Below, one piece after another: positions 1-64,000 of a stretch of 64,000 bases of DNA. Under the pieces are notes generated by a model. The model had not been told where the DNA came from and made no database searches. It saw only the letters and a list, made by a program, of their open reading frames with translations. Source of the stretch: Staphylococcus phage vB_SurM-PSU4; the sequence record OL436245.1; one strand, given 5' to 3'. Position numbers and translations under genes: made by a program. Each line of letters starts with the position of its first letter. Position 1 is the first letter of the stretch.

Positions 1-1
1 A

Positions 2-2371
2 ACACAATCTAGACAAGAAGCTCAATCACAAGCTTTATATGAATCATTAGGAGCTTTAAGAAACTTCCAAGGAATGTTAGCTGGATTAAATCCAGTTTTT
101 TATCAAATAATGGTTGCTGGAGAAGCACTAGCAGCAAGTATGGCTTCATCTGCTGCAATGATGGGTGGAGCTTATGGAATGAAACGTGCAGGAGGAGCAA
201 TGAATAGAAGAGGTTCCTCTATGACTCGTCAAAGAGCAGATAAAGATAACAAATCAGGAAAAGGTACAAACTTAGGAGGTACTCCTAGAGGAAGAAAACG
301 AGCAAGTGGAAAATCTGATGAAAAAAGCTCAGGTTCTAGTGGTATTGTAGATGGCGGAATGATGTCTGGAATGATGATGGGCGGAATGATGGGAAGCCCA
401 TTTGGAGGTGGAGACACTCAAGAAGGTGGAAAACGTAAAGGTATGTTAGGTAAAATCGGTCAAGCAGGAGGACGAATGGCTAGATTTGGTATGATGCCTA
501 TGATGATGGGTTCCATGATGAGTGGTGGACAAACCGATGGAGAAGGAAATCCTACAGGCGGTTCATCTATGGGTTCTATGGGTTCTATGATGATGCAAAT
601 TATGGCTATGGAAGCTCTTATGAATGGTGGAATAGGTAAATTAGGAGACCTAGGTAAAAAAGGATTTGAAAAAGGTAAAGGTATCTATGGTAAAGGTAAA
701 GACAGTTATAAAAAAGGTGGAACTAAACGACTAGGTAAAAGAGCTGGAATTAAATTCCTTAAAGGGGATAAAGCTTTAAGAGGATTCCCTAATATGGCTA
801 AAGGTAAACTAAGTGATTTAGCTAAGTCCGAAAAAGTATCTAAAACTGAATCTATATTAGGTAAGGGTTTTGATAAATCTAAAGGATTTTCCCAAAAAGG
901 ATTTGGAAAATTATCTAGCTTTGGTGGACAATCACCTACAGGTAATATGAGTAAAACTTTAGGTAAAGGTTCAGGTATGCTAGGTAAGCTAGGTAAGGTT
1001 GGTAAATTCGGTAAAGGAATACCTCTTGTAGGAGGAGCCTTAAGTGCTTTAGGAATTGGAAGTTCTTTAATGCAAGGAGATATGAAAGGTGCTAGTGGTG
1101 GTGTAGGAGCAACAGCAGGAGCTACTATAGGAGGAACTCTAGGTTCTGTAGTACCTGGAATAGGTACAGCTATTGGAGCGACTGCAGGAGGACTCTTAGG
1201 TGGTTCTGTAGGAAAACACGCTTATGACACTACTAAGAAAAACAATGAAGCTATTAAAAAAGGAAATATCGTTGGAAAAGGTGGACTTGTAGACTTTAGT
1301 TGGGGTAATGGAGATAAAGATGGTAAAGGTGGTTTCGGAGATTCTGTTGTAGGTAAACCTGTTATGGGAGCTATTAATGGAATCAAGTCACTCTTTGGTG
1401 GAGGAAATGAAGCTAAAGGTGGTGGCGGTGGAGGACAAGATTCCACTGGAATTGCAGGAGCTTATGATAATACTGAAAATTCAGGAGGACAAGAAAATAG
1501 TATCAAAGGCTCAGAAAATAAGAAGAAAAAAATGACTGCTGAAGAACTAAGACAGAAAAACAATAAATCTGAATCTGAGAATTTAAACATGTTCAAAAAC
1601 CTACTAACACGTTGGGAACAATCTATCCAAGAAGCTAAAGGTTTAGATGCTGGAGGAGATAGTGATTCAGAGGACTCAGGAGGCAGTGCATCAGACGTTG
1701 GAGGTAGTGGTTCTAAGAAAATATATAAATTCTTAAAATCTAAAGGACTATCTGATAATCAAGTAGGAGCTATTATGGGTAACCTAAAACAAGAATCTAA
1801 TCTTGACCCTAATGCTAAAAACCCTTCTAGCGGAGCTTTTGGTATAGCTCAATGGCTAGGTTCTAGAAAAACGGGACTAGATAATTTTGCTAAATCTAAA
1901 GGAAAAAAATCAAGTGATTTAGATGTTCAATTAGATTATCTATGGAAAGAAATGCAATCAGATTATGAGAGTAACAGTCTTAAAAATGCAGGATGGAGTA
2001 AAAATGCTAGTCTTGAGAAAAATACTCAAGCATTTGCTACAGGATTTGAACGTATGGGTGCACATGAAGCTATGATGGGTACTAGAGTTAACAATGCTAA
2101 ATCCTTTAAGAAAAAATATGGAGGTGGGGGAGGCGGTAAAGATTGGTCATCTGAACCATCTTACACAAATCGCTCCATGGCTACTTTACAAAGTCAGCAA
2201 GCAACAATGACTCAACCAACCTCAGGCAATACTGCTAACGTATCAGTAAGTATAAATATTAATGGCGGGGATAGTCCAGCAGAAACAGCACAAGCTGTTA
2301 GAGAGAGATTAGATAGTTACTTTGATTCAAGTGATTTTGATATTTTCCAAAATAACTATCGAAGAACATAG
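2..2371 (+). CDS. Tape measure protein, C-terminal part (5' end lies upstream of the window), with C-terminal phage tail-lysozyme-like domain
   Basis: The reading frame is open from base 2, and the ATG at 74 is internal. Gly/Met/Lys-rich low-complexity repeats (GMMSGMMMGGMMG, KGKG runs). The C-terminal ~120 aa carry a GIAQWLGSRKTG...LDYLWKEMQ motif typical of tail-lysozyme (PF18013-like) domains at tape-measure C-termini. Confidence 0.75.
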   Translation, partial: TQSRQEAQSQALYESLGALRNFQGMLAGLNPVFYQIMVAGEALAASMASSAAMMGGAYGMKRAGGAMNRRGSSMTRQRADKDNKSGKGTNLGGTPRGRKRASGKSDEKSSGSSGIVDGGMMSGMMMGGMMGSPFGGGDTQEGGKRKGMLGKIGQAGGRMARFGMMPMMMGSMMSGGQTDGEGNPTGGSSMGSMGSMMMQIMAMEALMNGGIGKLGDLGKKGFEKGKGIYGKGKDSYKKGGTKRLGKRAGIKFLKGDKALRGFPNMAKGKLSDLAKSEKVSKTESILGKGFDKSKGFSQKGFGKLSSFGGQSPTGNMSKTLGKGSGMLGKLGKVGKFGKGIPLVGGALSALGIGSSLMQGDMKGASGGVGATAGATIGGTLGSVVPGIGTAIGATAGGLLGGSVGKHAYDTTKKNNEAIKKGNIVGKGGLVDFSWGNGDKDGKGGFGDSVVGKPVMGAINGIKSLFGGGNEAKGGGGGGQDSTGIAGAYDNTENSGGQENSIKGSENKKKKMTAEELRQKNNKSESENLNMFKNLLTRWEQSIQEAKGLDAGGDSDSEDSGGSASDVGGSGSKKIYKFLKSKGLSDNQVGAIMGNLKQESNLDPNAKNPSSGAFGIAQWLGSRKTGLDNFAKSKGKKSSDLDVQLDYLWKEMQSDYESNSLKNAGWSKNASLEKNTQAFATGFERMGAHEAMMGTRVNNAKSFKKKYGGGGGGKDWSSEPSYTNRSMATLQSQQATMTQPTSGNTANVSVSININGGDSPAETAQAVRERLDSYFDSSDFDIFQNNYRRT

Positions 2372-2418
2372 TAGGGTAAAACCTACTATGTATACATATA
2401 AAAAAGGAGTGACACTGA

Positions 2419-4857
2419 TTGACTAAAAGCTATCACGTAAGACGACCAAGATTCAGAGTAGAGGCTATTAACGATACTAATGCTGTATCTTTTGAATATG
2501 AAGCAAGAGCTTCAGCTACTGATAAAGAAAAAACAAGTCGTGCTATACAATTTCAAACAAAAAACTCAATGTCTGATGATAGTGCAGTATTCCAAATTAT
2601 CCTCTACGGAGATGTTCAATGGGATAGAGTGCTACAAGCAAATGATATTATTAAAATATACGTAATAGAAGATGAAACAATTATAGATGGAAAAGAGCAC
2701 TTAATACTAAACGGAATGGTAAGTCAAGTATCTACAGTTGGAGAACACTCTAATGATAAAGCAGTATACAGAGTAACAGGACAATCATTCTCTAAACCAT
2801 TTTTAAACTTTGGTTTAGGTATTATACAAGAAGTAAGTGCAGTTCTTTCTTCTAGTGTAGGATGGTTACCAGATGATAAAGAACATGGTATTGAATTTAC
2901 TGGTAAAACAGCAAAAGAAGTTATGAACTCAGCTTTAGATAGATTTTTAGAATATATGAAATATGATTACTCAGGTGAGAATGGTAATGTAGATAAAACA
3001 CTTAAGAGTAACTTTACTAGAAACTTAGCTAGTTGGGAAGAATATGAAAACTTACAAGACCATTCAAACTTAATTAATTTTGACGGTAATTTCAAACAGA
3101 TGTTAGATTTAATTACTTGTAAACCATTTAATGAATTATTCTTTAGAAATGGAGAAGAAGGCAAGTCAGAATTAGTATTAAGGAGAACTCCATTTGACCC
3201 AAGTGATTGGAGAAGTTTAGAAATTGTTCATGAAGACACTGGAAGATTAATTAATGAAGACTTAGGTAAATCTGATGTTGAATCATACGCAGTATTTAAC
3301 GTTGTAACACCACAACAAACTAAAGAATTATCTTCTACAGTATCTTCTAAACCACAAACTCATAGAGCTTTAAGAAATAGGTATGGATATAAGAAACTAG
3401 AAGCAGAATACATGTTCTTACCTATGACTGATTCAGATAGTAACTCTGAAGAAGGAGATAGTCAAGAAAATGACGATAAAGGTAATGTTGAAATAACATA
3501 CGACCAAATATTTAACGAACTTGAAGACTTAGGACAAAAACGTGTTTCTAGAGATAAAGATGGAATTGTCAAGAGAATGTCTTCTAAATATAGAGGATTA
3601 GATAAACCTAAAGCTAAGAAACTTGTAGAGAAATATATTAAAACAAACAGTTTACCTCCTGAATACTTCCAAGAAGTAACAGGAATAGACCCTAATAGAA
3701 AAGTAACTGAAGATGCAATTAGTAAATTCCCTTCAGCAAAAGACGTACAAAGTTTTGTAGAAGGTAAATATCCTCAAAGTAAATTCAAAGAAACTTTTAA
3801 AGAAGATAGTGATTATAAGAAATTAACTAAAGCAATTAAAGAAAAATACCCTATGATTAAAGAAACACATATAGCACAATTAACAGCAGATTTTAAGAAG
3901 AAAAAAGGTGCTTTAACTTCAGATGACTATAAGAAGTTTACAGATAGAGCTAAACAAAGAGTTCAAAATGCTCAAGAAACAGGAGCAGCTGCAGGAGATA
4001 ATGCTTTTTCTATATTCTCTAAAAAACTATTTAATTGGTATCATGCAAACCAAAACTTCTCTAACGGTACACTAACAGTATTAGGTAGTGGAGATTATGA
4101 CTTAGGTAAAAGATTAATCATGCACAATAGACAGAATAATGAACGTTGGGAATATTATATAGAATCTGTTGAACATAACTTTGATATGCAACAAGGGTAC
4201 ACAACAACTCTAGGAGTAACAAGAGGTTTAAGAATGGAACCTAATGATAAAAATGAATCAGGTTCATCTAATAGATTTGCTTTCTTATGGGGTCAAAGTG
4301 TAGATTTCCTAGGAGGGTACTTAGGAGAGAAAACTTTAACACAACTTAAAGAAGAAGGTGTAGCTTCTAAGAAGAAGAAATCAGGTGACGGAGACGGTGG
4401 AAGTGAACATGGAGGAGGAACACTAGCAGGACTTAAAAAATATAAAGGTAAACTACCAACACCTAAAAACAAATCAAATACCTCATGGACAGCACCAGGA
4501 AACCCTAATAGAGGACAGTGGGCTAGAGAATGTACTTGGTATTGTTATAATAGACGACATGAATTGGGGTTAAGCACACCATTTAATGGAGATGCTGCTG
4601 AATGGATAGGAACAGCTAAATCAGCAGGAGTTAAAACAGGAAACACACCTAAACAAGGTGCAGTTGCTGTTTGGCAAAGAGGGGTAAAAGGTGGTTCAGC
4701 TCGATATGGTCACGTAGCTTTTGTTGAATCAGTATCAAGCGATGGTAAATCATTTCATTTGTCTGAATATAACTATGACACACCAAAAGGTTATGGAGAG
4801 AGAACAATACAAATGAGTTCACCCGAAGGGAAAAATGCTAAGTTTATTTACGATTAA
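2419..4857 (+). CDS. Tail-associated murein hydrolase (TAME-like), 812 aa, C-terminal CHAP domain
   Basis: TTG start with AAGGAG 10 nt upstream. The C-terminal 130 aa have a CHAP-like Cys...His arrangement (QWARECTWYCYNRRHELG ... GHVAFVESV). Size and position match the CHAP tail lysins that follow the tape measure in Twort-like phages. Confidence 0.8.
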   Translation: MTKSYHVRRPRFRVEAINDTNAVSFEYEARASATDKEKTSRAIQFQTKNSMSDDSAVFQIILYGDVQWDRVLQANDIIKIYVIEDETIIDGKEHLILNGMVSQVSTVGEHSNDKAVYRVTGQSFSKPFLNFGLGIIQEVSAVLSSSVGWLPDDKEHGIEFTGKTAKEVMNSALDRFLEYMKYDYSGENGNVDKTLKSNFTRNLASWEEYENLQDHSNLINFDGNFKQMLDLITCKPFNELFFRNGEEGKSELVLRRTPFDPSDWRSLEIVHEDTGRLINEDLGKSDVESYAVFNVVTPQQTKELSSTVSSKPQTHRALRNRYGYKKLEAEYMFLPMTDSDSNSEEGDSQENDDKGNVEITYDQIFNELEDLGQKRVSRDKDGIVKRMSSKYRGLDKPKAKKLVEKYIKTNSLPPEYFQEVTGIDPNRKVTEDAISKFPSAKDVQSFVEGKYPQSKFKETFKEDSDYKKLTKAIKEKYPMIKETHIAQLTADFKKKKGALTSDDYKKFTDRAKQRVQNAQETGAAAGDNAFSIFSKKLFNWYHANQNFSNGTLTVLGSGDYDLGKRLIMHNRQNNERWEYYIESVEHNFDMQQGYTTTLGVTRGLRMEPNDKNESGSSNRFAFLWGQSVDFLGGYLGEKTLTQLKEEGVASKKKKSGDGDGGSEHGGGTLAGLKKYKGKLPTPKNKSNTSWTAPGNPNRGQWARECTWYCYNRRHELGLSTPFNGDAAEWIGTAKSAGVKTGNTPKQGAVAVWQRGVKGGSARYGHVAFVESVSSDGKSFHLSEYNYDTPKGYGERTIQMSSPEGKNAKFIYD

Positions 4858-4869
4858 GGAGGTTAGATT

Positions 4870-5772
4870 TTGGATACAGATATTAATAAAATAGTAGAGA
4901 TGTATATTAAAAATATATATGAATATGAAAAAGATTTTGATGAAGACACAATATTTGATAAACAAAAAGAGTTAGAACAAATAGCAGAAACAGATACAGT
5001 AGATTCAGCTTCACATTTAAGACCTTACTCTAATGTAGTTCAACAAATGATAATAACAAACACTAACTATGATATAAAAGAAATACAAACAGGATTATAT
5101 GAAGTGAATATTAAGGTAAGAACCTTAACACATACTTATGATGGTAAGAAGGCTGAATCAGAGCATACTGAACAAATAAAAGTAGAAAGAACACTTAAAT
5201 CAAGTTACTTTATAAGTTCCTTATCTTCAGACATACAACAAATATATGCTACCTATATGGATTACGAAGACCCACAACCTGAACTTAGAAAGTCAGAACA
5301 AGCATATTATGAATATATGATAGGTAATGTTAATTTAGATAATATATATTACATGTATAAAGGTTACCCATTCCAAAATCCATTAGTGAATGATGATAAA
5401 CAACTCCCTTGTGATTCATATAACTTTATCTATTGGCTATATTATAATGTAGACGTAGAATTAGAATATCCATTAAGAAGTGTTGATGTCTTGACAGGAG
5501 AGAATTTTAATACTATACTAGAAAAAGGTCATAAATACAAAGATGATATTTCAAAAATTAATGAAGGAGATTTAATATTCTTTGGTATTAATGATGATAA
5601 TGTAGGTATTTATATGGGAGATGGAGAAGTAGCGACTATTATAGGTTACTTCCCTATAGACGAATCTGGAAGAGTGAGAACTTATAAGTTAGAAGAACTT
5701 TGGGAAGCTTTTAACGGAAGAGTCATGAGATATAAAGACCCTATATTTGATTTTTATGTGGAGGGTAAATAG
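4870..5772 (+). CDS. Putative tail-associated NlpC/P60-like peptidase (degenerate), 300 aa
   Basis: TTG start 7 nt after AAGGAGG. C-terminal GDLIFFG...VGIYMGDGEVA resembles the NlpC/P60 core, but the usual His before GIY is missing. It occupies the position of a 'second tail lysin'. Confidence 0.5.
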   Translation: MDTDINKIVEMYIKNIYEYEKDFDEDTIFDKQKELEQIAETDTVDSASHLRPYSNVVQQMIITNTNYDIKEIQTGLYEVNIKVRTLTHTYDGKKAESEHTEQIKVERTLKSSYFISSLSSDIQQIYATYMDYEDPQPELRKSEQAYYEYMIGNVNLDNIYYMYKGYPFQNPLVNDDKQLPCDSYNFIYWLYYNVDVELEYPLRSVDVLTGENFNTILEKGHKYKDDISKINEGDLIFFGINDDNVGIYMGDGEVATIIGYFPIDESGRVRTYKLEELWEAFNGRVMRYKDPIFDFYVEGK

Positions 5773-8700
5773 ATGGCAATGCAAATGCAATCTTCTTTAG
5801 GTAGTAACTTAAAGAAAACAGATTCAGATGATTTTAAGATTAATAATTTAACTTATGGTACAATAACGAAAGTCAATTATCAATACAGTACTGTAGAAGT
5901 AAGAACAAGTAGAACGTATGCAGGAAGAGTAAATGGTACAGATGGACAATACTCTATACCATTTCCAAGAGGATTTACAGGTAGAACACCAGAAGGAAGA
6001 CCTTTTGGTTCTACACCATTAATTATTCCAGGTATGCTAGTTTTATTAGGATTTATAGAAGGTGAAAGTGGAAACCCTATTGTCTTATCTATTTATTCTA
6101 ATCCAGAGGATAGTAAGATGCTAACACCTAATCCATTAGAGAGTGGAGATATTAGAAACGATGATATTTATACTTACGGTAGTATGATGTTTTCTATCTT
6201 CCCTTCTTTAAATTACTCATTCCAAAATGGTAATGGTACAATTGTTAGAAGTTTAAATGGTAACTCTTTCCTATCAATAACATCTGAAGATGATGAGAAA
6301 CCAATGGCAACTGATTTTGGTATAGGTACAGAATATGAAGACTTAATGTCTTCTAAATATGGTAATGGTGAAATCATTGAATCTAGAAACCAAAGAGCAC
6401 CTGATATGTTATTTAAACATCAAGGAGATTTAAATACAAATAACCATATTACAATGTTACAGCTAACAGAACAAGGTACGCTTAGGTTCTCTGTACTTAA
6501 TACTGAAACGAATAGTAGAACTTCTTGGGAGATTGACGACCAAGGAAACCAACGTACATTATCCCAGAAAGATGATTTAATACTTGATAACGGACAAGAT
6601 TATGTAGAATACGGTATAGATAAAGAACATAACGATTTCTATATAAAAAACGGTAATCATGATTTAAGATTTACTGACCAAGGATTACTTTTAGATGGTA
6701 AACCTATGATAGATGATATAGATAATCAGATAGATGAACAGTTATCTAAATTAAAAGCAATCCAAGAATCTTTAGAAGGTGTGAATAACCTTTTAGATGG
6801 TGCAGGTAAACAAAACCTATTAGAAGTTATAGATGCTTCTGAAAGGTCTGAACAACGTTCTAAAAGTGCTTTAGAACAAGTTACAGGACTTAATACTCAA
6901 GTTCAACAAGTATCTTCAAGAGTAGAGGGTAATATTACTAACTTAAATAATTTTATGAGTAACATTAATAAATACGTAAAAACAAATGATGAGATTATTC
7001 TAGAGTTAGTAACATTTAAAGATGATTTGAATGTAGATAGTATTCCAGAGATTAAACAAACAGAAGAGAAATATAGACAAACAACATTTAGAGATATAAA
7101 GATACATGCAGATTTACCTTTTAAATTTAAAGATTATGATAGTATTATAACATCTGAAAATTTATCTTATTTATTCCCACAAGGATTAGCAATTCATAAC
7201 GGTTATACGTATATTATACACTCAGCACCAGAATCAGGGAGTAAAAGACTGATTGTTGTATACGATGAATTCTTTAAATATGTAAACATGTTCTTCGCAG
7301 GAACTACAGGTGGAGAAGGATTACATGTAGAAACAGAAGGTAATAAAACATATCTTTATGCTAGAACAGATAGTTTTAATATTGGTAAGTTTGATGTTAC
7401 AAGCCTAAGAAATATACAAGAGAAATCTACTTTAACACCAATTAAAGAGTTTAATTTAAATGCTTACATGAACTTCTTTAGAACTAAAGATGGTTGGGGA
7501 GTAGAATATTATAATCAAACCAAAGGAGTATATTTACAAAGAGATACAATTGTATTCTTCAATAAAGACTTTAGTAAACGAACAGGTTACTTATGGATAA
7601 ATCCTTCTAACTCAACTTTATGGTCTGATGATTTATTAACTGGGGTTACGAATAATTCAGCTAAGAAACAAGGTATGACTTTAGTTAATAACACAATAGT
7701 ACAAACATTAGGAGGTAACTACAATCCTTCTAGAGATACAGAAATACACACATACCATTTACAAGGTGTACAAGAGATAAGCCCTAGTGGGGATATTATG
7801 AATGATTACACTTATCACCCACAAGAACTGAAAGATTATTTAAGTGCACAAGGGAAAACAGCAGATATTATTGAACATGAAGGTGCTTTCTCGTACAACA
7901 ATAGACTATTCAGTATTATTGTATATAAAGGTAGAACAAATGCTAATGCTAATAAACAAGGTGTATTACTTGTAGAATATAAACCTAAAGAAAAAGACTA
8001 TACGTTTAATGCAATAGGTGAACCATTCTTAGCACCTACAGCTAATTATAATCCTTATAAGACAAATATTGATAACAAATTAGTGAATGAATATACAGGA
8101 GAATTCATAAATACAATAGAAGAGCTTATCATTTATATGAAAGATACATTCCAAGATAATATTGTTTTTTACTCAAGTAAAATAACAATTAAAGATTTTG
8201 GTGGAGGTTCTATACCAACAGGTTGTAGAGTAGAGGTAGAGAATATGAATAATTTAACTTATTATGTTAAAATAAAAGGATTAAATTATGATTACTTCTA
8301 TCAAGTAAGTTATAAGAGAAGTACAGGTGAATTAACTAAATATACTCCTAAATATGAATATGCTACGAAAGATGACATTAAAGATTTAAGTAGCCCGATA
8401 TCTGATACAGAAAAACCAAAAGATTACACAGCGATATTCACAAGGAATAGTAGTATTACTGATAGAGGAGTAACATTTAATAATAATGAACCTATTTATA
8501 AAGATGGAGGTATAGAAGTATTTAAGTCTTTAAGTGAGACTTTACAAGTTCCTAATAGTGTGTTAAACTTAAATGAAGGAACATTAAGTATTCAAATAGA
8601 ACCTACAACTTTATCTAATAATACAATTATTGATGGTGGAGGTATTTTAGTACAAACGGTTAATAGTGGTCAAGTTAAGGCTACAGTAGGTGGGGTAACA

Positions 8701-8943
8701 ATACAAAGTTCTAAAAAAATTAAAGAAAATACATTTAATAAAGTAACAGTTAAATGGTCTACAAATACTAAAGTGTTATGTATTATGATAGATAATGAAG
8801 TAGATAATGTAACTAATTATATATCCTATACAGGAACTATTTCAGATACAATTAAATTATCAACAACGGTAGACTCAGTTATTAAAGATTTATATTTTGT
8901 AGATAAACCATTACCTACGTATAAAATAAAGGAGGGTCTATAG
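5773..8943 (+). CDS. Large tail/baseplate structural protein, 1056 aa, with central coiled coil
   Basis: ATG with GGAGGG RBS. Long ORF in the tail module with a heptad-like region around aa 310-390. No HRG/GDPD motif was found, so it is not called a glycerophosphodiesterase. Confidence 0.6.
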   Translation: MAMQMQSSLGSNLKKTDSDDFKINNLTYGTITKVNYQYSTVEVRTSRTYAGRVNGTDGQYSIPFPRGFTGRTPEGRPFGSTPLIIPGMLVLLGFIEGESGNPIVLSIYSNPEDSKMLTPNPLESGDIRNDDIYTYGSMMFSIFPSLNYSFQNGNGTIVRSLNGNSFLSITSEDDEKPMATDFGIGTEYEDLMSSKYGNGEIIESRNQRAPDMLFKHQGDLNTNNHITMLQLTEQGTLRFSVLNTETNSRTSWEIDDQGNQRTLSQKDDLILDNGQDYVEYGIDKEHNDFYIKNGNHDLRFTDQGLLLDGKPMIDDIDNQIDEQLSKLKAIQESLEGVNNLLDGAGKQNLLEVIDASERSEQRSKSALEQVTGLNTQVQQVSSRVEGNITNLNNFMSNINKYVKTNDEIILELVTFKDDLNVDSIPEIKQTEEKYRQTTFRDIKIHADLPFKFKDYDSIITSENLSYLFPQGLAIHNGYTYIIHSAPESGSKRLIVVYDEFFKYVNMFFAGTTGGEGLHVETEGNKTYLYARTDSFNIGKFDVTSLRNIQEKSTLTPIKEFNLNAYMNFFRTKDGWGVEYYNQTKGVYLQRDTIVFFNKDFSKRTGYLWINPSNSTLWSDDLLTGVTNNSAKKQGMTLVNNTIVQTLGGNYNPSRDTEIHTYHLQGVQEISPSGDIMNDYTYHPQELKDYLSAQGKTADIIEHEGAFSYNNRLFSIIVYKGRTNANANKQGVLLVEYKPKEKDYTFNAIGEPFLAPTANYNPYKTNIDNKLVNEYTGEFINTIEELIIYMKDTFQDNIVFYSSKITIKDFGGGSIPTGCRVEVENMNNLTYYVKIKGLNYDYFYQVSYKRSTGELTKYTPKYEYATKDDIKDLSSPISDTEKPKDYTAIFTRNSSITDRGVTFNNNEPIYKDGGIEVFKSLSETLQVPNSVLNLNEGTLSIQIEPTTLSNNTIIDGGGILVQTVNSGQVKATVGGVTIQSSKKIKENTFNKVTVKWSTNTKVLCIMIDNEVDNVTNYISYTGTISDTIKLSTTVDSVIKDLYFVDKPLPTYKIKEGL

Positions 8944-9639
8944 TTGGCAGACTTATATAATTCTATGACTGACCTTATGAGCAAAACAACAGAAGGAACA
9001 GATTGGGATATAGAAACAATTGATGCACCTAGTGATATTATATCTATGGCTGTACATGGTGGCGGTATTGAGATAGGTAGTACTGAATTAGCGAGAGTGA
9101 TAGCCGAAAAAGGTGGATATAATTATTTCTCTTTCGTAGCTAAATTATCTAGTAACAATACACAACTACATGTAACGAGTACAAGGTACGATGCACCTAG
9201 AATTATATCTAAGATACAAGATTCAAAGCATTCTATATCTGTACATGGAGCAGCAGGAGATGGAAGTTACACATATATGGGCGGTGGAAATACTGCCCTT
9301 AAAAACCTGATTTGGAAAAATTTAGCAGAAAAAGGTTTTGACTGTAGAGAATCACCAGGTAATCTAGCAGGCGTAGAACCAATGAATATTGCTAATAGAA
9401 CAACTTTAGGTATGGGTGTACAATTAGAACTTTCTACCCAACAACGAAAAGATTTCTTTTTAGATGGAGATTGGTCAAGGTCGAGTAGAGAAAATAAGAA
9501 CAATTGGACTCAGAAGTTATATGATTATGCAGATGCAGTAGTTGAAGCTGTAGAAGAATATCAAAAAAGAGAAATAGTTGAAAAAGAAAACTCAATTTAC
9601 TACCCATTCTTAGAAAGTCTAAAATTTAAGAAATACTGA
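8944..9639 (+). CDS. PghP-like zinc amidase (poly-gamma-glutamate hydrolase family, PF05908-like)
   Basis: TTG start 7 nt after AAGGAGGG. Motifs AVHGGGIEIGSTE (His38/Glu43 spacing as in PghP), LHVTSTRYD and SVHGAAGDG...GGGN match the phage PghP fold signature. Confidence 0.6.
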   Translation: MADLYNSMTDLMSKTTEGTDWDIETIDAPSDIISMAVHGGGIEIGSTELARVIAEKGGYNYFSFVAKLSSNNTQLHVTSTRYDAPRIISKIQDSKHSISVHGAAGDGSYTYMGGGNTALKNLIWKNLAEKGFDCRESPGNLAGVEPMNIANRTTLGMGVQLELSTQQRKDFFLDGDWSRSSRENKNNWTQKLYDYADAVVEAVEEYQKREIVEKENSIYYPFLESLKFKKY

Positions 9640-9718
9640 TTTGGTTTATGGTTGTTTATTAAAGGAAAGAAGAACACATTAAAATACTAGAACAATATTA
9701 TTAAAAAATAATATCTTA

Positions 9719-9750
9719 ATAAGACCTATTTATATAGGTCTTATTTTTTA
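9719..9750 (+). terminator. Rho-independent terminator after the tail-lysin block
   Basis: taagacctat/ataggtctta form a 10-bp perfect stem with a 4-nt loop, followed by TTTTTT. An A-run upstream suggests it could act bidirectionally. Confidence 0.6.
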
Positions 9751-9790
9751 ATAAAAATAACTAGGTCGTGCTATATTAGTTGTGTATAGA

Positions 9791-9819
9791 TTGGAGATAC
9801 ATAAAAAATATGTTATAAT
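9791..9819 (+). promoter_or_regulatory. Sigma-A-like promoter TTGGAG-17-TGtTATAAT
   Basis: An extended -10 at 9811-9819 sits 17 nt after a TTGGAG -35, directly upstream of the baseplate gene block. Confidence 0.45.
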
Positions 9820-9836
9820 ATAGAGAGGTGAAAATT

Positions 9837-10637
9837 GTGCCACAAGCAGATTATACGACAAAAGATAGATATACTTTAAAACGTTTTGTATTAGAATTAA
9901 AACATAAGAGTGATGGTACAACAAAAATCTATAGGTTCAGAGTAAACCCAGAAGACTATAGTAAAGAAATACCACACAGAACTTCAGTACTAAAAACACA
10001 ATCAAGTATTCTTTACGAAGATTACGGACAAGATGTAAAAACAATTCAATTCTCAGGTCAAACAGGATTAAAAAGACGTAGAGATTTTGATGGTAAAATG
10101 AAAAATGGTAAAGATAAATTAGATGAGCTAGAAGATATAATTAATAAATATGGTAATACTGCAGGTAGTGGTAATAAGAGTTCTTATGATATGGTGTTTT
10201 ATAACTTAACAGATGATGAATCTTACAAAGTACATTTATCTCCACAAGGATTTAAGATAGAACGTTCAAGTGAACAATCTCTATTATACAAATACCAAAT
10301 TTCTTTAGTTATCTTAGGAGATGCAGGAGAACCTGAGTTTGATACAATAGATTCTTCTAATATTGGAAATAACAATAAGAGTTCTGGATATACAAGTGAT
10401 AGGTATATACAAGACCAAACAAGAGCAGAAGAAGAACAAAATGCTAGAAATAAACAAGCTATGGATACGATAGATAGAGCTAGAGGAAAAGGTTCAACGT
10501 CACCAGAAGGCGTAGGCTCATTAGGCGTAGATAGTAAAGGAAGAACAATATATAATCCAAGAGTAAATTCAAATGGTTTAGAGGGTTCTTTAAGCAATAT
10601 GTCCTTAGCTATTGGTTATGGATTAGGAGGATTTTAA
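9837..10637 (+). CDS. Baseplate-associated structural protein
   Basis: The frame is open from a GTG at 9828, but the GTG at 9837 has GAGAGGTG 6 nt upstream. Lies in the baseplate module; no domain recognised. Confidence 0.55.
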   Translation: MPQADYTTKDRYTLKRFVLELKHKSDGTTKIYRFRVNPEDYSKEIPHRTSVLKTQSSILYEDYGQDVKTIQFSGQTGLKRRRDFDGKMKNGKDKLDELEDIINKYGNTAGSGNKSSYDMVFYNLTDDESYKVHLSPQGFKIERSSEQSLLYKYQISLVILGDAGEPEFDTIDSSNIGNNNKSSGYTSDRYIQDQTRAEEEQNARNKQAMDTIDRARGKGSTSPEGVGSLGVDSKGRTIYNPRVNSNGLEGSLSNMSLAIGYGLGGF

Positions 10638-11164
10638 TGAATCAAATTATACCACAACCACCTGAATTGGTTAAATTTTTAACAAGTATAGAAGTCAAGA
10701 ATAGCTTCTTAAGTAAAAATATGTTAGATGATGAATTAGATTTTATTTCTTTCTACTATACACCTAATTTACAAATTAGTTTATTAGCAGAGGAAAATTT
10801 AAAATATTTAAAAAATGGTAATGTACAACTTACTTCTCAAGATTTAGGGGAAAATAGTTTTGTGAGAAGAATTATAAAATCAGGATTAAAAAGGCAAAAT
10901 TCTAAAGTTTATCGTTTAATGCAACTGATTGTTTTAGAGGTGTATTCTACAATAAATGCTTTAACTGAAAACCCAGAAAATGTAAAACATTTAACTGAGA
11001 AAGATTTAAATATTTTAAGTGATAATATTAATTATGTATGTGATTATTTAGGTGAAAGCGATGACTATAATAGTATTATACAAGATTTAAGAAATATAAG
11101 TTTAGATATAGATTTTATAAAATTACAATTACCATTAATTAAGAAAGAATATGGTGAGACATGA
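10637..11164 (+). CDS. Hypothetical baseplate-module protein, 175 aa
   Basis: ATG with GGAGG RBS. Overlaps both neighbours by one base (TAATG), suggesting translational coupling. Confidence 0.5.
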   Translation: MNQIIPQPPELVKFLTSIEVKNSFLSKNMLDDELDFISFYYTPNLQISLLAEENLKYLKNGNVQLTSQDLGENSFVRRIIKSGLKRQNSKVYRLMQLIVLEVYSTINALTENPENVKHLTEKDLNILSDNINYVCDYLGESDDYNSIIQDLRNISLDIDFIKLQLPLIKKEYGET

Positions 11165-11859
11165 GATTAAGAAAACATTATATACAATATGGAGAGACGT
11201 TACAAAGCATTTCGCAATCTTATTTTGACACACCAGAACATTGGTTAGATTTAATTGAACATAATAATTTAAAATATCCGTATATTGTAGATACTGATGA
11301 AGAAAAACAAAAGAGACCTGAAGAGTTAGTTACTTATGGTGATTACATAATCATACCTATACAAGATGACTTAAAAAACCTTCAGGCACAAGAAATTAAT
11401 AAAAGAGATAGAGATAAAATTGTTGAATTATCTTTGGGAAGAGACTTAAATATTACGAATGATGATATGAAAATAAGTGGTACAAGTGATGAAATACTTT
11501 CTCTTAAAGATAATGGACATAGAGATTTAGATACAGTAAGAGGTATAGAGAATTTAAAACAACAATTACAAACCAGAATGTTAACTAGGAGAGGTTCTTT
11601 ACTACTACATCCTAACTACGGTTCTGATTTACACAAATTATTTGAATTGAATACACCTGAACAAGGAATAAAGATACAAAATGAAATTAACAGAACATTA
11701 CTAGAAGATTCAAGAGTTACTGAAGTGAATTTGAATAATTGGATTATTGATGGTAACTTATTTAGAGGAGAATTTTCTGTTAATATTATATCGGTAGACC
11801 AATCTTTAAATTTCATTCTTGGAGCAGACTATAGTGGTGTATTCGCTATTTTTGAGTAG
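11161..11859 (+). CDS. Baseplate wedge protein (gp25/GpW-like) with N-terminal LysM-like segment
   Basis: N-terminus YIQYGETLQSISQSY...LIEHNNL is LysM-like. The C-terminal QLQTRMLTRRGSLLLHPNYGSDLHKLF matches the GpW/gp25 core. Confidence 0.65.
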   Translation: MRLRKHYIQYGETLQSISQSYFDTPEHWLDLIEHNNLKYPYIVDTDEEKQKRPEELVTYGDYIIIPIQDDLKNLQAQEINKRDRDKIVELSLGRDLNITNDDMKISGTSDEILSLKDNGHRDLDTVRGIENLKQQLQTRMLTRRGSLLLHPNYGSDLHKLFELNTPEQGIKIQNEINRTLLEDSRVTEVNLNNWIIDGNLFRGEFSVNIISVDQSLNFILGADYSGVFAIFE

Positions 11860-11868
11860 GGGGATAAT

Positions 11869-12915
11869 ATGAAGACGAGAAAGCTATCTGAAATACTAAC
11901 ACGTATGATAGATAAAGTAATGATAGGAACTGACCGAGTAACAGATTTTTCACCAGGCTCAGCAATTCGTTCATTACTAGAAGCTGTATCTTTAGAGATA
12001 GAGCAATTTTATATTTTAACAAAAGAGAATATTGAGTGGGGTATTGCAGAAGGGACAACGGAAGCTTTTGATTTTGAAAGGAAAAAGAATCGTAAAGCAT
12101 ATGGTGATGTTACCTTAAGAATGTATAACCCTTTAGAACAAAGATATTATATACCGAGAGGAACAATATTTACCTCTAGCAATAATCAATTCAGTCAGCA
12201 ATACGAAACTCTTGTAGACTATTATATAGAGCAAGGTTCAACTGAAGCTGAAATTGAAGTGTATTGTTTAGAAGCAGGAACTTATGGAAATATACCTGAA
12301 CATACTATTGATAGTATGTCAAGTGCAAGCTCAGTGATTAAAGAAGTAGATAATGAAACATCATTTAATACAGGACAAGATTTAGAAAGTTTAGAAGATT
12401 TAAAAGAGAGATTCCATTTATTTATTGAATCTAGAGGAAGAGCTACTAACAAAGCTATTCAATATGGAGTATTGAGTGTTCCAGATGTTGAGGGCGTATA
12501 TGTATATGAACAAGTAGGAAGAGTTTTAGTTTACGCCCATGACCGTAATGGTAACCTATCCAATATCATGGTTAAAGAAATATATGAAAATATAGAAGAC
12601 TATAGACCAAGTGGTATTAAATTAGATGTTCAACCTGTAGACAAAATAAGTGTAGATGTGAATGTTGATGTAGAAATCACAAACAAACAAAGAATTAATG
12701 ATACACTTAAAGAACATATCGAGAATGTTATTAGAAACTATTTAAACGATTTTACAGTAAATAAAGATTTAATACTTGCAGACTTAACACAAGTTATTAT
12801 GAATATAGACGATTCACTTATTTATGACTTGACATATAATATAAATCATGAGAATATTATAACAGAACCTCACGAAATTATTCGTTCAGGTGAAATAAAT
12901 GTAAATCTTAAATAG
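11869..12915 (+). CDS. Baseplate J-like protein (gp6/GpJ family)
   Basis: N-terminal DFSPGSAIRSLLEAVSLEIEQFY is typical of the baseplate_J family. Immediately follows the gp25-like gene. Confidence 0.7.
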   Translation: MKTRKLSEILTRMIDKVMIGTDRVTDFSPGSAIRSLLEAVSLEIEQFYILTKENIEWGIAEGTTEAFDFERKKNRKAYGDVTLRMYNPLEQRYYIPRGTIFTSSNNQFSQQYETLVDYYIEQGSTEAEIEVYCLEAGTYGNIPEHTIDSMSSASSVIKEVDNETSFNTGQDLESLEDLKERFHLFIESRGRATNKAIQYGVLSVPDVEGVYVYEQVGRVLVYAHDRNGNLSNIMVKEIYENIEDYRPSGIKLDVQPVDKISVDVNVDVEITNKQRINDTLKEHIENVIRNYLNDFTVNKDLILADLTQVIMNIDDSLIYDLTYNINHENIITEPHEIIRSGEINVNLK

Positions 12916-12929
12916 GAAGGAGGTTAATC

Positions 12930-15900
12930 TTGAGTAATTTTTTAAAAAACTTACACCCTTTATTAAAACGTAAGAAAAATCCAAAGGACAATAAAGACCC
13001 TCACTATGCAATTATTAATATGTTTAGTGAAGAGTTAGATAATTTAGAACAAGAAACGATTGATAGTAAAATACAATCTAGTTTAGGTACTGCTACAGGA
13101 AAGTACTTAGATATTTATGGAGATTGGTACGGATTAGTTAGAAAGAAAAATGAACTTGATGATACTTATAGAGATAGAATTATTGAGTATGTACTTTTAA
13201 AAAGAGGAACAAACAATTCTATTATAGGAGCTATTAAAAGGTTTTTAGAGGATGAAGATGTTTATGTAGATATATATGAACCTTTTAAAAATATATTCTA
13301 TACAAATAAATCTCATTTAAATGGTGAAGACCACTTAATGGGAAATTATTATAGATTTGCTATTATAGATATTACAATAGGTAAATCATTCCCTTTAGAA
13401 ATTATGGATGAAATTAATAAGTTTAAACCTGCTGGAGTTAAAGTTTACTTTACGTATGATGGCAGTTATGACTTAGGTGAAGATAAAATAATTACACCTG
13501 TGTTTTATAAAGGTTATCCTAAAGTAACAACATACCAAGATGTAGATATATTTAGAGGGTATGGGAGAATTTTATACGGTCATTTAAATTTAGGCATAGC
13601 TAAAGTTAAAGATATTACAGATGTTTTTAAAACAAATAATAGTTTAATTAATAGTTTAGACGTTTTGTCAGGTTCTGCTACGGTTGGTAGGGAATTTTAT
13701 AACTACGCTTATCAAACACAACGTAAATATGAGCCAACAAAGGAAGATTACGTCACAACAATATCTACTATGTTTAACCAAGCCATAGGAGAAGAATTAG
13801 CTAAAGACTTTTATACAGAAACATCAGTTAGGGATAATATAAAACCAGAGTTGGTACTTAAAGGAAATAATAAACGAACAAATATACATTTTAACTTAGA
13901 TACAATAGAATATTTAAGAAGAAAAGGTATTGTTGTTTCTAATTTAGGAATGAGTGAACGAGAACTAACTAACTATGTTAGTAATTATTTTGGGGAAGTT
14001 AGTTTAGACTTAGATATACAAGCCATGGTTTCACCTTCAAATCCTGTATCTGTAAAACTTTGTATCTACGATTTTGAGTCTTACTCTTGGGTTATAGTAT
14101 CTAGGGAAACTTTAACTTTAACAGAAAAAAATATAGGTAATAAAATAGGTAACTTAGTAGATTATTTAAATGATAACTTAACTATATTTATTAAGTTAGA
14201 AGTTGAACCTGTTAAAGAAGATACAGAATTAAGGATAGGTTACTTTGATTTAACATTTAGAAGATATGAAAAAGATGTTTATACAATAAAACCATTTAAA
14301 GGATTAATAGAAAACCATCAAGAAACAGATTACTTAGCAGAGTTAGATGCTATAAAAGATATAGAATTAGATAATGGAGATATTATTACTAAATCTGGTT
14401 ATCAACCTACGCAATATTTAAGGTTAACAGATGGGTACGATAATAGTATTAACAGAAACTTAGTTTTTAACTCACAAGATATAGATAACCATATAAACAC
14501 TTTTCGAGGAGCTACAAAAACGATAGAGAAGAGTTCTAATGGGTATACACGAGTAAAACTTACTGGTGGTGACTGGGATGTTAAAGCCTTTTATGAATTA
14601 AATGAAATATTTAGCTATATATTAGAAGAAATATCTATATCATTTAAGTTAAAGACAAAAAAACCTTTAAAGATAACACTGAATGGATTTTATTCACAAG
14701 ACGGTAATAACTTTTATTATAACGAAAACGAAACTGTTTATCTTAAAGCAGAGGGATATTCTTATACAGGAGGCTCGCCCCACATACAGTTTAGACCAAA
14801 TGGTAGCGAAGACCTTGACTTTGAAATGAAAGATGTTAAAATGGAGTTAGGTAATAAGGCAACACCCTACCAACCTAACCCTGAAGATATATATGGAGCT
14901 AATGACCCCAATCAATATGTAGACATTATAGCTAAAGATATAGAAGGTAATATAAAACCTAGTAAAACTGTATTACAATACGAAACTAAAGCAACACCTT
15001 ATAACACTTCCCCAGAAGATATGGTGTCATTTCTAGATAAGACAATCAGGTTCACAGGGGTCTACAATGATATACAATCTATATGTTTAAGAACTACAAC
15101 AGACTTAAATAATGTTAATTTACAATACGGAGTATATGGAAATGATTTCCTTAATATGAAGAAGTTTACTACATTACCAGTAGGAGAAACACACGTAGAA
15201 AATGATACAATTGACTTGTATGGTATTAAGAACTTAACATACCAAACATTAAATCCATTTAGTCAAGTAATCATAAGACCATTCTTAGATTTCACAATAA
15301 CTAAATTGATGGAAGATATAGGTAATATTGTAGACTTACCTAATGGGTTCTTTAATGCGTTATGGCAAGAAGTAGATATTTACTCTGAGCATAAAAACCC
15401 AACACCTAAAGTATTAAAAGATGTAGCAAACGGAACTATAGATAACTCTACAGGAGATGTTATAAAGATACCTAAACAAAGTATTAATACCTATACAGAT
15501 GTAGATATAAAAACATTAGTACCTTCAGTATATAAACAATCACTTACATTAGACTCTAACTTAACATTAGGTGAATTAGCAGATACAAAACTAAGTACAA
15601 AAGAGATAAATATTACTCAAGTACCTCAAGTTACTACAGAAACAACTACAAGAGACTTAATTATTAGAGATAGTTATAAAGAGAAGAAAGTAACACAATC
15701 ACAATTTGTTGAATATCCTTTAATTAAACCTATAGAAACAGGTAAGAGATATAGAGTTATTGTTGAAGGTGATTTCAAAGATAATGTATTTATCTCTATA
15801 TATAATTCGAATGCTAACTTTAATGAAACATTTATTTATCCAGAACAGGTTATTAATGGTGTAGGTACAAGAGAAATTATAGCAAGAGATGAAACAAGTG

Positions 15901-15995
15901 ATAAACCTAGACTAAATGAAACTATAATATTAAATATCAGACCTTATGATGGTAATGAAATCACAATTTATAGTTTTGATATAATTGAACTTTAA
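12930..15995 (+). CDS. Large tail morphogenetic/baseplate protein, 1021 aa
   Basis: TTG start after AGGAGG. Conserved position after baseplate J in SPO1-like tail modules. Confidence 0.6.
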   Translation: MSNFLKNLHPLLKRKKNPKDNKDPHYAIINMFSEELDNLEQETIDSKIQSSLGTATGKYLDIYGDWYGLVRKKNELDDTYRDRIIEYVLLKRGTNNSIIGAIKRFLEDEDVYVDIYEPFKNIFYTNKSHLNGEDHLMGNYYRFAIIDITIGKSFPLEIMDEINKFKPAGVKVYFTYDGSYDLGEDKIITPVFYKGYPKVTTYQDVDIFRGYGRILYGHLNLGIAKVKDITDVFKTNNSLINSLDVLSGSATVGREFYNYAYQTQRKYEPTKEDYVTTISTMFNQAIGEELAKDFYTETSVRDNIKPELVLKGNNKRTNIHFNLDTIEYLRRKGIVVSNLGMSERELTNYVSNYFGEVSLDLDIQAMVSPSNPVSVKLCIYDFESYSWVIVSRETLTLTEKNIGNKIGNLVDYLNDNLTIFIKLEVEPVKEDTELRIGYFDLTFRRYEKDVYTIKPFKGLIENHQETDYLAELDAIKDIELDNGDIITKSGYQPTQYLRLTDGYDNSINRNLVFNSQDIDNHINTFRGATKTIEKSSNGYTRVKLTGGDWDVKAFYELNEIFSYILEEISISFKLKTKKPLKITLNGFYSQDGNNFYYNENETVYLKAEGYSYTGGSPHIQFRPNGSEDLDFEMKDVKMELGNKATPYQPNPEDIYGANDPNQYVDIIAKDIEGNIKPSKTVLQYETKATPYNTSPEDMVSFLDKTIRFTGVYNDIQSICLRTTTDLNNVNLQYGVYGNDFLNMKKFTTLPVGETHVENDTIDLYGIKNLTYQTLNPFSQVIIRPFLDFTITKLMEDIGNIVDLPNGFFNALWQEVDIYSEHKNPTPKVLKDVANGTIDNSTGDVIKIPKQSINTYTDVDIKTLVPSVYKQSLTLDSNLTLGELADTKLSTKEINITQVPQVTTETTTRDLIIRDSYKEKKVTQSQFVEYPLIKPIETGKRYRVIVEGDFKDNVFISIYNSNANFNETFIYPEQVINGVGTREIIARDETSDKPRLNETIILNIRPYDGNEITIYSFDIIEL

Positions 15996-16019
15996 AAAAA
16001 CACAATAATATGATATAAT
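15991..16019 (+). promoter_or_regulatory. Possible promoter with extended -10 TGaTATAAT and weak -35
   Basis: tgatataat at 16011-16019, 17 nt after TTTAAA. It lies inside an AT-only palindromic stretch, so support is weak. Confidence 0.25.
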
Positions 16020-16069
16020 AATATTATATTAGAACAGATAGAAAACTTATAAAGAAGGGAAATAACAAA

Positions 16070-16588
16070 ATGGCAATTACAACCTATAATGCTAGGGTGG
16101 AACTAGCTAAGTTTATCATAAGTAAGATTAATACAACTTACTTAGTGATTGGAAGACCAACACCTTGGTCAAATGAACAAGCACCACCTGAGCCTACTGA
16201 AAGCACAACAAAATTAGATGATATAATCGGATATAAGAAAGTAACAAAAGCTGTATTAGTTAGACCAACTAAAGACAGTGATTCAAACAGAGAAATTATA
16301 TCTTACGGAAACAAATCATGGACAGTGATTGGTGAGGGAGAAGCTATAGCAGAAGGAGCTAAATGGGTGTACTTTGAAAGTAAAGTAGTCGGAGACGAAC
16401 TACCAACAGGTACACATAGACAAGCAGGAATTGCAATTGATGTAGAGCCTAAAACAGGTATCGGTAAACAGGCATTATTGCCTAGTGAGTTAAATTCACA
16501 AGGTACTTTAATGTTCTATGATAATAAACAATTCCAAAACAGAACTGAACAAGTAACTACAACAGAGCGAATGGTTGTAGAATTTTAA
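16070..16588 (+). CDS. Conserved tail/baseplate structural protein, 172 aa
   Basis: ATG 9 nt after AAGAAGGGA. Lies between two large tail genes. Confidence 0.55.
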   Translation: MAITTYNARVELAKFIISKINTTYLVIGRPTPWSNEQAPPEPTESTTKLDDIIGYKKVTKAVLVRPTKDSDSNREIISYGNKSWTVIGEGEAIAEGAKWVYFESKVVGDELPTGTHRQAGIAIDVEPKTGIGKQALLPSELNSQGTLMFYDNKQFQNRTEQVTTTERMVVEF

Positions 16589-16606
16589 TAAAAGGAGAGA
16601 AAATGA

Positions 16607-19600
16607 ATGGCAGTTAATTTAAGGACTTCTCCTTATAATGATAGATTTGACCCTAGAAAAGATAGGGTCAAGTTATTGTTTAATCCTGATAGACCATTAC
16701 AACAAGCTGAATTAAATGAAATGCAATCTATCATAGAATATTACCAAAAGAATTTTGGAGATTCAATCTTCAAAGACGGAGATATTCAATCAGGATTAAA
16801 CTTTACATTAACACAAGATAATGTCCTAACCTTAAACCCAGGTTATGTATATATAGGAGGAAGAATTCGTTACTATGATGGTGATGATTCTATTCAATTA
16901 TCAGGTGTAGGTAAAGAGACAATAGGATTGAAATTAACACAAACAATTATAACACCTGATGAAGATTCTAGTTTATTAGACCAAACAAATGGTGTACCTA
17001 GTTACTTCTCTAGAGGTGCTGATAGGCTCGAAGAAAAATTATCAATAGGACTTAATGACCCTACTTCAGCACCAATTCATGTTTTCCAAGATGGGAAATT
17101 ATATATTCGTTCACTTAACCCTGAAGCCGAGAAGTTCCATACTATACTAGCTGAAAGAACATATGACGAATCAGGTTCATATAAAGTAGAAGGATTTAAT
17201 ATATTCTCTGAGGAAAGACCAGAAGATAAAGGTAAAGATACTGTACCTGTAGTTATTGATGCAGGTAAAGCTTATGTAGAAGGTTTTAAAGTAGATAAAC
17301 CAACCTCAACTCGAATATCTGTACCAAAGTCTACAGCAACGAAAAAAGGTACAAATGAATCTACAGTATTTAATAAATCTGACAATAAAATCACTCTAGC
17401 AAATGCACCTGTTAAATCAGTAGATAGAGTATCTGGACAAGTATTAGTTACTAAAGAAGAAGTAGGTAGAGCAAGTGCAGGAGATAGTGCAGACTACCTC
17501 AAAAATAACACAGCTTTTGAAGTTGTAAAAGTATGGACAGAATCAAGCCCAGGTAATACACTTAAAGAATATAAACAAGGTCAAGATTATGTGTTAACCA
17601 ATGGACAAGAAATTAATTGGTCTCCTCAAGGTCAAGAACCTCAAGGTGGTACAAGTTACTATGTATCATATAAATATACAAGAACTATGCGTGAAGGAAC
17701 AGATTACAAAGTAGTCAATGTAAATGAAGGTGAAGGTGTATTAGAAAGAACATACTTAGACTTCAATCTAAATGGTGTTAAACCAATTGACCAATCCGTT
17801 ATTTTAGTAGACTATACTTACTACTTAGCACGTAAAGATGTTCTTATGTTAAATAAATATGGGGATATTACTAGACTTGAAGGTGAACCTGATATTCTAA
17901 GAATGGCAGTTGCACCACAACAAACAGACCCATTAAACTTAAAATTAGGTATCGTAACTGTATTACCTAATTCAGATGAAGCTTATTGTGAAGAAGATTC
18001 TGTTAAACGTTTATCAATGTCTGAATTACAGAAACTTAAAACAAGACTAGAAAACGTAGAATATAACCAAGCTGTTAATGCTTTAGACCAAGATGCAATG
18101 GAAGGGCAAGACCCTCTTACACTACGTTCTGTTTTCTCAGAAGGTTTTATTAGTCTTGATAAAGCAGACATCACTAATTCTAATTTTGGTGTATCCTTTA
18201 GTTTTGAAGATGCTGAGGCTACATTACAGTTTACTACAGCAGTTAATGAACCTAGTATTGACAAGAACAAAACAAATGCTCATATATGGGGAAGATTAGT
18301 TTCTGCTCCATTTACAGAAGAGAGGGCACTTTTCCAATCACAAGCAAGTGAAACAATGAACGTTAACCCTTATAACATTCCAAATAAACAAGGGGTATTA
18401 CGAATTACACCAAGTGAGGATAACTGGATTGATGAGGAACGTATTACAGTTACAGACCAAAAAACAAAAACAATGACCGTTAATCGTTGGTGGAGACACT
18501 TAGATGACCCTAACAGGTTCGGTTCTAATGAACAAGCAGCATTTAATAATATTAAATTAGATGCAGGGCAATCATGGGGTAACCAAGGACGAACAGCAGG
18601 TGCTGCTTACAGATATGATACTAAATATGGTCGTACTGGTACAATGCTTGAAGCAGGTGGAACTAGAACACTAGAAGAAGCTATTGAGTTTATTCGTGTA
18701 AGAGATATTAATTTTACAGTTACAGGCTTACATCCTAATGCTGATAACTTATACGTACTGTTCGATGGAATTCGTTGTCCTATTGTTCCACATACAGATA
18801 GAGGGTTCACAAAAGGTTCTGAATCTGGTACAATTAGAACAAATGCTAAAGGAAGAGCTGAAGGTCACTTTACAATTCCAGCAGGTGTACGTTGTGGTAC
18901 GAGAGAGGTTACAATAAGAAACGAGGAATCTGTAGCTTCTACTTCATATTCAGCACATGGACGTAAGAAAACAGTACAAGATGTTATTATTCGTACACGA
19001 GTTACAATTAACTTAGTAGACCCACTAGCACAATCATTCCAATTCTTAGATAATAGAACGATAAGTTCTCTAGGATTATACTTTGCTAGTAAAGGGGATA
19101 AGAATTCTAACGTAACAATTCAAATTCGTGAAATGGGAGACCAAGGTTTCCCAACAAAAGTAATTTGTGCTGAAACAGTATTAAATGCTGACGACATTAA
19201 AATCTCTAATGATGCAAGTGCAGAAACAAGAGTTTACTTTGATGACCCAATGATGGCTCAAGCAGGTAAAGAGTATGCAATTGTAGTTATTACAGAGAAT
19301 GATGATTATACTATGTGGATAGGGACAAGAACACAACCGAAAATAGATAAACCTAAAGAAACAATATCTGGTAACCCTTATTTAGAAGGTGTACTATTCA
19401 GTTCATCCAACGCAAGTACATGGTCTGTTCACCAAAACTCTGATATGAAATTTGGCGTATATACTTCTAGATATGAAGAAAACGGTACTATAGAATTTGA
19501 CCCTATTGAGAATGTAGAAGCAGATAGAGTAGTGCTTATGTCTTCTTATCTAACTCCAGAAAATACAGGTTGTTTCTGGGAAGCTAAGATTATTTTTGAA

Positions 19601-20104
19601 GACATGGATGAAGGTGTAACGTTCGATATGCTTACTTGGCAACCAATTGGTAACTATCAAGATATTGACTTAGGGGCAAAAGCTAGACAGATTAAACTTA
19701 GAGCTACATTTAAATCTAATAGATATATTTCCCCATTACTAAGCTCAAGTGACTTAACATTTACTACATTCTTAACTGAATTAACAGGTAGTTATGTAGG
19801 TAGAGCAATCGACATGTCAGAAGCACCATACAACACTATTAGAATAAGTTATGAAGCTTTCTTACCACAAGGAACAAAAGTAACACCTAAATATTCTACA
19901 GATAATGGTTCTACATGGAAAACGTTCACTGAGACACCAGATGTTAGAAGAGCAAACACAGAATTCTATAGATATGTTATAGAAGAAAAAGTTAAATCTA
20001 GTGGAACATATGATAACTTTAAAGTTCGTTTAGATTTAGAAACACAAAATAGCTTCTTAAGACCAAGAATTAGAAGACTTATGTGTACGATGAGAGAAGA
20101 ATAA
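16607..20104 (+). CDS. Adsorption-associated tail protein, 1165 aa
   Basis: AAAGGAGAG RBS. Its size and its position just before the receptor-binding protein genes match the ~1150-aa adsorption-associated tail proteins of Twort-like phages. Confidence 0.6.
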   Translation: MAVNLRTSPYNDRFDPRKDRVKLLFNPDRPLQQAELNEMQSIIEYYQKNFGDSIFKDGDIQSGLNFTLTQDNVLTLNPGYVYIGGRIRYYDGDDSIQLSGVGKETIGLKLTQTIITPDEDSSLLDQTNGVPSYFSRGADRLEEKLSIGLNDPTSAPIHVFQDGKLYIRSLNPEAEKFHTILAERTYDESGSYKVEGFNIFSEERPEDKGKDTVPVVIDAGKAYVEGFKVDKPTSTRISVPKSTATKKGTNESTVFNKSDNKITLANAPVKSVDRVSGQVLVTKEEVGRASAGDSADYLKNNTAFEVVKVWTESSPGNTLKEYKQGQDYVLTNGQEINWSPQGQEPQGGTSYYVSYKYTRTMREGTDYKVVNVNEGEGVLERTYLDFNLNGVKPIDQSVILVDYTYYLARKDVLMLNKYGDITRLEGEPDILRMAVAPQQTDPLNLKLGIVTVLPNSDEAYCEEDSVKRLSMSELQKLKTRLENVEYNQAVNALDQDAMEGQDPLTLRSVFSEGFISLDKADITNSNFGVSFSFEDAEATLQFTTAVNEPSIDKNKTNAHIWGRLVSAPFTEERALFQSQASETMNVNPYNIPNKQGVLRITPSEDNWIDEERITVTDQKTKTMTVNRWWRHLDDPNRFGSNEQAAFNNIKLDAGQSWGNQGRTAGAAYRYDTKYGRTGTMLEAGGTRTLEEAIEFIRVRDINFTVTGLHPNADNLYVLFDGIRCPIVPHTDRGFTKGSESGTIRTNAKGRAEGHFTIPAGVRCGTREVTIRNEESVASTSYSAHGRKKTVQDVIIRTRVTINLVDPLAQSFQFLDNRTISSLGLYFASKGDKNSNVTIQIREMGDQGFPTKVICAETVLNADDIKISNDASAETRVYFDDPMMAQAGKEYAIVVITENDDYTMWIGTRTQPKIDKPKETISGNPYLEGVLFSSSNASTWSVHQNSDMKFGVYTSRYEENGTIEFDPIENVEADRVVLMSSYLTPENTGCFWEAKIIFEDMDEGVTFDMLTWQPIGNYQDIDLGAKARQIKLRATFKSNRYISPLLSSSDLTFTTFLTELTGSYVGRAIDMSEAPYNTIRISYEAFLPQGTKVTPKYSTDNGSTWKTFTETPDVRRANTEFYRYVIEEKVKSSGTYDNFKVRLDLETQNSFLRPRIRRLMCTMREE

Positions 20105-20106
20105 TA

Positions 20107-20130
20107 AAAGGGCTATCAAGCCCTTTTTCT
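20107..20130 (+). terminator. Rho-independent terminator
   Basis: aaagggct-atca-agcccttt hairpin followed by a T-run, immediately after the stop at 20104. Confidence 0.6.
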
Positions 20131-20162
20131 TACATACAAAAAATACTTAAGAGGTGAAAGAA

Positions 20163-20333
20163 ATGCCTACAGAAAAAAGAGATTATTATTCAGGTGCATT
20201 ATTATTTGTACCTACACGAGAAGAAAGAACAACAAAAAAGCTTAAAGAAGATTTGAGAAGTGAACTAGACGAAGTTAAAAAAATAAAAGAAGAATATATG
20301 AAAGAATTAAACAAATTGAGAGAAGGTAAATAG
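20163..20333 (+). CDS. Small ORF, 56 aa, basic coiled-coil peptide; absent from the ORF track
   Basis: ATG 6 nt after AAGAGGTGAAAG. It ends 3 nt before the next start codon. Translation begins MPTEKRDYYSGALLFVPTREERTTKKLKEDL... Confidence 0.35.
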   Translation: MPTEKRDYYSGALLFVPTREERTTKKLKEDLRSELDEVKKIKEEYMKELNKLREGK

Positions 20334-20336
20334 AAT

Positions 20337-22319
20337 ATGGCATTTGAATTTAATAGCTTAACTGAAAAGCAATATTTATCTGATATGACTAAGGAAGTAA
20401 ATAAGGTAGGAGAATACCTAAAGAATGAACTAACTAAAGAAGATGTAGAGACCGTAGATTCTCCTGACTTTGAAGATATTTTAAAATATATAAATGTAAC
20501 AGGAAATTATTATGTAACAACCTCTAAAAACCAACCTAAAGATTCAAATTGGAATGGTTTTGTTTTCTTTGAAAAGAGAAATAATAACTCCTACAAAATA
20601 TATTTTAATCCTTATAATAATGAAAACTTATATTTAAGAACCTACCGTAATGGAGTACTATCTGATTGGAAAAAGTTTGTATTGGACGAAGAAACAAATA
20701 ATTGGCAAAAATATAAATTTACCAATGAACAAGGTCAATATACTACACAAGAAGATATAGATATTAGAGAATTAAATAATAGTAAAACAATATATGTTAA
20801 GAACTTAGTAGACCCTCCAAAACCTGAAATGAATGAAGGATGGTTAGAGACAAAAGTTCATGAGAATGGTAATACAAGTATCACAACATTCAATCCTGTT
20901 AATTCTACTACAACATATACAAAAATGCAAAAAAGAGCTAGGGAAGTACAAAACCCTAACTTAATTAAAGATGCTTTATTTACAAAAATACCTCAGAGGT
21001 ACACAGAAGAAACAGTAGATAAAGCTTGGAGCTCTCAAATAATTGGTGTATCAAGAGGCATAGATTTTGATACAGGAGTTAAATTTCAAGGTCAAAAAAC
21101 AGTAGGTATTTCGGATACTACTTCATATAATCATCCATTAATAAGAAGTAATTATTTAGAAGTAGGTAAAGATGTTAAAGTGGGAGACGAAATTACGTTC
21201 TCTTCTTACGTTATGGTTGATAATGTAGATGCTATGAAAGATAACTGGGTTTATATACAAATTGCTAAATATGATAGTATAAATTCAGACATAAATAATC
21301 AAATAGGTAGTGCTACAACGGTTAATGGAACTAATGCTATAGAAATAATTAAACCAGGTGAGTGGGTAAGAATAACCAATACACAAACAGTTCCTTCAGG
21401 AGTTAAGTACATTACAGGTAACTTAAGAGGGAATTTAACTAGAACAGCCCCATCAAACAGTTGGACAGCTTATTTCGCACTACCTAAATTGGAAAAGGGA
21501 GATAAAGTTACCCCATTTATTACACATGTAGATGATAAGAAACAATTTGATGAAATCTATACAAATTGGTTAGAAAACCCTGATGAACAATCTATATTAA
21601 ATAACTACCCAACAGATATTAACAATGATAACTATTTCAAATATACGTTTTGGAAGAACGAAGTAGGAAATATGACTTTACAAGATTTAATACAAACACT
21701 ACCTCAAGGTTTCCATACTTTTTACGCTCAAGGTGGTATAGAAGGGACTCCAAAAGGTAATTCTGTAAGAGGGACAGTTCAAGTAGATAATGATAATGGA
21801 GATACAAAATCAGGTCGTAAGTTTATTAATGCACAATTTACAGATTACGATGGGTTAAACTATAATTTGTATTACGATGATAATAGATTCAGTGAAGCAG
21901 ACAGTCAAGAAGGGTGGTCTCCTTTAAGAAAGACAGAACAAGCAACATACTTGTGGGATGGTACCCTAGACTTAGGAGAAATAGGAGCTAAAGTTAAATT
22001 ATCTGATAGTATACACAATTATGAGTTTTTAGATGTAACTTATTATACAAATGCAGCAGGGCATCTTGCTACTAGAAGAGTTAGAGTTTCTCCTGATTTC
22101 TCTGAATACTATTATATAAGAGACTTTAACTTAAGTAATAGTTCTACAGGAACAGGATTCGGTGCTTTCGAGGGCTATTTTATTGTATCTAATGATAATC
22201 CTATAGAGGCTGTATCTGGAATGTCTAAAAATTTAAGTGTTACAGATAAAAAAGTAAATAGATTTAATGAAAAAGGTGATATATCAATAAAACGTATAAC
22301 AGGAATTAATACATTGTAG
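20337..22319 (+). CDS. Receptor-binding protein 1 (tail fibre), 660 aa
   Basis: The N-terminus MAFEFNSLTEKQ is paralogous to the 466-aa protein at 22747. Both also share a QGG-containing C-terminal segment (FYAQGGIEGTPKGNSVRG vs FYCQGGVDKSPAGKYSSRG). Confidence 0.6.
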   Translation: MAFEFNSLTEKQYLSDMTKEVNKVGEYLKNELTKEDVETVDSPDFEDILKYINVTGNYYVTTSKNQPKDSNWNGFVFFEKRNNNSYKIYFNPYNNENLYLRTYRNGVLSDWKKFVLDEETNNWQKYKFTNEQGQYTTQEDIDIRELNNSKTIYVKNLVDPPKPEMNEGWLETKVHENGNTSITTFNPVNSTTTYTKMQKRAREVQNPNLIKDALFTKIPQRYTEETVDKAWSSQIIGVSRGIDFDTGVKFQGQKTVGISDTTSYNHPLIRSNYLEVGKDVKVGDEITFSSYVMVDNVDAMKDNWVYIQIAKYDSINSDINNQIGSATTVNGTNAIEIIKPGEWVRITNTQTVPSGVKYITGNLRGNLTRTAPSNSWTAYFALPKLEKGDKVTPFITHVDDKKQFDEIYTNWLENPDEQSILNNYPTDINNDNYFKYTFWKNEVGNMTLQDLIQTLPQGFHTFYAQGGIEGTPKGNSVRGTVQVDNDNGDTKSGRKFINAQFTDYDGLNYNLYYDDNRFSEADSQEGWSPLRKTEQATYLWDGTLDLGEIGAKVKLSDSIHNYEFLDVTYYTNAAGHLATRRVRVSPDFSEYYYIRDFNLSNSSTGTGFGAFEGYFIVSNDNPIEAVSGMSKNLSVTDKKVNRFNEKGDISIKRITGINTL

Positions 22320-22333
22320 AAAAGGAGAGATTT

Positions 22334-22747
22334 ATGATGACTAAAACAATTGAACCTAGTTTTAGAAATGTAGACTATAGAAATAATGATAATATAACCT
22401 TAAACGTTGATACTGAAACAGGGATTATTACAGGGTATACAACATTCGGAGGTATAACAGGAGAAGATGACCCTAGAAGTTTTTACTTTGAAAATGCAAG
22501 CCTACTTTTACCCGATAATTTCTTTAAAGACTATGATACAGATAGGTTTGTTTTACTTACAGAACCTTACGAGGTTAGAGAAAATACCGAATATGGGGAA
22601 ATTGTAAAACGTAGAGAAGAAGAACAACGTAAAAGAGAAGAACAACAACAACAAGTTGAAACAGTATCTAGAGAAGAATATGATAAATTAGCTAAAGAAT
22701 TAGAAGAACTTAAAAAATTAATATTAGGTAAGGGAGAATCTAAATAA
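22334..22747 (+). CDS. Small protein between the RBP genes, with a Glu/Lys/Gln-rich coiled coil (possible fibre assembly chaperone)
   Basis: AAAGGAGAG RBS. C-terminus is RREEEQRKREEQQQQ...ELEELKKLI. Confidence 0.5.
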   Translation: MMTKTIEPSFRNVDYRNNDNITLNVDTETGIITGYTTFGGITGEDDPRSFYFENASLLLPDNFFKDYDTDRFVLLTEPYEVRENTEYGEIVKRREEEQRKREEQQQQVETVSREEYDKLAKELEELKKLILGKGESK

Positions 22748-24147
22748 TGGCTGTAGAATTTAACAGAATAACAGAAACTGATACCTTCCTTAAATACACA
22801 GAAGAACTTAATAAAATAGGTGGGGAGTTGTCTAAATCAGGCAATATCTTCACCCAAGTTAATGACTTAAAATCTTCTTTAGGAAACTCACAAAGATACA
22901 AACTAACAACAGATACAGGATTAGCTTTAAGCAAGACAATAAGATACTTGTCAGACTTAACTCAAGCAGGTACTTATTATGTGACAGCATCTGTATTAGC
23001 AACATTACCAGATAAACCTAAATCTCTAATTACAAGTGATTCTATTATAGAAATAAAACCTACAAGAAGAGAAGCTGAAGTTATTCAGCAAATCACAACA
23101 TTAGGTAAAAACTTAGAAGATGGTAAAGTTGTTTATAGGTTTATTACACAAGAAGGTAACTCAGAGTGGGTATACTTTAATGCGTTATCTAATAATAGAT
23201 ATTTTAGTAAGTCTTTAGACTTATCAAATACAGCTGAACCTGGTACTTATTTCTTAACAAATAATAGTACTGGTTTACCTGAAGAAATTAAAAATCCTGA
23301 AGGTGTTGTTAAAATATTTGTAGATAACAATAATAATAAATACTATGAATATTATAATAATGAATTAGGAATGTTCTATACAGGGTATAAAACTTCATCT
23401 CAATCATCAATAGGTTGGAAGACAAATAAAACAGATGCAAGTGAAATACAGAACCTCTTATTAGGGGATGTAGGTGTTACAGAGACAGGTAAAGAGTATT
23501 CAAACTTTGGTCTATTTGTTTATAAGTCAGATAATATTGATTGGGAAACAGCAGTATTAAATAAGTTAAAAACAGGTAAAACAATGTTTACCTTCTATTG
23601 TCAAGGTGGTGTAGATAAATCACCTGCTGGTAAGTATAGTAGCCGAGGAATGGTAATTTCTGATACACCAGAAGGTGGTTACGGTATTTATTACGCAATT
23701 ACCAATGGTGGGAGATTATTTACAGGAGCTATAAGTAGTTCCACTTTCACCCCTCCAAATACTACACCAAGTGGAAATGTCCTATGGCAAGGTGCTTTAA
23801 ACTTTAAAACAGTTAATAAAACTCAAAAAATGAGAGACACAATTAATAATTATGAATATGTTGAAGTATATACTAAAATGAGAACCTTTAAAGAAACTAA
23901 AGGAAAAGACCTTATTCAAAATATAGCACATAAATTCTATAGAGATGGAGAAACTTATTTTGTATGTACAGGCTCTATACTAGGTGGAGAGTTTGATGGA
24001 AGTAAAAATGTTCCTTCTCAAGATGTATACAGAGTAAGTTTAGAGTTTAAAGGAGATACCTTCCAACTTAAAGATAGTGCAATAAATAGTGATAAAACTC
24101 AATATGTAACCAGAATCATTGGTTATAATATGATAGATGCCTTTTAA
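22747..24147 (+). CDS. Receptor-binding protein 2, 466 aa
   Basis: Its N-terminus MAVEFNRITETD parallels the protein at 20337. Start overlaps the previous stop by one base (TAATG). Confidence 0.6.
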   Translation: MAVEFNRITETDTFLKYTEELNKIGGELSKSGNIFTQVNDLKSSLGNSQRYKLTTDTGLALSKTIRYLSDLTQAGTYYVTASVLATLPDKPKSLITSDSIIEIKPTRREAEVIQQITTLGKNLEDGKVVYRFITQEGNSEWVYFNALSNNRYFSKSLDLSNTAEPGTYFLTNNSTGLPEEIKNPEGVVKIFVDNNNNKYYEYYNNELGMFYTGYKTSSQSSIGWKTNKTDASEIQNLLLGDVGVTETGKEYSNFGLFVYKSDNIDWETAVLNKLKTGKTMFTFYCQGGVDKSPAGKYSSRGMVISDTPEGGYGIYYAITNGGRLFTGAISSSTFTPPNTTPSGNVLWQGALNFKTVNKTQKMRDTINNYEYVEVYTKMRTFKETKGKDLIQNIAHKFYRDGETYFVCTGSILGGEFDGSKNVPSQDVYRVSLEFKGDTFQLKDSAINSDKTQYVTRIIGYNMIDAF

Positions 24148-24165
24148 TAAAGGGCATCTTTTTTT
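24135..24165 (+). terminator. Rho-independent terminator closing the structural block
   Basis: agatgcctttt / aaagggcatct hairpin with one bulged base, followed by a 7-T run. Confidence 0.55.
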
Positions 24166-24192
24166 GACTTAATTTAACTTATATGGTATAAT
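24164..24192 (+). promoter_or_regulatory. Strong sigma-A-type promoter TTGACT-17-TGgTATAAT
   Basis: Consensus -35 at 24164-24169 and extended -10 at 24184-24192 with exact 17-bp spacing. Sits directly upstream of the helicase gene. Confidence 0.6.
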
Positions 24193-24229
24193 AAATACAT
24201 GGTGGGTATGAATATTGAAAGGAGAACAA

Positions 24230-25975
24230 ATGAAATTATATTTGCAAAATATTTATACTTACGTGGAATTTGGTGGTAACGAAGAAACGTTAAGGGAGGT
24301 TTTTAGGAAGAGGGTGCATACACATATAGGTGTAAGAGCACAAGGTTATCAATTTGTTAAAGCATTTAAACTTAAGAAATGGGATGGATATACAGACTTC
24401 TATGAATTCGATAAAGATAGATTTCCTAGTGGGCTTTTAGAACAAGTAAAAGAATTATTATACGATTTACAGAATAGGTATACATTCCAATTTGATGTTG
24501 TAGATGAAAGAAGTGAAGCTTTCTTAGAACCAGAAGATATAACTAAAGAAATAAAGTTATTAGATAACAAGATAGGAACAATTACGCTAAGAGATTATCA
24601 ACAAGAAGCTGTAGAGGAATCTCTAGTTAAGTATGATGGGCTTGTAAATATAGCGACTAATGGTGGAAAAACAGAAATCGCTAGTGGTATTATACAAGAA
24701 CTTCTACCTTACTTAGAAAAAGGAGAAACGATTGCTTTCTTCACACATAGTAAAGAGATATTCCATCAAACAGCAGATAGAATGAAAGAGAGACTAAACA
24801 TTCCTATAGGTAAAATAGGTGCAGGTTCATTTGATATAAAACAAGTAAACGTGGTAATGATACCTACAGTTAATGCAAACCTTAAAGACCCTAGCGAGGG
24901 TGTAACTTTAACTCAGAAACAAATGATATATAAGAAAGTTTCTTTACATGTATTACCTAAACTATCTACAACACCTAACAAAAGAACAATGTTATTCTTA
25001 ATGTTAGAACAAATGAAAGTTAAAACAAAAGCAGACCAAGCATTTAAAGAAGAACTAACTAAAATATATCAAGAACATAAATCAGATTCAGAATTAATGA
25101 TGAAATTAAATACGTATAATGTTAAGTATCAAGAAATCCTTAGAAAGAAAAATGAAAAGAAGTATGATAAGTACTACAAGATGAAAGACTTCTTACAGAG
25201 TATTGTATGTTTCATTGGTGATGAATTCCATCATGCTAAATCTGATACTTGGTATACAAGTTTATTACAATGTGAAAATGCTTTATACAAAATAGGACTA
25301 ACAGGTTCTATTGACCACAGTGACCCTCTAACAGTACAGAGATTAAAAGCGATATGTGGAGAAATACTTATTAAAGTATCTAATGATTATCTAATAGAAA
25401 GAGGAATATCAGCTAGACCAACAATCAATTCAATACCTATAGCTAACCCAACTGACTTAGAGGAAGAAAATCAATACCAAGTAGCATATGATAAAGGTAT
25501 TGTGAATAATGAATTTAGAAATACATTAGTTGCAAAAATAACAGAAAAGTGTTATCATGATAATAAAGGTATTTTAATTATTGTTAATTTCTTACAACAT
25601 GGTAATAATATATCGGAATTACTAGAAAGTTATGATATTCCTCATGAATTTATTTACGGTGATTTAGAAACAGATAAACGTAAACAGTATTTATCTGATA
25701 TGAAGTCAGGTAAACTTAAAGTTCTTATTGCTACTTCACTTATAGATGAAGGTGTGGATATTTCTGGAATTAATACTTTAATTATTGCAGCAGGAGGAAA
25801 ATCCTTAAGACAGGTATTACAAAGAATAGGTCGTGCTTTAAGACGTAAAGAAGAAGACAATACAACACAAATATATGACTTTATAGATATGACTAATAAA
25901 TTCCTCTATAAACATTATTTAGAGAGAAGAAGTATTTATGATAACGAAAACTTTGAAGTAAGAGAAATAAAATAG
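24230..25975 (+). CDS. SF2 (DExH) helicase
   Basis: ATG 5 nt after AAAGGAG; the TTG at 24215 in the ORF track is in frame upstream. Motif I NGGKTE, motif II GDEFHH, motif VI QRIGRALRR. Confidence 0.8.
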   Translation: MKLYLQNIYTYVEFGGNEETLREVFRKRVHTHIGVRAQGYQFVKAFKLKKWDGYTDFYEFDKDRFPSGLLEQVKELLYDLQNRYTFQFDVVDERSEAFLEPEDITKEIKLLDNKIGTITLRDYQQEAVEESLVKYDGLVNIATNGGKTEIASGIIQELLPYLEKGETIAFFTHSKEIFHQTADRMKERLNIPIGKIGAGSFDIKQVNVVMIPTVNANLKDPSEGVTLTQKQMIYKKVSLHVLPKLSTTPNKRTMLFLMLEQMKVKTKADQAFKEELTKIYQEHKSDSELMMKLNTYNVKYQEILRKKNEKKYDKYYKMKDFLQSIVCFIGDEFHHAKSDTWYTSLLQCENALYKIGLTGSIDHSDPLTVQRLKAICGEILIKVSNDYLIERGISARPTINSIPIANPTDLEEENQYQVAYDKGIVNNEFRNTLVAKITEKCYHDNKGILIIVNFLQHGNNISELLESYDIPHEFIYGDLETDKRKQYLSDMKSGKLKVLIATSLIDEGVDISGINTLIIAAGGKSLRQVLQRIGRALRRKEEDNTTQIYDFIDMTNKFLYKHYLERRSIYDNENFEVREIK

Positions 25976-25991
25976 AAAGTGGTGGGTTAAT

Positions 25992-27536
25992 GTGGATAAG
26001 CAAGAAGTACTTAAATATTTAAAAGAAAACAGTAAGCAAAGATTATTTAATATAAGAACTAAGAAATTACTAGCTGAAAAATTAAGTATCTCTATACCTA
26101 TATTAAATAGTAGACTAAAACAACTAGAAGAAGAGAATAAGATTAAAGTAGAAAAGAAGAAACAAGGTTTAGATATTATTATTAATACAGAAGTAGACCT
26201 TCAATATTTTCTCAATACTAATGAAAATATTATCGAATCTGATAGTGATTATGCAAAAGACTTGAGGTCTAGGGTATTTTACAGAAAAGAGAATAAGAGA
26301 ACACCTAAAGAACAAGTTGTCTTTGATTCGATTACAGATGAGGAAAGAAAAATAATTCAAGAAATGAACTTTAGAATGAGATATAGTAGATTTCCAACCA
26401 AAGAAGTCTTTGAAGTATCCTCTGACCCAGAGAAACATTTTAAGACTTATATACTCTCGAAAATATATGATAAACTTTGTACAATACACTTAAAGGTTAG
26501 AAAAAGAAAGTTTAAAGAACAAACAGAGAAAGCAATTAAGAATAATGAATCACCAGAATACATTTCTTCTTTAGAAGCTAAATCTAATTATTATGCAAAA
26601 CAAGTTGTTAAGTACGAAAGACAACAAACTCTTAATGATGATTTCTTTGGTAACACAACTTATGGTTATTTCCTATACCTGTATCATCTATCTTATGAAA
26701 TAGATATAATTAAATTTATGATAAATGTATTTAGTACACATAGTTTTATGTTTGAGCAAGGTAAAGAAGATAAACCTGTACCTCAACCTGTAGAGTTTAC
26801 AGAACAAAGAAAGATAGATAATTATTATAAATATCTGGATGCAATTAGAAATCGTATGAATAGTGATAATAGACAACTCACTAACTACACACAACGAATG
26901 AATAGTGAAGTTGAATATAATGAAGATACAATCTTACAACAATTAAAGCTATTATTAATTAAAGACTATCATCATTTAACTTATGATATTAATACAGTAT
27001 TTAATGTAGCTATGGATTTAGAAGATTATCAAATGGGTTTAATCGAGCAGAAACAACAACACTTACTTAATTATTACCAAACGTTCAAAGAAGAAATAAA
27101 ACAATTTGAACAAGAGGACAAAGAAAAGATAGATAGGTTTGTTAAGCTACTAATTATAGATAGTTATGCACCTAAAACAATTACTAATACTTATAGATTA
27201 TCTATGTTCCCTCTACAAAGAATGTATTTAATTGATTTAATTCTTTCAGAACAAACTAGAGCTTTATCTGTAGCACATCTAAGAAGGATAGGATTAATCC
27301 GACCTCTTAATAACAACGTCTTAGAGATTGAAGGTTTGACTGATACTGAAGCAGATATACGATTAGGAGCAGACTTTGTAAATGCACATAATGATATTAT
27401 AGACTATAATACTTTAAGGATGTTTGGTTACTACACAGGGTTAGATATAGATATGAGAGAAATAAAACACATACTGGAAAAATATAATAAAAAACATTTG
27501 ATTCCACTTACAAAGTATGGTATGTTAAATATATAG
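25992..27536 (+). CDS. Replication-associated DNA-binding protein with N-terminal HTH, 514 aa
   Basis: GTG start. The N-terminal LAEKLSISIPILNSRLKQLEEENKI is a winged-helix/HTH-like segment. Lies between two helicase genes. Confidence 0.5.
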   Translation: MDKQEVLKYLKENSKQRLFNIRTKKLLAEKLSISIPILNSRLKQLEEENKIKVEKKKQGLDIIINTEVDLQYFLNTNENIIESDSDYAKDLRSRVFYRKENKRTPKEQVVFDSITDEERKIIQEMNFRMRYSRFPTKEVFEVSSDPEKHFKTYILSKIYDKLCTIHLKVRKRKFKEQTEKAIKNNESPEYISSLEAKSNYYAKQVVKYERQQTLNDDFFGNTTYGYFLYLYHLSYEIDIIKFMINVFSTHSFMFEQGKEDKPVPQPVEFTEQRKIDNYYKYLDAIRNRMNSDNRQLTNYTQRMNSEVEYNEDTILQQLKLLLIKDYHHLTYDINTVFNVAMDLEDYQMGLIEQKQQHLLNYYQTFKEEIKQFEQEDKEKIDRFVKLLIIDSYAPKTITNTYRLSMFPLQRMYLIDLILSEQTRALSVAHLRRIGLIRPLNNNVLEIEGLTDTEADIRLGADFVNAHNDIIDYNTLRMFGYYTGLDIDMREIKHILEKYNKKHLIPLTKYGMLNI

Positions 27537-27551
27537 GAAAGGAGTACTAAG

Positions 27552-28997
27552 ATGAGTAAAACGATTAAAGATTCTATCTTAAGTAAATCTATTAAAGATA
27601 TTGGGTTTGCGAAGGATGTTCTTACAACTTTACCTGGTAAGCTATTTACAGATAATGATAATATGAGTACAATATTTACAGTTCTTAAAAGAAATGCTGT
27701 GACTAACTCTGAACCATTATCTCAGCAAGCATTATCAGCTAAGATTGAAGAACTATTAGATAGAAGTAAAAAAGACCCTGAAGAAGTAACACAAACAATC
27801 CAATATTTAGATGGCTTATATAATGTTGAAGTAGATAGTCAAGATAAAGGATTAAATAAAGAGATAGAGAGATATGTTAAAACAGAATTATCTAAAAATG
27901 CTCTAGCTAAATTCTTATCTGAAAACAAACAAGAAGATTCAGAGAACTTGAATGAACTTATAGATGAGTTAAAACAAATAGACATTAAAGATATAGCAGG
28001 AACAAATGGTTCTTTTATTGACTTCTTTAATGATGTAGATAAAAAACGTGAACTATTAAATACAATCAATCAAAATAAATTCTCTACAGGTTATCATGCT
28101 TTAGATAGAGAAATCGAAGGTGGGATTGCAAGAGGGGAAGTTGGAGTATTCATTGCACCTACAGGTAAAGGTAAATCTTTCTTTGCTTCTAACTTAGCAA
28201 GAAATTATGTTAAGCAAGGACTTAATGTTTTATATGTAGCATTAGAGGAATTAGAAAACAGATTAGTACTAAGAGCAGAGCAACAATTTGCTGGTATAGA
28301 TAAGAAGACTTTAATGAACTCTGAGATGCAACTGAACGAAGACTTATTTGAAGGTATCCAAAGTATTTATAAAAGAGATGGACATATGTTTGGTGATTAT
28401 TATATTGCTAAATACCAACCTAATGAACTTTCAATTGGTAACTTGGAACAATTGATTATAGATACAACGATTAAAAAAGGTAAAAATATAGATGTAGTTG
28501 TAATTGACTATCCTAAACTTATGAGAAACCAATTTGATAGATACTATGATATAAGTGAGTCAGGTGGTAAGATGTTTGAAGAAATACGAAGTCTAGCACA
28601 GAAATATGATTTTGTATGTTGGACACTAGCTCAAACAAATAGAACTGCATATAGTGCAGAAGTAATTACAAGTGAACATGTAGAAGGTTCTAGGAAAATA
28701 CTTAACACTGTAGAAGTAGCTTTAGTTCTTAACCAAACAAGTGAGGAATTTAAATCTGGATTTATGAGACTTTATCTAGATAAAGTTCGTAACGGTACAA
28801 GAACAGGAGACCCATTCGTACATCTGAAAGTAGAACCAGAGAAAATGAGAATTAGAGATGAGACTGAAGATGAATTAATTGAACATAAATCCTTAATTAA
28901 TGATTCAGACAGCAAACCGAATAACAGTAAATTTGAGAAGACTGAAAATAAAAGAGAAGCTTTAAATAATAAATTCGGAGGTATGTCCATTGGATGA
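27552..28997 (+). CDS. DnaB-like replicative helicase
   Basis: Walker A GVFIAPTGKGKSF inside a RecA-like C-terminal domain. AAAGGAG RBS. Confidence 0.75.
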   Translation: MSKTIKDSILSKSIKDIGFAKDVLTTLPGKLFTDNDNMSTIFTVLKRNAVTNSEPLSQQALSAKIEELLDRSKKDPEEVTQTIQYLDGLYNVEVDSQDKGLNKEIERYVKTELSKNALAKFLSENKQEDSENLNELIDELKQIDIKDIAGTNGSFIDFFNDVDKKRELLNTINQNKFSTGYHALDREIEGGIARGEVGVFIAPTGKGKSFFASNLARNYVKQGLNVLYVALEELENRLVLRAEQQFAGIDKKTLMNSEMQLNEDLFEGIQSIYKRDGHMFGDYYIAKYQPNELSIGNLEQLIIDTTIKKGKNIDVVVIDYPKLMRNQFDRYYDISESGGKMFEEIRSLAQKYDFVCWTLAQTNRTAYSAEVITSEHVEGSRKILNTVEVALVLNQTSEEFKSGFMRLYLDKVRNGTRTGDPFVHLKVEPEKMRIRDETEDELIEHKSLINDSDSKPNNSKFEKTENKREALNNKFGGMSIG

Positions 28998-29262
28998 TTT
29001 TAAAAAGATTTATAAAAAAGCAAGACGTATATTCACAAGACACAAAGCAACATGGGAAGATAAAGGGAATATTAAAGCTTTTTATTTAAAAGGTACAAGT
29101 ATAGGAGTAATTGACTTAGATGAGTCGGCTAAACTACAAGGTAAAGAAGGGAACCCTTCAGGTTATAAATACAATGTTATGTCTGATAAAAAGCCTGCAA
29201 TACCTTGTAATTCTCTAGATGAGGTAATAGAAGCTATAGAAATAAAATTAAAAGAAAAATAA
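28990..29262 (+). CDS. Hypothetical protein, 90 aa
   Basis: ATGA overlap with the upstream stop; GGAGG RBS. Confidence 0.5.
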   Translation: MDDFKKIYKKARRIFTRHKATWEDKGNIKAFYLKGTSIGVIDLDESAKLQGKEGNPSGYKYNVMSDKKPAIPCNSLDEVIEAIEIKLKEK

Positions 29263-29265
29263 TTT

Positions 29266-29294
29266 AAACTACCTATTGACTTAGGTAGTTTTTT
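29266..29294 (+). terminator. Rho-independent terminator (9-bp perfect stem, loop attgactt, T-run)
   Basis: aaactacct / aggtagttt is a perfect inverted repeat followed by TTTTT. Confidence 0.6.
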
Positions 29295-29304
29295 ATTGTA
29301 TAAT
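29276..29304 (+). promoter_or_regulatory. Promoter TTGACT-17-TATAAT embedded in the terminator
   Basis: The -35 TTGACT is the hairpin loop (29276-29281) and the -10 TATAAT is at 29299-29304. Confidence 0.5.
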
Positions 29305-29336
29305 GATATTATAAACAAATAAAGGAGAAGTTATAT

Positions 29337-29675
29337 ATGGATATTACTTACATAAAAGAATTACCAGAGGAAAGTATCGAAAGTTTGATAGAAACATTAG
29401 AAGGTGCAATTGATATTGTACTAGACGAACAAAAAGGTGAAGAGGATGAATACAATTTAGTAAAACTAGAAATGACAATTAAAGTATTAGAAGGTATTAA
29501 AAAAGGAGAAGACTTTGTTGATACATGGTATACAGAAGGATGGGAATATGCACACTTTGTACCTAGAGTACTAGATGAAATGGGGATATTCCACTTGGAA
29601 GAAAAACTAAATAACAGTTCAGAAACAATTGTATGCACAATGTATTTAAATATTGACAATGACCAAGTATTATAG
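29337..29675 (+). CDS. Small highly acidic protein, 112 aa
   Basis: AAAGGAG RBS. The sequence is Glu/Asp-rich. Confidence 0.5.
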   Translation: MDITYIKELPEESIESLIETLEGAIDIVLDEQKGEEDEYNLVKLEMTIKVLEGIKKGEDFVDTWYTEGWEYAHFVPRVLDEMGIFHLEEKLNNSSETIVCTMYLNIDNDQVL

Positions 29676-29713
29676 TATACTTGGTTTACAAACAAAAAAA
29701 GGAGAGATTTATA

Positions 29714-29995
29714 ATGAGAAATTTTGACCCAATAATTAACTTTAGATTTTTTAATAGTAGTAAACCAGAAGGATATGTAGTATTTCTAACAAGTGAGTCA
29801 GAAAATAAAGGGATGACAATTGAAGTAGCAAGTCCAGAAGATAGAGTGTTTGAGCTTGAATATAAACCAAATACAATTATTTTAACAGATAACAATAATA
29901 AAATAACTACTTATGTAAATGATGTAGATACTTCATCTGACGAACTAGAAAAACATATACACAAACTTGTTGAAGAGGATTTGGAGGATAAATAA
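29714..29995 (+). CDS. Hypothetical protein
   Basis: The ATG at 29714 has AAAGGAGAG 5 nt upstream. The track's 29681 start lacks an RBS. Confidence 0.5.
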   Translation: MRNFDPIINFRFFNSSKPEGYVVFLTSESENKGMTIEVASPEDRVFELEYKPNTIILTDNNNKITTYVNDVDTSSDELEKHIHKLVEEDLEDK

Positions 29996-31020
29996 TGAAA
30001 TTTATATTTTTTACTGATAGTCATTTTCATTTATTTACAAACTATGCAAAACCTGATGAATATTATGTAAATGATAGATTTAAAGAGCAAATAGAGGCAT
30101 TACAGAAAGTGTTTAATATTGCTAGAGAAGAAAAAGCTAAAGTTATATTTGGAGGAGATTTGTTCCACAAACGTAATTCAGTAGATACTAGAGTGTATAA
30201 CAAGGTCTTTGAAATATTTGCTAATAATCAAGACATTAAAGTTTATATGGTTAGAGGTAATCATGATGCTGTAAGTAACTCACTATACACTGATTCAAGT
30301 ATAGATATATTTGAAACTTTACCTAATGTAGAAGTAGCTAAAACATTAAGAAGTGAACCTTTAAGCTCAAAGGTACAGTTAACGATGTGTGCTTATGGGG
30401 ATGAGACAGAAGAGATTAAAGAATTTATTAAAGATAGCTACCAAGAAGGTAAAGTAAATATTCTAGTAGGACACTTAGGTGTAGAGGGTTCTCTGACAGG
30501 AAAGGGTTCACACAGACTTGAAGGTGCATTTGGTTATCAAGACTTATTACCTGATAATTATGCTTTTATTCTATTAGGTCACTACCATAGAAGACAGTAT
30601 TTCATTAATCCTAATCATTTTTATGGGGGTTCTTTATTACAACAATCCTTCTCAGATGAACAAGAGTCTAATGGGGTACACTTAATAGATACAGATAAAT
30701 TAACTACTGAATTCATACCTTTAGATACACGTAAGTTCATTACAATACAAGGAGATAATGTTCCTGATAATATTGATGAGCTTGTAGAAAAAGGAAACTT
30801 TATTCGTTTTATAGGGACACCTGAACAAGCTAAACAAATTAATTTAAATAAAGAACAAGAAGATAATATTGAAGTTCAAGTTAAAAAAGAGTATACCGTA
30901 GAAAAACGTATTGATAGTGATGTATCAGATGACCCATTAACAATTGCAGAAGCATATGCTAAACAATTCACACCAGAAGCTAAGAAAGAAATAATAGAAT
31001 GTCTTAAGGAGGTTCTATAA
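29995..31020 (+). CDS. sbcD: SbcD/Mre11-like nuclease
   Basis: Calcineurin-like phosphoesterase motifs FFTDSHFH, GGDLFH, VRGNHD, GHLG and GHYHRRQ. Confidence 0.85.
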   Translation: MKFIFFTDSHFHLFTNYAKPDEYYVNDRFKEQIEALQKVFNIAREEKAKVIFGGDLFHKRNSVDTRVYNKVFEIFANNQDIKVYMVRGNHDAVSNSLYTDSSIDIFETLPNVEVAKTLRSEPLSSKVQLTMCAYGDETEEIKEFIKDSYQEGKVNILVGHLGVEGSLTGKGSHRLEGAFGYQDLLPDNYAFILLGHYHRRQYFINPNHFYGGSLLQQSFSDEQESNGVHLIDTDKLTTEFIPLDTRKFITIQGDNVPDNIDELVEKGNFIRFIGTPEQAKQINLNKEQEDNIEVQVKKEYTVEKRIDSDVSDDPLTIAEAYAKQFTPEAKKEIIECLKEVL

Positions 31021-31382
31021 TGAAAAAATATATTAATGGTTTAGAAGAATATAAATTGGATAAAGATGATTTAACTCAAGACTTAATTGACTATGTAGAA
31101 AATACAAGACCTAAAACGAATTATTTAGATATTAGAAATGTATATCAAGAAGACTTATTCTTAAATAAGTCTATCTTACAATTTGAAGAATCAGACGGAA
31201 GTAGAGTAAATATATGTAATGTTATAGATTTAGAAGATGGAATGAATAAAATGAAAAAGATTTTCAAAGATAGTGGTTTTGAGAAAAACTATTACAATAG
31301 AATTATAGAATATGATGATTACTATAAAATTGATTATGGTTCTCACCGATGTTTCTTTATTGTGACTAAGGAGGTTCTATAA
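31020..31382 (+). CDS. Hypothetical protein, 120 aa, between sbcD and sbcC
   Basis: AAGGAGGTTCTATAATG junction with a 1-nt overlap at both ends. Confidence 0.5.
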   Translation: MKKYINGLEEYKLDKDDLTQDLIDYVENTRPKTNYLDIRNVYQEDLFLNKSILQFEESDGSRVNICNVIDLEDGMNKMKKIFKDSGFEKNYYNRIIEYDDYYKIDYGSHRCFFIVTKEVL

Positions 31383-33292
31383 TGGTTCGATTTAAAAAAG
31401 TTGAGATGCAAAACTTCATGGCAATTAAGGAAGCTACTTTAGAATTAGATAATAGAGGTTTGATTCTAATAGAAGGTGAGAATAAAACAAATGAATCCTT
31501 TCATTCTAATGGGGCTAGTAAATCATCTTTAGTATCTTCTATTACTTATGCTCTTTATGGTAAAACAGAAAAAGGTTTAAAAGCAGATGATGTTGTAAAT
31601 AATAAGATAGGTAAAAACACATATGTTAAACTTTACTTTGATATTGGAGAAGACCATTATCGTATTGAAAGATACCGTAAAGATAAAGAAAATAAGAATA
31701 AAGTTAAACTATTCCTAAACGATAAAGATATTACAGGTTCTACAAATGATGTGACAGATAAACAAATACAAGAATTATTTGGTATAGATTTTAATACTTA
31801 CCTTAACTCTATCATATATGGTCAAGGGGATATTCCTATGTTTTCTCAAGCCACTGACAAAGGTAAAAAGGAAATTTTAGAATCTATTACTAAAACAGAT
31901 ATTTATAAAGAAGCTCAAGAAGTAGCTAAAGAGAAATATAAAGAAGTAGAAGAAAAACAAAACAACCTAGAACAAGAAATTGAAAAAGTAGGTTATAAAA
32001 AAGAATTAACTGAACAACAATTCCAAAAAGACTTAGCACAATATCAAGAAGTTAAAAAGAAACAAGAAGAAGAACAAAAATATATTGAAGAACAAACAAA
32101 TATTATAACTCAAGAGAGACAAAGATACAGTGAAGCTATAGAAAAAGTAAAGGAGCAGATACCAAAAGTTCATACTGAAGAATATATCTTCACAGACAAA
32201 TACAACCTTTGTTCTGAAGGTATAGATAAACTAAATAAAGCTCTCAAAGAAACACTTGAACCTGAACAAGAGGATTTAATAGAACAGCAAAAAGCAATAC
32301 ATTTTAATACTGTTATGACTAAAGATAACTTAGAGAAATTAGATACAAGTGATACTTGTCCAGTATGTGGTTCACCTATAGATAACTCTCATAAGATAAA
32401 AGAGCAAGAAAAGATGAATGAGACAATATCTAGTCAAGAGAAACAAGAAGAAGAATTGCAAAAACAAATAAATCAGTATGCAGAGAAAATAATAACTGTT
32501 AAAGATAAGATAGATGAATTGAGACAATTACAGGTTCAGGAAGAACAACAAAAAGAACAACTCGAAAAAGAGAATAGAGAAAAACTACAAAACCAACAGC
32601 AATACTATGATAAAATTTCTCAATTAGAAAGAGAAATGAATCGATTACAAGTACCCCAAGCAAATGATTATTCCTATATTAAGGAACCTAATCAAGAAGA
32701 ACATCAAAAAGAAATAAAAGAATTAGAAAAAACTATTGACAACTATAAGGAAGATATAGTACAATTAGAAAGTAAGAAACAAAGATATAACCAAGCAGTT
32801 AATGCTTTTAGTAATAAAGGTATTCGTTCCGTAGTCTTAGACTTCATTACACCTTTCTTAAATGAAAAAGCAAATGAATATTTACAAACTTTATCAGGTT
32901 CAGGAATAGAAATAGAATTCCAAACACAAGTAGAAAATGCTAAAGGAGAACTTAAAGATAAGTTTGATGTTATTGTTAATAATAGTAAAGGTGGAAGTTC
33001 TTACAAGTCTAACTCAGCAGGAGAACAAAAACGAATTGATATTGCTATAAGCTTTGCAATACAGGACTTAATAATGAGTAAGGAAGAAATATCAACAAAT
33101 ATTGCACTCTATGATGAAGTATTTGATGGTTTAGATGCAATAGGTTGTGAGAATGTTATTAAACTACTTAAAGATAGATTGAATATTGTAAGTACAATAT
33201 TTGTCATTACTCATAATGAAAATCTTAAGAGTTTGTTTGATAATACAATTAAAGTAATAAAAGAAGAAGGAATATCAAGACTGGAGGATTAA
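31382..33292 (+). CDS. sbcC: SbcC/Rad50-like ATPase
   Basis: Walker A HSNGASKSS, long coiled coil with central zinc hook CPVCGSP, and C-terminal Walker B/D-loop LYDEVFDGLD. Confidence 0.85.
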   Translation: MVRFKKVEMQNFMAIKEATLELDNRGLILIEGENKTNESFHSNGASKSSLVSSITYALYGKTEKGLKADDVVNNKIGKNTYVKLYFDIGEDHYRIERYRKDKENKNKVKLFLNDKDITGSTNDVTDKQIQELFGIDFNTYLNSIIYGQGDIPMFSQATDKGKKEILESITKTDIYKEAQEVAKEKYKEVEEKQNNLEQEIEKVGYKKELTEQQFQKDLAQYQEVKKKQEEEQKYIEEQTNIITQERQRYSEAIEKVKEQIPKVHTEEYIFTDKYNLCSEGIDKLNKALKETLEPEQEDLIEQQKAIHFNTVMTKDNLEKLDTSDTCPVCGSPIDNSHKIKEQEKMNETISSQEKQEEELQKQINQYAEKIITVKDKIDELRQLQVQEEQQKEQLEKENREKLQNQQQYYDKISQLEREMNRLQVPQANDYSYIKEPNQEEHQKEIKELEKTIDNYKEDIVQLESKKQRYNQAVNAFSNKGIRSVVLDFITPFLNEKANEYLQTLSGSGIEIEFQTQVENAKGELKDKFDVIVNNSKGGSSYKSNSAGEQKRIDIAISFAIQDLIMSKEEISTNIALYDEVFDGLDAIGCENVIKLLKDRLNIVSTIFVITHNENLKSLFDNTIKVIKEEGISRLED

Positions 33293-33295
33293 TTA

Positions 33296-33934
33296 GTGAA
33301 ATTAGTAATTAAAGATAGGGAAAATAGTTATTTGAAATGTAGATATAAGAATTCAGAGGATAAAATTATTAAGGTTAACTTGGATAATTTAATTGAATGG
33401 TATCCATTAAGTTTAGCATATGATTTGAAAATAAGTAATACAGGTGATAAAATACAACTATGTAGATTAACTTCTACATTACCTAAACACTATAAAGAAA
33501 CAGACACTTACTTAGTAGATGAACAAGATTATACTGAATACTTTACATTTGATAGTGTGAAAGAAGATAACCTTAAACTTAAAGAAAGAGCAAAGGAATT
33601 TGATATTACATTCATCGATGAAGACTTTGATATAGAAAAAGTATTAATGAACTTTGCTAAGATTAGAATGATTTTTGAAAAAGTTAATTTAATTGTATTA
33701 GAGAAATATAAAGAGACTTTAAATAATAAACAATTAAAGAGATTAATTGATAATGATTTAACGACACAAATTGATAGAGCTCTAAGTAAGAGTGATGATA
33801 CTTTAAACAATGCTTATGATGAATTAGGACAGTTATACAACATGTCTGTTATTATGAAGAAAATTGCAAGTATTGGAAAAGGGATAGGATATAAAGATAG
33901 ACTTGAAAGTCTACAGTATATGTTAAAGGAATGA
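33296..33934 (+). CDS. Hypothetical protein, 212 aa
   Basis: GTG start overlapping the sbcC stop; GGAGG lies upstream. Confidence 0.5.
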   Translation: MKLVIKDRENSYLKCRYKNSEDKIIKVNLDNLIEWYPLSLAYDLKISNTGDKIQLCRLTSTLPKHYKETDTYLVDEQDYTEYFTFDSVKEDNLKLKERAKEFDITFIDEDFDIEKVLMNFAKIRMIFEKVNLIVLEKYKETLNNKQLKRLIDNDLTTQIDRALSKSDDTLNNAYDELGQLYNMSVIMKKIASIGKGIGYKDRLESLQYMLKE

Positions 33935-33938
33935 TTAT

Positions 33939-35000
33939 ATGAGATTTGAAGAATTTTTACAAGGTACTTTAGGTGCACCCTTAGAAAGTACAGTAGGGGA
34001 ATTAAGATATAATTGTCCTTTCTGTTCAGATACAAAGAAACGTTTCTATGTTAAACAATCTTTAGATTCTAAGAATGGACAATACATTTGTTTTAATTGT
34101 GGTGAAACAGGAAATCCTATTACATTTATGAAACAATATTATAACGTTGATAGTAGAAATGCAGTAAAACTATTAGAACAAAATAATATTGAAATAGACA
34201 TGGATAAAACAATTAAGTTTGATAATAGTCTATCAGATAGTGAAAAGTTAATACTTCTACTAAGAGGTGTAGAACCTGAAGAATATGAAGTTAAAAAGAA
34301 GCCACCTAAACTACCTTTTAATTATAAATTCTTATCTCAAAACTTATATAATAAAGAAGCTGTTCCTTTTCTAAGGTACCTAAATAGTAGAGGGGTTACA
34401 CTACAGCAAATTATCGAACATAATATTGCTTATACTATAGAGTCTAAATGTTATAAGTCAGATAATATTCAAACCTTTACTTTCTACAATAGTTTAATAT
34501 TCTTTACGTATAATGCACAAGGTGAATACGTTTATTGGAATACAAGAAGTATTATCCCAACCAAGATGAAAACTATTAATGCACCTGCAAGTGATGAACA
34601 GTATGGTAAGAAAGATGTTTTGTTTAATTTTAATAAAGCTAAAGACCAAAGAATGTTAATTATAACTGAGGGTGTTTTTGATGCACTAACATTTCATCAA
34701 TACGGTATAGCTACATTCGGTAAAGCAGTATCTGATAATCAAATTAAATTGATTAAAAAATATGTAAAACCAGACACAGATATTTATTTAATGCTAGATA
34801 GTGATGCTTATAAGTACAATGTAAAAGTAGCTAGAGAATTATTTAAGAAGTTTCCAAATACTTATGTTGTACCTCATGGAGAGGAAGACCCAAACGATTT
34901 AGGTACTGAGAAAGCTTTTCAATTAATTAAAGACAAAAGAATTAAAGCAACACCAGAAGGATTAACAAATTATGAAATTCAACAAAAACTTATAAATTAA
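33939..35000 (+). CDS. DNA primase (DnaG-type: CHC2 zinc finger plus TOPRIM)
   Basis: Zinc finger YNCPFCSD...H...CFNCGETGN and TOPRIM motifs LIITEGVFDALT and LMLDSDAYK. Confidence 0.85.
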   Translation: MRFEEFLQGTLGAPLESTVGELRYNCPFCSDTKKRFYVKQSLDSKNGQYICFNCGETGNPITFMKQYYNVDSRNAVKLLEQNNIEIDMDKTIKFDNSLSDSEKLILLLRGVEPEEYEVKKKPPKLPFNYKFLSQNLYNKEAVPFLRYLNSRGVTLQQIIEHNIAYTIESKCYKSDNIQTFTFYNSLIFFTYNAQGEYVYWNTRSIIPTKMKTINAPASDEQYGKKDVLFNFNKAKDQRMLIITEGVFDALTFHQYGIATFGKAVSDNQIKLIKKYVKPDTDIYLMLDSDAYKYNVKVARELFKKFPNTYVVPHGEEDPNDLGTEKAFQLIKDKRIKATPEGLTNYEIQQKLIN

Positions 35001-35002
35001 GC

Positions 35003-35031
35003 TTGTTAAATACAAGATATTGTGGTATAAT
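35003..35031 (+). promoter_or_regulatory. Promoter TTGTTA-17-TGgTATAAT
   Basis: Extended -10 at 35023-35031. Lies in the gap after the primase gene. Confidence 0.5.
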
Positions 35032-35060
35032 GAATATATCGACACAAGGAGGAAATGTAG

Positions 35061-35378
35061 ATGGAAGAGAAAGAAAGTATTTTAAATTATATTGATAAAG
35101 TTATTCATAGTATGACAATGAAAGATAAACAAGACTATGAAGAAACTTTAAAAGAAGGTAGAGATATTACTGTTACACGAGAAGAATTAGCATTAGTTGT
35201 AACTAACTTAATTCGTAACATTGATACACAAATGACTAATACAGAAGATGGGTTAGTTGAAGATTTAAACATAATGATTGAATCTATGATTGACACAGGA
35301 ATTATTACAGAAGATACTGTAGAAGAGATGCAAAATAAAATTTATGAAAATAAACAAAAAGTAGAGGAGAATGAATAA
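35061..35378 (+). CDS. Small highly acidic protein, 105 aa
   Basis: GGAGGA RBS. Very Glu/Asp-rich. Confidence 0.5.
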   Translation: MEEKESILNYIDKVIHSMTMKDKQDYEETLKEGRDITVTREELALVVTNLIRNIDTQMTNTEDGLVEDLNIMIESMIDTGIITEDTVEEMQNKIYENKQKVEENE

Positions 35379-35773
35379 TGGCTGAAGAAAAACAAATTAG
35401 TGAACAAGACTTAAGAATGTGGGTAGAATTTATTACGTTTGGTAAAGTAGAAGGTAAAGAACCTTCTGAAAAACAAGTAAAACAATTAGAACGTTTATCT
35501 AAGAGAACAGTAAACTTAGCTGATGCTTCTACAATTGCACAGTACTTAGTAAGACTAGAAACTCAAAGTGATATTAATAACTTAACAGCAATGTTAGACT
35601 CAGTATTCTTTATTTTACGTGATAAAATTAATGTAACTACAGAAGATATTGAAAGAGCTCTTGATGAAAGAGAGAAAGAAATCCAAGAGAAATTCAAAGA
35701 AGACCAAGAAGCAGAAGAAAAAGAAAATAAATCTGATGAGAAAGTTGTCCAATTCAAGAAAGACGATAAATAA
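35378..35773 (+). CDS. Hypothetical protein, 131 aa, with Glu/Lys-rich tail
   Basis: ATAATG overlap with the upstream stop. Confidence 0.5.
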   Translation: MAEEKQISEQDLRMWVEFITFGKVEGKEPSEKQVKQLERLSKRTVNLADASTIAQYLVRLETQSDINNLTAMLDSVFFILRDKINVTTEDIERALDEREKEIQEKFKEDQEAEEKENKSDEKVVQFKKDDK

Positions 35774-36381
35774 TGGTTAATAGTAAACAAAAAGGTAATA
35801 CTTTCGAGAGAAAGATTGCTAAAGTCCTTGGTGATTGGTGGGGGTTCAAGTTTTCTAGAACTCCGCAATCAGGAGGTTCTCATTGGTTAGCTGATAATAA
35901 TGCGGTAGGGGATATAGTTGCTCCTCCGCAAGCTAACTTTCCATTAGTAATAGAATGTAAGCATAGAGAAAATTGGACAATAGAAAATATAATGCTTAAT
36001 AACAAAGACCCACATACTTGGTGGGAGCAAGTAATCACTGATTCAAATAGAATAGGTAAAGCTCCTTGTTTGATATTTACAAGGAATAGAGCTAACACAT
36101 TTGTAGCATTACCATACATTGAAAGTGTATATGAAGATGTAAGAGACACAGGTGAGCCTATCATGAGAACGGATTTCATTACTGAAAATATAAGAAAAGA
36201 TAAACAATATTTTGATGTAATGATAATGACCATTGATACGTTGACCAGTTTTAAGACCTCCTATATTAAATATCACTATGACGATTTTAAGCCTGAACCT
36301 TATAAAGTGATAGAAAGTGAAACTACAAAAGATAATAAAGATGAGGACAAGGCTATAGAAAATATTATGGATAAATTATAA
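35773..36381 (+). CDS. Hjc-like Holliday junction resolvase (PD-(D/E)xK)
   Basis: KGNTFERKIAKVL ... VGDIVA ... LVIECKHRE matches the Hjc motif pattern KGxxxERxxxxxL ... D ... ExK. Confidence 0.6.
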   Translation: MVNSKQKGNTFERKIAKVLGDWWGFKFSRTPQSGGSHWLADNNAVGDIVAPPQANFPLVIECKHRENWTIENIMLNNKDPHTWWEQVITDSNRIGKAPCLIFTRNRANTFVALPYIESVYEDVRDTGEPIMRTDFITENIRKDKQYFDVMIMTIDTLTSFKTSYIKYHYDDFKPEPYKVIESETTKDNKDEDKAIENIMDKL

Positions 36382-36396
36382 GGAGAATGTTTAATA

Positions 36397-36708
36397 ATGG
36401 CAGTAATTGATATAGAAACAAAAGATTTTGATAATAAAACAAAAGAAGGGTTAAACCTAGTTGATTTATGGGCACCTTGGTGTAGCGTATGTAAAATGGT
36501 TATGCCTTCTGTAGAAGCTATCGGTGAAGAATCTAATGACCTGGATGTTCTTAAAGTTAATATTGATGAAGAACCTGATGTATCTTCAAATCTTGGAGTT
36601 ATGAGTATTCCTACATTGATACTATACAAAGATGGAGAAAAAGTAGATAGTATTAATGGTTTTGCACCTAAAGAAAAAATTGAGGAAATGATTGAAAAAC
36701 ATAAATAA
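36397..36708 (+). CDS. Thioredoxin-like protein (CxxC = WCSVC)
   Basis: LVDLWAPWCSVCKMV thioredoxin-fold active site. Lies directly upstream of the RNR genes. Confidence 0.65.
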   Translation: MAVIDIETKDFDNKTKEGLNLVDLWAPWCSVCKMVMPSVEAIGEESNDLDVLKVNIDEEPDVSSNLGVMSIPTLILYKDGEKVDSINGFAPKEKIEEMIEKHK

Positions 36709-36724
36709 AAAAGGGGATATTTGA

Positions 36725-38074
36725 TTGATTACGCAAATTAAGAAACGTGACGGGTCTGTTGTGGAGTATGACCTAAATAAAATAACAAATGCTATCCTAA
36801 GAGCTAATACAGAAACGAATGAGTTCTTGGAAGATAATATCGATACTTTAGTAGAAGATGTAGATAGTCTATTAGAAGAAAAAGAAGAGACACTTACAGT
36901 AGAGTGTGTTCAAGATACAGTGGAAGAAGTATTGCTTGGTAGTAAGTATAAAGATACTGCTAAGGCTTTTATTTTGTATAGAGACAAAAGAGATAGAGAA
37001 CGTAGACGAGATATATTTAAACCAAGAAAAGAATTAAAACCTTATGAATACCCTGAATTACTAGAATATGCAGATGCTATTAGAAACAGTTATTGGATTC
37101 ATACCGAATTTAATTATACAAGTGATATTCAAGACTTTAAACAAAATGTTAAACCTCACGAACGAACTGCAATTAAAAATGCTATGTTAGCTATTGCACA
37201 AGTTGAAGTTGCTGTTAAAACATTTTGGGGTGACCTATATCATCGTATGCCTAAATGGGAAACAGGTGCAGTTGGTGCAACGTTCTCAGAATCAGAAGTT
37301 AGACATGCTGATGCTTACTCTCACCTACTAGAATTGTTAGGATTAAATGAAGAATTTAAACATATAGACGATATACCTGCATTAAGAGAGCGTGTAGATG
37401 AGCTTACTATGCACACTAAATTAAGTAAGAGTGAAGATAATAGAGACTATGTACTATCAGTATTACTATTCTCACTATTTATTGAGCATGTATCATTATT
37501 CAGTCAATTCTTAATCATGATGAGTTTCAATAAACATAAGAACCTATTCAGAGGGTTATCTAATGCTATTGAGGCTACATCTAAAGAAGAACAAATTCAT
37601 GGTCTATTTGGTATTGAAATTATTAATATCTTAAGAGGAGAACATCCTGAATGGTTCGATGGGGAAATGAAACGTACAGTATATGAAGCATGTGAACATT
37701 CATATGAAACAGAGAAAAAAGTTTTAGACTGGTTATATGAAGACGGTGAGTTAGAGTTCTTACCTAAGCGTACTGTAAAAGAATTTATTAAAAACAGATT
37801 AAACAATTCTTTAGAATCAATCGGATTTGAAAAATTATTTAAAATTGATGAAGAAGTGTTAGCAGAAACAGCATGGTTTGATGATGAAGTTATTAGTACG
37901 AAACTAACGGATTTCTTATCTAAACGTTCTGTTAACTATACTAAGTTTACAAACACAGTAACAGAAGATACACTATTCTCATCTAATTCAGAGTTTGAAG
38001 AAAATGAAGAAAAATTGTCTAAAGACAAGGTTAATGAGATTTTAAGAATGAGAATGTTAACACTAGGTAATTAA
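36725..38074 (+). CDS. Ribonucleotide reductase small (radical-generating) subunit with N-terminal ATP-cone
   Basis: TTG start after GGGG. Residues 1-95 have an ATP-cone signature (IKKRDGSVVEYDLNKITNAILRA...VQDTVEEVL...AKAFILYRDKR). Ferritin-like R2 metal-site motifs follow (SESEVRHADAYSHLL, EEQIHGLFGIEIIN). Confidence 0.8.
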   Translation: MITQIKKRDGSVVEYDLNKITNAILRANTETNEFLEDNIDTLVEDVDSLLEEKEETLTVECVQDTVEEVLLGSKYKDTAKAFILYRDKRDRERRRDIFKPRKELKPYEYPELLEYADAIRNSYWIHTEFNYTSDIQDFKQNVKPHERTAIKNAMLAIAQVEVAVKTFWGDLYHRMPKWETGAVGATFSESEVRHADAYSHLLELLGLNEEFKHIDDIPALRERVDELTMHTKLSKSEDNRDYVLSVLLFSLFIEHVSLFSQFLIMMSFNKHKNLFRGLSNAIEATSKEEQIHGLFGIEIINILRGEHPEWFDGEMKRTVYEACEHSYETEKKVLDWLYEDGELEFLPKRTVKEFIKNRLNNSLESIGFEKLFKIDEEVLAETAWFDDEVISTKLTDFLSKRSVNYTKFTNTVTEDTLFSSNSEFEENEEKLSKDKVNEILRMRMLTLGN

Positions 38075-38090
38075 TGGAGGAGAATAGATA

Positions 38091-39773
38091 TTGGCAAACT
38101 TTGAATGGTTAAACACAGATTCACGAGTATTCTTAGAGAGAGGATACTTAAGTGAAGGTGAGACACCTGAACAACGAATTAAAGATATAGCAAATAAAGC
38201 TGAGGATATCTTAGGTATTGAAGGTTTTTCAGATAAATTTTATGACTACATGAGTAGAGGTTTTTACTCTTTATCAAGTCCTGTATGGGCTAACTTTGGT
38301 AAAGGTAAGGGATTAAGTATCAGCTGTTTTGGTAGTTATGTTGAAGATAACATCCCAAGTATTTTAAACTCTGCCAGTGAAGTAGGAATAATGAGTAAGT
38401 ATGGTGGAGGTACTAGCGGTTACTTTGGTGAAATAAGACCTCGAGGTGCTAAAATCACTGATAATGGAGAGACAAGTGGTTCTGTACATTTTATGAAATT
38501 ATTTGAAACAGAAACAGATGTAGTATCTCAGGGAAACACACGTAGAGGACGTTTTAGTCCTTACTTACCTATTGACCACCCTGATATTGATGAATTTTTA
38601 GAAATAGGTACAGAAGGTAATCCAATCCAAAACATGACACATGCAGTATCTATTACAGATGACTGGATGTTAGAGATGATTAATGGTGATAGAGAGAAAC
38701 GTAGAATATGGTCTAAAGTACTTACACGTAGAACTCAACTAGGTTTCCCTTATATATTCTTCCATACTAATGCTAATAAAAATACAGTAGATGTTTATAA
38801 AGATAAAGGATTAGTAATTAATAACTCAAACTTATGTTCAGAGATAATGTTACCTAATAAAGAAGATTGGTCATTTGTTTGTGACTTATCTAGTATGAAC
38901 TTAGTTAAATATGAAGAATGGAAAGACACTGATGCAGTAGAAACAATGGTATATTTCTTAGATGCAGTAATGAGTGAATTTATTTCAGACTTAGAGTCAT
39001 TGAGAGATTCACAAGATAGAGAAGAAGTAGAAGCTTTTAAACTAATGGAACGTGCTTATAACTTTGCTAAAGAAAATCGTGCCTTAGGTTTAGGTGTGTT
39101 AGGTTGGCACTCATACTTACAATCTAAACTTATTCCTTTTGAAAGTGTAGAGGCAAGTAGATTAAATTCACAAATATTTGTTTTAATTAGAAAACGTGCA
39201 TATAAAGCAAGTGAAGAGTTAGCAAACTTATTAGGAGAACCAGAAATTCTAAAAGGATACGGTAGACGTAACACAACGTTACTTGCTGTAGCTCCAACAA
39301 CTTCAAGTTCATTCATTCTTGGACAAGTTTCTAAATCAATAGAACCTTTCATGAGTAACTACTATGTTGTTGATACTGCTAAAGTTAAAAAAACTATGAT
39401 TAACCCTTATCTAAAAGAATTATTACAAGAAAAAGGTAAGGACACAAAAGAAGTGATGGAAAGTATTAGAGATAATGATGGTTCTGTTCAACACTTAGAT
39501 TTCCTAAATCAAACAGAAAAAGAAGTATTTAAGACTTATGGGGAAATCAATCAATATAATATTTTAGACCAAGCAGCAACAAGACAATATTATATTGACC
39601 AAGGACAATCTCTAAATATTATGGTTAATCCTACTAATGTTACTTCTGAAGAATTAAATGAATTATACCTATTTGCTTGGGCTAATGGAATTAAATCATT
39701 ATATTACCAACATGGTACTAATGCAGCACAACAATTCAACCTATCAAAACTATGTATTAATTGCGAAGCTTAA
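38091..39773 (+). CDS. Ribonucleotide reductase catalytic subunit, minimal 560-aa form lacking ATP-cone and N-terminal domain
   Basis: TTG start after GGAGG. Motifs SISCFGSYVEDNIP, active-site NLCSEI and C-terminal CINCEA. The protein begins at the region homologous to roughly residue 200 onward of canonical alpha subunits. Confidence 0.85.
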   Translation: MANFEWLNTDSRVFLERGYLSEGETPEQRIKDIANKAEDILGIEGFSDKFYDYMSRGFYSLSSPVWANFGKGKGLSISCFGSYVEDNIPSILNSASEVGIMSKYGGGTSGYFGEIRPRGAKITDNGETSGSVHFMKLFETETDVVSQGNTRRGRFSPYLPIDHPDIDEFLEIGTEGNPIQNMTHAVSITDDWMLEMINGDREKRRIWSKVLTRRTQLGFPYIFFHTNANKNTVDVYKDKGLVINNSNLCSEIMLPNKEDWSFVCDLSSMNLVKYEEWKDTDAVETMVYFLDAVMSEFISDLESLRDSQDREEVEAFKLMERAYNFAKENRALGLGVLGWHSYLQSKLIPFESVEASRLNSQIFVLIRKRAYKASEELANLLGEPEILKGYGRRNTTLLAVAPTTSSSFILGQVSKSIEPFMSNYYVVDTAKVKKTMINPYLKELLQEKGKDTKEVMESIRDNDGSVQHLDFLNQTEKEVFKTYGEINQYNILDQAATRQYYIDQGQSLNIMVNPTNVTSEELNELYLFAWANGIKSLYYQHGTNAAQQFNLSKLCINCEA

Positions 39774-39790
39774 CAATAAAGGAGATTATT

Positions 39791-40153
39791 ATGGAGCCTA
39801 AAAAGATTGAACAAGTAGAAAGTTTAGTAGAATTAGAAACTTTAGCTGGAACTAATGATAAGTTATTAGTAATGATTAGTGAAGATAATTGTGGTTTTTG
39901 TTCTATGTTAGAGTTTGGTATTGGAAGTTATATAGATGCCTTACAATTAGATATTCACTCAGTTAACTTAAATACAGACCAAGCTAAAGAAGGAAAAGAA
40001 ACTGTAGAAAAGTATTTTGATATTAAAGAAGTACCTACACTATTAGGTTTTAAAGATGGAGAGCTAGTTTCTCAAAAAGAAATAAAAGAACCTACAGAAG
40101 GTATTAATAAAATGGATGCTTTAGTAAAAGACTTAGGAATTAGTTTAAGCTAA
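39791..40153 (+). CDS. Second thioredoxin/glutaredoxin-like protein (CGFC)
   Basis: The ATG at 39791 has AAAGGAG 6 nt upstream; the TTG at 39761 in the track lies inside the RNR gene. Carries a DNCGFCSML motif. Confidence 0.55.
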   Translation: MEPKKIEQVESLVELETLAGTNDKLLVMISEDNCGFCSMLEFGIGSYIDALQLDIHSVNLNTDQAKEGKETVEKYFDIKEVPTLLGFKDGELVSQKEIKEPTEGINKMDALVKDLGISLS

Positions 40154-40160
40154 TTATATT

Positions 40161-40188
40161 TTGAATACACCACTACTTATGTTATAAT
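40161..40188 (+). promoter_or_regulatory. Promoter TTGAAT-16-TGtTATAAT
   Basis: Extended -10 at 40180-40188. The -10 lies inside the loop of the hairpin at 40167-40210. Confidence 0.45.
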
Positions 40189-40215
40189 ATATGTAACAGG
40201 GTAGTGGTGTTTTTT
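40167..40215 (+). terminator. Hairpin terminator (10-bp perfect stem acaccactac/gtagtggtgt, 24-nt loop, TTTTT)
   Basis: Perfect inverted repeat followed by a T-run. The large loop carries the promoter's -10 element. Confidence 0.45.
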
Positions 40216-40241
40216 AATATAAAATTAAAGGAGAATTAAAG

Positions 40242-40970
40242 TTGGGTAAAAATAAAACACTGACTATATATAATAGTGATAGGTACTTTAACATTCATAC
40301 AAAGACAAAAGATGAATTCCAAGAGTACATAAAAGTAACTAGACTTAATGAAGATGAAATAGAAAAAGAAATGAATGAATTAGAAAAGAAGTCTAAGAGA
40401 TACAAAGCTAAGACAGATAAGAAGTACATGTTATTTAATGAACAGTATAATAATGATAGGCTTATAGAAAAGATATGTTCACATAGTAGTGGGGTTACAT
40501 TTTATACAGATACAGTTGTTCCTTACTATGTATTTAAACAATTATCTAATAATAAAAACTCTACTGTAGTTTATCAAATGAAAGAAGATTTCACAGATAA
40601 ACAAATTGATAATATATCTTTAAGTTATATGGGTGTGAAAGTAGTTATTGATGTAGCTATTACTTTCCCTTATGTTAACCCCTATCTTATTATTAAAGGT
40701 CTATATAGTTTGAAGATGAGTGTAGATGAGATTCATTTATCATTTCCTAGACTAACAAGTATCCAAGAAGACCAAGAAGAGTATTACTTCTATGATGGGG
40801 AAGGGTATGATGTTAAACCTGATTACAAATATGATTTTACAACTAAACTAAGACTCCCATTATCGGTATGGAAAATGTATCTCTATATAATAACAAACAC
40901 AGATAAAGACTACGAAGATGTAACTAAAATAATTACCAAAGTCAAAAAGGAGAATAATATAACCTCATGA
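40242..40970 (+). CDS. Hypothetical protein, 242 aa
   Basis: TTG start 8 nt after AAAGGAG. Confidence 0.5.
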   Translation: MGKNKTLTIYNSDRYFNIHTKTKDEFQEYIKVTRLNEDEIEKEMNELEKKSKRYKAKTDKKYMLFNEQYNNDRLIEKICSHSSGVTFYTDTVVPYYVFKQLSNNKNSTVVYQMKEDFTDKQIDNISLSYMGVKVVIDVAITFPYVNPYLIIKGLYSLKMSVDEIHLSFPRLTSIQEDQEEYYFYDGEGYDVKPDYKYDFTTKLRLPLSVWKMYLYIITNTDKDYEDVTKIITKVKKENNITS

Positions 40971-41266
40971 TTAACAGAAAAGACTTAGCTAGAAGAATAT
41001 CTGATAAGACAGGTTATTTTATAAGAGATATAGAAGAAATACTAGAAGCCGAAGAAGATAGTATAGCAGAATTTATATCAGAAGGACATAAGAAAATCAA
41101 ACATCATAAACTATTTCAATTAGAGATTAAGACTAGACCAAGTAAGACAGCTTATGATGGATTTAATAAAGAATATTTTGAATTACCAGAGAGAAAATAT
41201 ATAGAATTTAAACCTTTAACACAACTAGAAAAAGCAATAGAAGATTTAAACACAGAAAGCAATTAG
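40967..41266 (+). CDS. HU/IHF-family DNA-binding protein (TF1-like)
   Basis: The C-terminal arm FQLEIKTRPSKTAYDGFNKEYFELPERKYIEFKPLTQL fits the HU beta-arm pattern (GFG.F...R..R.G.NP.T......FK.G..L). Confidence 0.65.
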   Translation: MINRKDLARRISDKTGYFIRDIEEILEAEEDSIAEFISEGHKKIKHHKLFQLEIKTRPSKTAYDGFNKEYFELPERKYIEFKPLTQLEKAIEDLNTESN

Positions 41267-41285
41267 TACTTGCTTTCTTTTTTTA
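41254..41285 (+). terminator. Rho-independent terminator
   Basis: agaaagcaa-ttagtac-ttgctttct followed by a 7-T run. Confidence 0.55.
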
Positions 41286-41298
41286 TTTATGCTATACT
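41270..41298 (+). promoter_or_regulatory. Promoter TTGCTT-17-TGcTATACT overlapping the terminator's 3' arm
   Basis: The -35 lies within the 3' arm of the hairpin. Extended -10 at 41290-41298. Confidence 0.4.
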
Positions 41299-41331
41299 AT
41301 ATACATAACGAATAAAAGGAGGATAAAAGAA

Positions 41332-41610
41332 ATGAAAATAACAGTACAGGATTTATTTGACAAGTATGACTTAGAGAGATACCTAAGAACAACAACAGAG
41401 GTAAATATTCAGAATGAAACAATCGAAGAAAGGGTTGCTGAGGAGGTTGATTATGCTTTCAATACACAGAATCTTAACAGAAAGGATTTAGTAAATAATA
41501 TCACTTCAACTGTGTTAGAATACTTAGAGGGAAAAAGTGATGTTACAAAAGGACATATAACTTTAGATGACTTTGCTAACCATGATACAATTGAAATTGA
41601 GGAGGAATAA
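41332..41610 (+). CDS. Small acidic protein, 92 aa
   Basis: AAAAGGAGG RBS. Confidence 0.5.
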   Translation: MKITVQDLFDKYDLERYLRTTTEVNIQNETIEERVAEEVDYAFNTQNLNRKDLVNNITSTVLEYLEGKSDVTKGHITLDDFANHDTIEIEEE

Positions 41611-41612
41611 CT

Positions 41613-44600
41613 TTGAAAGTTTTATTTTTATTAGATTTCATAAGGGTAGACCATTACGACAATAATGGACATTGGAAATACTTGCAAACACAGAATGGTA
41701 AAACATTTAAACAAGTTATAGAATCAACAACAAGTTTAAGAAGAGAAGGACAACGTAAAGATTATGTATTTGACTACGTATATAATCAAATTCCTCAACC
41801 TATTTACAATAACTATGGTAAGGTTATTAAATATGAAGACGTAAAGCTAACAGAAGCTAAACCTTTCATGGAAGAACTTAAAGCTAGAATAGAAGAAATC
41901 AAACCAGATATTATAGTACCTACAGGTAAGTTAGGTATTAAGATGTTATTGAATGTAACTAAGTTAGGTTCTGTTAGAGGGGTTCCTAAAAAGGTAGATA
42001 TAGGGGAGGTTTCTACTTGGGTATTACCGACATATAGTATTGAATATACAAATGTAAATAAAAACAGTGAAAGACAAGTCTTAGCTGATATGGATATATT
42101 AGAAAGATATGTACAAAACGGTGAAGAAGTCTTTAAACCTAAAGAAGTTAAATATGAGTTTGTAGATAATATTGAAAGAGTAAGAGAAATATTTACTAAA
42201 GAAGTTAAGCAAGATGAGAATGATGGTGTAGATATAACTGCATGGGATTTAGAAACCAATTCATTAAGACCAGACTTAGAAGGAAGTAAAGCTCTAGTAG
42301 CATCTCTAAGTTGGAAGAATGGTCAAGGAGTAACAATACCTTTATACAAATCAGATTTTGAGTGGGCTAATGGACAACAAGATATTGATGAAGTGTTAAG
42401 TTTAATGAAAGAATGGTTAGCTGATAAAGAAGATGTAAAAGTTGGACACAACATAGGTTATGATGAGAATTTCTTAATGTCTACAGAAAATATACAAGAG
42501 TATGAAAATGTAGAAGACACTAAAGTGGGTTGGTATTTAGCAGTATCTCAAGAAGCTAGTGAGTCTTTAAGACTTACAAATTTAGCTTATGAAGCCACTG
42601 ATATGGGTGGGTATGATGAACCATTAGAAAACTTTAAAGTATGGTTTGTTACAAAACTATTAAAAGATTTAGATAAAGAAATGAAAGAGATACAAAAAGA
42701 AAATAAGAAGATAGCTAAAAAAGAATATGGTATTAAAGCAAATGAATATAAGAAGTGGATAGAAGACAATATCGATTTCACTAAAGATTTAGAAGAACAA
42801 TACACTAACTTAAAGCTTAATCCAGAAGTTATAACAAAAGAACATATTAATGACAAAGTATTAGAAGAATCTGAAGAATATGTGAACTTATCTGATAAAG
42901 GTAAAGTATATACCCTAGAAACAGCTATTAGTTTGATTAATAAATTCAGAGAACAGAAGAATGTTGTTAATGAAGTAGATGGAGGTAAGTTTAGTTACGA
43001 CTGGTTCCCTATAGAACTAATGCACCCTTATGCTAGTGGAGATGTTGATGTATGTCGAAGAATTTATTGTGAAGTATTAAGAAAGCTAGAGAAACAAGAC
43101 AGACCTAAAGCTCTTAGACTTCTAAAGGAAGATTACCCAAGACTAACAAGAACATTAGCTAGAATACAAAGCAATGGTTTCCATATGGATAAAGATTATA
43201 TGAAAAAGAATGATGAAGCTTATAGAGAAGAGATGGAAAAAACTCATGAAGAAATGAGAAAACATTGGTCAGTTATTGAGTTTGAAGAAATAAGATATAA
43301 TCTCTTTGAAAAAGGTTTAGAAGAATTTGAAAACAAACCACCTAAAGATAGAGACAAAGAGTTAGCTGAGTATAGAACGAAGTTTAAAGATGGTGGTTGG
43401 AAGTTTAGCCCAAGTTCAGGAGAACATAAAGGTGAAATATTATATGACATTTTAGGTATATCATTACCTTATGATAAACAGTATGTAAAAGATAAACCTT
43501 TCAATGCAAATATTCCTGAGAGTGAATTAACGTGGAAAGACTATAGAACAAATAAAGATGCTATAGACTATGCTTTAGATAAAGAAGAAAACGAAAGTAC
43601 TAAAGAACTTTTAGAACTAATGCAATACTATGCAACTTTACAAACTAAGAGAACTGGGTTTACTTATAAATTACCTAGAATTATAAATAAAGAAACAGGT
43701 AATTTACATCCTGGGTATAACATCACAGGAACAGAAACTTCTAGGTTAAGTAGTAGTAATCCTAACATCCAACAAATTCCTGCACATACAAGTGATGTAG
43801 ATAAATTTGACTATAAACATCCTATTAAGTCTTCTTTTATTTCCAGACATAAGGATGGTGTTATTCTTCAATTTGACTATTCAGCCCTAGAGATGCGTAT
43901 TATGGGAGCTTACACAAAAGACGAACATATGCTTCAAGCTTTCTTAGACGGTGAGGATTTCCATAAATCTACTGCAAGTATTGTTTATGGTAAACCTATA
44001 AGTGAAGTAACTTCAGAAGAGAGACAAGCTACAAAAGCTGTAAACTTCGGTATTGCCTATGGACAATCTTCATCCACTCTAGCAAATAATTTAGGTATAT
44101 CTAAAGAAGAAGGGGAAGAAATATTTAATAAATATTATGCTACTAAACCTAAGGTTAAAGACTCTATAGACTATGTTCATAATTTTGTTCAGGAAAATGG
44201 TTATGTAGAAACAATGAGCGGACATAGAAGATTTTTAGCAGATGCTCAAAGTATGGATAAGAAAAAGAGAAGTGAAGCTTTGAGACAATCATATAATACA
44301 GTTATACAAGGGTCAGGGTCTTATTTAACAAATATGGCTTTAACCTATATAGATGATTATATACAAGGAAAAAACATGAAAAGTGATATTGTAGCTACAG
44401 TACATGATAGTATCGTACTAGATTGTCCACCTGAAGAGGTTAGTATTATGTATAAAGTTGTAAAGACTATAATGGAGAATCTACCTTTTGATTTCTTAAA
44501 GGTAGAATACAAGGGAGAAAATATACAATACCCTATAGCATCTGATGCTGAAATAGGTTTTAACTATAATGATGCTGTTGAATATGATGAAGAAGAAGTA

Positions 44601-44753
44601 AAAGAATTTAATTCTTTTAAAGGTTATATTAATTATTATTTATCTTTACAGAAACTTAAAGATTACTTTGAATCTAAGAAGATTAATGAAGAGCAATATA
44701 AAGAAGCAATTAGGCAAGTGGAAGAACAGAAACATTTATATCAAGAAATGTAA
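41613..44753 (+). CDS. DNA polymerase I-type (family A) with N-terminal 3'-5' exonuclease, uninterrupted 1046 aa
   Basis: TTG start after GAGGAGG. Motif A DYSALEMRIM, motif B RQATKAVNFGIAYGQ and motif C VHDSIVLD are present. N-terminal exonuclease region is present. No intron or intein disruption. Confidence 0.9.
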   Translation: MKVLFLLDFIRVDHYDNNGHWKYLQTQNGKTFKQVIESTTSLRREGQRKDYVFDYVYNQIPQPIYNNYGKVIKYEDVKLTEAKPFMEELKARIEEIKPDIIVPTGKLGIKMLLNVTKLGSVRGVPKKVDIGEVSTWVLPTYSIEYTNVNKNSERQVLADMDILERYVQNGEEVFKPKEVKYEFVDNIERVREIFTKEVKQDENDGVDITAWDLETNSLRPDLEGSKALVASLSWKNGQGVTIPLYKSDFEWANGQQDIDEVLSLMKEWLADKEDVKVGHNIGYDENFLMSTENIQEYENVEDTKVGWYLAVSQEASESLRLTNLAYEATDMGGYDEPLENFKVWFVTKLLKDLDKEMKEIQKENKKIAKKEYGIKANEYKKWIEDNIDFTKDLEEQYTNLKLNPEVITKEHINDKVLEESEEYVNLSDKGKVYTLETAISLINKFREQKNVVNEVDGGKFSYDWFPIELMHPYASGDVDVCRRIYCEVLRKLEKQDRPKALRLLKEDYPRLTRTLARIQSNGFHMDKDYMKKNDEAYREEMEKTHEEMRKHWSVIEFEEIRYNLFEKGLEEFENKPPKDRDKELAEYRTKFKDGGWKFSPSSGEHKGEILYDILGISLPYDKQYVKDKPFNANIPESELTWKDYRTNKDAIDYALDKEENESTKELLELMQYYATLQTKRTGFTYKLPRIINKETGNLHPGYNITGTETSRLSSSNPNIQQIPAHTSDVDKFDYKHPIKSSFISRHKDGVILQFDYSALEMRIMGAYTKDEHMLQAFLDGEDFHKSTASIVYGKPISEVTSEERQATKAVNFGIAYGQSSSTLANNLGISKEEGEEIFNKYYATKPKVKDSIDYVHNFVQENGYVETMSGHRRFLADAQSMDKKKRSEALRQSYNTVIQGSGSYLTNMALTYIDDYIQGKNMKSDIVATVHDSIVLDCPPEEVSIMYKVVKTIMENLPFDFLKVEYKGENIQYPIASDAEIGFNYNDAVEYDEEEVKEFNSFKGYINYYLSLQKLKDYFESKKINEEQYKEAIRQVEEQKHLYQEM

Positions 44754-44764
44754 AAAAAAAGTTT

Positions 44765-44793
44765 AGGAAACCTATTGACTTAGGTTTCCTTTT
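44765..44793 (+). terminator. Rho-independent terminator (10-bp perfect stem, 6-nt loop ttgact, T-run; A-run upstream)
   Basis: aggaaaccta / taggtttcct perfect inverted repeat. Confidence 0.6.
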
Positions 44794-44803
44794 ATTATAT
44801 ACT
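44775..44803 (+). promoter_or_regulatory. Promoter TTGACT-17-TATACT embedded in the terminator
   Basis: The -35 is the hairpin loop itself. The -10 is at 44798-44803. Confidence 0.5.
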
Positions 44804-44832
44804 TGTATTAGAAATAAAGAGGAGGAGATAAC

Positions 44833-45195
44833 ATGATTGATTTATTAGAAAAATATTTTTTGTCTAAAGAAAACAAAGAAAAATTAACAATCGGAATATT
44901 TGAATTATATAACGTGAGAAAAAAAATGGAAGTTATAGACTTTCATGTATCTATACCATACTTGTATATGGGATTTGCAGACAATACTCCAGGAAGTTTA
45001 AGAAAAGTAGATATAGATGTTTACCATATAAGTGATTATAATTTTGTAGTGAATAGTAAAGAACTAAGAGGACTTAAAGAGTTAGTAGAATATATTAAAG
45101 AAGAAGTTAAAAAAGAATCAGATTATATATTAAATGAACGTAAACAAGAAGAAGAATTCTTTGAAACTCTTAATACTATATTGGAGGAATTATAA
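44833..45195 (+). CDS. Hypothetical protein, 120 aa
   Basis: AGAGGAGGAG RBS. Confidence 0.5.
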   Translation: MIDLLEKYFLSKENKEKLTIGIFELYNVRKKMEVIDFHVSIPYLYMGFADNTPGSLRKVDIDVYHISDYNFVVNSKELRGLKELVEYIKEEVKKESDYILNERKQEEEFFETLNTILEEL

Positions 45196-45707
45196 TGATT
45201 AACTTTGAAGATTTAAAGGTATATGGTAATGAATTGCTCATTACGAGCCCATTCAGAGACTTTGAGAGACTTGTTGTTAGGCAAAAAGAAAATGAAGAAC
45301 CTAAACCAATTGTAGATAAAGTTCATGAGATTTGGGAGGATTATGAAGATGAATTTTATCCATTCCAAGTTTACGTACTTGTTAATTTAGATATGAAAGG
45401 GTATAAAGATTATACAATACTACCTATCTATGTAGGTTGGGCAAGTTATGTTTCCGTTCCTAAACGAAAACTAGAATTAGAATCAAATGAAAATATTAAT
45501 AAATCTATATTAACAACACTTAAGGGTTATGTAGAAGAATTCAATGAAAATGAAAAGAAAAGGGATTTGGATTATCGTAGATACTATGACTCAAGTAATA
45601 TAGAAGCTAAACTTTACAGAGATATTGATGCAGAACTTACCTTAACTTGGGAACACGAAGATAAAGAATATAAAGATTTTATTAAAGAATGGAGAAAATT
45701 TGATTAA
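45195..45707 (+). CDS. Hypothetical protein, 170 aa
   Basis: ATAATG overlap; GGAGGA RBS. Confidence 0.5.
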   Translation: MINFEDLKVYGNELLITSPFRDFERLVVRQKENEEPKPIVDKVHEIWEDYEDEFYPFQVYVLVNLDMKGYKDYTILPIYVGWASYVSVPKRKLELESNENINKSILTTLKGYVEEFNENEKKRDLDYRRYYDSSNIEAKLYRDIDAELTLTWEHEDKEYKDFIKEWRKFD

Positions 45708-45719
45708 GGGGAGATATAA

Positions 45720-45848
45720 ATGAATAAATACGATACAGATTATCAAGAAGCACTAATCAAAGAGAATGAGGAACTAAGAAAAGAAAACAAAGAGCTTAAA
45801 GCTCAAATTGAAGAACTAAGTAGATTTTCAGAAGAAGGTGGAAAATAA
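45720..45848 (+). CDS. Small ORF, 42 aa, leucine-zipper-like peptide; not in the ORF track
   Basis: ATG 4 nt after GGGGAG. Translation is MNKYDTDYQEALIKENEELRKENKELKAQIEELSRFSEEGGK. Confidence 0.3.
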   Translation: MNKYDTDYQEALIKENEELRKENKELKAQIEELSRFSEEGGK

Positions 45849-45861
45849 TTTAAAATAATGA

Positions 45862-45890
45862 TTGACATTACTTTTGAGTCGTGATACAAT
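45862..45890 (+). promoter_or_regulatory. Promoter TTGACA-17-TGaTACAAT
   Basis: Consensus -35 and extended -10, directly upstream of the acidic 83-aa gene. Confidence 0.55.
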
Positions 45891-45919
45891 TAGTATATAA
45901 AATTAAAGGAGAGATTTAA

Positions 45920-46171
45920 ATGATTACAGAAAAACAAAACCGTATTATTGAAGTATTAGAAAACGAAGGATTAGAAGTAGATGGAAGTCAAGGGTATTAT
46001 ATTGTTGAGGATTCGGAAGGACATTCAATTACAATGGATTTTGTAGAAGATTATTACGCAGAGATTTTAGATAATGATTTAATAAAAACAACAGTTAGTT
46101 TAGACCAAGAACACTTAATATTAACAGAAGTATTAGATGCTTTAGACTACGACTTTGAGGAGGTTTTATAA
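45920..46171 (+). CDS. Small highly acidic protein, 83 aa
   Basis: AAAGGAGAG RBS. Asp/Glu-rich throughout. Confidence 0.5.
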   Translation: MITEKQNRIIEVLENEGLEVDGSQGYYIVEDSEGHSITMDFVEDYYAEILDNDLIKTTVSLDQEHLILTEVLDALDYDFEEVL

Positions 46172-46249
46172 TGGTACTTTTAGATTTTTTATTTGATGAA
46201 TATGGTGAAGTTGAAAAATAAATATATATATCTAAGTATAGGAGGAATT

Positions 46250-47392
46250 ATGAAAGAACTAGAGACATGGTTAACACCTATAGATACTTATTACAAACAA
46301 AAAAGGTATGGTAGGGTAAAATATGTTAAATGTGTTTGTAAATGTGGAAATATTAAAGAAATAAGTTACACAAATTATAAAAACGGAAATACAAGAAGCT
46401 GTGGTTGTTACAGTAAATTTAAACTTAAAGATAAGTATGGATATAAAAATCGTAAACAAGGATGTTTAAATATAATAAATATAGGAGGGGAAGTATATTA
46501 TCCTTTATTTGAGTTTTATGGTTATTATGTAAATACAAACGGAAATGTCTATAGTGCTAAAACAGATAAAATATTAAAACAGGATACATCTAAAAAAGGT
46601 TATCGTTCTGTAGGTTTGTATAATAATATAGGAAGAGCTACTAGACAAAGAGTTCATAGAATAGTTGCGAGTGTTTTTATTATTAATAATCATAACTTAC
46701 CTCAAGTTAATCATAAGGATGGGGATAAAGAAAATAATCATGCCAGTAATCTTGAATGGTGTACTAGTCAATACAACTCTAAGCACGCTTGGGATACAGG
46801 GTTAAATAAACCAAGAAGAGGAGAAAAATCTTCAGTAAATAAATTGTCTGAAAAAGAAGTTGTAGAAATTTATAAAAGTAATAAAACAACTAAAGAGCTA
46901 TCGGAAATTTTTAATATAAGTCCTAGAACTATACGAGATATTAAACGAGATAAGACTTGGACAGACACTACAAAAAACCTTAAAAAAGGAAAGCAACCAG
47001 AGAATAAGAAGTTTTCTGAACCAGATATTGTTCATATTTACACTTCTGATGAGACTAGTAAAAATTTATCGATACTTTATGATTGCCCTGAACCTACTAT
47101 TAAAAGTATTCTAAGCGGTAAGTCTTATAAAGATGTAACTAGAAATTTAAAAAAAGGTAAAAATCCTAACAGATTAACAAAAGAGGAAGTTGAATATATT
47201 TATTTAACTAAGTATACTTACAAAGAATTGAAAAATAAGATAAATGTATCAGAGCCTGTAGTATCTTCAATAAGAAATAATAAAAGTTATACCAAAATAA
47301 CTAAATATTTACAAGGTAAATCAGAAGAAGATATTGAAAGAGAATACGAAATTAGTCAAGAGGCTGGCGATGATTATATAGGAGGACTATAA
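46250..47392 (+). CDS. Freestanding HNH homing-endonuclease-like protein with N-terminal Cys cluster and three C-terminal NUMOD-like DNA-binding repeats
   Basis: ATG 4 nt after AGGAGG. HNH motif NHKDGDKENNHASNLEW. Zn module CVCKCGN...RSCGC. Three repeats of the K-E-L-S...T-I...K-x-W pattern. Confidence 0.7.
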   Translation: MKELETWLTPIDTYYKQKRYGRVKYVKCVCKCGNIKEISYTNYKNGNTRSCGCYSKFKLKDKYGYKNRKQGCLNIINIGGEVYYPLFEFYGYYVNTNGNVYSAKTDKILKQDTSKKGYRSVGLYNNIGRATRQRVHRIVASVFIINNHNLPQVNHKDGDKENNHASNLEWCTSQYNSKHAWDTGLNKPRRGEKSSVNKLSEKEVVEIYKSNKTTKELSEIFNISPRTIRDIKRDKTWTDTTKNLKKGKQPENKKFSEPDIVHIYTSDETSKNLSILYDCPEPTIKSILSGKSYKDVTRNLKKGKNPNRLTKEEVEYIYLTKYTYKELKNKINVSEPVVSSIRNNKSYTKITKYLQGKSEEDIEREYEISQEAGDDYIGGL

Positions 47393-47617
47393 ATGAATTA
47401 CTTAGCTAATGTATTTTTAAATAGTAACTGGTTTATTAAAATGGTAACGATTGTATTACTTACAATTGTATTATGTGGTTTAGTGTATGTAGTAAGTGCT
47501 TTATCATTATTCTTATCTACAGTACTAAACCTACCAGGTTTAATTGTACTAGCATTTTTAGCTAGTGTGAGTATTATTCTTTTAGCAATTGTAAATAATT
47601 CTAAGGAGGAAAAATAA
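47393..47617 (+). CDS. Small membrane protein, 74 aa, 2 predicted TM helices
   Basis: GGAGGA RBS; hydrophobic throughout. Confidence 0.45.
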   Translation: MNYLANVFLNSNWFIKMVTIVLLTIVLCGLVYVVSALSLFLSTVLNLPGLIVLAFLASVSIILLAIVNNSKEEK

Positions 47618-47796
47618 TGACAGTAGCTTTTATGTTTTTGATTGCTTTATTTGTATTCCAATTAGTATATAGTTTTCTTTCTATTAAAGAAGCTAAAAAC
47701 GGAAATGAAATTACAAGTAGTATGTATTTAACTCAATCAGTAGTATGTATGGTTGGAGTATTAATTATAGGTTCTATGATAACATTATTAAGTTAA
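47617..47796 (+). CDS. Small membrane protein, 59 aa, 2 TM helices; not in the ORF track
   Basis: The ATG overlaps the previous stop (TAATG) and is preceded by AAGGAGG. Translation begins MTVAFMFLIALFVFQLVYSF... Confidence 0.35.
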   Translation: MTVAFMFLIALFVFQLVYSFLSIKEAKNGNEITSSMYLTQSVVCMVGVLIIGSMITLLS

Positions 47797-47810
47797 AAGG
47801 AGAAAAGATA

Positions 47811-48410
47811 ATGGTAAATTACATTGAAGATAAAGTTTGTTATTTAGGAGGGCATATACTTTCTCAGGGAATGGTAGAGTATCGTGAAAAACAACATAAA
47901 CAAGTAGAAGGCATTGTAGGAGTAACTCCTTATAGTCCTCATAAAGATAAATCAATTAATGATAAAGCTAACGCAGAACAAACTAAGTTAGCGGAACGCA
48001 TCTTAAGTAACGATTTTAAAGCTATGCAAGAATCAGATATTTTTGTATTTGATATTCTTAATGAAGGATTAGGGACAATTGCAGAGCTAGGTATCTTATT
48101 AGGTATGAAACACCAAGCACAACAAACTATCAATAAAGCTAAGCATACTGTAGATAATAATAGTGTTATATCTGACGAACATCTTAATGATGCTTATAGA
48201 TTAGCTGTAGATATTGTAAATAAACCTGTTTTAATTTATTGTTCAGATATTCGTCAAGGGCATGGTAAACCTTACAATGACCCTGATAGAGCTGAATTTA
48301 GTACGAACCAATTTATCTATGGCATGATTTTGTCATTGACCAATGGAGAGGGATTTATCTCTTGGGAAGAAGTTTTAAAGAGATTAGAAAAATTAGGGAG
48401 TAATGCGTAA
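47811..48410 (+). CDS. Nucleoside 2-deoxyribosyltransferase-like protein
   Basis: The ATG at 47811 has AAAGGAG upstream; the track's 47745 start is in frame upstream. Motifs YLGGHIL and DILNEGLGTIAELGILLG resemble the NDT family (PF05014) signature. Confidence 0.55.
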   Translation: MVNYIEDKVCYLGGHILSQGMVEYREKQHKQVEGIVGVTPYSPHKDKSINDKANAEQTKLAERILSNDFKAMQESDIFVFDILNEGLGTIAELGILLGMKHQAQQTINKAKHTVDNNSVISDEHLNDAYRLAVDIVNKPVLIYCSDIRQGHGKPYNDPDRAEFSTNQFIYGMILSLTNGEGFISWEEVLKRLEKLGSNA

Positions 48411-48718
48411 TGGCAAGAGAACAAGAACCTAGAGTGTTTTCTAAGTTATCGAAAAAATCAAGGATAGATTATCTTGAAAAACATAATATTGATATGTACA
48501 AATTTTTAGAATTGGAAAGTAAAGGAAAAATAGGGTATGAACTTGTTATAGAACATACTAATAAATTAGATAATAGTAATAGTGAGCTAATTATCACAGG
48601 AGAACATTCTTCATTAATTATAAGTAGTGATATAATCTTTAATGGAATACTGGAAGATACAATAGAAACGAAATACCATAGTTTAAAAATAAAAGAAGTA
48701 AGGATTAAAGAACAATGA
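48410..48718 (+). CDS. Hypothetical protein, 102 aa
   Basis: TAATG overlap with the upstream gene. Confidence 0.45.
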   Translation: MAREQEPRVFSKLSKKSRIDYLEKHNIDMYKFLELESKGKIGYELVIEHTNKLDNSNSELIITGEHSSLIISSDIIFNGILEDTIETKYHSLKIKEVRIKEQ

Positions 48719-49308
48719 ACATAGAAGCACTAGCATGGATATTATTCTTTTTATCTGGGATACTATACATTGTAGGCTATCTTCCTGGATTAAGAGCTAT
48801 GTATATAGATAAGAGTGTAGAAGGAGTATCACAATTCTTTTGGGAACTGGTATTAACTACAGTTTCATTTAGTTTCTACACTTTAATTATCACAGGAGCA
48901 GATATTGTAAATATTGTTGTAGTAGGTTGTAATATGTTTTTAGCTTTAATTATGTTAGCTTGGAAGAATATATTAAGATACCAAGCAATCGGAATATTAT
49001 ATACAATACTATATATAGTAATAAACTTAATGGTTTACTTTGTATTTGATATTTCACTAAGCAGCTTACAGTCTATAGCGACAATAACAATTATTTTAGC
49101 ATATGTAGACCAGATAATTAGATTTGTAGTAAGGAAAACAGCAGTAGGTACAAGCCCTTTACTATACTTTATTTTAGGAATGGCTATACTATTTTTAATA
49201 CTTAATTTGTTATTGACAAATGCTTATATACATGTTATAATAACAGAAGTAGTTAACCTAATCTTAATTATAATATGTTTCTTTATGTGTATGAAATATC
49301 GAGCTTGA
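48715..49308 (+). CDS. Polytopic membrane protein, about 6 TM helices
   Basis: Hydrophobic throughout; overlaps the upstream gene by 4 nt. Confidence 0.5.
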   Translation: MNIEALAWILFFLSGILYIVGYLPGLRAMYIDKSVEGVSQFFWELVLTTVSFSFYTLIITGADIVNIVVVGCNMFLALIMLAWKNILRYQAIGILYTILYIVINLMVYFVFDISLSSLQSIATITIILAYVDQIIRFVVRKTAVGTSPLLYFILGMAILFLILNLLLTNAYIHVIITEVVNLILIIICFFMCMKYRA

Positions 49309-49333
49309 CAAGAATGGAAACAGATGTTATAAT
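49305..49333 (+). promoter_or_regulatory. Strong promoter TTGACA-17-TGtTATAAT
   Basis: Consensus elements with exact 17-bp spacing. Overlaps the stop codon of the membrane protein gene. Confidence 0.6.
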
Positions 49334-49361
49334 AGTTAGGTAACTGGAAAGGAGGAATTTG

Positions 49362-49844
49362 ATGGAAATTTATGTTGATAGTTTAGATTTTGATACTTTT
49401 ACAATCATTGATAAGAATGGTAATAGGGAAAATATTAACATTAATGATGAATTAATGATTGATGAGAATAATATCAACGAAGAGTTTATGAAGCAGTCAG
49501 GCAAGTATGCTTATTGGGCTTCATTATTAGAAATTGTAAGACGATATTATGAAGCAGAGCAAAGAAAGTTAGAAACCATAGGTAGTCAGTTAAACTTAAC
49601 AGTTAGACAAGCCTATAAGCAAAAAGGTGAAAAGCCTACAAAAGATATGATTGAGGCTGATGTGTTTATTAATCAAAACTATCAGAATCAATTAAACATT
49701 GTAGAGGATTGGTCTTATAAGACTAAACAATTAAATTATATAGTCAAAGCTTTCGAGCAAAGGGTAAATGCTCTAACGCACTTAGGTGCTGAACAAAGAA
49801 AAACAAATAAAAATGGTGGTATTACAAGTCCACTACAATATTAA
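49362..49844 (+). CDS. Hypothetical protein, 160 aa
   Basis: ATG 6 nt after AAAGGAGG. Confidence 0.5.
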   Translation: MEIYVDSLDFDTFTIIDKNGNRENININDELMIDENNINEEFMKQSGKYAYWASLLEIVRRYYEAEQRKLETIGSQLNLTVRQAYKQKGEKPTKDMIEADVFINQNYQNQLNIVEDWSYKTKQLNYIVKAFEQRVNALTHLGAEQRKTNKNGGITSPLQY

Positions 49845-49861
49845 TTAGGAGAGGAATAAAT

Positions 49862-51088
49862 ATGATGAATTCATTTAGTAATTTTTTATCACAAGAACAA
49901 CAAAGTACAGAGAGTAATTTCAATAATAACCAACAAGAGAGATACCAACCAAAGAATAAAACAATTCGTTTAAATAAACAAAACCCTGAGATTATTGTAC
50001 GTGTATTACCAGGAGTTAAAACACAAGAAGATACAGAAGGTCTTCAATTCTTTAGTAAATTCCGTAGTATTTTCTTAAACTATGTTAAAGGTGATGGAAC
50101 AGCTACAAGTTCACCATTCACATTACCATTCACTATGGGAGAATCAGTATTAGATTCATTTATTTCTAACTGGAAGAATAATAACGTTAAGATTAATGAC
50201 TATAATACAAACCCTGCACAACGTTATTTAGTAAACGTAATCCCATTAGTATCTAATCAAGGTCAATTCCAATATCAAGTAGACCCTATGGGTAATGTTC
50301 TTGTAGCACCTATGGAATTAACAAAAACATTATTTGACGACTTATCAGTTAAGTTACAAGATGAAAACTTAATGCCAACACAAGATTCTAACTTAAATTT
50401 TATCTCAGAAAACCATGCCTTTGCAGTTAAACTATATCGTACAGGTCAAGGAACAGATACAAGTTATAAAGCAGAAGTTTACCAACGTCAAGATTTAGGT
50501 CAATTACCACAAGGATGGGAAAACTTAACAAGTGACATTCAAAAAATGGCTGAACCAACAGAGGAAAGTTCACCAGGTTTTGTAAACTTTGTAATCAACA
50601 GTATTAATGGTACAGATAAATCAATCAAGAACTTTGATTTTGAAGATGATGGTAATACAGCACCAAGTCAAGGTCAATCTGGAGGACAATCACCTTCACA
50701 GCAACAAATCGATAATCAAATGCCTTCAAACTTAGGAGCTCCAACTCAAGGTCAACCTGTAGAACAACAACAACAGCCTGTTCAACAGTCTCAACCTACT
50801 CAACAAGGTAATGTTGATTGGAATAACTTAGCTCAACAACAATCTCAACCAGAACAAGGTAATCCATGGTCTGGTGTGGATACAGGTAGTGTAGATGACT
50901 CACAAGTACCATTCAATACACAACCACAACAACAAACACAACCAACACAACCAACACAAAATCAACAACAAGCACCACAACAGAACCAACAACCGCAACA
51001 ACAAGCACAACCTAATATTCCTCAAGAACAACAATCACAGAACAAAATGAAGAGTGTAGATGATATTCTAGGCAATATTGGATTATAA
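49862..51088 (+). CDS. Protein with Gln/Pro-rich low-complexity C-terminal half (possible ssDNA-binding or scaffold protein)
   Basis: GGAGAGGA RBS. The C-terminal ~150 aa are CAA/CAG-rich low complexity. Confidence 0.5.
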   Translation: MMNSFSNFLSQEQQSTESNFNNNQQERYQPKNKTIRLNKQNPEIIVRVLPGVKTQEDTEGLQFFSKFRSIFLNYVKGDGTATSSPFTLPFTMGESVLDSFISNWKNNNVKINDYNTNPAQRYLVNVIPLVSNQGQFQYQVDPMGNVLVAPMELTKTLFDDLSVKLQDENLMPTQDSNLNFISENHAFAVKLYRTGQGTDTSYKAEVYQRQDLGQLPQGWENLTSDIQKMAEPTEESSPGFVNFVINSINGTDKSIKNFDFEDDGNTAPSQGQSGGQSPSQQQIDNQMPSNLGAPTQGQPVEQQQQPVQQSQPTQQGNVDWNNLAQQQSQPEQGNPWSGVDTGSVDDSQVPFNTQPQQQTQPTQPTQNQQQAPQQNQQPQQQAQPNIPQEQQSQNKMKSVDDILGNIGL

Positions 51089-51097
51089 GAATTTAAT

Positions 51098-51128
51098 AGT
51101 AGCACTTAATTGTGCTACTTTATTTTTT
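51098..51128 (+). terminator. Rho-independent terminator
   Basis: agtagcac-ttaatt-gtgctact followed by ttattttttt. Confidence 0.55.
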
Positions 51129-51155
51129 AGTTATATAAGAGGAGGAAAATGATTT

Positions 51156-52382
51156 ATGGCAAGAAGTAGTAAAAAACAATTTGATATGTCTGATTTAAAT
51201 ACAATTGATTTAGGTAAAGAAATGGGATTGACAATCCTATCAGATACAAACAAAGCAGATATTAAAAATATATTACCTACAAGAGTACCTCAATATGATA
51301 GAATTATGGGTGGAGGGATTCCTTTAGGTAGACTTACCGAGGTTTACGGGATACCTGGGAGCGGCAAGAGTACTTTTGCTGTGCACCTAACAAAAACACT
51401 AATTGATTTAGGTATTATTACTGTTTGGGTAGATACAGAAGGTACAGCCGATAATGCAAGAATGGAACAACTAGGTGTGGATATTACTAAGATATTCTCT
51501 ATTCAAGCAGGAGAAGGTCAGAGACTTAAAAATACAGTTGAGTTATCTATTGAACAAGTAGGTAAGGAATTAGAGTATTGGGTAGATACTTTTAATGAGA
51601 AGTACCCAGGTGTACCTATTGTATTTATATGGGATTCACTAGGTGCTACACGCTCACAAACAGAAATAGATGGCGGTATCGATACTAAACAGATGGGTAT
51701 AAGAGCTTCTGCCACACAAAAAGTTATTAATGCTATAACACCTAAATTAAATAATACAAACACAGGTATTATTGTTGTAAACCAAGCAAGAGACGACATG
51801 GATGCAGGTATGTATGGGGATAAAGTTAAATCTGGTGGAGGTAAAGCTTTTGAGCATAGTGCTAGTTTAAGACTTAAAGTTAATAAAGGAGCACAAGTAA
51901 AACAACATAAAGAAACAGCAGGTAAAGAAGAATATTCAGGACATTCTATGAGATTGGAAACTAAAAAGTCTAAGTTATCTAGACCTAACCAAAAAGCAAG
52001 TTCTGATTTACTTTCAGAATGGGAATTATCTACAGGAGAAGTTATTAACGGTTTAGACCCTGAGTATACAATTTATCAGGAAGCTGTCGATAAAGGTTTT
52101 ATTACTAAAGGAGCATGGAGAAACTACGTTACTTTAAATGGTGAAGAAATTAAATTACGTGATGCTGAATGGGTTCCTAGACTTAAGGAAGATACTGAGT
52201 TGTTTGAAGAGCTATTTAAACGTACTTATGTAGCAAATTTCCCTAAAGGGTATGCACCATTAAAGAATAAAGATGTAGATATTACAACTATACCTGAATA
52301 TAAAGCACTAGAAGAATATTATGATGAACTAGAAAAAGAAAAACCTAAAGAAGAAACAAAAGGAGAGCAGGAAGACCAATAA
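51156..52382 (+). CDS. RecA/UvsX-like recombinase
   Basis: Walker A GIPGSGKSTFA in a RecA-fold context; AAGAGGAGG RBS. Confidence 0.85.
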   Translation: MARSSKKQFDMSDLNTIDLGKEMGLTILSDTNKADIKNILPTRVPQYDRIMGGGIPLGRLTEVYGIPGSGKSTFAVHLTKTLIDLGIITVWVDTEGTADNARMEQLGVDITKIFSIQAGEGQRLKNTVELSIEQVGKELEYWVDTFNEKYPGVPIVFIWDSLGATRSQTEIDGGIDTKQMGIRASATQKVINAITPKLNNTNTGIIVVNQARDDMDAGMYGDKVKSGGGKAFEHSASLRLKVNKGAQVKQHKETAGKEEYSGHSMRLETKKSKLSRPNQKASSDLLSEWELSTGEVINGLDPEYTIYQEAVDKGFITKGAWRNYVTLNGEEIKLRDAEWVPRLKEDTELFEELFKRTYVANFPKGYAPLKNKDVDITTIPEYKALEEYYDELEKEKPKEETKGEQEDQ

Positions 52383-52397
52383 AGGTCTTCTTGTTTT
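52371..52397 (+). terminator. Terminator hairpin overlapping the recombinase stop
   Basis: gaagacc-aataaa-ggtcttc followed by ttgtttt. Confidence 0.5.
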
Positions 52398-52414
52398 AAA
52401 AGGAGGTAAGTGTC

Positions 52415-52777
52415 TTGACAAGTAATATGATTGATGATAACCTAGAACGTATTAAACAGAGTTTAGAAGATGAATCTTATTTAGAAGCAGTACCTGAACC
52501 TTATAGAGATATTAAGACAAGGTTCAAATATATTAAAGAGAATGGATTGTATATTATCTATGAAGAAAGTGGATTTCCTTACACAGATGCAATGGTAATT
52601 TACATTACTGATGTATATGATAGATGGTGTAGGGGTTATTCTATTACTAGATTTAATGGAGAAAATATCCAAGTACCTAGAACAATTCATTATTCAGATA
52701 TATATGTACAAGATAAATATAATAAAGTAAAGATTATTGTAGAGGGAGCTAACCCGTATCGGAGTGAAATGAGTTGA
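52415..52777 (+). CDS. Hypothetical protein, 120 aa
   Basis: TTG start 9 nt after AAAGGAGG. Confidence 0.5.
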   Translation: MTSNMIDDNLERIKQSLEDESYLEAVPEPYRDIKTRFKYIKENGLYIIYEESGFPYTDAMVIYITDVYDRWCRGYSITRFNGENIQVPRTIHYSDIYVQDKYNKVKIIVEGANPYRSEMS

Positions 52778-53427
52778 ATAATGGAAATAGATATGTAATA
52801 GATACAGAAGGATTGAGTCATGAATTAGATAGAGACATAGATAAGCTTATGCACAACTATAAAAACCTTAGATATGCTCTATATTATAGATTTGCAAACC
52901 AAATGGATAGTTATGTTAAGAAAGAAGAACTCTTAGAATACATTAATGAGCAATTCATTAAACTTGTTAAAGAATATAATATTCATAGTGAAGTAGACTT
53001 CCCTTATTACATTAAAAGTAAATTAACAATGAGAGTTAGAAATAGTTATGTTAAAAAGAATAGAGATAGGGAAGCTAATGTTGTATTTGGTAATGATGAT
53101 GATACATTAGAAACGATTATCGAATCAAGTGATAGTGATTTATATATGAATGATTTGGTAAGTTATTTATTCGATGGTGTTGATTTCACTGAAGTTGAGA
53201 GTGAATTATTACATGAAATATTTACAAATGATGAGAATGTAGATGACCCTATCATTGTATCTAATGTAGCTAGTCGAATGGAAGTACCTAGAAAAGATGT
53301 CACACGAACATTAACAGAACTAAAAGATTTTATAAGGTTTAAGTTACATGCACATGAAAGTAATAATAAGGATATAGATATTGTTAAAGGTAGAGTGAAT
53401 ACTGAAAATAATACGTGGGAAATGTAG
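52774..53427 (+). CDS. Putative sigma-like transcription factor
   Basis: TTG start. Has a region-2-like segment (LYYRFANQMDSYV...EQFIKLVKEYN) and a C-terminal HTH-like segment. Confidence 0.45.
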   Translation: MNNGNRYVIDTEGLSHELDRDIDKLMHNYKNLRYALYYRFANQMDSYVKKEELLEYINEQFIKLVKEYNIHSEVDFPYYIKSKLTMRVRNSYVKKNRDREANVVFGNDDDTLETIIESSDSDLYMNDLVSYLFDGVDFTEVESELLHEIFTNDENVDDPIIVSNVASRMEVPRKDVTRTLTELKDFIRFKLHAHESNNKDIDIVKGRVNTENNTWEM

Positions 53428-53500
53428 GAAGAGTACCGTATGAGTGATATATTATTACTGAAAACATTAATAATTTAAATAAATTAGGAGATGAAAATAA

Positions 53501-54205
53501 ATGGCTAAAGAAGTATTGAAAGATGTAATCTTTCAAGATGATTCAGTAGATATTAATAATAAATATCTAGAAATTAAAACAAATGCAGACGGTTATACAG
53601 GTACACATAATGGTGTATACTCTTATAAAGTGGTTCAAGAAGACGGTGAATACTTTGTATACCCAGTAGAAACAGATGGTAAAGGTACACTTATTACACG
53701 TAAGAAATCACCAATCATTTATACTGATGGAGATATTGTATATTTTGTAGTAAGTACAGTTACAGACCCATATGAACACCCAATTATTCGTGAAGAAGAT
53801 ATTAAAGGATTAGACAAAGCTAAACAAGTATTACAAGCTTTCTTAGCATTTGCTTATGATAACTTTACATTAGGTGTTTATAACGTATTCTTTACAAATA
53901 CAGAAGATGCTTTCGGTGTTAAAGATAGCTCTGATGAAGATGCAGAGAACTTTGAAGACTCTGATACACCTTCTGCACGAGCAAGAGAAGAACGTTTTGC
54001 TTGGGGTTCAACACGTACTGAAATGAGACCATACCCAGAAGGTGTATCTGAATCAGTAGCTAAAGAAGAAAAAGAAATCGAAGTAGCTAAAGAAGAAAAA
54101 GAAATCGAAGCACCTAAAGAAGAAAAAGAAAACGAAGCACCTAAAGAACCAGAAAATGTAGACGTAGAACCAAAAGAAAACGAAGCAGAGGCATCTGCTG
54201 AATAA
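53501..54205 (+). CDS. Hypothetical protein with acidic C-terminus containing 27-bp coding tandem repeats (VAKEEKEIE x3-4)
   Basis: AGGAGATG RBS. Tandem repeats at 54056-54163. Confidence 0.5.
   Translation: MAKEVLKDVIFQDDSVDINNKYLEIKTNADGYTGTHNGVYSYKVVQEDGEYFVYPVETDGKGTLITRKKSPIIYTDGDIVYFVVSTVTDPYEHPIIREEDIKGLDKAKQVLQAFLAFAYDNFTLGVYNVFFTNTEDAFGVKDSSDEDAENFEDSDTPSARAREERFAWGSTRTEMRPYPEGVSESVAKEEKEIEVAKEEKEIEAPKEEKENEAPKEPENVDVEPKENEAEASAE
54056..54163 (+). repeat. 27-bp tandem repeat (about 4 copies, the last degenerate) inside a coding region
   Basis: gtagctaaagaagaaaaagaaatcgaa repeated with period 27. Confidence 0.6.
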
Positions 54206-54223
54206 TTGAAAGGATGAAATGTT

Positions 54224-54739
54224 TTGGTAGAAAAGTTAAATTTGTATAAAGGTGAAGAATTATTAACATCTGGAGAAAAACAAGGAGATATTGCTTCTGT
54301 TACAATTACAGACTTAGACTCTAATACGACATATCCTAAAGGAACATATCAAGTTGCTTTTGAAAATGAATCGGGTGAAAGTGATAAGGTAGATGTTCCT
54401 GAATTTAAAACTAAATCTGTTGGTGTAGTTAGTGTATCTTTAGATAAAAACACTTTAGAATTAGAAACTGAACAAACAGATACCCTAACAGCAACAGTAA
54501 GTCCTAATGAAGCAGATAATAAAAATGTAAGTTTCTCTTCAGATAATGAAGACGTTGCTACTGTAGATGATTCAGGTAGTGTATTAGCAATTAGTCCAGG
54601 TACAGCTACTATTACTGTTACAAGTGAAGAAGGTAATAAACAAGCTACTTGTGAAGTAACTGTAAAAGACCCAATACCTGATGCACCTGAAGATGTAACT
54701 GTAGAACCAAGTGAAACAACAGCAGATATTATCGTATAG
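54224..54739 (+). CDS. Ig-like (Big_2) domain protein, probably virion-decorating
   Basis: TTG start. The C-terminal half (LTATVSPNEADNKNVSFSSDNEDVATVDDSGSVLAISPGTATITVT) is Big_2-like. The N-terminal domain is paralogous to the next gene. Confidence 0.6.
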   Translation: MVEKLNLYKGEELLTSGEKQGDIASVTITDLDSNTTYPKGTYQVAFENESGESDKVDVPEFKTKSVGVVSVSLDKNTLELETEQTDTLTATVSPNEADNKNVSFSSDNEDVATVDDSGSVLAISPGTATITVTSEEGNKQATCEVTVKDPIPDAPEDVTVEPSETTADIIV

Positions 54740-54755
54740 GAGGAAACTCTAACTT

Positions 54756-55010
54756 ATGGCAAAAGTATTCAATGTTTATAAAGGTGAAGAAGTAGTACAA
54801 TATACAGAAGTAGGGGAAGATGGTTCTGCTAAAGCTACTATTAGTGGTTTAGATGCAGGAACTGAATATCCTGAAGGTACTTTCCAAGTTTCATTCACTA
54901 ATGAATCAGGAGAAAGTGATAAAGTAGATGTACCTGCTTTTACAACAGAACAAGCTAAAGAGTCAGGAGACACTGAACAACCAGAAGAGTCAGGAGAACC
55001 TGAAGCTTAA
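54756..55010 (+). CDS. Paralog of the N-terminal domain of the preceding Ig-like protein, 84 aa
   Basis: Shares ...YKGEE... and NESGESDKVDVP with the protein at 54224. AGGAGG RBS. Confidence 0.5.
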   Translation: MAKVFNVYKGEEVVQYTEVGEDGSAKATISGLDAGTEYPEGTFQVSFTNESGESDKVDVPAFTTEQAKESGDTEQPEESGEPEA

Positions 55011-55020
55011 AAAATATTTT

Positions 55021-55050
55021 AGACCAACATTAATTTGTTGGTCTTTTTTT
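55021..55050 (+). terminator. Rho-independent terminator (9-bp perfect stem, 7-T run)
   Basis: agaccaaca-ttaatt-tgttggtct followed by TTTTTTT. Confidence 0.6.
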
Positions 55051-55051
55051 A

Positions 55052-55080
55052 TTGACATAAACTATTAACTATGGTATAGT
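55052..55080 (+). promoter_or_regulatory. Strong promoter TTGACA-17-TGgTATAGT
   Basis: Immediately after the terminator; drives the small-gene accessory region. Confidence 0.55.
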
Positions 55081-55112
55081 ATATACATATCAAATAAAAG
55101 GAGAGGTTTTAC

Positions 55113-55367
55113 ATGGAAGTAATTACATTTAGAACGTGGAATGATTTAGAAAAGGTAAGAGAGAAAATGAAAGATGTAAAAGACAATGAAGATATTGCAG
55201 TCGTATTTGATAAAGTTTCTACTAAGACACTAAATGTTCAAGCTATTGCAGATGAAATTAATTTTATTCGAGTAGGTAATGGATATGGTATTAGTGAGTA
55301 TGGGTTCACAGAACCAGGTGGAGATACTTTCGGTTACATGTATAAGAAAGAGAAAGAGGAGGAATAA
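55113..55367 (+). CDS. Hypothetical protein, 84 aa
   Basis: AAAGGAGAGG RBS. Confidence 0.5.
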   Translation: MEVITFRTWNDLEKVREKMKDVKDNEDIAVVFDKVSTKTLNVQAIADEINFIRVGNGYGISEYGFTEPGGDTFGYMYKKEKEEE

Positions 55368-55369
55368 TC

Positions 55370-55744
55370 ATGACAGAGGAAATGGTTTTATTACGAGATA
55401 TTAAATCAAGGATAAAGTTGTTAGAAGACCATGATATTAAAAATACTTTAAGAAATACATGGGATATTAAAGATAAAGCTGATTTAAATAAAGCTTCCAT
55501 AGACGGTTTGTTTGAATATATTAAAACAATACCTGATTTTGAATACGAAAACTTTAAAATCATAAATGGAAATATAGAGAAAGTTTTAAAATATCTGGAT
55601 GATGAGGTCAACCTTAAGGATAATAGAGATGAAAAGATTAAAGCTATAGTTAAAGATAAACTATCTAAACTAAGAGAATTAAATGGTAGTCCTGAATACA
55701 ATGATACTGTTATTGATTTAATGAGATTGGTAGATATGTTATGA
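55370..55744 (+). CDS. Hypothetical protein, 124 aa
   Basis: GAGGAGG RBS. Confidence 0.5.
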   Translation: MTEEMVLLRDIKSRIKLLEDHDIKNTLRNTWDIKDKADLNKASIDGLFEYIKTIPDFEYENFKIINGNIEKVLKYLDDEVNLKDNRDEKIKAIVKDKLSKLRELNGSPEYNDTVIDLMRLVDML

Positions 55745-55959
55745 ATAGAAACTTCAAGAGATTACTTAATCATGAACACAAAGAAATTAATAAAGCTACC
55801 TCTAAACAGATAGCTTTTATTAAGGAGTACAGTCTACATGAAGACATAGACTTTGACTCTCTAACAATTGATGAAGCTTTCGTATATATTAAAGAGATAG
55901 AAGACTTATGGATAGAGATAGAAGCAGAGTGCTACTGTGAAGATGTAGGAGATAGATAA
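55741..55959 (+). CDS. Hypothetical protein, 72 aa
   Basis: 4-nt overlap with the upstream gene. Confidence 0.4.
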   Translation: MNRNFKRLLNHEHKEINKATSKQIAFIKEYSLHEDIDFDSLTIDEAFVYIKEIEDLWIEIEAECYCEDVGDR

Positions 55960-56036
55960 AAAAAATAAAAAAAATAGCTTTACTTATTTATCTTAGTATG
56001 TTAAACTATACAGGAAAGTAATGGAGGAGAATGGTT

Positions 56037-56429
56037 ATGAAGATTAAACAAAAGAAAGAATTAAACTTACCGCAGTTGATTGAGTGGGGATTTAATAATC
56101 CAGAGTTGGTAAAAGGCAAACTATATTTAACAAAAGAACATGACGAATACAGCCCTTATGTGCAGTTTTCTGTAGATGGTTACGGTGTTAGAACAAGTCA
56201 ATCTATAAATAATAAAGACACTTTCACAGTCGAAGTCGAGGAAGTAGTTGATAGTGATACTGTTCTAGACAATATTTATACAGTAAACGTAGAAGTAGGT
56301 ACTAGTCATACTACTTACTATAAAAGTAAAAGTATTGATGATGTAAAAACCGATGAAATTAATATAATTTACACAATACTCAAAGAGGAAGCTATAGTTT
56401 TGTGGGATTCTCAGGGAGGTTTTAGGTAA
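56037..56429 (+). CDS. Hypothetical protein
   Basis: The ATG at 56037 lies 7 nt after GGAGGAG; the track's start at 56031 is in frame upstream. Confidence 0.5.
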   Translation: MKIKQKKELNLPQLIEWGFNNPELVKGKLYLTKEHDEYSPYVQFSVDGYGVRTSQSINNKDTFTVEVEEVVDSDTVLDNIYTVNVEVGTSHTTYYKSKSIDDVKTDEINIIYTILKEEAIVLWDSQGGFR

Positions 56430-57094
56430 TGGGAAAACTTAAAGATATGACAAACTATAAATTTAACGGATGCACTGTTTTAAAAAGAGCTGAAAACAAA
56501 GGAAAGAACGTTTGTTGGCTGTGTAAATGTTATTGTGGCAAAGAATTTGTAGTTAGAGCTACTGATATACGAACTGGAAACACTAAATCATGTGGTTGCT
56601 TAAATAAAAAGCTGTCAGGGGACAGAGCAAGAAAACATGGTAATAGAGAGAGTAGACTATATACTATTTGGAACAATATGAAGATGAGATGTATCAATCC
56701 GAATAGTATAAGTTTTAAAAATTATGGCGGTAGAGGTATTAAAGTTTGTGATGATTGGATTAATTCTTTTGAAAACTTTTATAAATGGGCAATGAATAAC
56801 GGATACGATAACACTTTAACACTAGATAGAATTAATGGTGATGGTGACTATGAGCCTAATAATTGCAAATGGTCAACTACGAAAGAACAACAAAACAATA
56901 GAGGAAACAATAATATCTTAGTCTATAAGGATAAAGAGCATACGTTAGCGGAATGGTCTGAGATAACAGGCATTCCTTATGACACTTTGTGGACAAGAAT
57001 TAAAAGAGGTTGGAGCGTAGAGAAGTCTTTAACAGAGCCATTGAGGGGTAAAAAAGAATTAATCTGGACACACGATAAAGGGCTGGTGGAGTAG
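56429..57094 (+). CDS. HNH-family endonuclease-like protein (AP2/HNH_3-type) with the same N-terminal Cys cluster as the HNH gene at 46250
   Basis: CWLCKCYCGKE...KSCGC Zn module. Motifs RLYTIWNNMKMRC...YGGRGIKVCDDW and LTLDRINGDGDYEPNNCKWST...NN. Confidence 0.6.
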   Translation: MGKLKDMTNYKFNGCTVLKRAENKGKNVCWLCKCYCGKEFVVRATDIRTGNTKSCGCLNKKLSGDRARKHGNRESRLYTIWNNMKMRCINPNSISFKNYGGRGIKVCDDWINSFENFYKWAMNNGYDNTLTLDRINGDGDYEPNNCKWSTTKEQQNNRGNNNILVYKDKEHTLAEWSEITGIPYDTLWTRIKRGWSVEKSLTEPLRGKKELIWTHDKGLVE

Positions 57095-57457
57095 ATGATT
57101 AAGTTTAGAGCGTATCTAAAAGGAACAGGAATCATTGTAGATGTACAAGAGATTAATTATAAATATAAAGAGATTGCATATGAAAATGGAAAATACACAG
57201 AAGTAGCAGATTTTAAGGATATTATACTCCTCCAATCCACAGGGCTTAAAGACAAGCATGGTGTTGAGGTGTTTGAGGGAGATGTTGTTAAAACAAAATA
57301 CGGTGAACATGGTAGACACATTGGTGTAGTCAAATACGGCAGTGCAAAATTTTATTCAGAAGGTGTTAAACAGTATTTGTCATGGCATGAAGATTTAAAC
57401 GGACTTTTTGAAATACTAGGCAACAAATACGAACACCCACATTTACTAAAGGAGTGA
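57095..57457 (+). CDS. YopX-family protein
   Basis: MIKFRAY...LLQSTGLKDKHGVEVFEGDVV...ILGNKYEHPHLLKE matches the YopX (PF09643) pattern end to end. Confidence 0.75.
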   Translation: MIKFRAYLKGTGIIVDVQEINYKYKEIAYENGKYTEVADFKDIILLQSTGLKDKHGVEVFEGDVVKTKYGEHGRHIGVVKYGSAKFYSEGVKQYLSWHEDLNGLFEILGNKYEHPHLLKE

Positions 57458-57463
57458 TGGCGA

Positions 57464-57649
57464 GTGGAATTATTAAAACCCTGCCCCTTTTGTGGAGGTC
57501 GTGCAGATTTAAGTTATAGTTTCGACAAAGCTTTAGTTGAATGTACTAACACTAAATGTAAATTACAACCTTCTACATGGTTACACGTTAAAACAGATAG
57601 CGTAGATAAGTTAGTTAAGATATGGAACACACGAAATTACGAGGAGTGA
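57464..57649 (+). CDS. Lar-like (restriction-alleviation family) small zinc-finger protein
   Basis: GTG start. N-terminal LKPCPFCGG and a second CTNTKC pair resemble the Lar family N-terminus. Confidence 0.45.
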   Translation: MELLKPCPFCGGRADLSYSFDKALVECTNTKCKLQPSTWLHVKTDSVDKLVKIWNTRNYEE

Positions 57650-57654
57650 TTAAA

Positions 57655-57864
57655 ATGGCTACAGATAAACAAGTAAAGTATGTTCAATCATTACAAGCAC
57701 AGTATTATGACAGCGATATATCTGAAGAAGGTATGTTATCAAAAACTGAAATAAAGATGATGAGTAATGAAGAAGTGAGTAATAAAATACACGAACTCAA
57801 AAAAGGGATAGCACAAGATGAACTGTTTAATGAGTGCATGAGTTATGGATTACCTAATCAATAA
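57655..57864 (+). CDS. Hypothetical protein, 69 aa
   Basis: The ATG at 57655 lies 8 nt after GAGGAG; the track's 57622 start overlaps the Lar-like gene. Confidence 0.45.
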   Translation: MATDKQVKYVQSLQAQYYDSDISEEGMLSKTEIKMMSNEEVSNKIHELKKGIAQDELFNECMSYGLPNQ

Positions 57865-57878
57865 AGGAGTGATGGCGA

Positions 57879-58220
57879 GTGAGAATAGATGTCAAAAGAG
57901 ATAGAGTAACAATGTCTGAAAATGAATATAGACAAGTAATGAATGAACTTAATCAATACAAAAAAGCTTATCAACACTGTGTGGATGATTTAATCGTCTT
58001 GCGTGCAAATAATAAACGTTTGGAACGAGAGAACGGGGAGTTACAGGAGTTCTATAGAGACCTTAGGGTTAAATGTTATCGCTATCAAGAATCGTTTGAA
58101 GTAATAGAAGATAGATACACCACCCTAACCAATCACATACGGACAAAAGCAGAAATGAACCCAGGGGTAAGTCGTTATATAGATTTGGTTAACTACATTG
58201 ATAGATTGGAGCGTGATTAG
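57879..58220 (+). CDS. Hypothetical coiled-coil protein, 113 aa
   Basis: GTG start in the same repeated junction cassette as 57464. Confidence 0.5.
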   Translation: MRIDVKRDRVTMSENEYRQVMNELNQYKKAYQHCVDDLIVLRANNKRLERENGELQEFYRDLRVKCYRYQESFEVIEDRYTTLTNHIRTKAEMNPGVSRYIDLVNYIDRLERD

Positions 58221-58448
58221 ATGGCATATGGGTATGAAGAAGTAATAAAAAAAGAATTAGAATTTACTGACTTAGACAACATGGATAATTATGGTGCTAT
58301 GTTAAAAGAACTGGAAGGTGTTTATCGTAAAGCAAAGGCTTTTGATGAAGTGATTAAAAAAGTTAAAACAGAATTTGTTTCACAGGACTTAGCAGACGAT
58401 ATACGTACATTGGTATATGACTATGAGTACGACAAGGAGGATGAATAG
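58221..58448 (+). CDS. Hypothetical protein, 75 aa (tandem paralog A)
   Basis: Starts MAYGYEE, has a central VYRKAKAFDE and ends YDKEDE. Paralogous to the next gene. Confidence 0.5.
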   Translation: MAYGYEEVIKKELEFTDLDNMDNYGAMLKELEGVYRKAKAFDEVIKKVKTEFVSQDLADDIRTLVYDYEYDKEDE

Positions 58449-58449
58449 A

Positions 58450-58668
58450 ATGGCGTATGCGTATGAGAAAGAAAATATTAGAAAATTAAATAGTTATAAC
58501 GTTCTATCAGGCGGAACCAACATTACAAAACCAATTGACGAAATACAAGAAGTCTATAAAAAAGCACGAGCTTTTGATGAAATATTAAGTATAACCCAAC
58601 TTCAGCACGAAGAAGAATATGCAGAAGATGTTATAAGCGTTATTGATAAATACAAGGAGGACGAGTAA
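58450..58668 (+). CDS. Hypothetical protein, 72 aa (tandem paralog B)
   Basis: The ATG at 58450 lies 9 nt after AAGGAGG. Starts MAYAYEK, has VYKKARAFDE and ends YKEDE. Confidence 0.5.
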   Translation: MAYAYEKENIRKLNSYNVLSGGTNITKPIDEIQEVYKKARAFDEILSITQLQHEEEYAEDVISVIDKYKEDE

Positions 58669-58917
58669 ATGTATTCTTTAATAGAGCTTGAAAAGGTATA
58701 TGCCAACCTCAAAGAAGGTATGAGTAAATTTCACGATTTTAAATTCGATACTTTACTGATAGTTGCAGCGATAACATTAGGAACTAATCATATTTGTAAA
58801 GCTATAAAAAATATCGAAACTAGAAACGATTCTGTAAGAAAGTATATTGATAAAATAGATTTTGATGACGATAATATTATGGGTAGACAAGGAGGTTTAT
58901 ATGATAGTTATATATAA
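58669..58917 (+). CDS. Hypothetical protein, 82 aa
   Basis: GGAGGACGAG RBS. Confidence 0.45.
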   Translation: MYSLIELEKVYANLKEGMSKFHDFKFDTLLIVAAITLGTNHICKAIKNIETRNDSVRKYIDKIDFDDDNIMGRQGGLYDSYI

Positions 58918-59629
58918 TGAGAAAAGTACACAAAGTAAATATATACCTAGATTGTTTAAAGAAACTCATGGTATATCAGATATAGAAAAAGAACCTATCA
59001 GGTATGTAGACAATGAACAATATATTTTAATCGGTTTCATTTATAAAGAAGGTAAGTTTGATTACTTTAAGAACAAGAATACTTATTTTATTACTAATAT
59101 AGGTACAATGCCTCAAGGATTTAATACTGTAGGAGAAGATAAGAAACATTATAGTATCATTCATCAATTACTTTATTTAGATTTACTTGAAGGCAGTAAA
59201 GAACTTAAGAGAGTAGCACTAGAACACGATAATTACTTTAACTTTTTAGAATACAATCAAAATATTCAAAGTTTTATTTCGGATAATAACCCAATTAAGC
59301 TTGACGAATTAATAGAAAAGTGTTATTATAGTAATATAGGTGATAAACATATCTATTTATTATATGAGAATGACCCTAAACTTAAGATATTATTAGCACA
59401 CGAAGCACTTAAAAATACAAGTGGTTTATTTATTACTGTTTCACAAACTAGAAGTAATAATGACATCTTAACTATTTATATGAAAGACGTAGACAAAGCT
59501 AAAGTGTGTGAAATATTTAACTTAGACTGTCCAGAACATTCAAATATTGTAAGTATGTTTATACCTAGTCACATTAACGTATTAGGAAATCAAATAAAAA
59601 GATTTATGGAGGAGAATAATGAAGTTTAA
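58901..59629 (+). CDS. Hypothetical protein, about 242 aa
   Basis: The ATG at 58901 lies 5 nt after AAGGAGG; the track's 58862 start is in frame but has no RBS. Confidence 0.45.
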   Translation: MIVIYNEKSTQSKYIPRLFKETHGISDIEKEPIRYVDNEQYILIGFIYKEGKFDYFKNKNTYFITNIGTMPQGFNTVGEDKKHYSIIHQLLYLDLLEGSKELKRVALEHDNYFNFLEYNQNIQSFISDNNPIKLDELIEKCYYSNIGDKHIYLLYENDPKLKILLAHEALKNTSGLFITVSQTRSNNDILTIYMKDVDKAKVCEIFNLDCPEHSNIVSMFIPSHINVLGNQIKRFMEENNEV

Positions 59630-60863
59630 CACAGTAGAAGAAGTATATGCAGTCGTCTTTGGTGTCTTATTAAGAGATGAAGGTAAGATTGTATCATCTA
59701 AATTCAATAAGATTATCAATGAGCTAGGATTAGATAGAGTAAGAGCAAAGGAAATACAAGAGATTTATAATGAAATCGATGCTGATAATTATTTAGCAGA
59801 TATTAAAGAACAAGCAATTGATGGTGAGATTACTTTAGATACAGTAGAAGGAGTTACAGGTGACAAACCTTTTGAAGATAAAAAACTCGTAGATACTGTA
59901 TCTAGTTATGTTGTAGATAACAAGCGTAGGTTAGCCGAACTAAGAGAGGTTAGGAAACAACAAGAACCTCATGCTTATACTACAATACTCATGCAAGATT
60001 TAAGAGAAGATTTTAAGTCTATTGAAGAACCTATTTTAGACAGAGAACCAGGTATTACTATTAAAGAATCTAATGATAAAGAATTAGTTGTATTATTGAG
60101 TGATACTCATATCGGTTACCAGTTCAAAGATTCTAAAACAGGTGGATATAACTTTGAAATCTTAAAAGAACGTATGCAACACTTTGTTAATAAAACAGTG
60201 AAAGAAATATTGGAAAGAGATATTCGTAATGTTACAATATATTTTGTAGGAGACCTTATCGAACACGTTTCAATGAGAAATGTAAACCAAGCATTTGATA
60301 CAGAGTTTACTTTATCAGAACAAATTACAAAAGGTACTAGATTATTGATTGATGTAATCCAACAAATTAGTGATGTAACTGAAGGTAACTTGAAGTTTGG
60401 TATGATTGGTGGAAATCATGACCGTTTACAAGGTAATAAGAATGAAAAGATTTACAATGATAATGTAGCTTACATTGTTTTAGATACACTACTTAATCTA
60501 CAAGAATTAGAGTTATTTAATGGTATTGAAATTATTGATAATAGAGATGATGTATACACAATTGAAGACCAAGTATGTGGTAAGAATATTATTGTAAATC
60601 ATGGAGATACACTTAAAGGTAATGTAAACCATATTCCTAAGTTTATTAAAGACCAAGTGTTTGATATTCTTATTACAGGACACGTTCACCATCTTAAAGT
60701 TAAACAAGAAGATTACACAAGACAACACATTACAGTAGGTAGTACGATTGGTTATAACACATATAGCAAAGAACTTAACTTATCTCGTACAGCACCTTCT
60801 CAACAATTATTATTCTTAGAACATAATTCAGATGATATTGAACTTAAAACAGTTTATTTGTAG
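59619..60863 (+). CDS. Calcineurin-like metallophosphoesterase with N-terminal extension
   Basis: Motifs LLSDTHIG, VGDLIEH, GGNHD, NHGD and GHVHH. GGAGGAG RBS. Confidence 0.7.
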   Translation: MKFNTVEEVYAVVFGVLLRDEGKIVSSKFNKIINELGLDRVRAKEIQEIYNEIDADNYLADIKEQAIDGEITLDTVEGVTGDKPFEDKKLVDTVSSYVVDNKRRLAELREVRKQQEPHAYTTILMQDLREDFKSIEEPILDREPGITIKESNDKELVVLLSDTHIGYQFKDSKTGGYNFEILKERMQHFVNKTVKEILERDIRNVTIYFVGDLIEHVSMRNVNQAFDTEFTLSEQITKGTRLLIDVIQQISDVTEGNLKFGMIGGNHDRLQGNKNEKIYNDNVAYIVLDTLLNLQELELFNGIEIIDNRDDVYTIEDQVCGKNIIVNHGDTLKGNVNHIPKFIKDQVFDILITGHVHHLKVKQEDYTRQHITVGSTIGYNTYSKELNLSRTAPSQQLLFLEHNSDDIELKTVYL

Positions 60864-60871
60864 GTGAGCAG

Positions 60872-61198
60872 ATGGAACTAATTAATATTGTTATATATGT
60901 TTTATTATTTGTCACAACAGTTAACACAGCTGTTCAAGTAACTACAGGACTAATTGAAGAAAGGAAAGCTTTCCAAAGAACAGGAGAGAGCTTTCCTAAA
61001 TGGACATACAGTTATACAATTATACCTCAGTTGGTATTTATTATTTCAGGGTGTATTGTTTTGAGAATACCTACTACACCTTTATCATTTACATTTGACC
61101 ATGTAATATGGGTAACAGTAGGTGCTTACATCTTATATACTATAAGTACTTTATTAGGTAATTTAATTGTATCATTGTTACAGAAGAGAGATAAGTAA
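60872..61198 (+). CDS. Membrane protein, 108 aa, 3 TM helices
   Basis: GTAGGTGAG RBS; hydrophobic throughout. Confidence 0.5.
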   Translation: MELINIVIYVLLFVTTVNTAVQVTTGLIEERKAFQRTGESFPKWTYSYTIIPQLVFIISGCIVLRIPTTPLSFTFDHVIWVTVGAYILYTISTLLGNLIVSLLQKRDK

Positions 61199-61218
61199 TT
61201 TGACTTATCTCTTTTTTT
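61187..61218 (+). terminator. Rho-independent terminator (10-bp perfect stem agagataagt/acttatctct, 7-T run)
   Basis: Perfect inverted repeat followed by TTTTTTT. The stop codon lies inside the 5' arm. Confidence 0.6.
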
Positions 61219-61228
61219 ATGATATAAT
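61200..61228 (+). promoter_or_regulatory. Promoter TTGACT-17-TATAAT embedded in the terminator loop and 3' arm
   Basis: TTGACT at 61200-61205 and TATAAT at 61223-61228. Confidence 0.5.
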
Positions 61229-61248
61229 AGTTAGTGAGAGGTGAAAGT

Positions 61249-61788
61249 ATGGAATTTAGTAACTTAAATATGGAAGAAAATAACCTAACAACACGTATTA
61301 GTGAGGGAGTATATTACTTTAAAGATGTTCCACAGTATTACATAGTTTATATTGAGGAATATGGAGAAGAATATGTGTTAGTTTATAGAGTGCAAGACCC
61401 TAAGTCCGATAAACCTACAAGAGCACATAAGAAAGTTTCTATTAATAAAACTGATAAACTCTTACCAGGAGGAACAACATTAAGTGACTCTATTAGACAT
61501 AGTGTAGGAGATAAGTATGAGTATAAAACTGTTTACGAAGACCCTTTATTTGCTTCTGTAGTTGTTCATAATGGTAGAGATACTATTACAGGTAAGTATG
61601 GTAAAGGTTTCTTTGAGCGTAGACCTGAAGGTAAGGTTTATAGTAACAAAGGAGCAAAACAAACAGGAGGAGACTACACAGGTGTGTTCATTTCCTTAGA
61701 AACAGTATCTTGGGTTAAGTCTTATGTTCCATTAGAAAGTGTTATTTCAGAGTATCAGAGAATGGTGGAAGATAATATCAATGTCTAA
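61249..61788 (+). CDS. Hypothetical protein, about 179 aa
   Basis: The ATG at 61249 lies 5 nt after GAGAGGTG. The GTG at 61234 is an in-frame alternative. Confidence 0.5.
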   Translation: MEFSNLNMEENNLTTRISEGVYYFKDVPQYYIVYIEEYGEEYVLVYRVQDPKSDKPTRAHKKVSINKTDKLLPGGTTLSDSIRHSVGDKYEYKTVYEDPLFASVVVHNGRDTITGKYGKGFFERRPEGKVYSNKGAKQTGGDYTGVFISLETVSWVKSYVPLESVISEYQRMVEDNINV

Positions 61789-62533
61789 GAAATTTTATGA
61801 AGCAGATATCAAGAAGGCAGTATTAAAAGAAAGACATTTATTCTATGATGATGGGATTACAAGTGATATAGATGATATTCGTATATATAATGAGAAAGCT
61901 ATAGCACAAGGTAAGTGTATTATGGACTGTTTTGTATTAGATAAAAACGGACATACATTAGGTATAGAAATCAAAACAGAGAGAGATTCCACACAGAGAC
62001 TGAATAAACAAATGTTTTACTATAGTCAAGTGTGTTCTTATGTATACGTACTCTGTCATGACAAACACTTACCTAAAGTAGAGAAGATTTTAAAAGACCA
62101 TAACCATAATCATGTAGGTATCTTAAGTTATATAGAGTTTAAAGGTGAAGTTATGATAGGTAAGTACAAGCAAGCAACATATAGCCCGCATAGAAATCCT
62201 TACCATTGTTTGAATATTTTATGGAAAAACGTATTACTTATTCTAATGAGGTACGTAAGAGACCCTGTTACATTTAGAACAGGATACAATATTAATGCTC
62301 AAGGACACTCTTCAGGTGAAGGACATGCGAATAACTTAGCTTTCTCTAAGAAAAGAAATACAAAACCACAGATTATTAATGGTTTACTCAGTTATTTAGG
62401 ATGGAATAATGCTTATAAACTCTTTACAAGAACTGTTATTTATGGTTATAATGATAGATGGAAGATTGTTGAAGATAACTTCTTTAAAGCATTAAATACA
62501 GAAATGGGTGATATACTTGACAAAGAAAAATAA
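61781..62533 (+). CDS. Putative PD-(D/E)xK-family nuclease
   Basis: The ATG at 61781 overlaps the previous stop. The motif DCFVLD ... LGIEIK fits a D...ExK catalytic core. Confidence 0.45.
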   Translation: MSKKFYEADIKKAVLKERHLFYDDGITSDIDDIRIYNEKAIAQGKCIMDCFVLDKNGHTLGIEIKTERDSTQRLNKQMFYYSQVCSYVYVLCHDKHLPKVEKILKDHNHNHVGILSYIEFKGEVMIGKYKQATYSPHRNPYHCLNILWKNVLLILMRYVRDPVTFRTGYNINAQGHSSGEGHANNLAFSKKRNTKPQIINGLLSYLGWNNAYKLFTRTVIYGYNDRWKIVEDNFFKALNTEMGDILDKEK

Positions 62534-62975
62534 ACCTTTTGTTAACTATGCTCCCTTAGGAAATATGTTAGGTGTAAGTAACAAACCCTTATTTTATAAA
62601 CGAAAGAAAGTAGAAATTAGTGATAGTGCTAAAACAATTAAGTATAAAATAGCTTTTGTTAAAGTATATAAAAATGTATCATCTAAAGATTTAAGTCTAC
62701 AAAGAAAATATGCCTTAAATTTAATTACAGATTTCTTAAATATTAAAGAACAATTCCTTACAGTAAGACAGCATAAGAAAACGGAAGATATTCTTCATAC
62801 AGATAGGGTATATTATATAAGAAAAGGGAAGAAGTTGTTAGGTAAATGTAGTATTAGAGAACAAAGAACATTTACTCAAACAAACTTAATTATTATCTTT
62901 AGATATAGGGTTAGAGTTTCTGGTAGGAAAGCTAGAAGTCTAACTAATGAATCTAAAGACCAAAAGAAAGGATAG
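62508..62975 (+). CDS. Hypothetical basic protein, 155 aa (start uncertain)
   Basis: Lys/Arg-rich. The start overlaps the previous gene and an internal ATG at 62564 is an alternative. Confidence 0.4.
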   Translation: MIYLTKKNKPFVNYAPLGNMLGVSNKPLFYKRKKVEISDSAKTIKYKIAFVKVYKNVSSKDLSLQRKYALNLITDFLNIKEQFLTVRQHKKTEDILHTDRVYYIRKGKKLLGKCSIREQRTFTQTNLIIIFRYRVRVSGRKARSLTNESKDQKKG

Positions 62976-62985
62976 AATTAGAGTT

Positions 62986-63873
62986 ATGGATAAAACAGAA
63001 ATGAAAAGTACAATTAAAGAAATGAAAATACAATCATTTTTAAATAAATTAAAGAAAAAAGAATTTGAAGTATTAGGTGTAAAAGTTATTAGTGATAATA
63101 TGATAGAAGGTATTGTTAGTGACTCTTATATCTATGATGTATCTGATACAAGTAACATAGAATTTACAAGTGTACTTAAAGTCCATGCTTCTGATGTAGA
63201 TAGACTTAAAGACTTTATGTATATTGCAGAACAAACAGGTTTTGCAGATGTAAATATGAACGAACTTTATGGACAACTTAATGTAGGGCAAGGTTTCTTA
63301 ACTGCTCAAATTCTTAAAGACATGAAGACTTCAGAAAACTTTAGAGTGAGTATGAGACATCAGTTTGTTAATCCTACCGTAGAATATCAAGACTTCAAGA
63401 TAGGTAAAGATAATAAATATCGTTTATACCGTATATATGAATCAGGTATTGTAACTGATTTTAATGATGAAGATGTAGAATACACACATGGTGTAGAGAT
63501 ACTAACTACAGTACCAGAGTATGACGGAGAAACTTTATTAGGTAAATTATCCTTAGAAGAATCTCTAACACCTGCAAGTGCTAGAAACTTACTAATGTTG
63601 ATTAGTGGTAATACAATTTTAAATAAAGAAATAGGTGGAGCTTATTATTCAGGTGAAGAACTTAGAGTAAACCTATTTAATATTAACTATAAAGGTATGC
63701 GTATTATTGTTAATCAAGAAGACCAAAGAGTATCTGTCTTAAGTAGTAATTCATTTATTAACTTAGATTTAAGTAAATTAAAAAGTGCAGAAGTTATATC
63801 TAAAGCAGATAATACAAGATTTGAGTTAAACTTTAATTTTGGTAAAGAAAAAGAACTAACAATTTATATTTAA
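62986..63873 (+). CDS. Hypothetical protein, about 295 aa (the track's start at 62947 is in frame)
   Basis: The ATG at 62986 is the first start that does not overlap the upstream gene. No strong RBS for either candidate. Confidence 0.45.
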   Translation: MDKTEMKSTIKEMKIQSFLNKLKKKEFEVLGVKVISDNMIEGIVSDSYIYDVSDTSNIEFTSVLKVHASDVDRLKDFMYIAEQTGFADVNMNELYGQLNVGQGFLTAQILKDMKTSENFRVSMRHQFVNPTVEYQDFKIGKDNKYRLYRIYESGIVTDFNDEDVEYTHGVEILTTVPEYDGETLLGKLSLEESLTPASARNLLMLISGNTILNKEIGGAYYSGEELRVNLFNINYKGMRIIVNQEDQRVSVLSSNSFINLDLSKLKSAEVISKADNTRFELNFNFGKEKELTIYI

Positions 63874-63875
63874 TG

Positions 63876-63905
63876 CTTGACATCCCTCCTTAATTATTGT
63901 ATACT
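63876..63905 (+). promoter_or_regulatory. Promoter TTGACA-18-TATACT
   Basis: Consensus -35 at 63876-63881. A TG immediately precedes the -10 at 63900-63905. Confidence 0.5.
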
Positions 63906-63928
63906 AAGAATATAATTAATTAAGGAGG
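63883..63928 (+). promoter_or_regulatory. 12-bp perfect hairpin pairing an anti-SD (cctccttaatta) with the downstream RBS (taattaaggagg)
   Basis: The 5' arm at 63885-63896 and the 3' arm at 63917-63928 are exact reverse complements. The 20-nt loop contains the promoter's -10. Confidence 0.5.
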
Positions 63929-63945
63929 TTTTTATATGTTTATGT

Positions 63946-64000
63946 ATATTTTAATATTCATGTTTTGTGCAGGTGTAGGAATATATCTAAGTAAAAAGAT
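63946..64000 (+). CDS. 5' end of a small hydrophobic/membrane protein gene (continues beyond the window)
   Basis: ATG 9 nt after AAGGAGG. Translation starts MFMYILIFMFCAGVGIYLSKK... Confidence 0.4.

Follow-up and report, generated by a model that had tools for sequence, protein, structure and literature searches.

The closest described counterparts of the enzyme considered here are the poly-gamma-glutamate (gamma-PGA) hydrolases PghP of Bacillus phage phiNIT1 (PDB 3A9L) and of phage PM1 (21DC), together with PghL (YndL) of a B. subtilis prophage, which is available in complex with a PGA hexapeptide (5ONJ). The phiNIT1 enzyme was purified from the supernatant of infected cultures and is therefore soluble, and its gene lies outside the baseplate module, adjoining a 'tail spike protein' gene and a transposase gene. 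Alanine substitution of its residues H40, E45, H78, H103 or E165 abolishes activity, Glu165 corresponding to carboxypeptidase A Glu270. The bacterium itself expresses PghL, which is a prophage 'moron' and not the product of a phage structural-module gene.

Two further systems bear on the setting of the gene. The central spike of phage 812 (gp112; 9EUL, 9EUF) comprises an N-terminal plug, a coiled coil, a knob and a GDPD 'petal', and its distal domains hang beneath the baseplate, with an enzyme that degrades an envelope polymer acting before the CHAP domain of the hub. Virion-borne capsule depolymerases, the tailspike and tail-fibre enzymes of Klebsiella, E. coli K1 and other phages, tunnel through the capsule to the receptor; they are large beta-helix trimers, glycanases or lyases, of which the spike itself consists.

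The locus described here lies in a 64,000-nucleotide stretch (the window) of the genome of Staphylococcus phage vB_SurM-PSU4 (OL436245.1), and the window is that of a Baoshanvirus-like staphylococcal myophage. A gene for a PghP-family enzyme, referred to below as PghP, directly follows the central spike gene, unlike its phiNIT1 counterpart. The concept of phage 812, a polymer-degrading enzyme at the distal spike, would be shared, docking here being proposed from comparisons; but the 812 enzyme is a covalently attached phosphodiesterase, whereas that of the window is a separate-chain hydrolase of peptidase type. The role proposed below would likewise be that of the Klebsiella and K1 depolymerases, although PghP is a small globular zinc peptidase directed at a polypeptide capsule, and its attachment to the particle is putative.

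The hydrolase and its predicted active site

The elements of the gene are as follows.

8944..9639, + strand: gene for the predicted PghP-family zinc gamma-PGA hydrolase (231 codons, TTG start, TGA stop)
8929..8935, + strand: Shine-Dalgarno sequence AAGGAGG of PghP, 8 nt 5' of the TTG and within the last codons of the spike gene
8941..8943, + strand: TAG stop codon of the central spike gene, abutting the PghP start codon and in frame with it

The reading frame spans exactly 8944-9639 of the + strand in the ORF list of the window. Its TTG start is credible because the N-terminus, (M)ADLY, is that found throughout the family (MADxY in phiNIT1 and PM1); an equivalent Shine-Dalgarno sequence precedes the PghP start in all six relatives examined. 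An opposite-strand ORF (9267-9503, 78 aa) was rejected, being unsupported in itself and lying wholly within this well-supported frame. Scanning the entire window with Rfam and for tRNAs gave no matches.

Membership of the PghP family had been proposed from four motifs, HGGGIE, HVTS, SVHG and GGGN, all of which are present (at residues 38, 76, 99 and 113), and the proposal held in profile and structure comparisons alike. The protein matches PF05908 over profile positions 1-190 of 191 (E 2e-54, 184.5 bits, cut-off 22), PHROG 4175 'poly-gamma-glutamate hydrolase' (E 5e-45) and phiNIT1 PghP (3A9L, E 1.3e-37) with 37% identity over the full length, the figure that also holds across the catalytic domain; no NCBIfam model matches it. 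An AlphaFold2 model of the single chain (mean pLDDT 92.8) superposes on 3A9L, which with 21DC and 5ONJ makes up the best Foldseek matches (target-normalised TM 0.93-0.95, rmsd 1.4-1.6 A; 0.95 and 1.4 A for the phiNIT1 and PM1 enzymes, TM 0.93 for PghL), and it has the open alpha/beta fold related to carboxypeptidase A. The last ~24 residues (208-231, ...IYYPFLESLKFKKY) are modelled with low confidence as a linker-like tail; this extension (IYYPFLESLK...), which runs into spike domains in relatives, sets the protein apart from phiNIT1 PghP.

The catalytic set of phiNIT1 PghP aligns residue for residue. The zinc ligands His-Glu-His are H38, E43 and H101 (PghP H40, E45 and H103), the catalytic residues H76 and E162 (PghP His78 and Glu165), and all five are invariant in an alignment of 35 sequences. 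PghL, only 29% identical, shares this set as well as the side chains that contact PGA in its hexapeptide complex: N73, S74, H77, T79, S80, N151, T168 and R171 correspond to N72, T73, H76, T78, S79, N148, T165 and R168, seven of the eight being identical and one (S74 to T73) conservative. The dN/dS ratio is 0.13-0.18 against four relatives, indicating purifying selection. Alignment and modelling thus confirm the gene product as a full-length PghP-family zinc hydrolase whose predicted active site is complete, and gamma-PGA is very probably its substrate.

The slot in the baseplate module

The neighbouring genes and the sequence elements downstream of PghP are the following.

2419..4857, + strand: baseplate hub gene; its product ends in a CHAP 'cleaver' domain (aa 696-785) and is taken, from that domain and synteny, as the counterpart of 812 gp110
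4870..5772, + strand: gene for the weld protein, homologous to that of phage 812 (gp111; PDB 'NlpC/P60 domain-containing protein / ORF57'), E 2e-42
5773..8943, + strand: central spike gene (1056 aa), homologue of phage 812 gp112 (PDB 'GP-PDE domain-containing protein / ORF58')
9636..9662, + strand: out-of-frame remnant LIWFMVVY* of the tail ...AMIWFEVTD*, the mark of a deletion
9718..9751, + strand: hairpin (12-bp stem, 4-nt loop) and T-run resembling an intrinsic terminator
9792..9819, + strand: promoter-like site upstream of the tail-tube initiator gene (TGGAGA, 16-nt spacer, TG-extended TATAAT), a consensus match only
9828..10637, + strand: tail-tube initiator gene (PF23980, E 9e-87)

The tail-lysin genes reported upstream of PghP and the baseplate genes reported downstream are borne out. 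By homology to phage 812, the genes flanking PghP are those of the central spike and of the tail-tube initiator, the latter probably starting in reality at the GTG at 9837, behind GAGAGGTG; the order hub(CHAP)-weld-spike-[PghP]-tube initiator-assembly-sheath initiator-wedge is that of the solved baseplate core of phage 812 (gp110 to gp115). Of the three domains that had been counted in this module as peptidoglycan hydrolases, the third needs qualifying, since it is the weld protein: its NlpC/P60-like domain falls below the Pfam cut-off, Asn replaces the catalytic His (NVGIY), and the 812 homologue has been reported to be inactive.

The spike shares with its 812 homologue only the N-terminal portion. 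Residues 1-403 match residues 1-406 of 9EUF_B, the plug and coiled coil, with E 1.9e-115, and there the PDB homology ends: knob and petal are missing, and a search for the GDPD petal (PF03009) gave no match even at E up to 1. In their place stand a different middle region and a rare C-terminal lectin-like domain, here called domain X. The PHROG names label the window's spike 'glycerophosphoryl diester phosphodiesterase' although the petal is absent, and such labels on spike genes of this kind are often wrong.

The initial annotation had PghP co-transcribed with its neighbours, which is plausible on one side only. The hairpin (9718-9745, dG -14.2 kcal/mol, z -4.0), kept in the closest relative, RSM-J51Sa, closes the hub-weld-spike-PghP gene string. 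With so strong a terminator directly after PghP, co-transcription with the downstream baseplate genes may be absent; hairpin and promoter-like site together confine plausible co-transcription to the hub, weld and spike genes upstream. The adjacency of spike stop and PghP start suggests translational coupling, and there is a high likelihood that PghP is expressed late, along with the baseplate-core proteins.

PghP and the spike in related phages

PghP homologues fill the same slot in most of 73 Staphylococcus phage records. Some of them already bear the annotation PGA hydrolase, so that membership of the family is no novelty; the link between PghP and the spike appears to be undescribed, no treatment of PghP at the staphylococcal myophage spike having turned up in a literature search. 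In Sepunavirus (SEP1, BE24, phiIPLA-C1C, Twillingate) the arrangement is as in the window, spike with X, stand-alone PghP (~222 aa) and tube initiator, and the enzyme is named 'poly-gamma-glutamate hydrolase' in GenBank/RefSeq; these phages differ in genus, in sequence (45-47% identity) and in a 20-nt junction gap that is not in frame.

Elsewhere the enzyme is joined to spike parts. In Golestan-100, S2G3 and Fi4S2 a single 1132-aa ORF carries PghP at the spike C-terminus behind a GGGS linker, the first ~810 spike residues of this Golestan-100-type fusion being homologous to the window's spike (E 7e-136, 33% identity). A second architecture, PghP-knob-petal, fuses PghP to the spike knob and phosphodiesterase domains in ~33 phage records; it was checked in 184DA, PG-2021_18 and Alsa_4 and assigned to the ~30 further records by similarity. 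In this architecture PghP forms the N-terminal part of a protein of ~627 aa, residues 222-627 of which match the 812 knob and petal (9EUL, E 6e-251). The PghP domains of the Golestan-100-type, 184DA-like and Alsa-like proteins share 44-75% identity with the window's and occupy the same genomic slot, but are covalently part of a spike or spike-derived chain, whereas that of the window stands alone.

A third connection is seen in RSM-J51Sa and in L020, where PghP ends with the tail IVxSKEEPxEAxIWFEVTD. This is otherwise the C-terminus of the spike itself, and an X-stop-PghP cassette must therefore have been inserted within the spike ORF. The end of the tail, ...AMIWFEVTD*, closes both the 260-aa PghP of RSM-J51Sa and the spikes of PghP-less relatives, and in RSM-J51Sa the ancestral spike tail on PghP always precedes an S8 peptidase gene. 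Relative to RSM-J51Sa, the window lacks the last ~30 PghP codons and ~1.6 kb directly downstream; the deletion, marked by the remnant at 9636..9662, also took the S8 peptidase gene and a 156-aa gene. The minimal layout that results, with the tube initiator gene directly behind a PghP of 230-232 aa, is also found independently in contigs L012 and L009.

Domain X is the part of the spike that accompanies a separate PghP.

8383..8940, + strand: domain X, residues 871-1056 at the C-terminus of the spike (~185 aa), a ConA/LamG-like jelly roll in a single-chain structure prediction

It sits only at the extreme C-terminus of spikes that precede a separate PghP gene, and by tblastn all 34 phage records with a separate PghP have X at the spike C-terminus. 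Among the matches listed, X ends ~10 nt before PghP in every record for which both coordinates are available. BE24 and the metagenomic contigs L006, L009, L012, L013 and L014 have X with PghP directly downstream; X is also at the spike C-terminus in a seventh further locus, P0081, the PghP of which is presumed from two PghP-carrying phage records of matching length. X is missing from the PghP-less spikes of Golestan101, L015, L016 and L017 and from the covalent spike-PghP fusion. The co-occurrence stays strict between lineages whose X domains have diverged so far as to be 22-40% identical.

A word-index search with domain X alone gave no matches, and an exhaustive search gave only 15, weak to strong, X being C-terminal in all that were of spike length. 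No single-chain X-PghP fusion occurs among 1.84 billion representative proteins searched exhaustively, so that the pair lacks direct Rosetta-stone support. A function of X as a polyanion binder was considered and set aside: its pI runs from 4.95 to 8.9 between lineages, hence shows no consistent positive charge, and is uninformative. From these patterns it is proposed that domain X is a docking or partner module for PghP; the linkage could also be mere inheritance as one cassette.

Particle-borne or released enzyme

The best reading of the locus, with the balance of probability even, is that PghP is a spike-docked capsule depolymerase. PghP would be made late, as the last cistron of the hub-weld-central-spike string and translationally coupled to the spike, and would travel on the particle as an accessory subunit, bound by the lectin-like domain X at the distal tip of the trimeric central spike. 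As the tail nears the wall, the presumably active zinc-dependent endo-hydrolase would cleave the PGA that coats coagulase-negative staphylococci as capsule or slime, and would so clear a path for receptor binding and for the attack of the hub CHAP domain on peptidoglycan.

The virion association suggested by the initial annotation accordingly finds backing in the fusions to spike or spike domains in relatives and in the strict co-occurrence with X, while a separate polypeptide with its own ribosome-binding site and a soluble archetype speak against it. Like a structural depolymerase, PghP is encoded inside the tail/baseplate module; a covalent join to a structural domain is found in the relatives and not in the window. 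No docking motif was identified in the window's PghP, and its sequence has no signal peptide or recognisable anchoring motif. A literature search found no virion proteome, mass-spectrometry data or virion structure of a PghP-carrying phage, and the virion proteome of JS1, a Kayvirus without PghP, is irrelevant here.

The main alternative, plausible though it falls somewhat short of an even chance, is that PghP is a soluble late enzyme as in phiNIT1, released at lysis and stripping PGA from neighbouring cells and biofilm for adsorption of the progeny, X being an independent lectin-like spike head that travels in the same recombination cassette. The separate ORF with its own Shine-Dalgarno sequence, the culture-supernatant origin of the phiNIT1 enzyme, the missing anchoring signals and the failure of X ever to be covalently joined to PghP are all in keeping with release, and late expression is equally expected for an enzyme freed at lysis. 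Moreover, the staphylococcal siphophage StB12 has a PghP gene adjoining its holin and endolysin genes, and tail-less forms of ~231 aa are common, the window's copy having lost the tail of its closest relative. Against release stand the covalent spike-PghP fusions in one lineage and the transfer of the ancestral spike tail to PghP in RSM-J51Sa, as well as the persistence of the X/PghP association through the divergence of X. The ~33 phages that fuse PghP to knob and petal weigh in the same direction: both are virion parts in phage 812, and a free PghP-knob-petal chain would mean that a teichoic-acid phosphodiesterase had been moved off the virion.

It is improbable that the enzyme acts on a different substrate, another gamma-glutamyl bond such as D-isoglutamine-L-lysine in the peptidoglycan stem peptide, which would make it a fourth wall hydrolase. 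Its location among wall-degrading tail proteins would fit, and some carrier records give S. aureus as host. Yet every residue contacting the extended hexapeptide in the PghL-PGA complex is kept, among them an Arg whose mutation abolishes PGA cleavage; full-length identity to proven PGA hydrolases reaches 37%, and the carriers are concentrated on coagulase-negative hosts with cap loci, which are present in S. epidermidis, S. capitis and S. xylosus, the hosts recorded for carrier relatives.

Stop-codon read-through or recent gene fission is a slighter prospect still. Partial read-through of the TAG would yield a spike-PghP fusion of 1288 aa, with the enzyme covalently anchored, and the in-frame, single-stop junction of the window recurs in RSM-J51Sa, L006, L012 and Alsa_4 (with one intervening codon in L009), true fusions being known in Golestan-100 and S2G3. 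Direct adjacency of stop and start is in frame by construction, and the frame therefore says little; at the junctions of BE24 and 184DA the two genes overlap or lie in different frames. Of the stops compared (L012 excluded), two are TAG and three TAA, with no conserved read-through context, and every locus has a strong Shine-Dalgarno sequence and the conserved native N-terminus MADxY, so that the in-frame junction was discounted as a weak sign of read-through.

That PghP is a decaying, non-functional remnant of a larger cassette under deletion (PghP with tail, S8 peptidase and 156-aa protein) is hardly credible, for although the lost ~1.6 kb and ~30 codons and the out-of-frame remnant fit such decay, the ORF is intact, the catalytic residues are all kept, dN/dS is about 0.14 and the same minimal architecture recurs independently in L012 and L009.

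The spike-docked reading can be set in a wider and more tentative one, for which we would claim a little under an even chance: in Twort-like staphylococcal phages the distal spike may be a chain of exchangeable modules, fused or docked as separate chains, with X as the socket for PghP. Such modules would include the GDPD petal, PghP, the S8 peptidase, beta-helix and lectin-like domains, and PghP could itself carry further ones: in 184DA-like phages the knob and petal, in RSM-J51Sa the tail inherited from the ancestral spike.

In S. epidermidis and related staphylococci of skin and food, poly-gamma-glutamate gives protection against salt, which induces cap, and against antimicrobial peptides and phagocytes; in Bacillus it keeps phages from gaining access. 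S. epidermidis and its relatives are the species most sought as targets of phage therapy in device infections. Under the modular-spike reading, PghP would be the first depolymerase known to us that is carried on the particle and directed at a polypeptide capsule, here one of poly-gamma-glutamate. Even as a soluble protein, PghP is a candidate anti-capsule or anti-biofilm reagent for staphylococcal DL-PGA. If it is borne on the particle, it would help to set which strains these broad-host-range myophages reach, and the X-PghP cassette would be a portable, ready-made module for engineering phages against encapsulated strains; and if the distal spike is indeed built of exchangeable modules, PghP would be a host-range module for coagulase-negative staphylococci.

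Family, fold and active site of PghP

The gene under study and its ribosome-binding site are:
8944-9639, + strand: PghP ORF, TTG start, 231 codons, TGA stop
8 nt upstream of the PghP start, + strand: AAGGAGG, the Shine-Dalgarno (SD) sequence of the PghP gene

The identity proposed in the initial annotation, a PghP-like hydrolase of poly-gamma-glutamate (PGA), was borne out. The quoted motifs are all present (HGGGIE at residue 38, HVTS at 76, SVHG at 99 and GGGN at 113), and the match to PF05908 is full-length (E 2e-54; 184.5 bits, Pfam cut-off 22). The protein also matches PHROG 4175 ('poly-gamma-glutamate hydrolase') and the crystal-structure sequences of the archetypal phiNIT1 PghP (3A9L; E 1e-37, 37% identity), phage PM1 PghP (21DC) and the B. 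subtilis prophage enzyme PghL/YndL (5ONJ). An AlphaFold2 model built from an alignment of 35 homologues (mean pLDDT 92.8) retrieved the same three structures as its top Foldseek matches in the PDB (target-normalised TM 0.93-0.95, rmsd 1.4-1.6 A), the fourth-ranked match falling to TM 0.46. Profile search and structural comparison, in which a missing PF05908 match or a different fold would have told against the assignment, thus returned the PghP family. This is a well-known enzyme family, and the assignment is not new, since Sepunavirus copies are labelled 'poly-gamma-glutamate hydrolase' in RefSeq/GenBank (e.g. BE24_0090, SEP1) and PghP-like genes in three Staphylococcus phages were noted by a 2015 survey (PMC4497714).

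Alanine at PghP H40, E45, H78, H103 or E165 kills activity, and in PghL a PGA hexapeptide is held by the side chains N73, S74, H77, T79, S80, N151, T168 and R171, the substitution R171S preventing cleavage (PMC6506827). By HMMER alignment, H38, E43, H76, H101 and E162 of the window protein correspond to the essential phiNIT1 residues, and N72, T73, H76, T78, S79, N148, T165 and R168 to the PghL contacts, in order. Most of these catalytic and substrate-contact positions are invariant among the 35 aligned homologues, and dN/dS is 0.13-0.18 (Nei-Gojobori, four relatives). As aligned, the active site is complete, and it was concluded that the window PghP is a functional PGA hydrolase, an activity that we infer.

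Position in the baseplate module

The closest relative is Staphylococcus phage RSM-J51Sa, with 93% identity across the region, and Golestan101-M, phiSA_BS1/2 and JDF86 match part of it at 87-94% identity; the RSM-J51Sa and Golestan101-M records are classed as Herelleviridae, Twortvirinae, Baoshanvirus. In phage 812, cryo-EM defined the baseplate-core order as hub gp110, weld gp111, central spike gp112, tube initiator gp113, assembly protein gp114 and sheath initiator gp115; the hub has a CHAP 'cleaver', the weld is an inactive CHAP-like 'clip', and the spike consists of plug, coiled coil, knob and a GDPD (phosphodiesterase) 'petal' (PMC13433997). The gene string in the window follows this order, with PghP added between spike and tube initiator, which agrees with the earlier placement of the gene inside the tail/baseplate module:
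2419-4857, + strand: hub, CHAP (E 3e-20)
4870-5772, + strand: weld, matching the 812 weld protein (PDB name ORF57; E 2e-42)
5773-8943, + strand: central spike, residues 1-403 matching the 812 central spike (PDB name ORF58; E 2e-115)
9828-10637, + strand: tube initiator, PF23980 (E 9e-87)
10637-11164: assembly protein, assigned by position only
11161-11859: sheath initiator (Pfam)
11869-12915: wedge, Baseplate_J (Pfam)

The mechanical ORF of the tube initiator begins at GTG 9828; the in-frame GTG at 9837 better fits the ribosome-binding site GAGAGGTG.

Because the genes from 74 to 9639 are tightly packed (gaps of 0-47 nt), and a promoter-like site in the 188-nt spacer 3' of PghP is preceded by a 12-bp hairpin and T-run (dG -14.2 kcal/mol, z -4.0), PghP looks like the last cistron of a hub-weld-spike unit. 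The suggested co-transcription with tail/baseplate genes is therefore plausible for the unit upstream and is not obvious for the baseplate genes beyond the hairpin and promoter-like site. Promoter-like sites are at least as frequent in shuffled sequence as here. Of the sigma-70-like sites within the first 17 kb, the top-scoring one (5491-5519; TTGACA, 17-nt spacer, TATACT; 11/12) sits within the weld gene, ~250 nt 5' of the spike start, and could be an internal promoter for spike and PghP, or chance.

Three peptidoglycan hydrolase domains had been counted nearby, of which two are upheld: Phage_lysozyme2 in ORF 74-2371 (aa 548-682, E 3e-31) and the hub CHAP. The weld protein reaches NlpC/P60 at only E 1e-4, below cut-off, and has Asn at the catalytic His position (NVGIY), as in phage 812; an NlpC/P60-like Cys is kept (LPCDSYN) where phage 812 has Ile. 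Since the match is sub-cut-off, the catalytic His is missing and the 812 homologue is described as inactive (PMC13433997), the window weld protein is probably inactive, though less degenerate than that of 812, and two of the three hydrolases, not all, are probably active. Further matches of ORF 74-2371 (765 aa) are to PHROG families bearing the names tape measure protein and tail-associated lysin. The ORF begins near the window edge, and its counterpart in relatives is much longer (e.g. a 1447-aa product in L012, a compared locus); its 5' portion may be truncated, or may belong to a separate gene.

The PHROG families matched by the central spike gene carry the name 'glycerophosphoryl diester phosphodiesterase'. 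A search of the spike for the GDPD domain gave no PF03009 match even at E up to 1, and homology to phage 812 ends at residue 403; automatic GDPD annotation of this gene would be wrong. Residues ~404-870 form a region without assignment, common to the window, Golestan-100 and Golestan101.

Architectures, domain X and the spike tip

By tblastn, PghP homologues occur in 225 phage records (149 Bacillus, 74 Staphylococcus), 73 of the Staphylococcus records at E 1e-40 or better. Most of these 73 are large Twort-like myophages whose isolation host was S. xylosus, S. carnosus, S. epidermidis, S. capitis, S. equorum, S. succinus, S. saprophyticus or Mammaliicoccus. The PghP slot takes three architectures. 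In (a), a separate gene directly follows the spike (window, RSM-J51Sa, Sepunavirus and metagenomic contigs L006, L009, L012, L013 and L014). In (b), PghP is the N-terminal domain of a ~627-aa protein whose residues 222-627 are the 812 knob and petal (9EUL, E 6e-251), with a genuine PF03009 GDPD; this was checked in 184DA, Alsa_4 and PG-2021_18, and ~30 further records were assigned by PghP identity (72-75% or 51%) and the same neighbours. In (c), Golestan-100, S2G3 and Fi4S2 each have a single 1132-aa ORF (...KPKGGGS-DKYKSMTELM...HGGGIEIG...), the first ~810 residues of which are 33% identical to the window's spike (E 7e-136); as predicted from these ORFs, PghP is there necessarily part of a baseplate protein. 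Bacterial or prophage homologues of 352-353 aa from Priestia megaterium and relatives (P0008, P0010-P0017) have a ~150-aa C-terminal beta-rich extension, to which Pfam gave no assignment; the family thus has a further fusion architecture, unrelated to those above.

Domain X, the last ~185 residues (871-1056) of the window's spike, has homologues that end the spike at every locus of architectures (a) and (b); it is missing from the spike of PghP-less Golestan101, L015, L016 and L017, and from the covalent fusion (c). Searched by tblastn, X was found in 34 phage records, all 34 with PghP, and the distance from the end of X to the PghP match is ~10 nt in every listed record with PghP coordinates also listed. 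X is rare (15 of 1.84 billion representative proteins at E 1e-3) and C-terminal in spike-length matches. The model of X, a ConA/LamG-type jelly roll (pLDDT 81), resembles the lectin-like HCN subdomain of clostridial neurotoxins, an arabinanase carbohydrate-binding domain and pentraxins (TM ~0.55). Occurrence with separate-chain PghP, and not with fused or missing PghP, is how a docking partner would be expected to be distributed; inheritance of X and PghP as a single block, without docking, would give the same pattern.

PghP-less Baoshanvirus-like spikes (Golestan101, L018, L019) terminate in ...YEYATKDDIK, 7-10 aa, IVVSKEEPEEAMIWFEVTD and a stop, always with the genes for an S8 subtilase and a 156-aa protein directly 3'. 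In RSM-J51Sa and L020, the spike runs on after ...DIK into X and then stops, and a 260-aa PghP ends in that spike tail, the S8 gene directly next. These junctions indicate that an X-PghP cassette was inserted inside the spike ORF and, as PghP carries the spike's tail before the S8 gene, that PghP sits, evolutionarily, in the middle of the spike polypeptide. Any role of the tail at the spike tip could be kept only by a PghP chain that remains attached. Relative to RSM-J51Sa, mid-tail, S8 subtilase (364 aa) and 156-aa genes are gone from the window, ~1.6 kb (9628-9717 versus 6685-8348 of the RSM-J51Sa locus, L001), and a probable tail remnant, LIWFMVVY and a stop, lies out of frame at 9636-9662. 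In another frame, ...EHIKILEQYY and a stop is a possible remnant, like the C-terminus of the 156-aa protein (...ELIRIIAY). The minimal layout is shared by L012 and L009 and so is viable.

At five loci (L002 5688-7253, L001 6783-8348, L018, L019, L020), a ~20-aa peptide, IVVSKEEPxEAxIWFEVTD, is always the C-terminus of the protein before the S8 gene, whether spike or PghP; it is missing whenever S8 is missing (at least 4 loci). The S8 or 156-aa modules may dock on this peptide, or it may simply be part of the recombination cassette.

Other central spike homologues have, as C-terminal head, the 156-aa domain (P0059, 996 aa), a beta-helix (P0077, 921 aa; PF13229) or GDPD (P0084, from Remus; PF03009). 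From these sequences, modules appear to be exchanged especially often at the spike tip of Twort-like staphylococcal phages.

Role of PghP

In S. epidermidis, S. capitis, S. caprae and S. xylosus, PGA production is encoded by cap loci. The best reading, to which we give an even chance, has PghP docked on X, at the distal tip of the spike trimer; from there the enzyme would cut the PGA layer during approach. In phage 812 the distal spike hangs below the baseplate, and its degradation of teichoic acid before spike release has been proposed (PMC13433997). The virion association put forward in the initial annotation has real comparative support in the fusions, the co-occurrence with X and the transferred spike tail; the stand-alone PghP of the window is a candidate virion protein.

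The main rival, somewhat less probable, is the phiNIT1 model of a soluble enzyme set free at lysis. Culture supernatant was the source from which PghP was first purified (PMC4497714), the phiNIT1 gene lies outside the baseplate module, that of siphophage StB12 adjoins holin and endolysin genes, and the window PghP is preceded by an SD of its own and shows no recognisable anchor. Ribosomal read-through at the TAG that separates the in-frame spike and PghP ORFs, the gamma-glutamyl bond of peptidoglycan as substrate, and a PghP gene in decay are minor alternatives.

No description of such a virion association was found in the searchable literature; the family is known, and its setting beside the spike may define a new variant.

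Follow-up and report, generated by a model that had tools for sequence, protein, structure and literature searches.

The closest known kind of element to those described here is the PeSL (promoter-early stem-loop) of T4-type phages, of which the cassettes in this phage are a Gram-positive counterpart. PeSLs are composites of a sigma-70 promoter and a terminating stem-loop, and recombination between PeSLs shuffles ORFans (Arbiol et al. 2010, PMC2839356; Comeau et al. 2014, PMC4122927). Five subclasses are distinguished by the position of the stem-loop, which may be upstream of the -35, overlapping the -35 or the -10, between the two boxes or after the -10 (PMC2839356, PMC4122927). Among phages closer to the one examined here, RNA-seq of the Kayvirus vB_SauM-515A1 yielded 58 early sigma-A promoters with the consensus TTGACW, 17 nt, TRTG, TATANT (Kornienko et al. 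2020, PMC7698491), as well as 12 late promoters (TGTTATATTA, with no -35) and about 42 terminators, all boundaries being coverage steps in ordinary RNA-seq rather than Term-seq or dRNA-seq ends (PMC7698491). Promoters and terminators are listed separately in the papers on 515A1, phage K (PMC9241854, PMC11598898) and ISP and in reviews, and their overlap is not discussed. In the literature covered, which did not include Lobocka et al. 2012 (Adv Virus Res), we found no explicit description of such an overlap in Herelleviridae and none that links PeSLs to this family.

The DNA examined (the window) is a stretch of 64,000 nucleotides from Staphylococcus phage vB_SurM-PSU4 (sequence record OL436245.1). 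It is about 30% GC and has essentially all of its genes on the + strand, which also carries every feature described below. Megablast placed it in the Staphylococcus Twortvirinae (Herelleviridae), the nearest annotated relatives, at about 92–93% identity, being phiSA_BS1/BS2 (Baoshanvirus), JDF86 and Golestan101-M. The identity to phiSA_BS1 was about 93%, and a single IMG/VR contig of 140,164 bp was about 98% identical. The gene order runs from tail and baseplate genes through a block encoding helicase, nuclease, primase, ribonucleotide reductase and DNA polymerase to small genes of unknown function, and is syntenic with that of 515A1, with 65–77% nucleotide identity in genes. No Rfam family scored above threshold anywhere in the window.

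A scan of the + strand found 18 terminator-like sites and 46 strong promoter-like sites, and in eight cases the two overlapped to form a composite. In 100 dinucleotide-preserving shuffles the corresponding number was 0.25 ± 0.54, with a maximum of 3. One of the eight, at 61048–61088, is a doubtful member (promoter score 10/12, inside a gene). Together with sites described previously or found by folding, the cassettes in the window fall into four geometry classes.

In class 1, the -35 forms the hairpin loop or lies within the 3' arm, and the U-tract is in the spacer. Module B (29266–29304) has a 10-bp stem at 29266–29291 enclosing a 6-nt loop that is exactly the -35 TTGACT (29276–29281). Its 17-nt spacer consists of the 3' arm and the U-tract and leads to the -10 TATAAT at 29299–29304, with a Shine-Dalgarno sequence near 29322 and an ATG at 29337 (fold -12.1 kcal/mol, z -5.9). 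Module F (44765–44803), located after the stop codon of the DNA polymerase gene and before an ORFan, also has a 10-bp stem (44765–44790) with the -35 TTGACT as its loop (44775–44780), a U-tract in a 17-nt spacer and a -10 TATACT at 44798–44803 (-14.3 kcal/mol, z -4.3). In module H (61184–61228), the hairpin at 61184–61215, with a core at 61189–61212, has the stop codon of the upstream gene in its 5' arm, and the -35 TTGACT (61200–61205) straddles the loop and 3' arm. The 17-nt spacer again holds the U-tract and is followed by TGaTATAAT ending at 61228 (-10 TATAAT at 61223–61228; fold -15.4 kcal/mol, z -5.6). Module E (41254–41298) is a variant of this class, found upstream of a small ORF that precedes DNA polymerase. 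A weak -35 TTGCTT (41270–41275) lies in the 3' arm of the hairpin at 41254–41278, the U-tract is in the 17-nt spacer, and the -10 TATACT (41293–41298) is preceded by TGC, giving the extended -10 TGCTATACT (-9.2 kcal/mol, z -4.0). These are the four hairpins for which the preliminary description had claimed a -35 in the loop or 3' arm and a -10 at 17 bp. All four read as it stated and are recovered by consensus scans, module E lying below the -35 threshold of the composite scan.

In class 2, the promoter lies within the hairpin, with the 5' arm in the spacer, the -10 near the apex and an inner helix closing the loop. Module D (40161–40216) has its -35 TTGAAT at 40161, a 16-nt spacer that includes the 5' arm and a hairpin at 40167–40210. 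The -10 TATAAT (40183–40188), part of TGTTATAAT, is near the apex within the inner helix, so that the enclosure of the -10 reported earlier for this site was borne out. A T-run follows at 40211–40216 and the predicted start site is in the descending arm (-23 kcal/mol, z -5.9). Module I (63877–63933) has the -35 TTGACA at 63877, the -10 TATACT at 63900–63905 near the apex, a hairpin at 63885–63928 whose 3' arm carries the Shine-Dalgarno sequence AAGGAGG, a T-run at 63929–63933 and an ATG at 63936 (-18.1 kcal/mol, z -4.9).

Class 3 consists of cassettes in which the U-tract abuts or overlaps the -35. In module A (24135–24192), upstream of helicase A, the hairpin at 24135–24159 is followed by a T-run that overlaps the -35 TTGACT (24164–24169) by 2 nt, a 17-nt spacer and TGgTATAAT, with the -10 at 24187–24192 (-13 kcal/mol, z -4.9). 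In module G (55021–55080), the hairpin at 55021–55044 and TTTTTTTA abut the -35 TTGACA (55052–55057), and after a 17-nt spacer TGgTATAGT ends at 55080 (-13.1 kcal/mol, z -6.0). Both promoters had been described as abutting the T-run, which is exact for 55052 and a 2-nt overlap for 24164.

Three sites were found beyond the seven already reported, namely module I, 29653–29686 and 9718–9778. The second of these, module J, was assigned to class 4. It has an 11/12 promoter with the -35 TTGACA at 29653 and the -10 TATACT at 29676–29681, and its hairpin at 29661–29686 is seen in the fold and has a weak U-tract. The third is a stop/restart boundary in the structural-gene region (9718–9820), where a terminator at 9718–9745 (-14 kcal/mol, z -5.2) is followed by the late-type -10 TGCTATATTA at 9769–9778 and by an extended -10 TGTTATAAT at 9811–9819. 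The late-promoter motif TGYTATATTA was not enriched in the window when one mismatch was allowed (38 matches against 40 expected); its only exact match is the one at 9769.

For contrast, the window also contains terminators and promoters that stand alone. The terminator at 20108–20125, the positional homologue of 515A1 t122, has no overlapping promoter, and that at 51098–51119, the positional homologue of t152, has no overlapping consensus sigma-A promoter. Two sigma-A promoters scoring 12/12, each with a TG extension, are found free of hairpins at 49213–49241 and 49305–49333, and no significant fold was found in this region (49213–49333). Further promoters without a hairpin are at 35003–35031 and 45862–45890.

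The stems of the cassettes are 8–13 bp long with 3–5 G-C pairs, and the large loops in class 2 are closed by an inner helix. Fold energies range from -9.2 to -23 kcal/mol, with z from -3.4 to -6.0 relative to shuffled versions. At least five T within the 8 nt 3' of the stem were present in nine modules, the exception being the 29661–29686 hairpin. With TTGACA and TTGACT both taken as full -35 matches, promoter scores were 10–12 out of 12 in eight modules, and the two boxes are separated by 17 nt in eight modules and by 16 nt in module D. A TG/TRTG extension is present at 24164, 40161, 41270, 55052 and 61200, and absent at 29276, 44775, 63877 and 29653. The promoters are followed on their own strand, at a distance of 20–40 nt, by a Shine-Dalgarno sequence and start codon, and the intergenic gaps that contain the cassettes are 50–102 nt long. 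Most of the modules have stems that are unrelated to each other.

The 14-nt core CCTATTGACTTAGG, reported earlier as common to the 29 kb and 44 kb sites, indeed has just two exact occurrences, at 29272 and 44771. Allowing up to two mismatches gave three matches, compared with 0.40 ± 0.60 in shuffles. In the Kayvirus promoter table TTGAC is commonly preceded by CTA, and pairing in the stem then requires TAG opposite it. These two constraints, the promoter preference and the stem pairing, thus largely explain the shared core. A scan of IMG/VR for CCTATTGACTTAGG gave at least 120 matches, mostly in metagenomic contigs other than relatives of the window; these were rejected as evidence, being by our estimate about the number expected by chance in a collection of this size.

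Comparison with 515A1 showed that six of the seven previously reported sites are positional homologues of terminator/promoter pairs derived from RNA-seq in that phage. Module A (24135) corresponds to t126/p127 (TU25), module B (29266) to t129/p130 (TU26), module D (40161) to t142/p143 (TU27), module E (41254) to t144/p145 (TU28), module G (55021) to t160/p161 (TU30) and module H (61187) to t165/p166 (TU31). The additional boundary at 9718 corresponds to t115/p116 (TU24). Among the seven, only module F (44765) lacks a 515A1 terminator in the same place, where p150 is found alone. In the published analysis p127, p130, p143, p145 and p161 served to build the RNA-seq-derived promoter matrix, and these five and p166 are each listed as the start of a transcription unit (PMC7698491). 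The class can differ at orthologous positions, as for module B relative to t129/p130 and module E relative to t144/p145 (class 3 there). These shifts, and the lack of a terminator at the position of module F, indicate that the exact geometry of the overlap is not strictly required. When we compared the published tables (PMC7698491), 24 of the 43 listed terminator strings were found to have 15 nt or more in common with the promoter string next to them, so the overlap is genome-wide in the published data. The cassette structure is therefore not peculiar to the window. It presumably extends across the Herelleviridae as a whole, and can already be read from the published Kayvirus tables.

To follow the cassettes across lineages, orthologous loci were collected from IMG/VR via three anchor proteins. 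Searches with a single protein reached only close relatives and were replaced by searches with three-sequence alignments. Module D was found in every Staphylococcus Twortvirinae lineage. Its outer stem varies by lineage (ACACCACTAC, TCCTACTATC, AACCTCACTT, ATCCTCTAC, ACCGCTAC and ACACCTACT), and each version is perfectly complementary to its partner arm. The -10 remains close to the apex, and most lineages retain the inner helix that surrounds it. As the stems of module D were shifted relative to one another in a MAFFT alignment, pairing in this module was judged from folds of the individual sequences, and a formal count of pairs was made for module G only. In module G, four of the eight stem pairs have compensatory double changes across six lineages and 97.8% of cells are paired, a value reached in none of 500 shuffles and not approached in any slid register. 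In the orthologues of modules A and G the junction of the T-run and the -35 is kept and the stems are changed, and in those of module H, from Kayvirus and Twort, the stems are unrelated and their 3' arm again contains TTGACT. In these orthologous modules the -35 and -10 boxes are fixed while the stems covary. Composites of classes 1–3 were also found in more distant loci identified by the same anchor protein (36–43% amino-acid identity, 36–42% GC), which presumably belong to other Herelleviridae.

Taken together, these data make it very probable that each cassette is the intrinsic terminator of the upstream unit and the host sigma-A promoter of the next one, sharing nucleotides. The compact, repeated stop-and-restart structure proposed in the preliminary description is supported by the non-randomness of the composites, by the 515A1 homologues and by the compensatory changes in the stems. 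Sequence anatomy, non-randomness, fold stability, RNA-level covariation and cross-genus conservation were computed here, and we infer the actual RNA 3' and 5' ends at the cassettes from the homologues. On the geometry and by analogy with 515A1, transcripts arriving from upstream would contain the whole hairpin and stop. The predicted start site is beyond the 5' arm in every class, and transcripts born in a cassette should therefore lack this arm and escape the terminator that their promoter overlaps. The class 1 spacer is made up of a 10-nt 3' arm and 7 nt of U-tract, which would place the ends of terminated RNAs right next to the -10, on its upstream side. The start of the new RNA would lie about 13–15 nt beyond the terminated 3' end. 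In class 2 the start site is predicted to fall in the descending arm, and the inner helices seem best explained as keeping a large loop compact enough to terminate, which would mean that both functions are under selection at once. In module I, judging from the fold, the Shine-Dalgarno sequence would be paired in read-through RNA and free in RNA started at the cassette. In this way a long one-directional array of genes could be cut into separately tuned early and middle units at minimal cost in DNA. At one such terminator in 515A1, late-phase transcription "almost does not stop" (PMC7698491), suggesting that the cassettes may act as boundaries between units in the early phase and allow read-through in the late phase.

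The window also encodes, at 33296–33934, a homologue of gp67 of phage G1. Osmundson and colleagues are said to have found in 2012 that gp67 binds sigma-A and blocks promoters that depend on UP elements. It is a speculation that hairpin-flanked promoters would not rely on such elements and are connected with gp67 in this way.

A further role, which adds to the shared terminator and promoter and does not exclude it, is a tentative possibility. The cassettes may also act as recombination modules of the PeSL type, with crossovers between them inserting, deleting or swapping the small genes that they flank. Under this proposal, for which we would claim the same limited likelihood, the conserved 40–90-nt boundary repeats would provide the homology and a gene that moved would carry its own stop and start signals. 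Recombination between composite cassettes has a precedent in the PeSLs themselves (PMC2839356, PMC4122927), and one deletion of the expected kind was found. A relative (L028) lacks the ORF at 29337–29680, and the left-hand side of its junction is module B, the right-hand side being the leader from the 29653 cassette (module J). The crossover is in the shared AAACAAA...AAAGGAGA leader, and modules B and J align in register over about 80 nt. Several cassettes also resemble others in non-syntenic positions. The 515A1 pair t194/p195, which precedes an unrelated gene, shares 94% identity with module F over 50 nt, compared with 65–77% for homologous genes. Module B is 86% identical over 56 nt to a site in BS1 located before a Mom-like gene (L004:24547–24602) and 88% identical over 41 nt to 515A1 t204/p205, and is also related to p208. 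Within the window, the -10 and leader of modules E and G are 88% identical over 34 nt and module D shares an 18-nt leader with the promoter at 45862. The gene blocks that are variable relative to 515A1 begin at modules B, F and G.

However, the L028 deletion was the only indel found to be bounded by a cassette on each side. Most other indels relative to close relatives (phiSA_BS1 and the 98% identical contig) are insertions of homing endonucleases or introns, gene replacements or intragenic changes, and do not end in cassettes. Much of the similarity between cassettes could also be convergent, given the constraints that act on the promoter boxes, the U-tract, the AT-rich leader and the Shine-Dalgarno sequence alike, and the neighbours of several cassettes are conserved core genes such as helicase and DNA polymerase, not ORFans. 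Modules A, E and G are next to core genes, and ORFans without a Pfam match follow modules B, J, F and I. The predominance of endonuclease insertions and the possibility of convergence are the reasons why we rate a recombination role no higher than tentative. A broader version, in which Herelleviridae possess a PeSL-like system whose cassettes are portable blocks of homology between positions and genera, perhaps with polymerase restarting on the DNA, is slightly more doubtful still.

It is also conceivable, though we consider it unlikely, that the overlap has a kinetic function, whereby a terminating RNA polymerase re-engages sigma-A and restarts in place or arriving and initiating polymerases exclude each other. 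The second form, by which the output of neighbouring units would be coupled, is judged equally improbable. In classes 1 and 2 the RNA 3' end would be expected at or within the -10 region, and if so the terminating complex must cover the promoter. E. coli RNA polymerase in vitro has been found to stay on the DNA after intrinsic termination, to diffuse and to reinitiate nearby, and reinitiation is increased by added sigma and expected by the authors to depend on the distance between terminator and promoter (PMC6978380). This precedent is confined to E. coli polymerase in vitro. The geometry moreover shifts between orthologous sites, which would be unexpected if a precise register for hand-off were selected, and class 3, terminator-only and promoter-only sites coexist with the overlapping ones.

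That the inverted repeats are DNA operators or cruciforms over the -35, bound by a regulator, rather than RNA terminators is highly improbable. The palindromes are centred on or beside the -35 and two of them share CCTA...TAGG, as an operator might, but the stems differ among modules and among orthologues, so that no single protein site is conserved, and a T-run follows every hairpin except that at 29661. The homologues in 515A1 also coincide with drops in RNA-seq coverage. Further evidence came from internal mispairs, which were counted in 53 distinct sense-strand sequences containing a hairpin and T-run. On the sense strand G.T mispairs numbered 23 and A.C mispairs 2, and on the antisense strand the counts were 3 and 5, respectively. 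An excess of G.T over A.C on the sense strand only indicates that selection acts on the sense RNA, since an RNA helix, unlike a DNA palindrome, would be expected to show such an asymmetry. Variable stems, the sense-only bias and the T-runs thus largely refute the operator or cruciform reading. Chance co-occurrence in 30% GC DNA, raised in the preliminary description as an outcome that a motif scan might reveal, has a negligible probability and is refuted by the shuffles. Weak promoter-like matches as a whole do not exceed the shuffled level (103 against 99.8, 115 against 110.3 and 87 against 109.3), as chance would have it, but the composites do (8 against 0.25 ± 0.54, maximum 3), lie in intergenic gaps on the coding strand (except for the doubtful 61048–61088) and are conserved across genera.

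The elements themselves are ordinary, being intrinsic terminators and sigma-A promoters of a known phage group, and their fusion has a precedent in T4-like phages. What is new is modest, namely the description of four classes in Herelleviridae, the RNA-level covariation beneath a fixed promoter and one deletion from cassette to cassette. A practical consequence is a rule for annotating therapeutic Twortvirinae, in which hairpins with TTGACW in the loop or 3' arm, or with a -10 at the apex, should be sought. The cassettes are also an instance of two signals that are read at different levels, as RNA structure and by DNA recognition, and that share nucleotides yet evolve, with the stems covarying and the boxes fixed. 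For synthetic biology in Gram-positive bacteria, they offer natural stop-and-restart parts of 40–60 nt. Should a recombination role prove correct, modular shuffling through regulatory cassettes would no longer be limited to the T4-like phages but would be shared by another, unrelated family of large myophages.

The cassettes of the window are most similar in detail to the early promoters and terminators of Kayvirus, which have the same promoter consensus and the same type of terminator, and the same overlap classes are visible in the 515A1 tables. The design of module J, for example, is that of t112/p113. The window phage nevertheless belongs to a different, Baoshanvirus-like lineage, and modules B and F have no 515A1 counterpart with both the same position and the same architecture. 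The lambdoid morons provide another comparison, being similar in that single genes lying within a larger transcription unit have their own promoter and terminator (PMC2839356). In morons, the promoter and terminator are separate, flank the gene and are not thought to drive mobility (PMC2839356), whereas in the window the terminator of one unit is fused to the promoter of the next.

Like the PeSLs, the window cassettes are small intergenic composites of a strong sigma-70-type early promoter and a terminating stem-loop, are found between the stop codon of the upstream gene and the Shine-Dalgarno sequence of the downstream gene, and occur in many copies per genome. Both fall into several positional subclasses. 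Gain or loss of genes by crossover between cassettes is a feature of PeSLs, and one such case was found here. The PeSLs are found in T4-like phages of Gram-negative hosts and the window cassettes in a member of the Herelleviridae with a Gram-positive host, and the two share no sequence homology. As the window phage belongs to the Herelleviridae, the relationship to PeSLs is one of analogy rather than homology. There are also differences in build and setting. The stems in the window are AT-rich with 3–5 G-C pairs and have a canonical U-tract that doubles as spacer or upstream flank of the promoter, whereas PeSL stems often contain poly-G/poly-C tracts; and many of the window cassettes flank conserved core replication genes, and not just ORFans in hyperplastic regions.

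The combination of -10 box, 5' leader and Shine-Dalgarno sequence was found to recur in the window, and the copies in modules E (41254-41298) and G (55021-55080), two plus-strand composite terminator-promoter cassettes, are 88% identical over 34 nt (41288-41321 versus 55070-55103). The leader of a third such cassette, module D (40161-40216), matches that of the hairpin-free promoter at 45862-45890 at 18 of 18 nt (40217-40234 versus 45895-45912). In Kayvirus vB_SauM-515A1, terminators t105 (59837) and t160 (116085) represent one 36-nt terminator-plus--35 cassette, AGACCAACTAAAAAGTTGGTCTTTTTTTATTGACA (PMC7698491 Table S3), the two copies of which lie far apart in one genome. An AGAC...GTCT stem base is common to many terminators of the window and its relatives.

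The ORFan at 29337-29680 (112 aa) had no Pfam match. It is found in the window, in phiSA_BS1 and in one further related locus, L027, and is missing from another, L028, in which the junction (L028 8204-8300) falls within the leader common to two promoter cassettes.

Upstream of the gene at 49359 are two tandem sigma-A promoters (49213-49241 and 49305-49333), 92 nt apart, each with a 12/12 match and a TG extension; the first sits within the 3' end of the preceding ORF, and no hairpin is associated with either. The product of 33296-33934 is a homologue of the sigma-A-binding protein gp67 of phage G1, and both Pfam domains match. In relatives, the counterpart of the ORF at 52774-53427 carries the annotation RNA polymerase sigma factor, but the window's version had no significant match to a Pfam sigma domain. 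A late-type TGATATATTA is present at 53445, just downstream of this ORF.

The ribonucleotide reductase block (36397-40153) encodes, in order, a 103-aa thioredoxin, a 449-aa small subunit with an N-terminal ATP-cone, a short large subunit of 560 aa with no ATP-cone and a 130-aa thioredoxin-like protein. Across 36392-39882, homology to phiSA_BS1 at the nucleotide level is lost, and this block differs from the nrdI, nrdE, nrdF arrangement of phiSA_BS1 and Kayvirus. The window-type block is also found in the relative of about 98% identity, an IMG/VR contig.

The same relative lacks window bases 46213-47309 (the site is at L010 12460-12468), and there the flanking sequences form one small gene. In the window, the ORF at 46193-47392 (399 aa) combines repeated helix-turn-helix segments with an HNH_3 motif, and appears to be an inserted homing endonuclease joined in frame. 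The genes for DNA polymerase (41613-44753, 1046 aa) and recombinase (51156-52382, 408 aa) are uninterrupted in the window, whereas the counterparts of both genes in phiSA_BS1 and vB_SauM-515A1 are interrupted by intervening sequences with endonuclease genes in them.

Follow-up and report, generated by a model that had tools for sequence, protein, structure and literature searches.

Organization of the RNR Operon

Phage vB_SurM-PSU4, a Staphylococcus myophage of the Herelleviridae (Baoshanvirus type), very probably carries an intact class Id (NrdAi/NrdBi) aerobic ribonucleotide reductase (RNR) operon, and class Id and class Ib very probably represent two interchangeable RNR modules for a single slot in the genomes of Twort-like staphylococcal phages. 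The sequence itself shows how the domains are arranged, that both subunits are full length, which catalytic, metal-site and cone residues are present, in what order the genes lie and that NrdI is absent; the E-values of the matches that confirmed the operon were far beyond chance.

The window analyzed was a 64,000-nucleotide stretch of sequence record OL436245.1. ORF checking of the window showed the operon order trx1-nrdB-nrdA-trx2, with four intact ORFs on the plus strand: trx1 (36397..36708, 103 aa), nrdB (36725..38074, 449 aa), nrdA (38091..39773, 560 aa), and trx2 (39791..40153, 120 aa). Only the start of trx2 called for correction. Ribosome-binding site (RBS) motifs were found upstream of all four genes, and the beta-then-alpha order agreed with that reported for class Id operons with a cone. 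Downstream of trx2, a strong intrinsic terminator-like hairpin (40167..40216, plus strand; MFE -27.3 kcal/mol, z = -6.1 against 200 shuffles) was followed directly by UUUUUU, and this hairpin is probably the 3' end of the transcription unit. A consensus terminator scan did not pick up the hairpin, probably because it falls outside the simple stem-loop pattern of the scan.

As the earlier note had claimed, the RNR genes were flanked by two thioredoxin-like genes. The trx1 product passed the Pfam cut-off (PF00085, E = 8.7e-24) as well as that of the TIGR01068 thioredoxin equivalog (102.1 bits, cut-off 96.8). Its active site was W-C29-S-V-C32-K, in which CSVC replaced the canonical CGPC, and its cis-Pro motif was SIPT; the gene was preceded by an AAGGAG RBS and sat within the swapped cassette described below. 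By analogy, trx1 is probably the reductant of the NrdA C-terminal cysteine pair. The trx2 product passed the Pfam cut-off only, and weakly (PF00085, E = 5.4e-6; 26.8 bits, cut-off 23.5), with the motifs N-C34-G-F-C37 and EVPT (cis-Pro). Both are thioredoxin-fold proteins with a CxxC and a cis-Pro motif. The start of trx2 is most likely the ATG at 39791, behind an AAGGAG RBS, rather than the TTG at 39761, and the resulting 120 aa agreed with a 363-nt gene in the annotation of the closest relative. The trx2 product shared 36% identity with Tio of Kayvirus P4W and 48% with an 'oxidoreductase' of phage JDF86; trx2 is the orthologue of the Kayvirus 'Tio', a phage backbone gene, and just its 5' end lies in the swapped cassette. 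BLAST analysis at E<1e-3 revealed no thioredoxin-like genes beside the best 80 bacterial loci.

Sequence Analysis of NrdB

Profile searches with PF03477, PF00268, and PF02867 found all three domains where they had been claimed, with the ATP-cone on NrdB only. NrdB was composed of an ATP-cone (aa ~1-95; 36725..37009, plus strand), a dimetal R2 core (aa ~96-390), an alpha-binding tail in which Y405 was present and which ended in ...DTLF418, and a 31-aa extension (aa 419-449). PF03477 matched aa 4-91 (E = 6.1e-20; 72 bits, cut-off 25.8) over profile positions 2-88 of 88, and the R2 core profile PF00268 matched aa 102-375 (E = 5e-56). The N-terminal 95 aa thus matched the ATP-cone model, and cone and core shared one uninterrupted ORF, in agreement with the proposed ATP-cone::NrdB fusion.

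Alignment with solved structures showed that NrdB belonged by sequence with the characterised NrdBi proteins rather than with the betas of classes Ia, Ib, Ic, or Ie. The best match was Leeuwenhoekiella blandensis NrdB (PDB 5OLK; E = 4e-158), with 60% identity over 417 residues (aa 2-418, cone included), 44% in the cone and 65% in the core. Other solved betas followed at 2e-141 (6SF4, L. blandensis) and about 1e-95 (6CWO and related chains), whereas class Ic and Ib betas reached just 1e-7 to 1e-9. The 5OLK paper (PMC5794259) gives Glu170, Lys174, Trp177, Tyr207, Glu263, and Thr294 as the class Id signature residues of L. blandensis NrdB; NrdBi features are a Glu on helix 1, a Lys projecting to the metal site, a fully conserved helix 1 Trp, and a Tyr that is not hydrogen-bonded. 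All six signature residues were identical in the phage protein (E161, K165, W168, Y198, E254, and T285), and two ExxH motifs were located at 191 and 289. By analogy with its homologues, phage NrdB probably needs no NrdI to assemble a Mn2(III/IV) cofactor and carries no stable tyrosyl radical.

The cone was the least conserved region of NrdB relative to L. blandensis. Nevertheless, K7 and R8 were invariant, and the equivalents of the L. blandensis tetramer interface were identical at D64, E67, K80, I83, and R86, with conservative changes at L71 (Met in L. blandensis) and L84 (Ile in L. blandensis). The phage cone agreed with the family at 17 of the 19 columns that were at least 90% conserved, and the other two were Tyr/Phe swaps. 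Both characterised NrdBi cones are functional switches (PMC5794259, PMC6187632), and ATP stoichiometry differs between the cones of Facklamia ignava and L. blandensis (PMC6187632). The NrdB cone is predicted from its sequence to be an ATP/dATP-sensing activity switch. The earlier proposal of activity regulation through the radical subunit gained support from this homology, at the level of a prediction.

Sequence Analysis of NrdA

The catalytic subunit matched the PF02867 barrel (E = 4.9e-92), and the Pfam profile search over the full 560 aa gave no match to the PF03477 ATP-cone. The all-alpha N-domain PF00317 gave a weak, sub-threshold match at aa 12-73 (26.8 bits, cut-off 28), so a reduced N-terminal helical segment persists; the earlier description of NrdA as lacking an ATP-cone was correct, while the statement that it also lacked the N-terminal domain was slightly overstated. 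NrdA had high similarity to NCBIfam TIGR02510 ('NrdE-prime'; 738.1 bits, cut-off 602.25; profile positions 13-560 of 560), to NF006577 (677 bits, cut-off 620), and, at full length, to PDB 6DQX (E = 2.9e-212) and 6DQW (E = 1.6e-183). The catalytic set was complete, comprising C79, N247, C249 (thiyl), E251, C264, Y538-Y539, and C555-x-x-C558. A 12-residue insertion at approximately aa 302-313 was common to most close homologues and missing from both solved structures (6DQX and 6DQW).

The start codon of nrdA was TTG. The gap between the beta stop and this codon was 16 nt and held a GGAGGAG RBS, upstream stops were present in all three frames, and the alignments with TIGR02510 and 6DQX ran from residue 2-3 to residue 559-560. 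Adjacent alphas were about 559-582 aa long in 72 bacterial loci, and the published NrdAi median is 564 aa; at 560 aa, NrdA shows the normal NrdAi length rather than an unusual loss.

Absence of NrdI and Cassette Exchange

When the 64-kb window was searched by tblastn with two phage NrdI proteins (from Kayvirus P4W and Baoshanvirus JDF86), the best match reached only E = 0.08, consistent with the earlier statement that the window holds no NrdI-like gene. A class Ib RNR was rejected: besides the missing NrdI, scores were far below the cut-offs of TIGR04170 (NrdE; 148 bits, cut-off 750) and TIGR04171 (NrdF; 57 bits, cut-off 355).

Comparative genome analysis showed that Kayvirus P4W and the same-genus phages JDF86, phiSA_BS1, and phiSA_BS2 carried nrdI-nrdE-nrdF in the same slot, so the contrast drawn earlier with the operons of Twort-like phages was borne out. 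On one side the slot was bordered by a resolvase-like gene and on the other by the thioredoxin-like gene Tio/trx2, with an IHF-like gene and polA farther downstream. In the same-genus class Ib phages the flanks shared 93% and 89% nucleotide identity with the window; with nrdI-nrdE-nrdF in the same slot of such near relatives, the RNR cassette has been cleanly swapped. In Kayvirus and most Baoshanvirus phages, the class Ib cassette has the same role, phage dNTP supply; however, it requires NrdI, lacks an ATP-cone, and has the alpha-then-beta order, whereas the order here was beta-then-alpha. Its alpha was only 23-27% identical to phage NrdA, and its beta was undetectable by BLAST.

Distribution of the ATP-Cone::NrdB Fusion

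The earlier note had the arrangement described so far in a few bacterial NrdB proteins, which falls short of the published record. The 2018 eLife paper (PMC5794259) lists 93 RefSeq NrdBi with N-terminal cones, "encoded by viruses and bacteria", and the fusion was present in 79 of the 80 best-matching GTDB bacterial loci and in 64 deposited phage records from several genera. As the enzyme type was described and structurally solved in 2018 and is widespread, the phage case is ordinary: the reading is correct yet already known, another class Id operon with the cone on the small subunit.

The closest GenBank relative was Golestan101-M, with a beta 97.8% identical to that of vB_SurM-PSU4 and a broken nrdA in which 1.41 kb was replaced by 6 nt plus a frameshift, a lesion that could be an assembly error. 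The same operon was intact in two IMG/VR contigs. In the related Silviavirus, nrdA was interrupted by homing-endonuclease insertions. The GenBank labels of related phages (UHP46, Golestan101-M, V1SA20, and others) read 'ribonucleotide reductase of class Ia (aerobic) alpha/beta subunit'.

Proposed Mechanism and Characterised Relatives

Just two cone-bearing NrdB proteins have been studied biochemically, and the cofactor, dATP inhibition, and redoxin partner proposed here for the phage enzyme are modeled on its homologues. By homology to L. blandensis and F. ignava, NrdB would build a Mn2(III/IV) cofactor in an NrdI-free manner, with no stable tyrosyl radical. When ATP occupies the cone, beta would be a dimer and form active alpha2beta2; with dATP, the cones of two beta dimers would associate into a beta4 tetramer, which would hold alpha in inactive alpha2beta4 or alpha4beta4, the asymmetric active complex being sterically blocked. 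After turnover, C555/C558 of NrdA would re-reduce the active-site pair C79/C264, and the C-terminal pair would in turn be reduced by a phage thioredoxin, trx1 and possibly trx2, presumably recycled by host thioredoxin reductase.

L. blandensis NrdB is the founding example of ATP-cone regulation via the radical subunit (Rozman Grinberg et al., eLife 2018, PMC5794259), and a further paper deals with its class Id RNR (Front Mol Biosci 2021, PMC8350387). The phage enzyme shares with it the ATP-cone, linker, R2 core, and flexible C-terminal tail, the metal-site, Lys/Trp, and cone-interface residues, the beta-then-alpha order, a short cone-less alpha, and a predicted independence of NrdI. It differs in the 31 additional C-terminal residues of beta after ...DTLF, in a cone just 44% identical, and in the thioredoxin-like genes that bracket the operon; moreover, L. 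blandensis is a marine flavobacterium, whereas the phage is a Firmicute phage. In F. ignava, the Grx::ATP-cone::NrdBi protein has a dATP off-switch and assembles its Mn(III)/Mn(IV) cofactor independently of NrdI (J Biol Chem 2018, PMC6187632). It is likewise a Firmicute-associated cone-bearing NrdBi with a redoxin physically associated with the RNR, but its redoxin is a glutaredoxin domain fused to NrdB, while those of the phage are separate flanking thioredoxin-type genes.

6DQX and 6DQW are the class Id alphas of Actinobacillus ureae and Flavobacterium johnsoniae (Rose et al. 2019, 'minimal architecture', as cited in PMC9669993). These alphas are similar in size (chains of 574-585 residues with tags, 560 aa in the phage) and share the C-terminal CxxC, but lack the 12-residue insertion of the phage alpha. 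Phage beta residues 94-418 matched solved beta chains of 307-348 residues, which are too short for an ATP-cone.

Alternative Explanations

An ordinary class Ia (Fe2-tyrosyl radical) RNR, the annotation given to UHP46, Golestan101-M, V1SA20, and others, is very unlikely. Y198 does stand at the canonical radical position, and the metal is not fixed by sequence alone; however, the equivalent Tyr207 is present in L. blandensis yet is not a radical site (5OLK paper, PMC5794259), and the phage protein has Lys165 and Trp168, which belong to the distorted helix 1 described for NrdBi. The class Ia beta model NF006576 gave only a partial match (E = 1.8e-6; 27 bits, cut-off 346) and E. coli-type alphas matched at only E~1e-12, with class Id structures ahead by about 100 orders of magnitude, and the 'class Ia' labels have the look of default names from annotation pipelines. 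There is a negligible probability that alpha is short only through an artefact, in which an intron, a frameshift, or a mis-called start would have removed the ATP-cone of a normal, longer NrdA. The TTG start and the interrupted Silviavirus nrdA genes speak for this idea, but the 16-nt gap to nrdB, the placed RBS, and the stops in all upstream frames oppose it, as do the end-to-end alignments with the 560-position model and the 574-585-residue chains and the similar lengths of bacterial and published NrdAi. No upstream exon or frame encoding an ATP-cone spliced to nrdA was found in the sequence, and the possibility of a mis-called start or frameshift, considered in the earlier note, was excluded.

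For the class Id operon itself, the cone might be kept without acting as a dATP off-switch, either binding ATP only or serving oligomerisation or stability, and an enzyme running without such control would fit a lytic lifestyle. The ATP-cone tends to be lost from phage RNRs, possibly under compact-genome pressure, and was missing in 59 of the best 80 viral NrdBi loci, which makes a non-inhibiting cone conceivable; the RNR of phage T4 is not known to be switched off by dATP despite a cone-like N-terminus, and the cone here was the most diverged region. This explanation is nevertheless improbable: canonical cones typically score like the 72 bits obtained here with Pfam, the invariant K7/R8 pair was retained together with the salt-bridge and interface positions D64, E67, K80, and R86, and both characterised NrdBi cones work as switches. 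The keeping of the cone in 64 phage records of several genera argues for selection. The operon could also be an accessory that the phage can spare or is losing, with no working enzyme behind it, since nrdA is disrupted in Golestan101-M and sister phages use class Ib instead. With four intact ORFs, every catalytic residue present, two IMG/VR contigs carrying the intact operon, and a Golestan101-M lesion that may stem from assembly, there is very little likelihood of this. The preferred reading remains an intact class Id operon.

C-Terminal Extension of NrdB

The extension at aa 419-449 of NrdB (37979..38071, plus strand; SSNSEFEENEEKLSKDKVNEILRMRMLTLGN) consisted of an acidic linker and then a basic stretch with the motif KDKVNxILRxRM. 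Its columns were gapped in 92-96% of 95 distinct cone-bearing homologues; bacterial homologues were without it, and bacterial class Id betas ended before aa 419. In contrast, related myophages of Staphylococcus and Mammaliicoccus retained it even at 64-68% identity. In the characterised enzymes nothing corresponds to this segment, which comes after the usual alpha-binding C-terminus and could affect how alpha and beta interact.

That this conserved 31-aa segment, specific to the phage lineage, is an add-on altering the docking of beta on alpha is a speculative and rather unlikely suggestion. For example, it might give beta an additional point of attachment, by which the complex with alpha is made tighter or biased, or offer a binding handle to a phage redoxin or some other phage protein. 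If the extension were functional in this way, the staphylococcal-phage enzymes would form a class Id variant of their own and not simply belong to the class.

Organization of the RNR operon

Four co-oriented ORFs were found in the region 36397–40153, at the positions described in the earlier note: trx1 (36397–36708, 103 aa), nrdB (36725–38074, 449 aa), nrdA (38091–39773, 560 aa) and trx2, a second thioredoxin-like gene (39791–40153, 120 aa). The start of trx2 was most likely the ATG at 39791, not the TTG at 39761; AAGGAG was located 5' of this ATG, and the resulting 120 aa agreed with the closest relative, where this gene is annotated with a length of 363 nt. The trx1 product cleared the TIGR01068 thioredoxin equivalog cut-off, and that of trx2 cleared only the Pfam thioredoxin threshold.

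A Shine-Dalgarno-like motif was present upstream of every operon gene, and the intergenic gaps were 16–17 nt. A hairpin with a U-run at about 40167–40216 (-27.3 kcal/mol, z = -6.1) probably ends the transcription unit; it was not picked up by the consensus terminator scan, though it was strong by folding. An Rfam scan of 35000–42000 (E ≤ 0.1) for structured RNAs and introns returned zero family matches.

ATP-cone of NrdB and class assignment

Profile analysis showed that an ATP-cone was fused to the R2 core on the small subunit, as the earlier note had claimed. NrdB aa 4–91 comprised a full ATP-cone (PF03477, E = 6.1e-20, 72 bits, cut-off 25.8), and the R2 core followed C-terminally at aa 102–375 (PF00268, E = 5e-56). 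The closest solved structure to the beta subunit (NrdB) was Leeuwenhoekiella blandensis NrdB (5OLK, E = 4e-158); the match spanned beta residues 2–418 and thus included the cone. Beta shared 60% identity with 5OLK overall (cone 44%, core 65%), and both subunits were at least 60% identical to solved structures.

Regulation by an ATP-cone on the radical-generating subunit was first discovered in the 5OLK protein (2018, PMC5794259). The same paper singles out Glu170, Lys174, Trp177, Tyr207, Glu263, and Thr294 (L. blandensis numbering), and the phage NrdB was identical at all six. Residues of the cone-cone interface were the same as in L. blandensis or conservatively replaced. Among the columns at least 90% conserved over 95 distinct cone-bearing homologues, the window cone agreed at 17 of 19, the remaining two being Tyr/Phe swaps. 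The 5OLK match, the identical signature residues and the conserved cone columns identify the operon, at the level of sequence, as a class Id (NrdAi/NrdBi) RNR with an ATP-cone on beta. Class Ia and class Ib models scored far below their cut-offs. The annotation of the corresponding genes in related GenBank entries as "class Ia" is not supported.

Minimal but complete alpha subunit

NrdA (alpha) contained the RNR barrel (PF02867, E = 4.9e-92). It had been described as lacking both an ATP-cone and the N-terminal domain; the Pfam profile search found no cone in NrdA, while the second part held incompletely, since aa 12–73 still gave a match to the all-alpha N-domain, albeit below the threshold.

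Truncation of alpha by a mis-called start, a frameshift or an intron was excluded. The nrdB stop and the nrdA start were separated by 16 nt, and stop codons were present upstream in all three frames. NrdA aligned almost end to end with both references, covering positions 13–560 of the 560-position NCBIfam profile TIGR02510 ("NrdE-prime"; 738 bits, cut-off 602) and, with residues 3 to 559, the class Id alpha 6DQX (E = 2.9e-212). Alphas adjoining a cone-bearing beta were about 559–582 aa long in 72 bacterial loci, and the published median of subclass NrdAi is 564 aa (2022 analysis). The catalytic set was complete (C79, C264, N247/C249/E251, Y538-Y539, and C-terminal C555-x-x-C558). The short alpha of 560 aa is thus real, and the earlier note's reading of it as a minimal subunit stood.

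A 12-residue insertion was located at about aa 302–313 of NrdA (38994–39029); it was missing in both solved class Id alphas, 6DQX and 6DQW, and common to most close homologues. Counted against the beta cone, the long form occurred with a cone in 80 cases and without one in 6, and the short form in 12 and 35 cases, respectively. Co-evolution of the insertion with the cone was rejected as a phylogenetic artefact: in the alpha tree the insertion state changed only twice (the cone, four times), and a 12-member viral clade had the cone and no insertion. The apparent link was due to shared ancestry.

Proposed mechanism

The 5OLK homology and the cone residues supported the earlier interpretation of an RNR regulated via its radical subunit. 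By analogy with described class Id enzymes, beta would assemble a Mn2(III/IV) cofactor independently of NrdI and would have no stable tyrosyl radical. Searches of the 64-kb window with the NrdI proteins of Kayvirus P4W and Baoshanvirus JDF86 found no homologue (best E = 0.08), in agreement with the earlier note. With ATP bound, beta2 and alpha2 would form the active complex; with dATP bound, which inhibits the L. blandensis enzyme with a Ki of about 20 µM, the cones would join two beta dimers into beta4. The alpha2beta4 and alpha4beta4 complexes would be inactive, the tetramer probably hindering the asymmetric active arrangement sterically. The C-terminal Cys pair of alpha would be re-reduced by thioredoxin, for which trx1 is the obvious candidate.

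Comparison with class Ib cassettes

In Kayvirus P4W, the corresponding slot contained nrdI-nrdE-nrdF-ORF-tio, with a resolvase-like gene on one side and an IHF-like gene and polA on the other. The Baoshanvirus phages JDF86, phiSA_BS1, and phiSA_BS2 also carried class Ib in this slot, so the arrangement in the window is indeed unlike that of these other Twort-like phages. These three belong to the genus of the window's closest relatives; their backbone proteins were mostly 95–99% identical and their flanks shared 93% and 89% nucleotide identity, yet they carried the class Ib cassette instead.

The swapped cassette was 36393–39881 in the window and 6623–11231 in JDF86 (OQ129426). Similarity to JDF86 broke off at 36392, where the first cassette gene has its RBS, and returned near 39882, in the region of the trx2 CxxC codons. 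It follows that a segment of about 3.5 kb (trx1, nrdB, nrdA and the trx2 5' end) had been swapped for one of about 4.6 kb, which comprises nrdI, nrdE with an intron and homing endonuclease, nrdF and the beginning of the trx2 orthologue. The class Id for class Ib exchange is a clean swap within one genus. The trx2 product shared 36% identity with Kayvirus Tio and 48% with the JDF86 orthologue, and trx2 is itself a gene of the phage backbone.

A thioredoxin-like gene also adjoined NrdBi-NrdAi, directly upstream or downstream, on some unrelated uncultured viral contigs (L107, L110 and L145, at about 4727–4993; L121 and L132, at about 8417–8713); none was detected next to the 80 bacterial loci.

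In vB_SsapH-Golestan101-M (LC557520), the closest GenBank relative, positions 7821–7828 corresponded to 38219–39629 of the window, 1.41 kb of nrdA being reduced to 6 nt with a shifted frame. The 53-aa remnant was annotated "ribonucleotide reductase of class Ia"; the lesion may be a genuine deletion or may have arisen in assembly. The window DNA polymerase I (41613–44753) was one unbroken ORF of 1046 aa, and polA was fragmented by homing-endonuclease or intron insertions in Golestan101-M and P4W. Several Silviavirus nrdA genes were similarly interrupted; the window nrdA was intron-free. A 92-aa gene at 41332–41610 was 31–37% identical to its positional counterpart in relatives (neighbour genes, 94–100%) and looks like another small local replacement. 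The G+C content was higher at 1–2000, 16000–20000 and 50000–52000 (0.33–0.38 vs about 0.29 elsewhere), with a GC skew dip at 50–52 kb.

Distribution of the arrangement

The 2018 paper (PMC5794259) lists 93 NrdBi sequences from RefSeq that carry a cone at the N-terminus, "encoded by viruses and bacteria", and the 2022 analysis found cones on beta almost only in beta-then-alpha operons, an order frequent in NrdAi. Scanning one genome per GTDB species gave at least 569 stretches encoding relatives; in 79 of the best 80, which came from Flavobacteriaceae, Patescibacteria, Erysipelothrix, Lysinibacillus, and other groups, cone and beta shared one ORF, and a short alpha followed immediately downstream. 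The earlier description of "a few bacterial NrdB proteins" was thus an understatement. In IMG/VR, the cone was present in 21 of the best 80 loci.

Among deposited phage genomes, 64 records matched at least 80% of beta, and every full-length match among those listed came from a staphylococcal phage, for example Silviavirus Remus and SA11. At the nucleotide level, the operon also had relatives in Mammaliicoccus phages. The window beta had a 100% identical copy in IMG/VR contigs and was 97.8% identical to that of Golestan101-M.

Work published in 2018–2021 had established control through a cone on the radical subunit, the minimal alpha of class Id and the independence from NrdI, with viruses named as carriers; the arrangement is a known, well-characterised and widespread RNR subclass noted in viruses before. 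The literature search returned no paper linking "ATP-cone" with "Staphylococcus phage" or mentioning a staphylococcal-phage cone, and the supplementary files examined for the two 2018 papers (L. blandensis, PMC5794259; F. ignava, PMC6187632) did not name staphylococcal phages. This is an annotation gap, not a gap in biology.

C-terminal extension of NrdB

Almost all bacterial homologues ended at ...DTLF418, and the phage beta ran 31 residues further (aa 419–449, window 37979–38071; SSNSEFEENEEKLSKDKVNEILRMRMLTLGN), past the usual class Id C-terminus. The extension was absent in 92–96% of the 95 cone-bearing homologues. Apart from two of the compared loci (L002 and L086), its conservation was confined to the lineage of staphylococcal and Mammaliicoccus myophages, and it was kept in the phage lineage down to 64–68% identity with the core motif KDKVNxILRxRM.

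Significance

The phage operon adds little to RNR biology and is of modest practical worth for phage genomics. In dozens of therapy-candidate staphylococcal myophage genomes (Silviavirus, Mammaliicoccus phages and some Baoshanvirus), these genes are annotated as "hypothetical" or "class Ia"; the correct label would be "class Id NrdB with ATP-cone / NrdA". The phage enzymes could provide compact class Id models from a Gram-positive setting that are easy to express. Only the beta tail and the cassette swap are perhaps worth more work. The class Ib/Id swap in near-identical genomes is a natural experiment on how a phage benefits from either type of RNR, and such a comparison could bear on manganese or iron supply, NrdI and flavin dependence, and dATP feedback.
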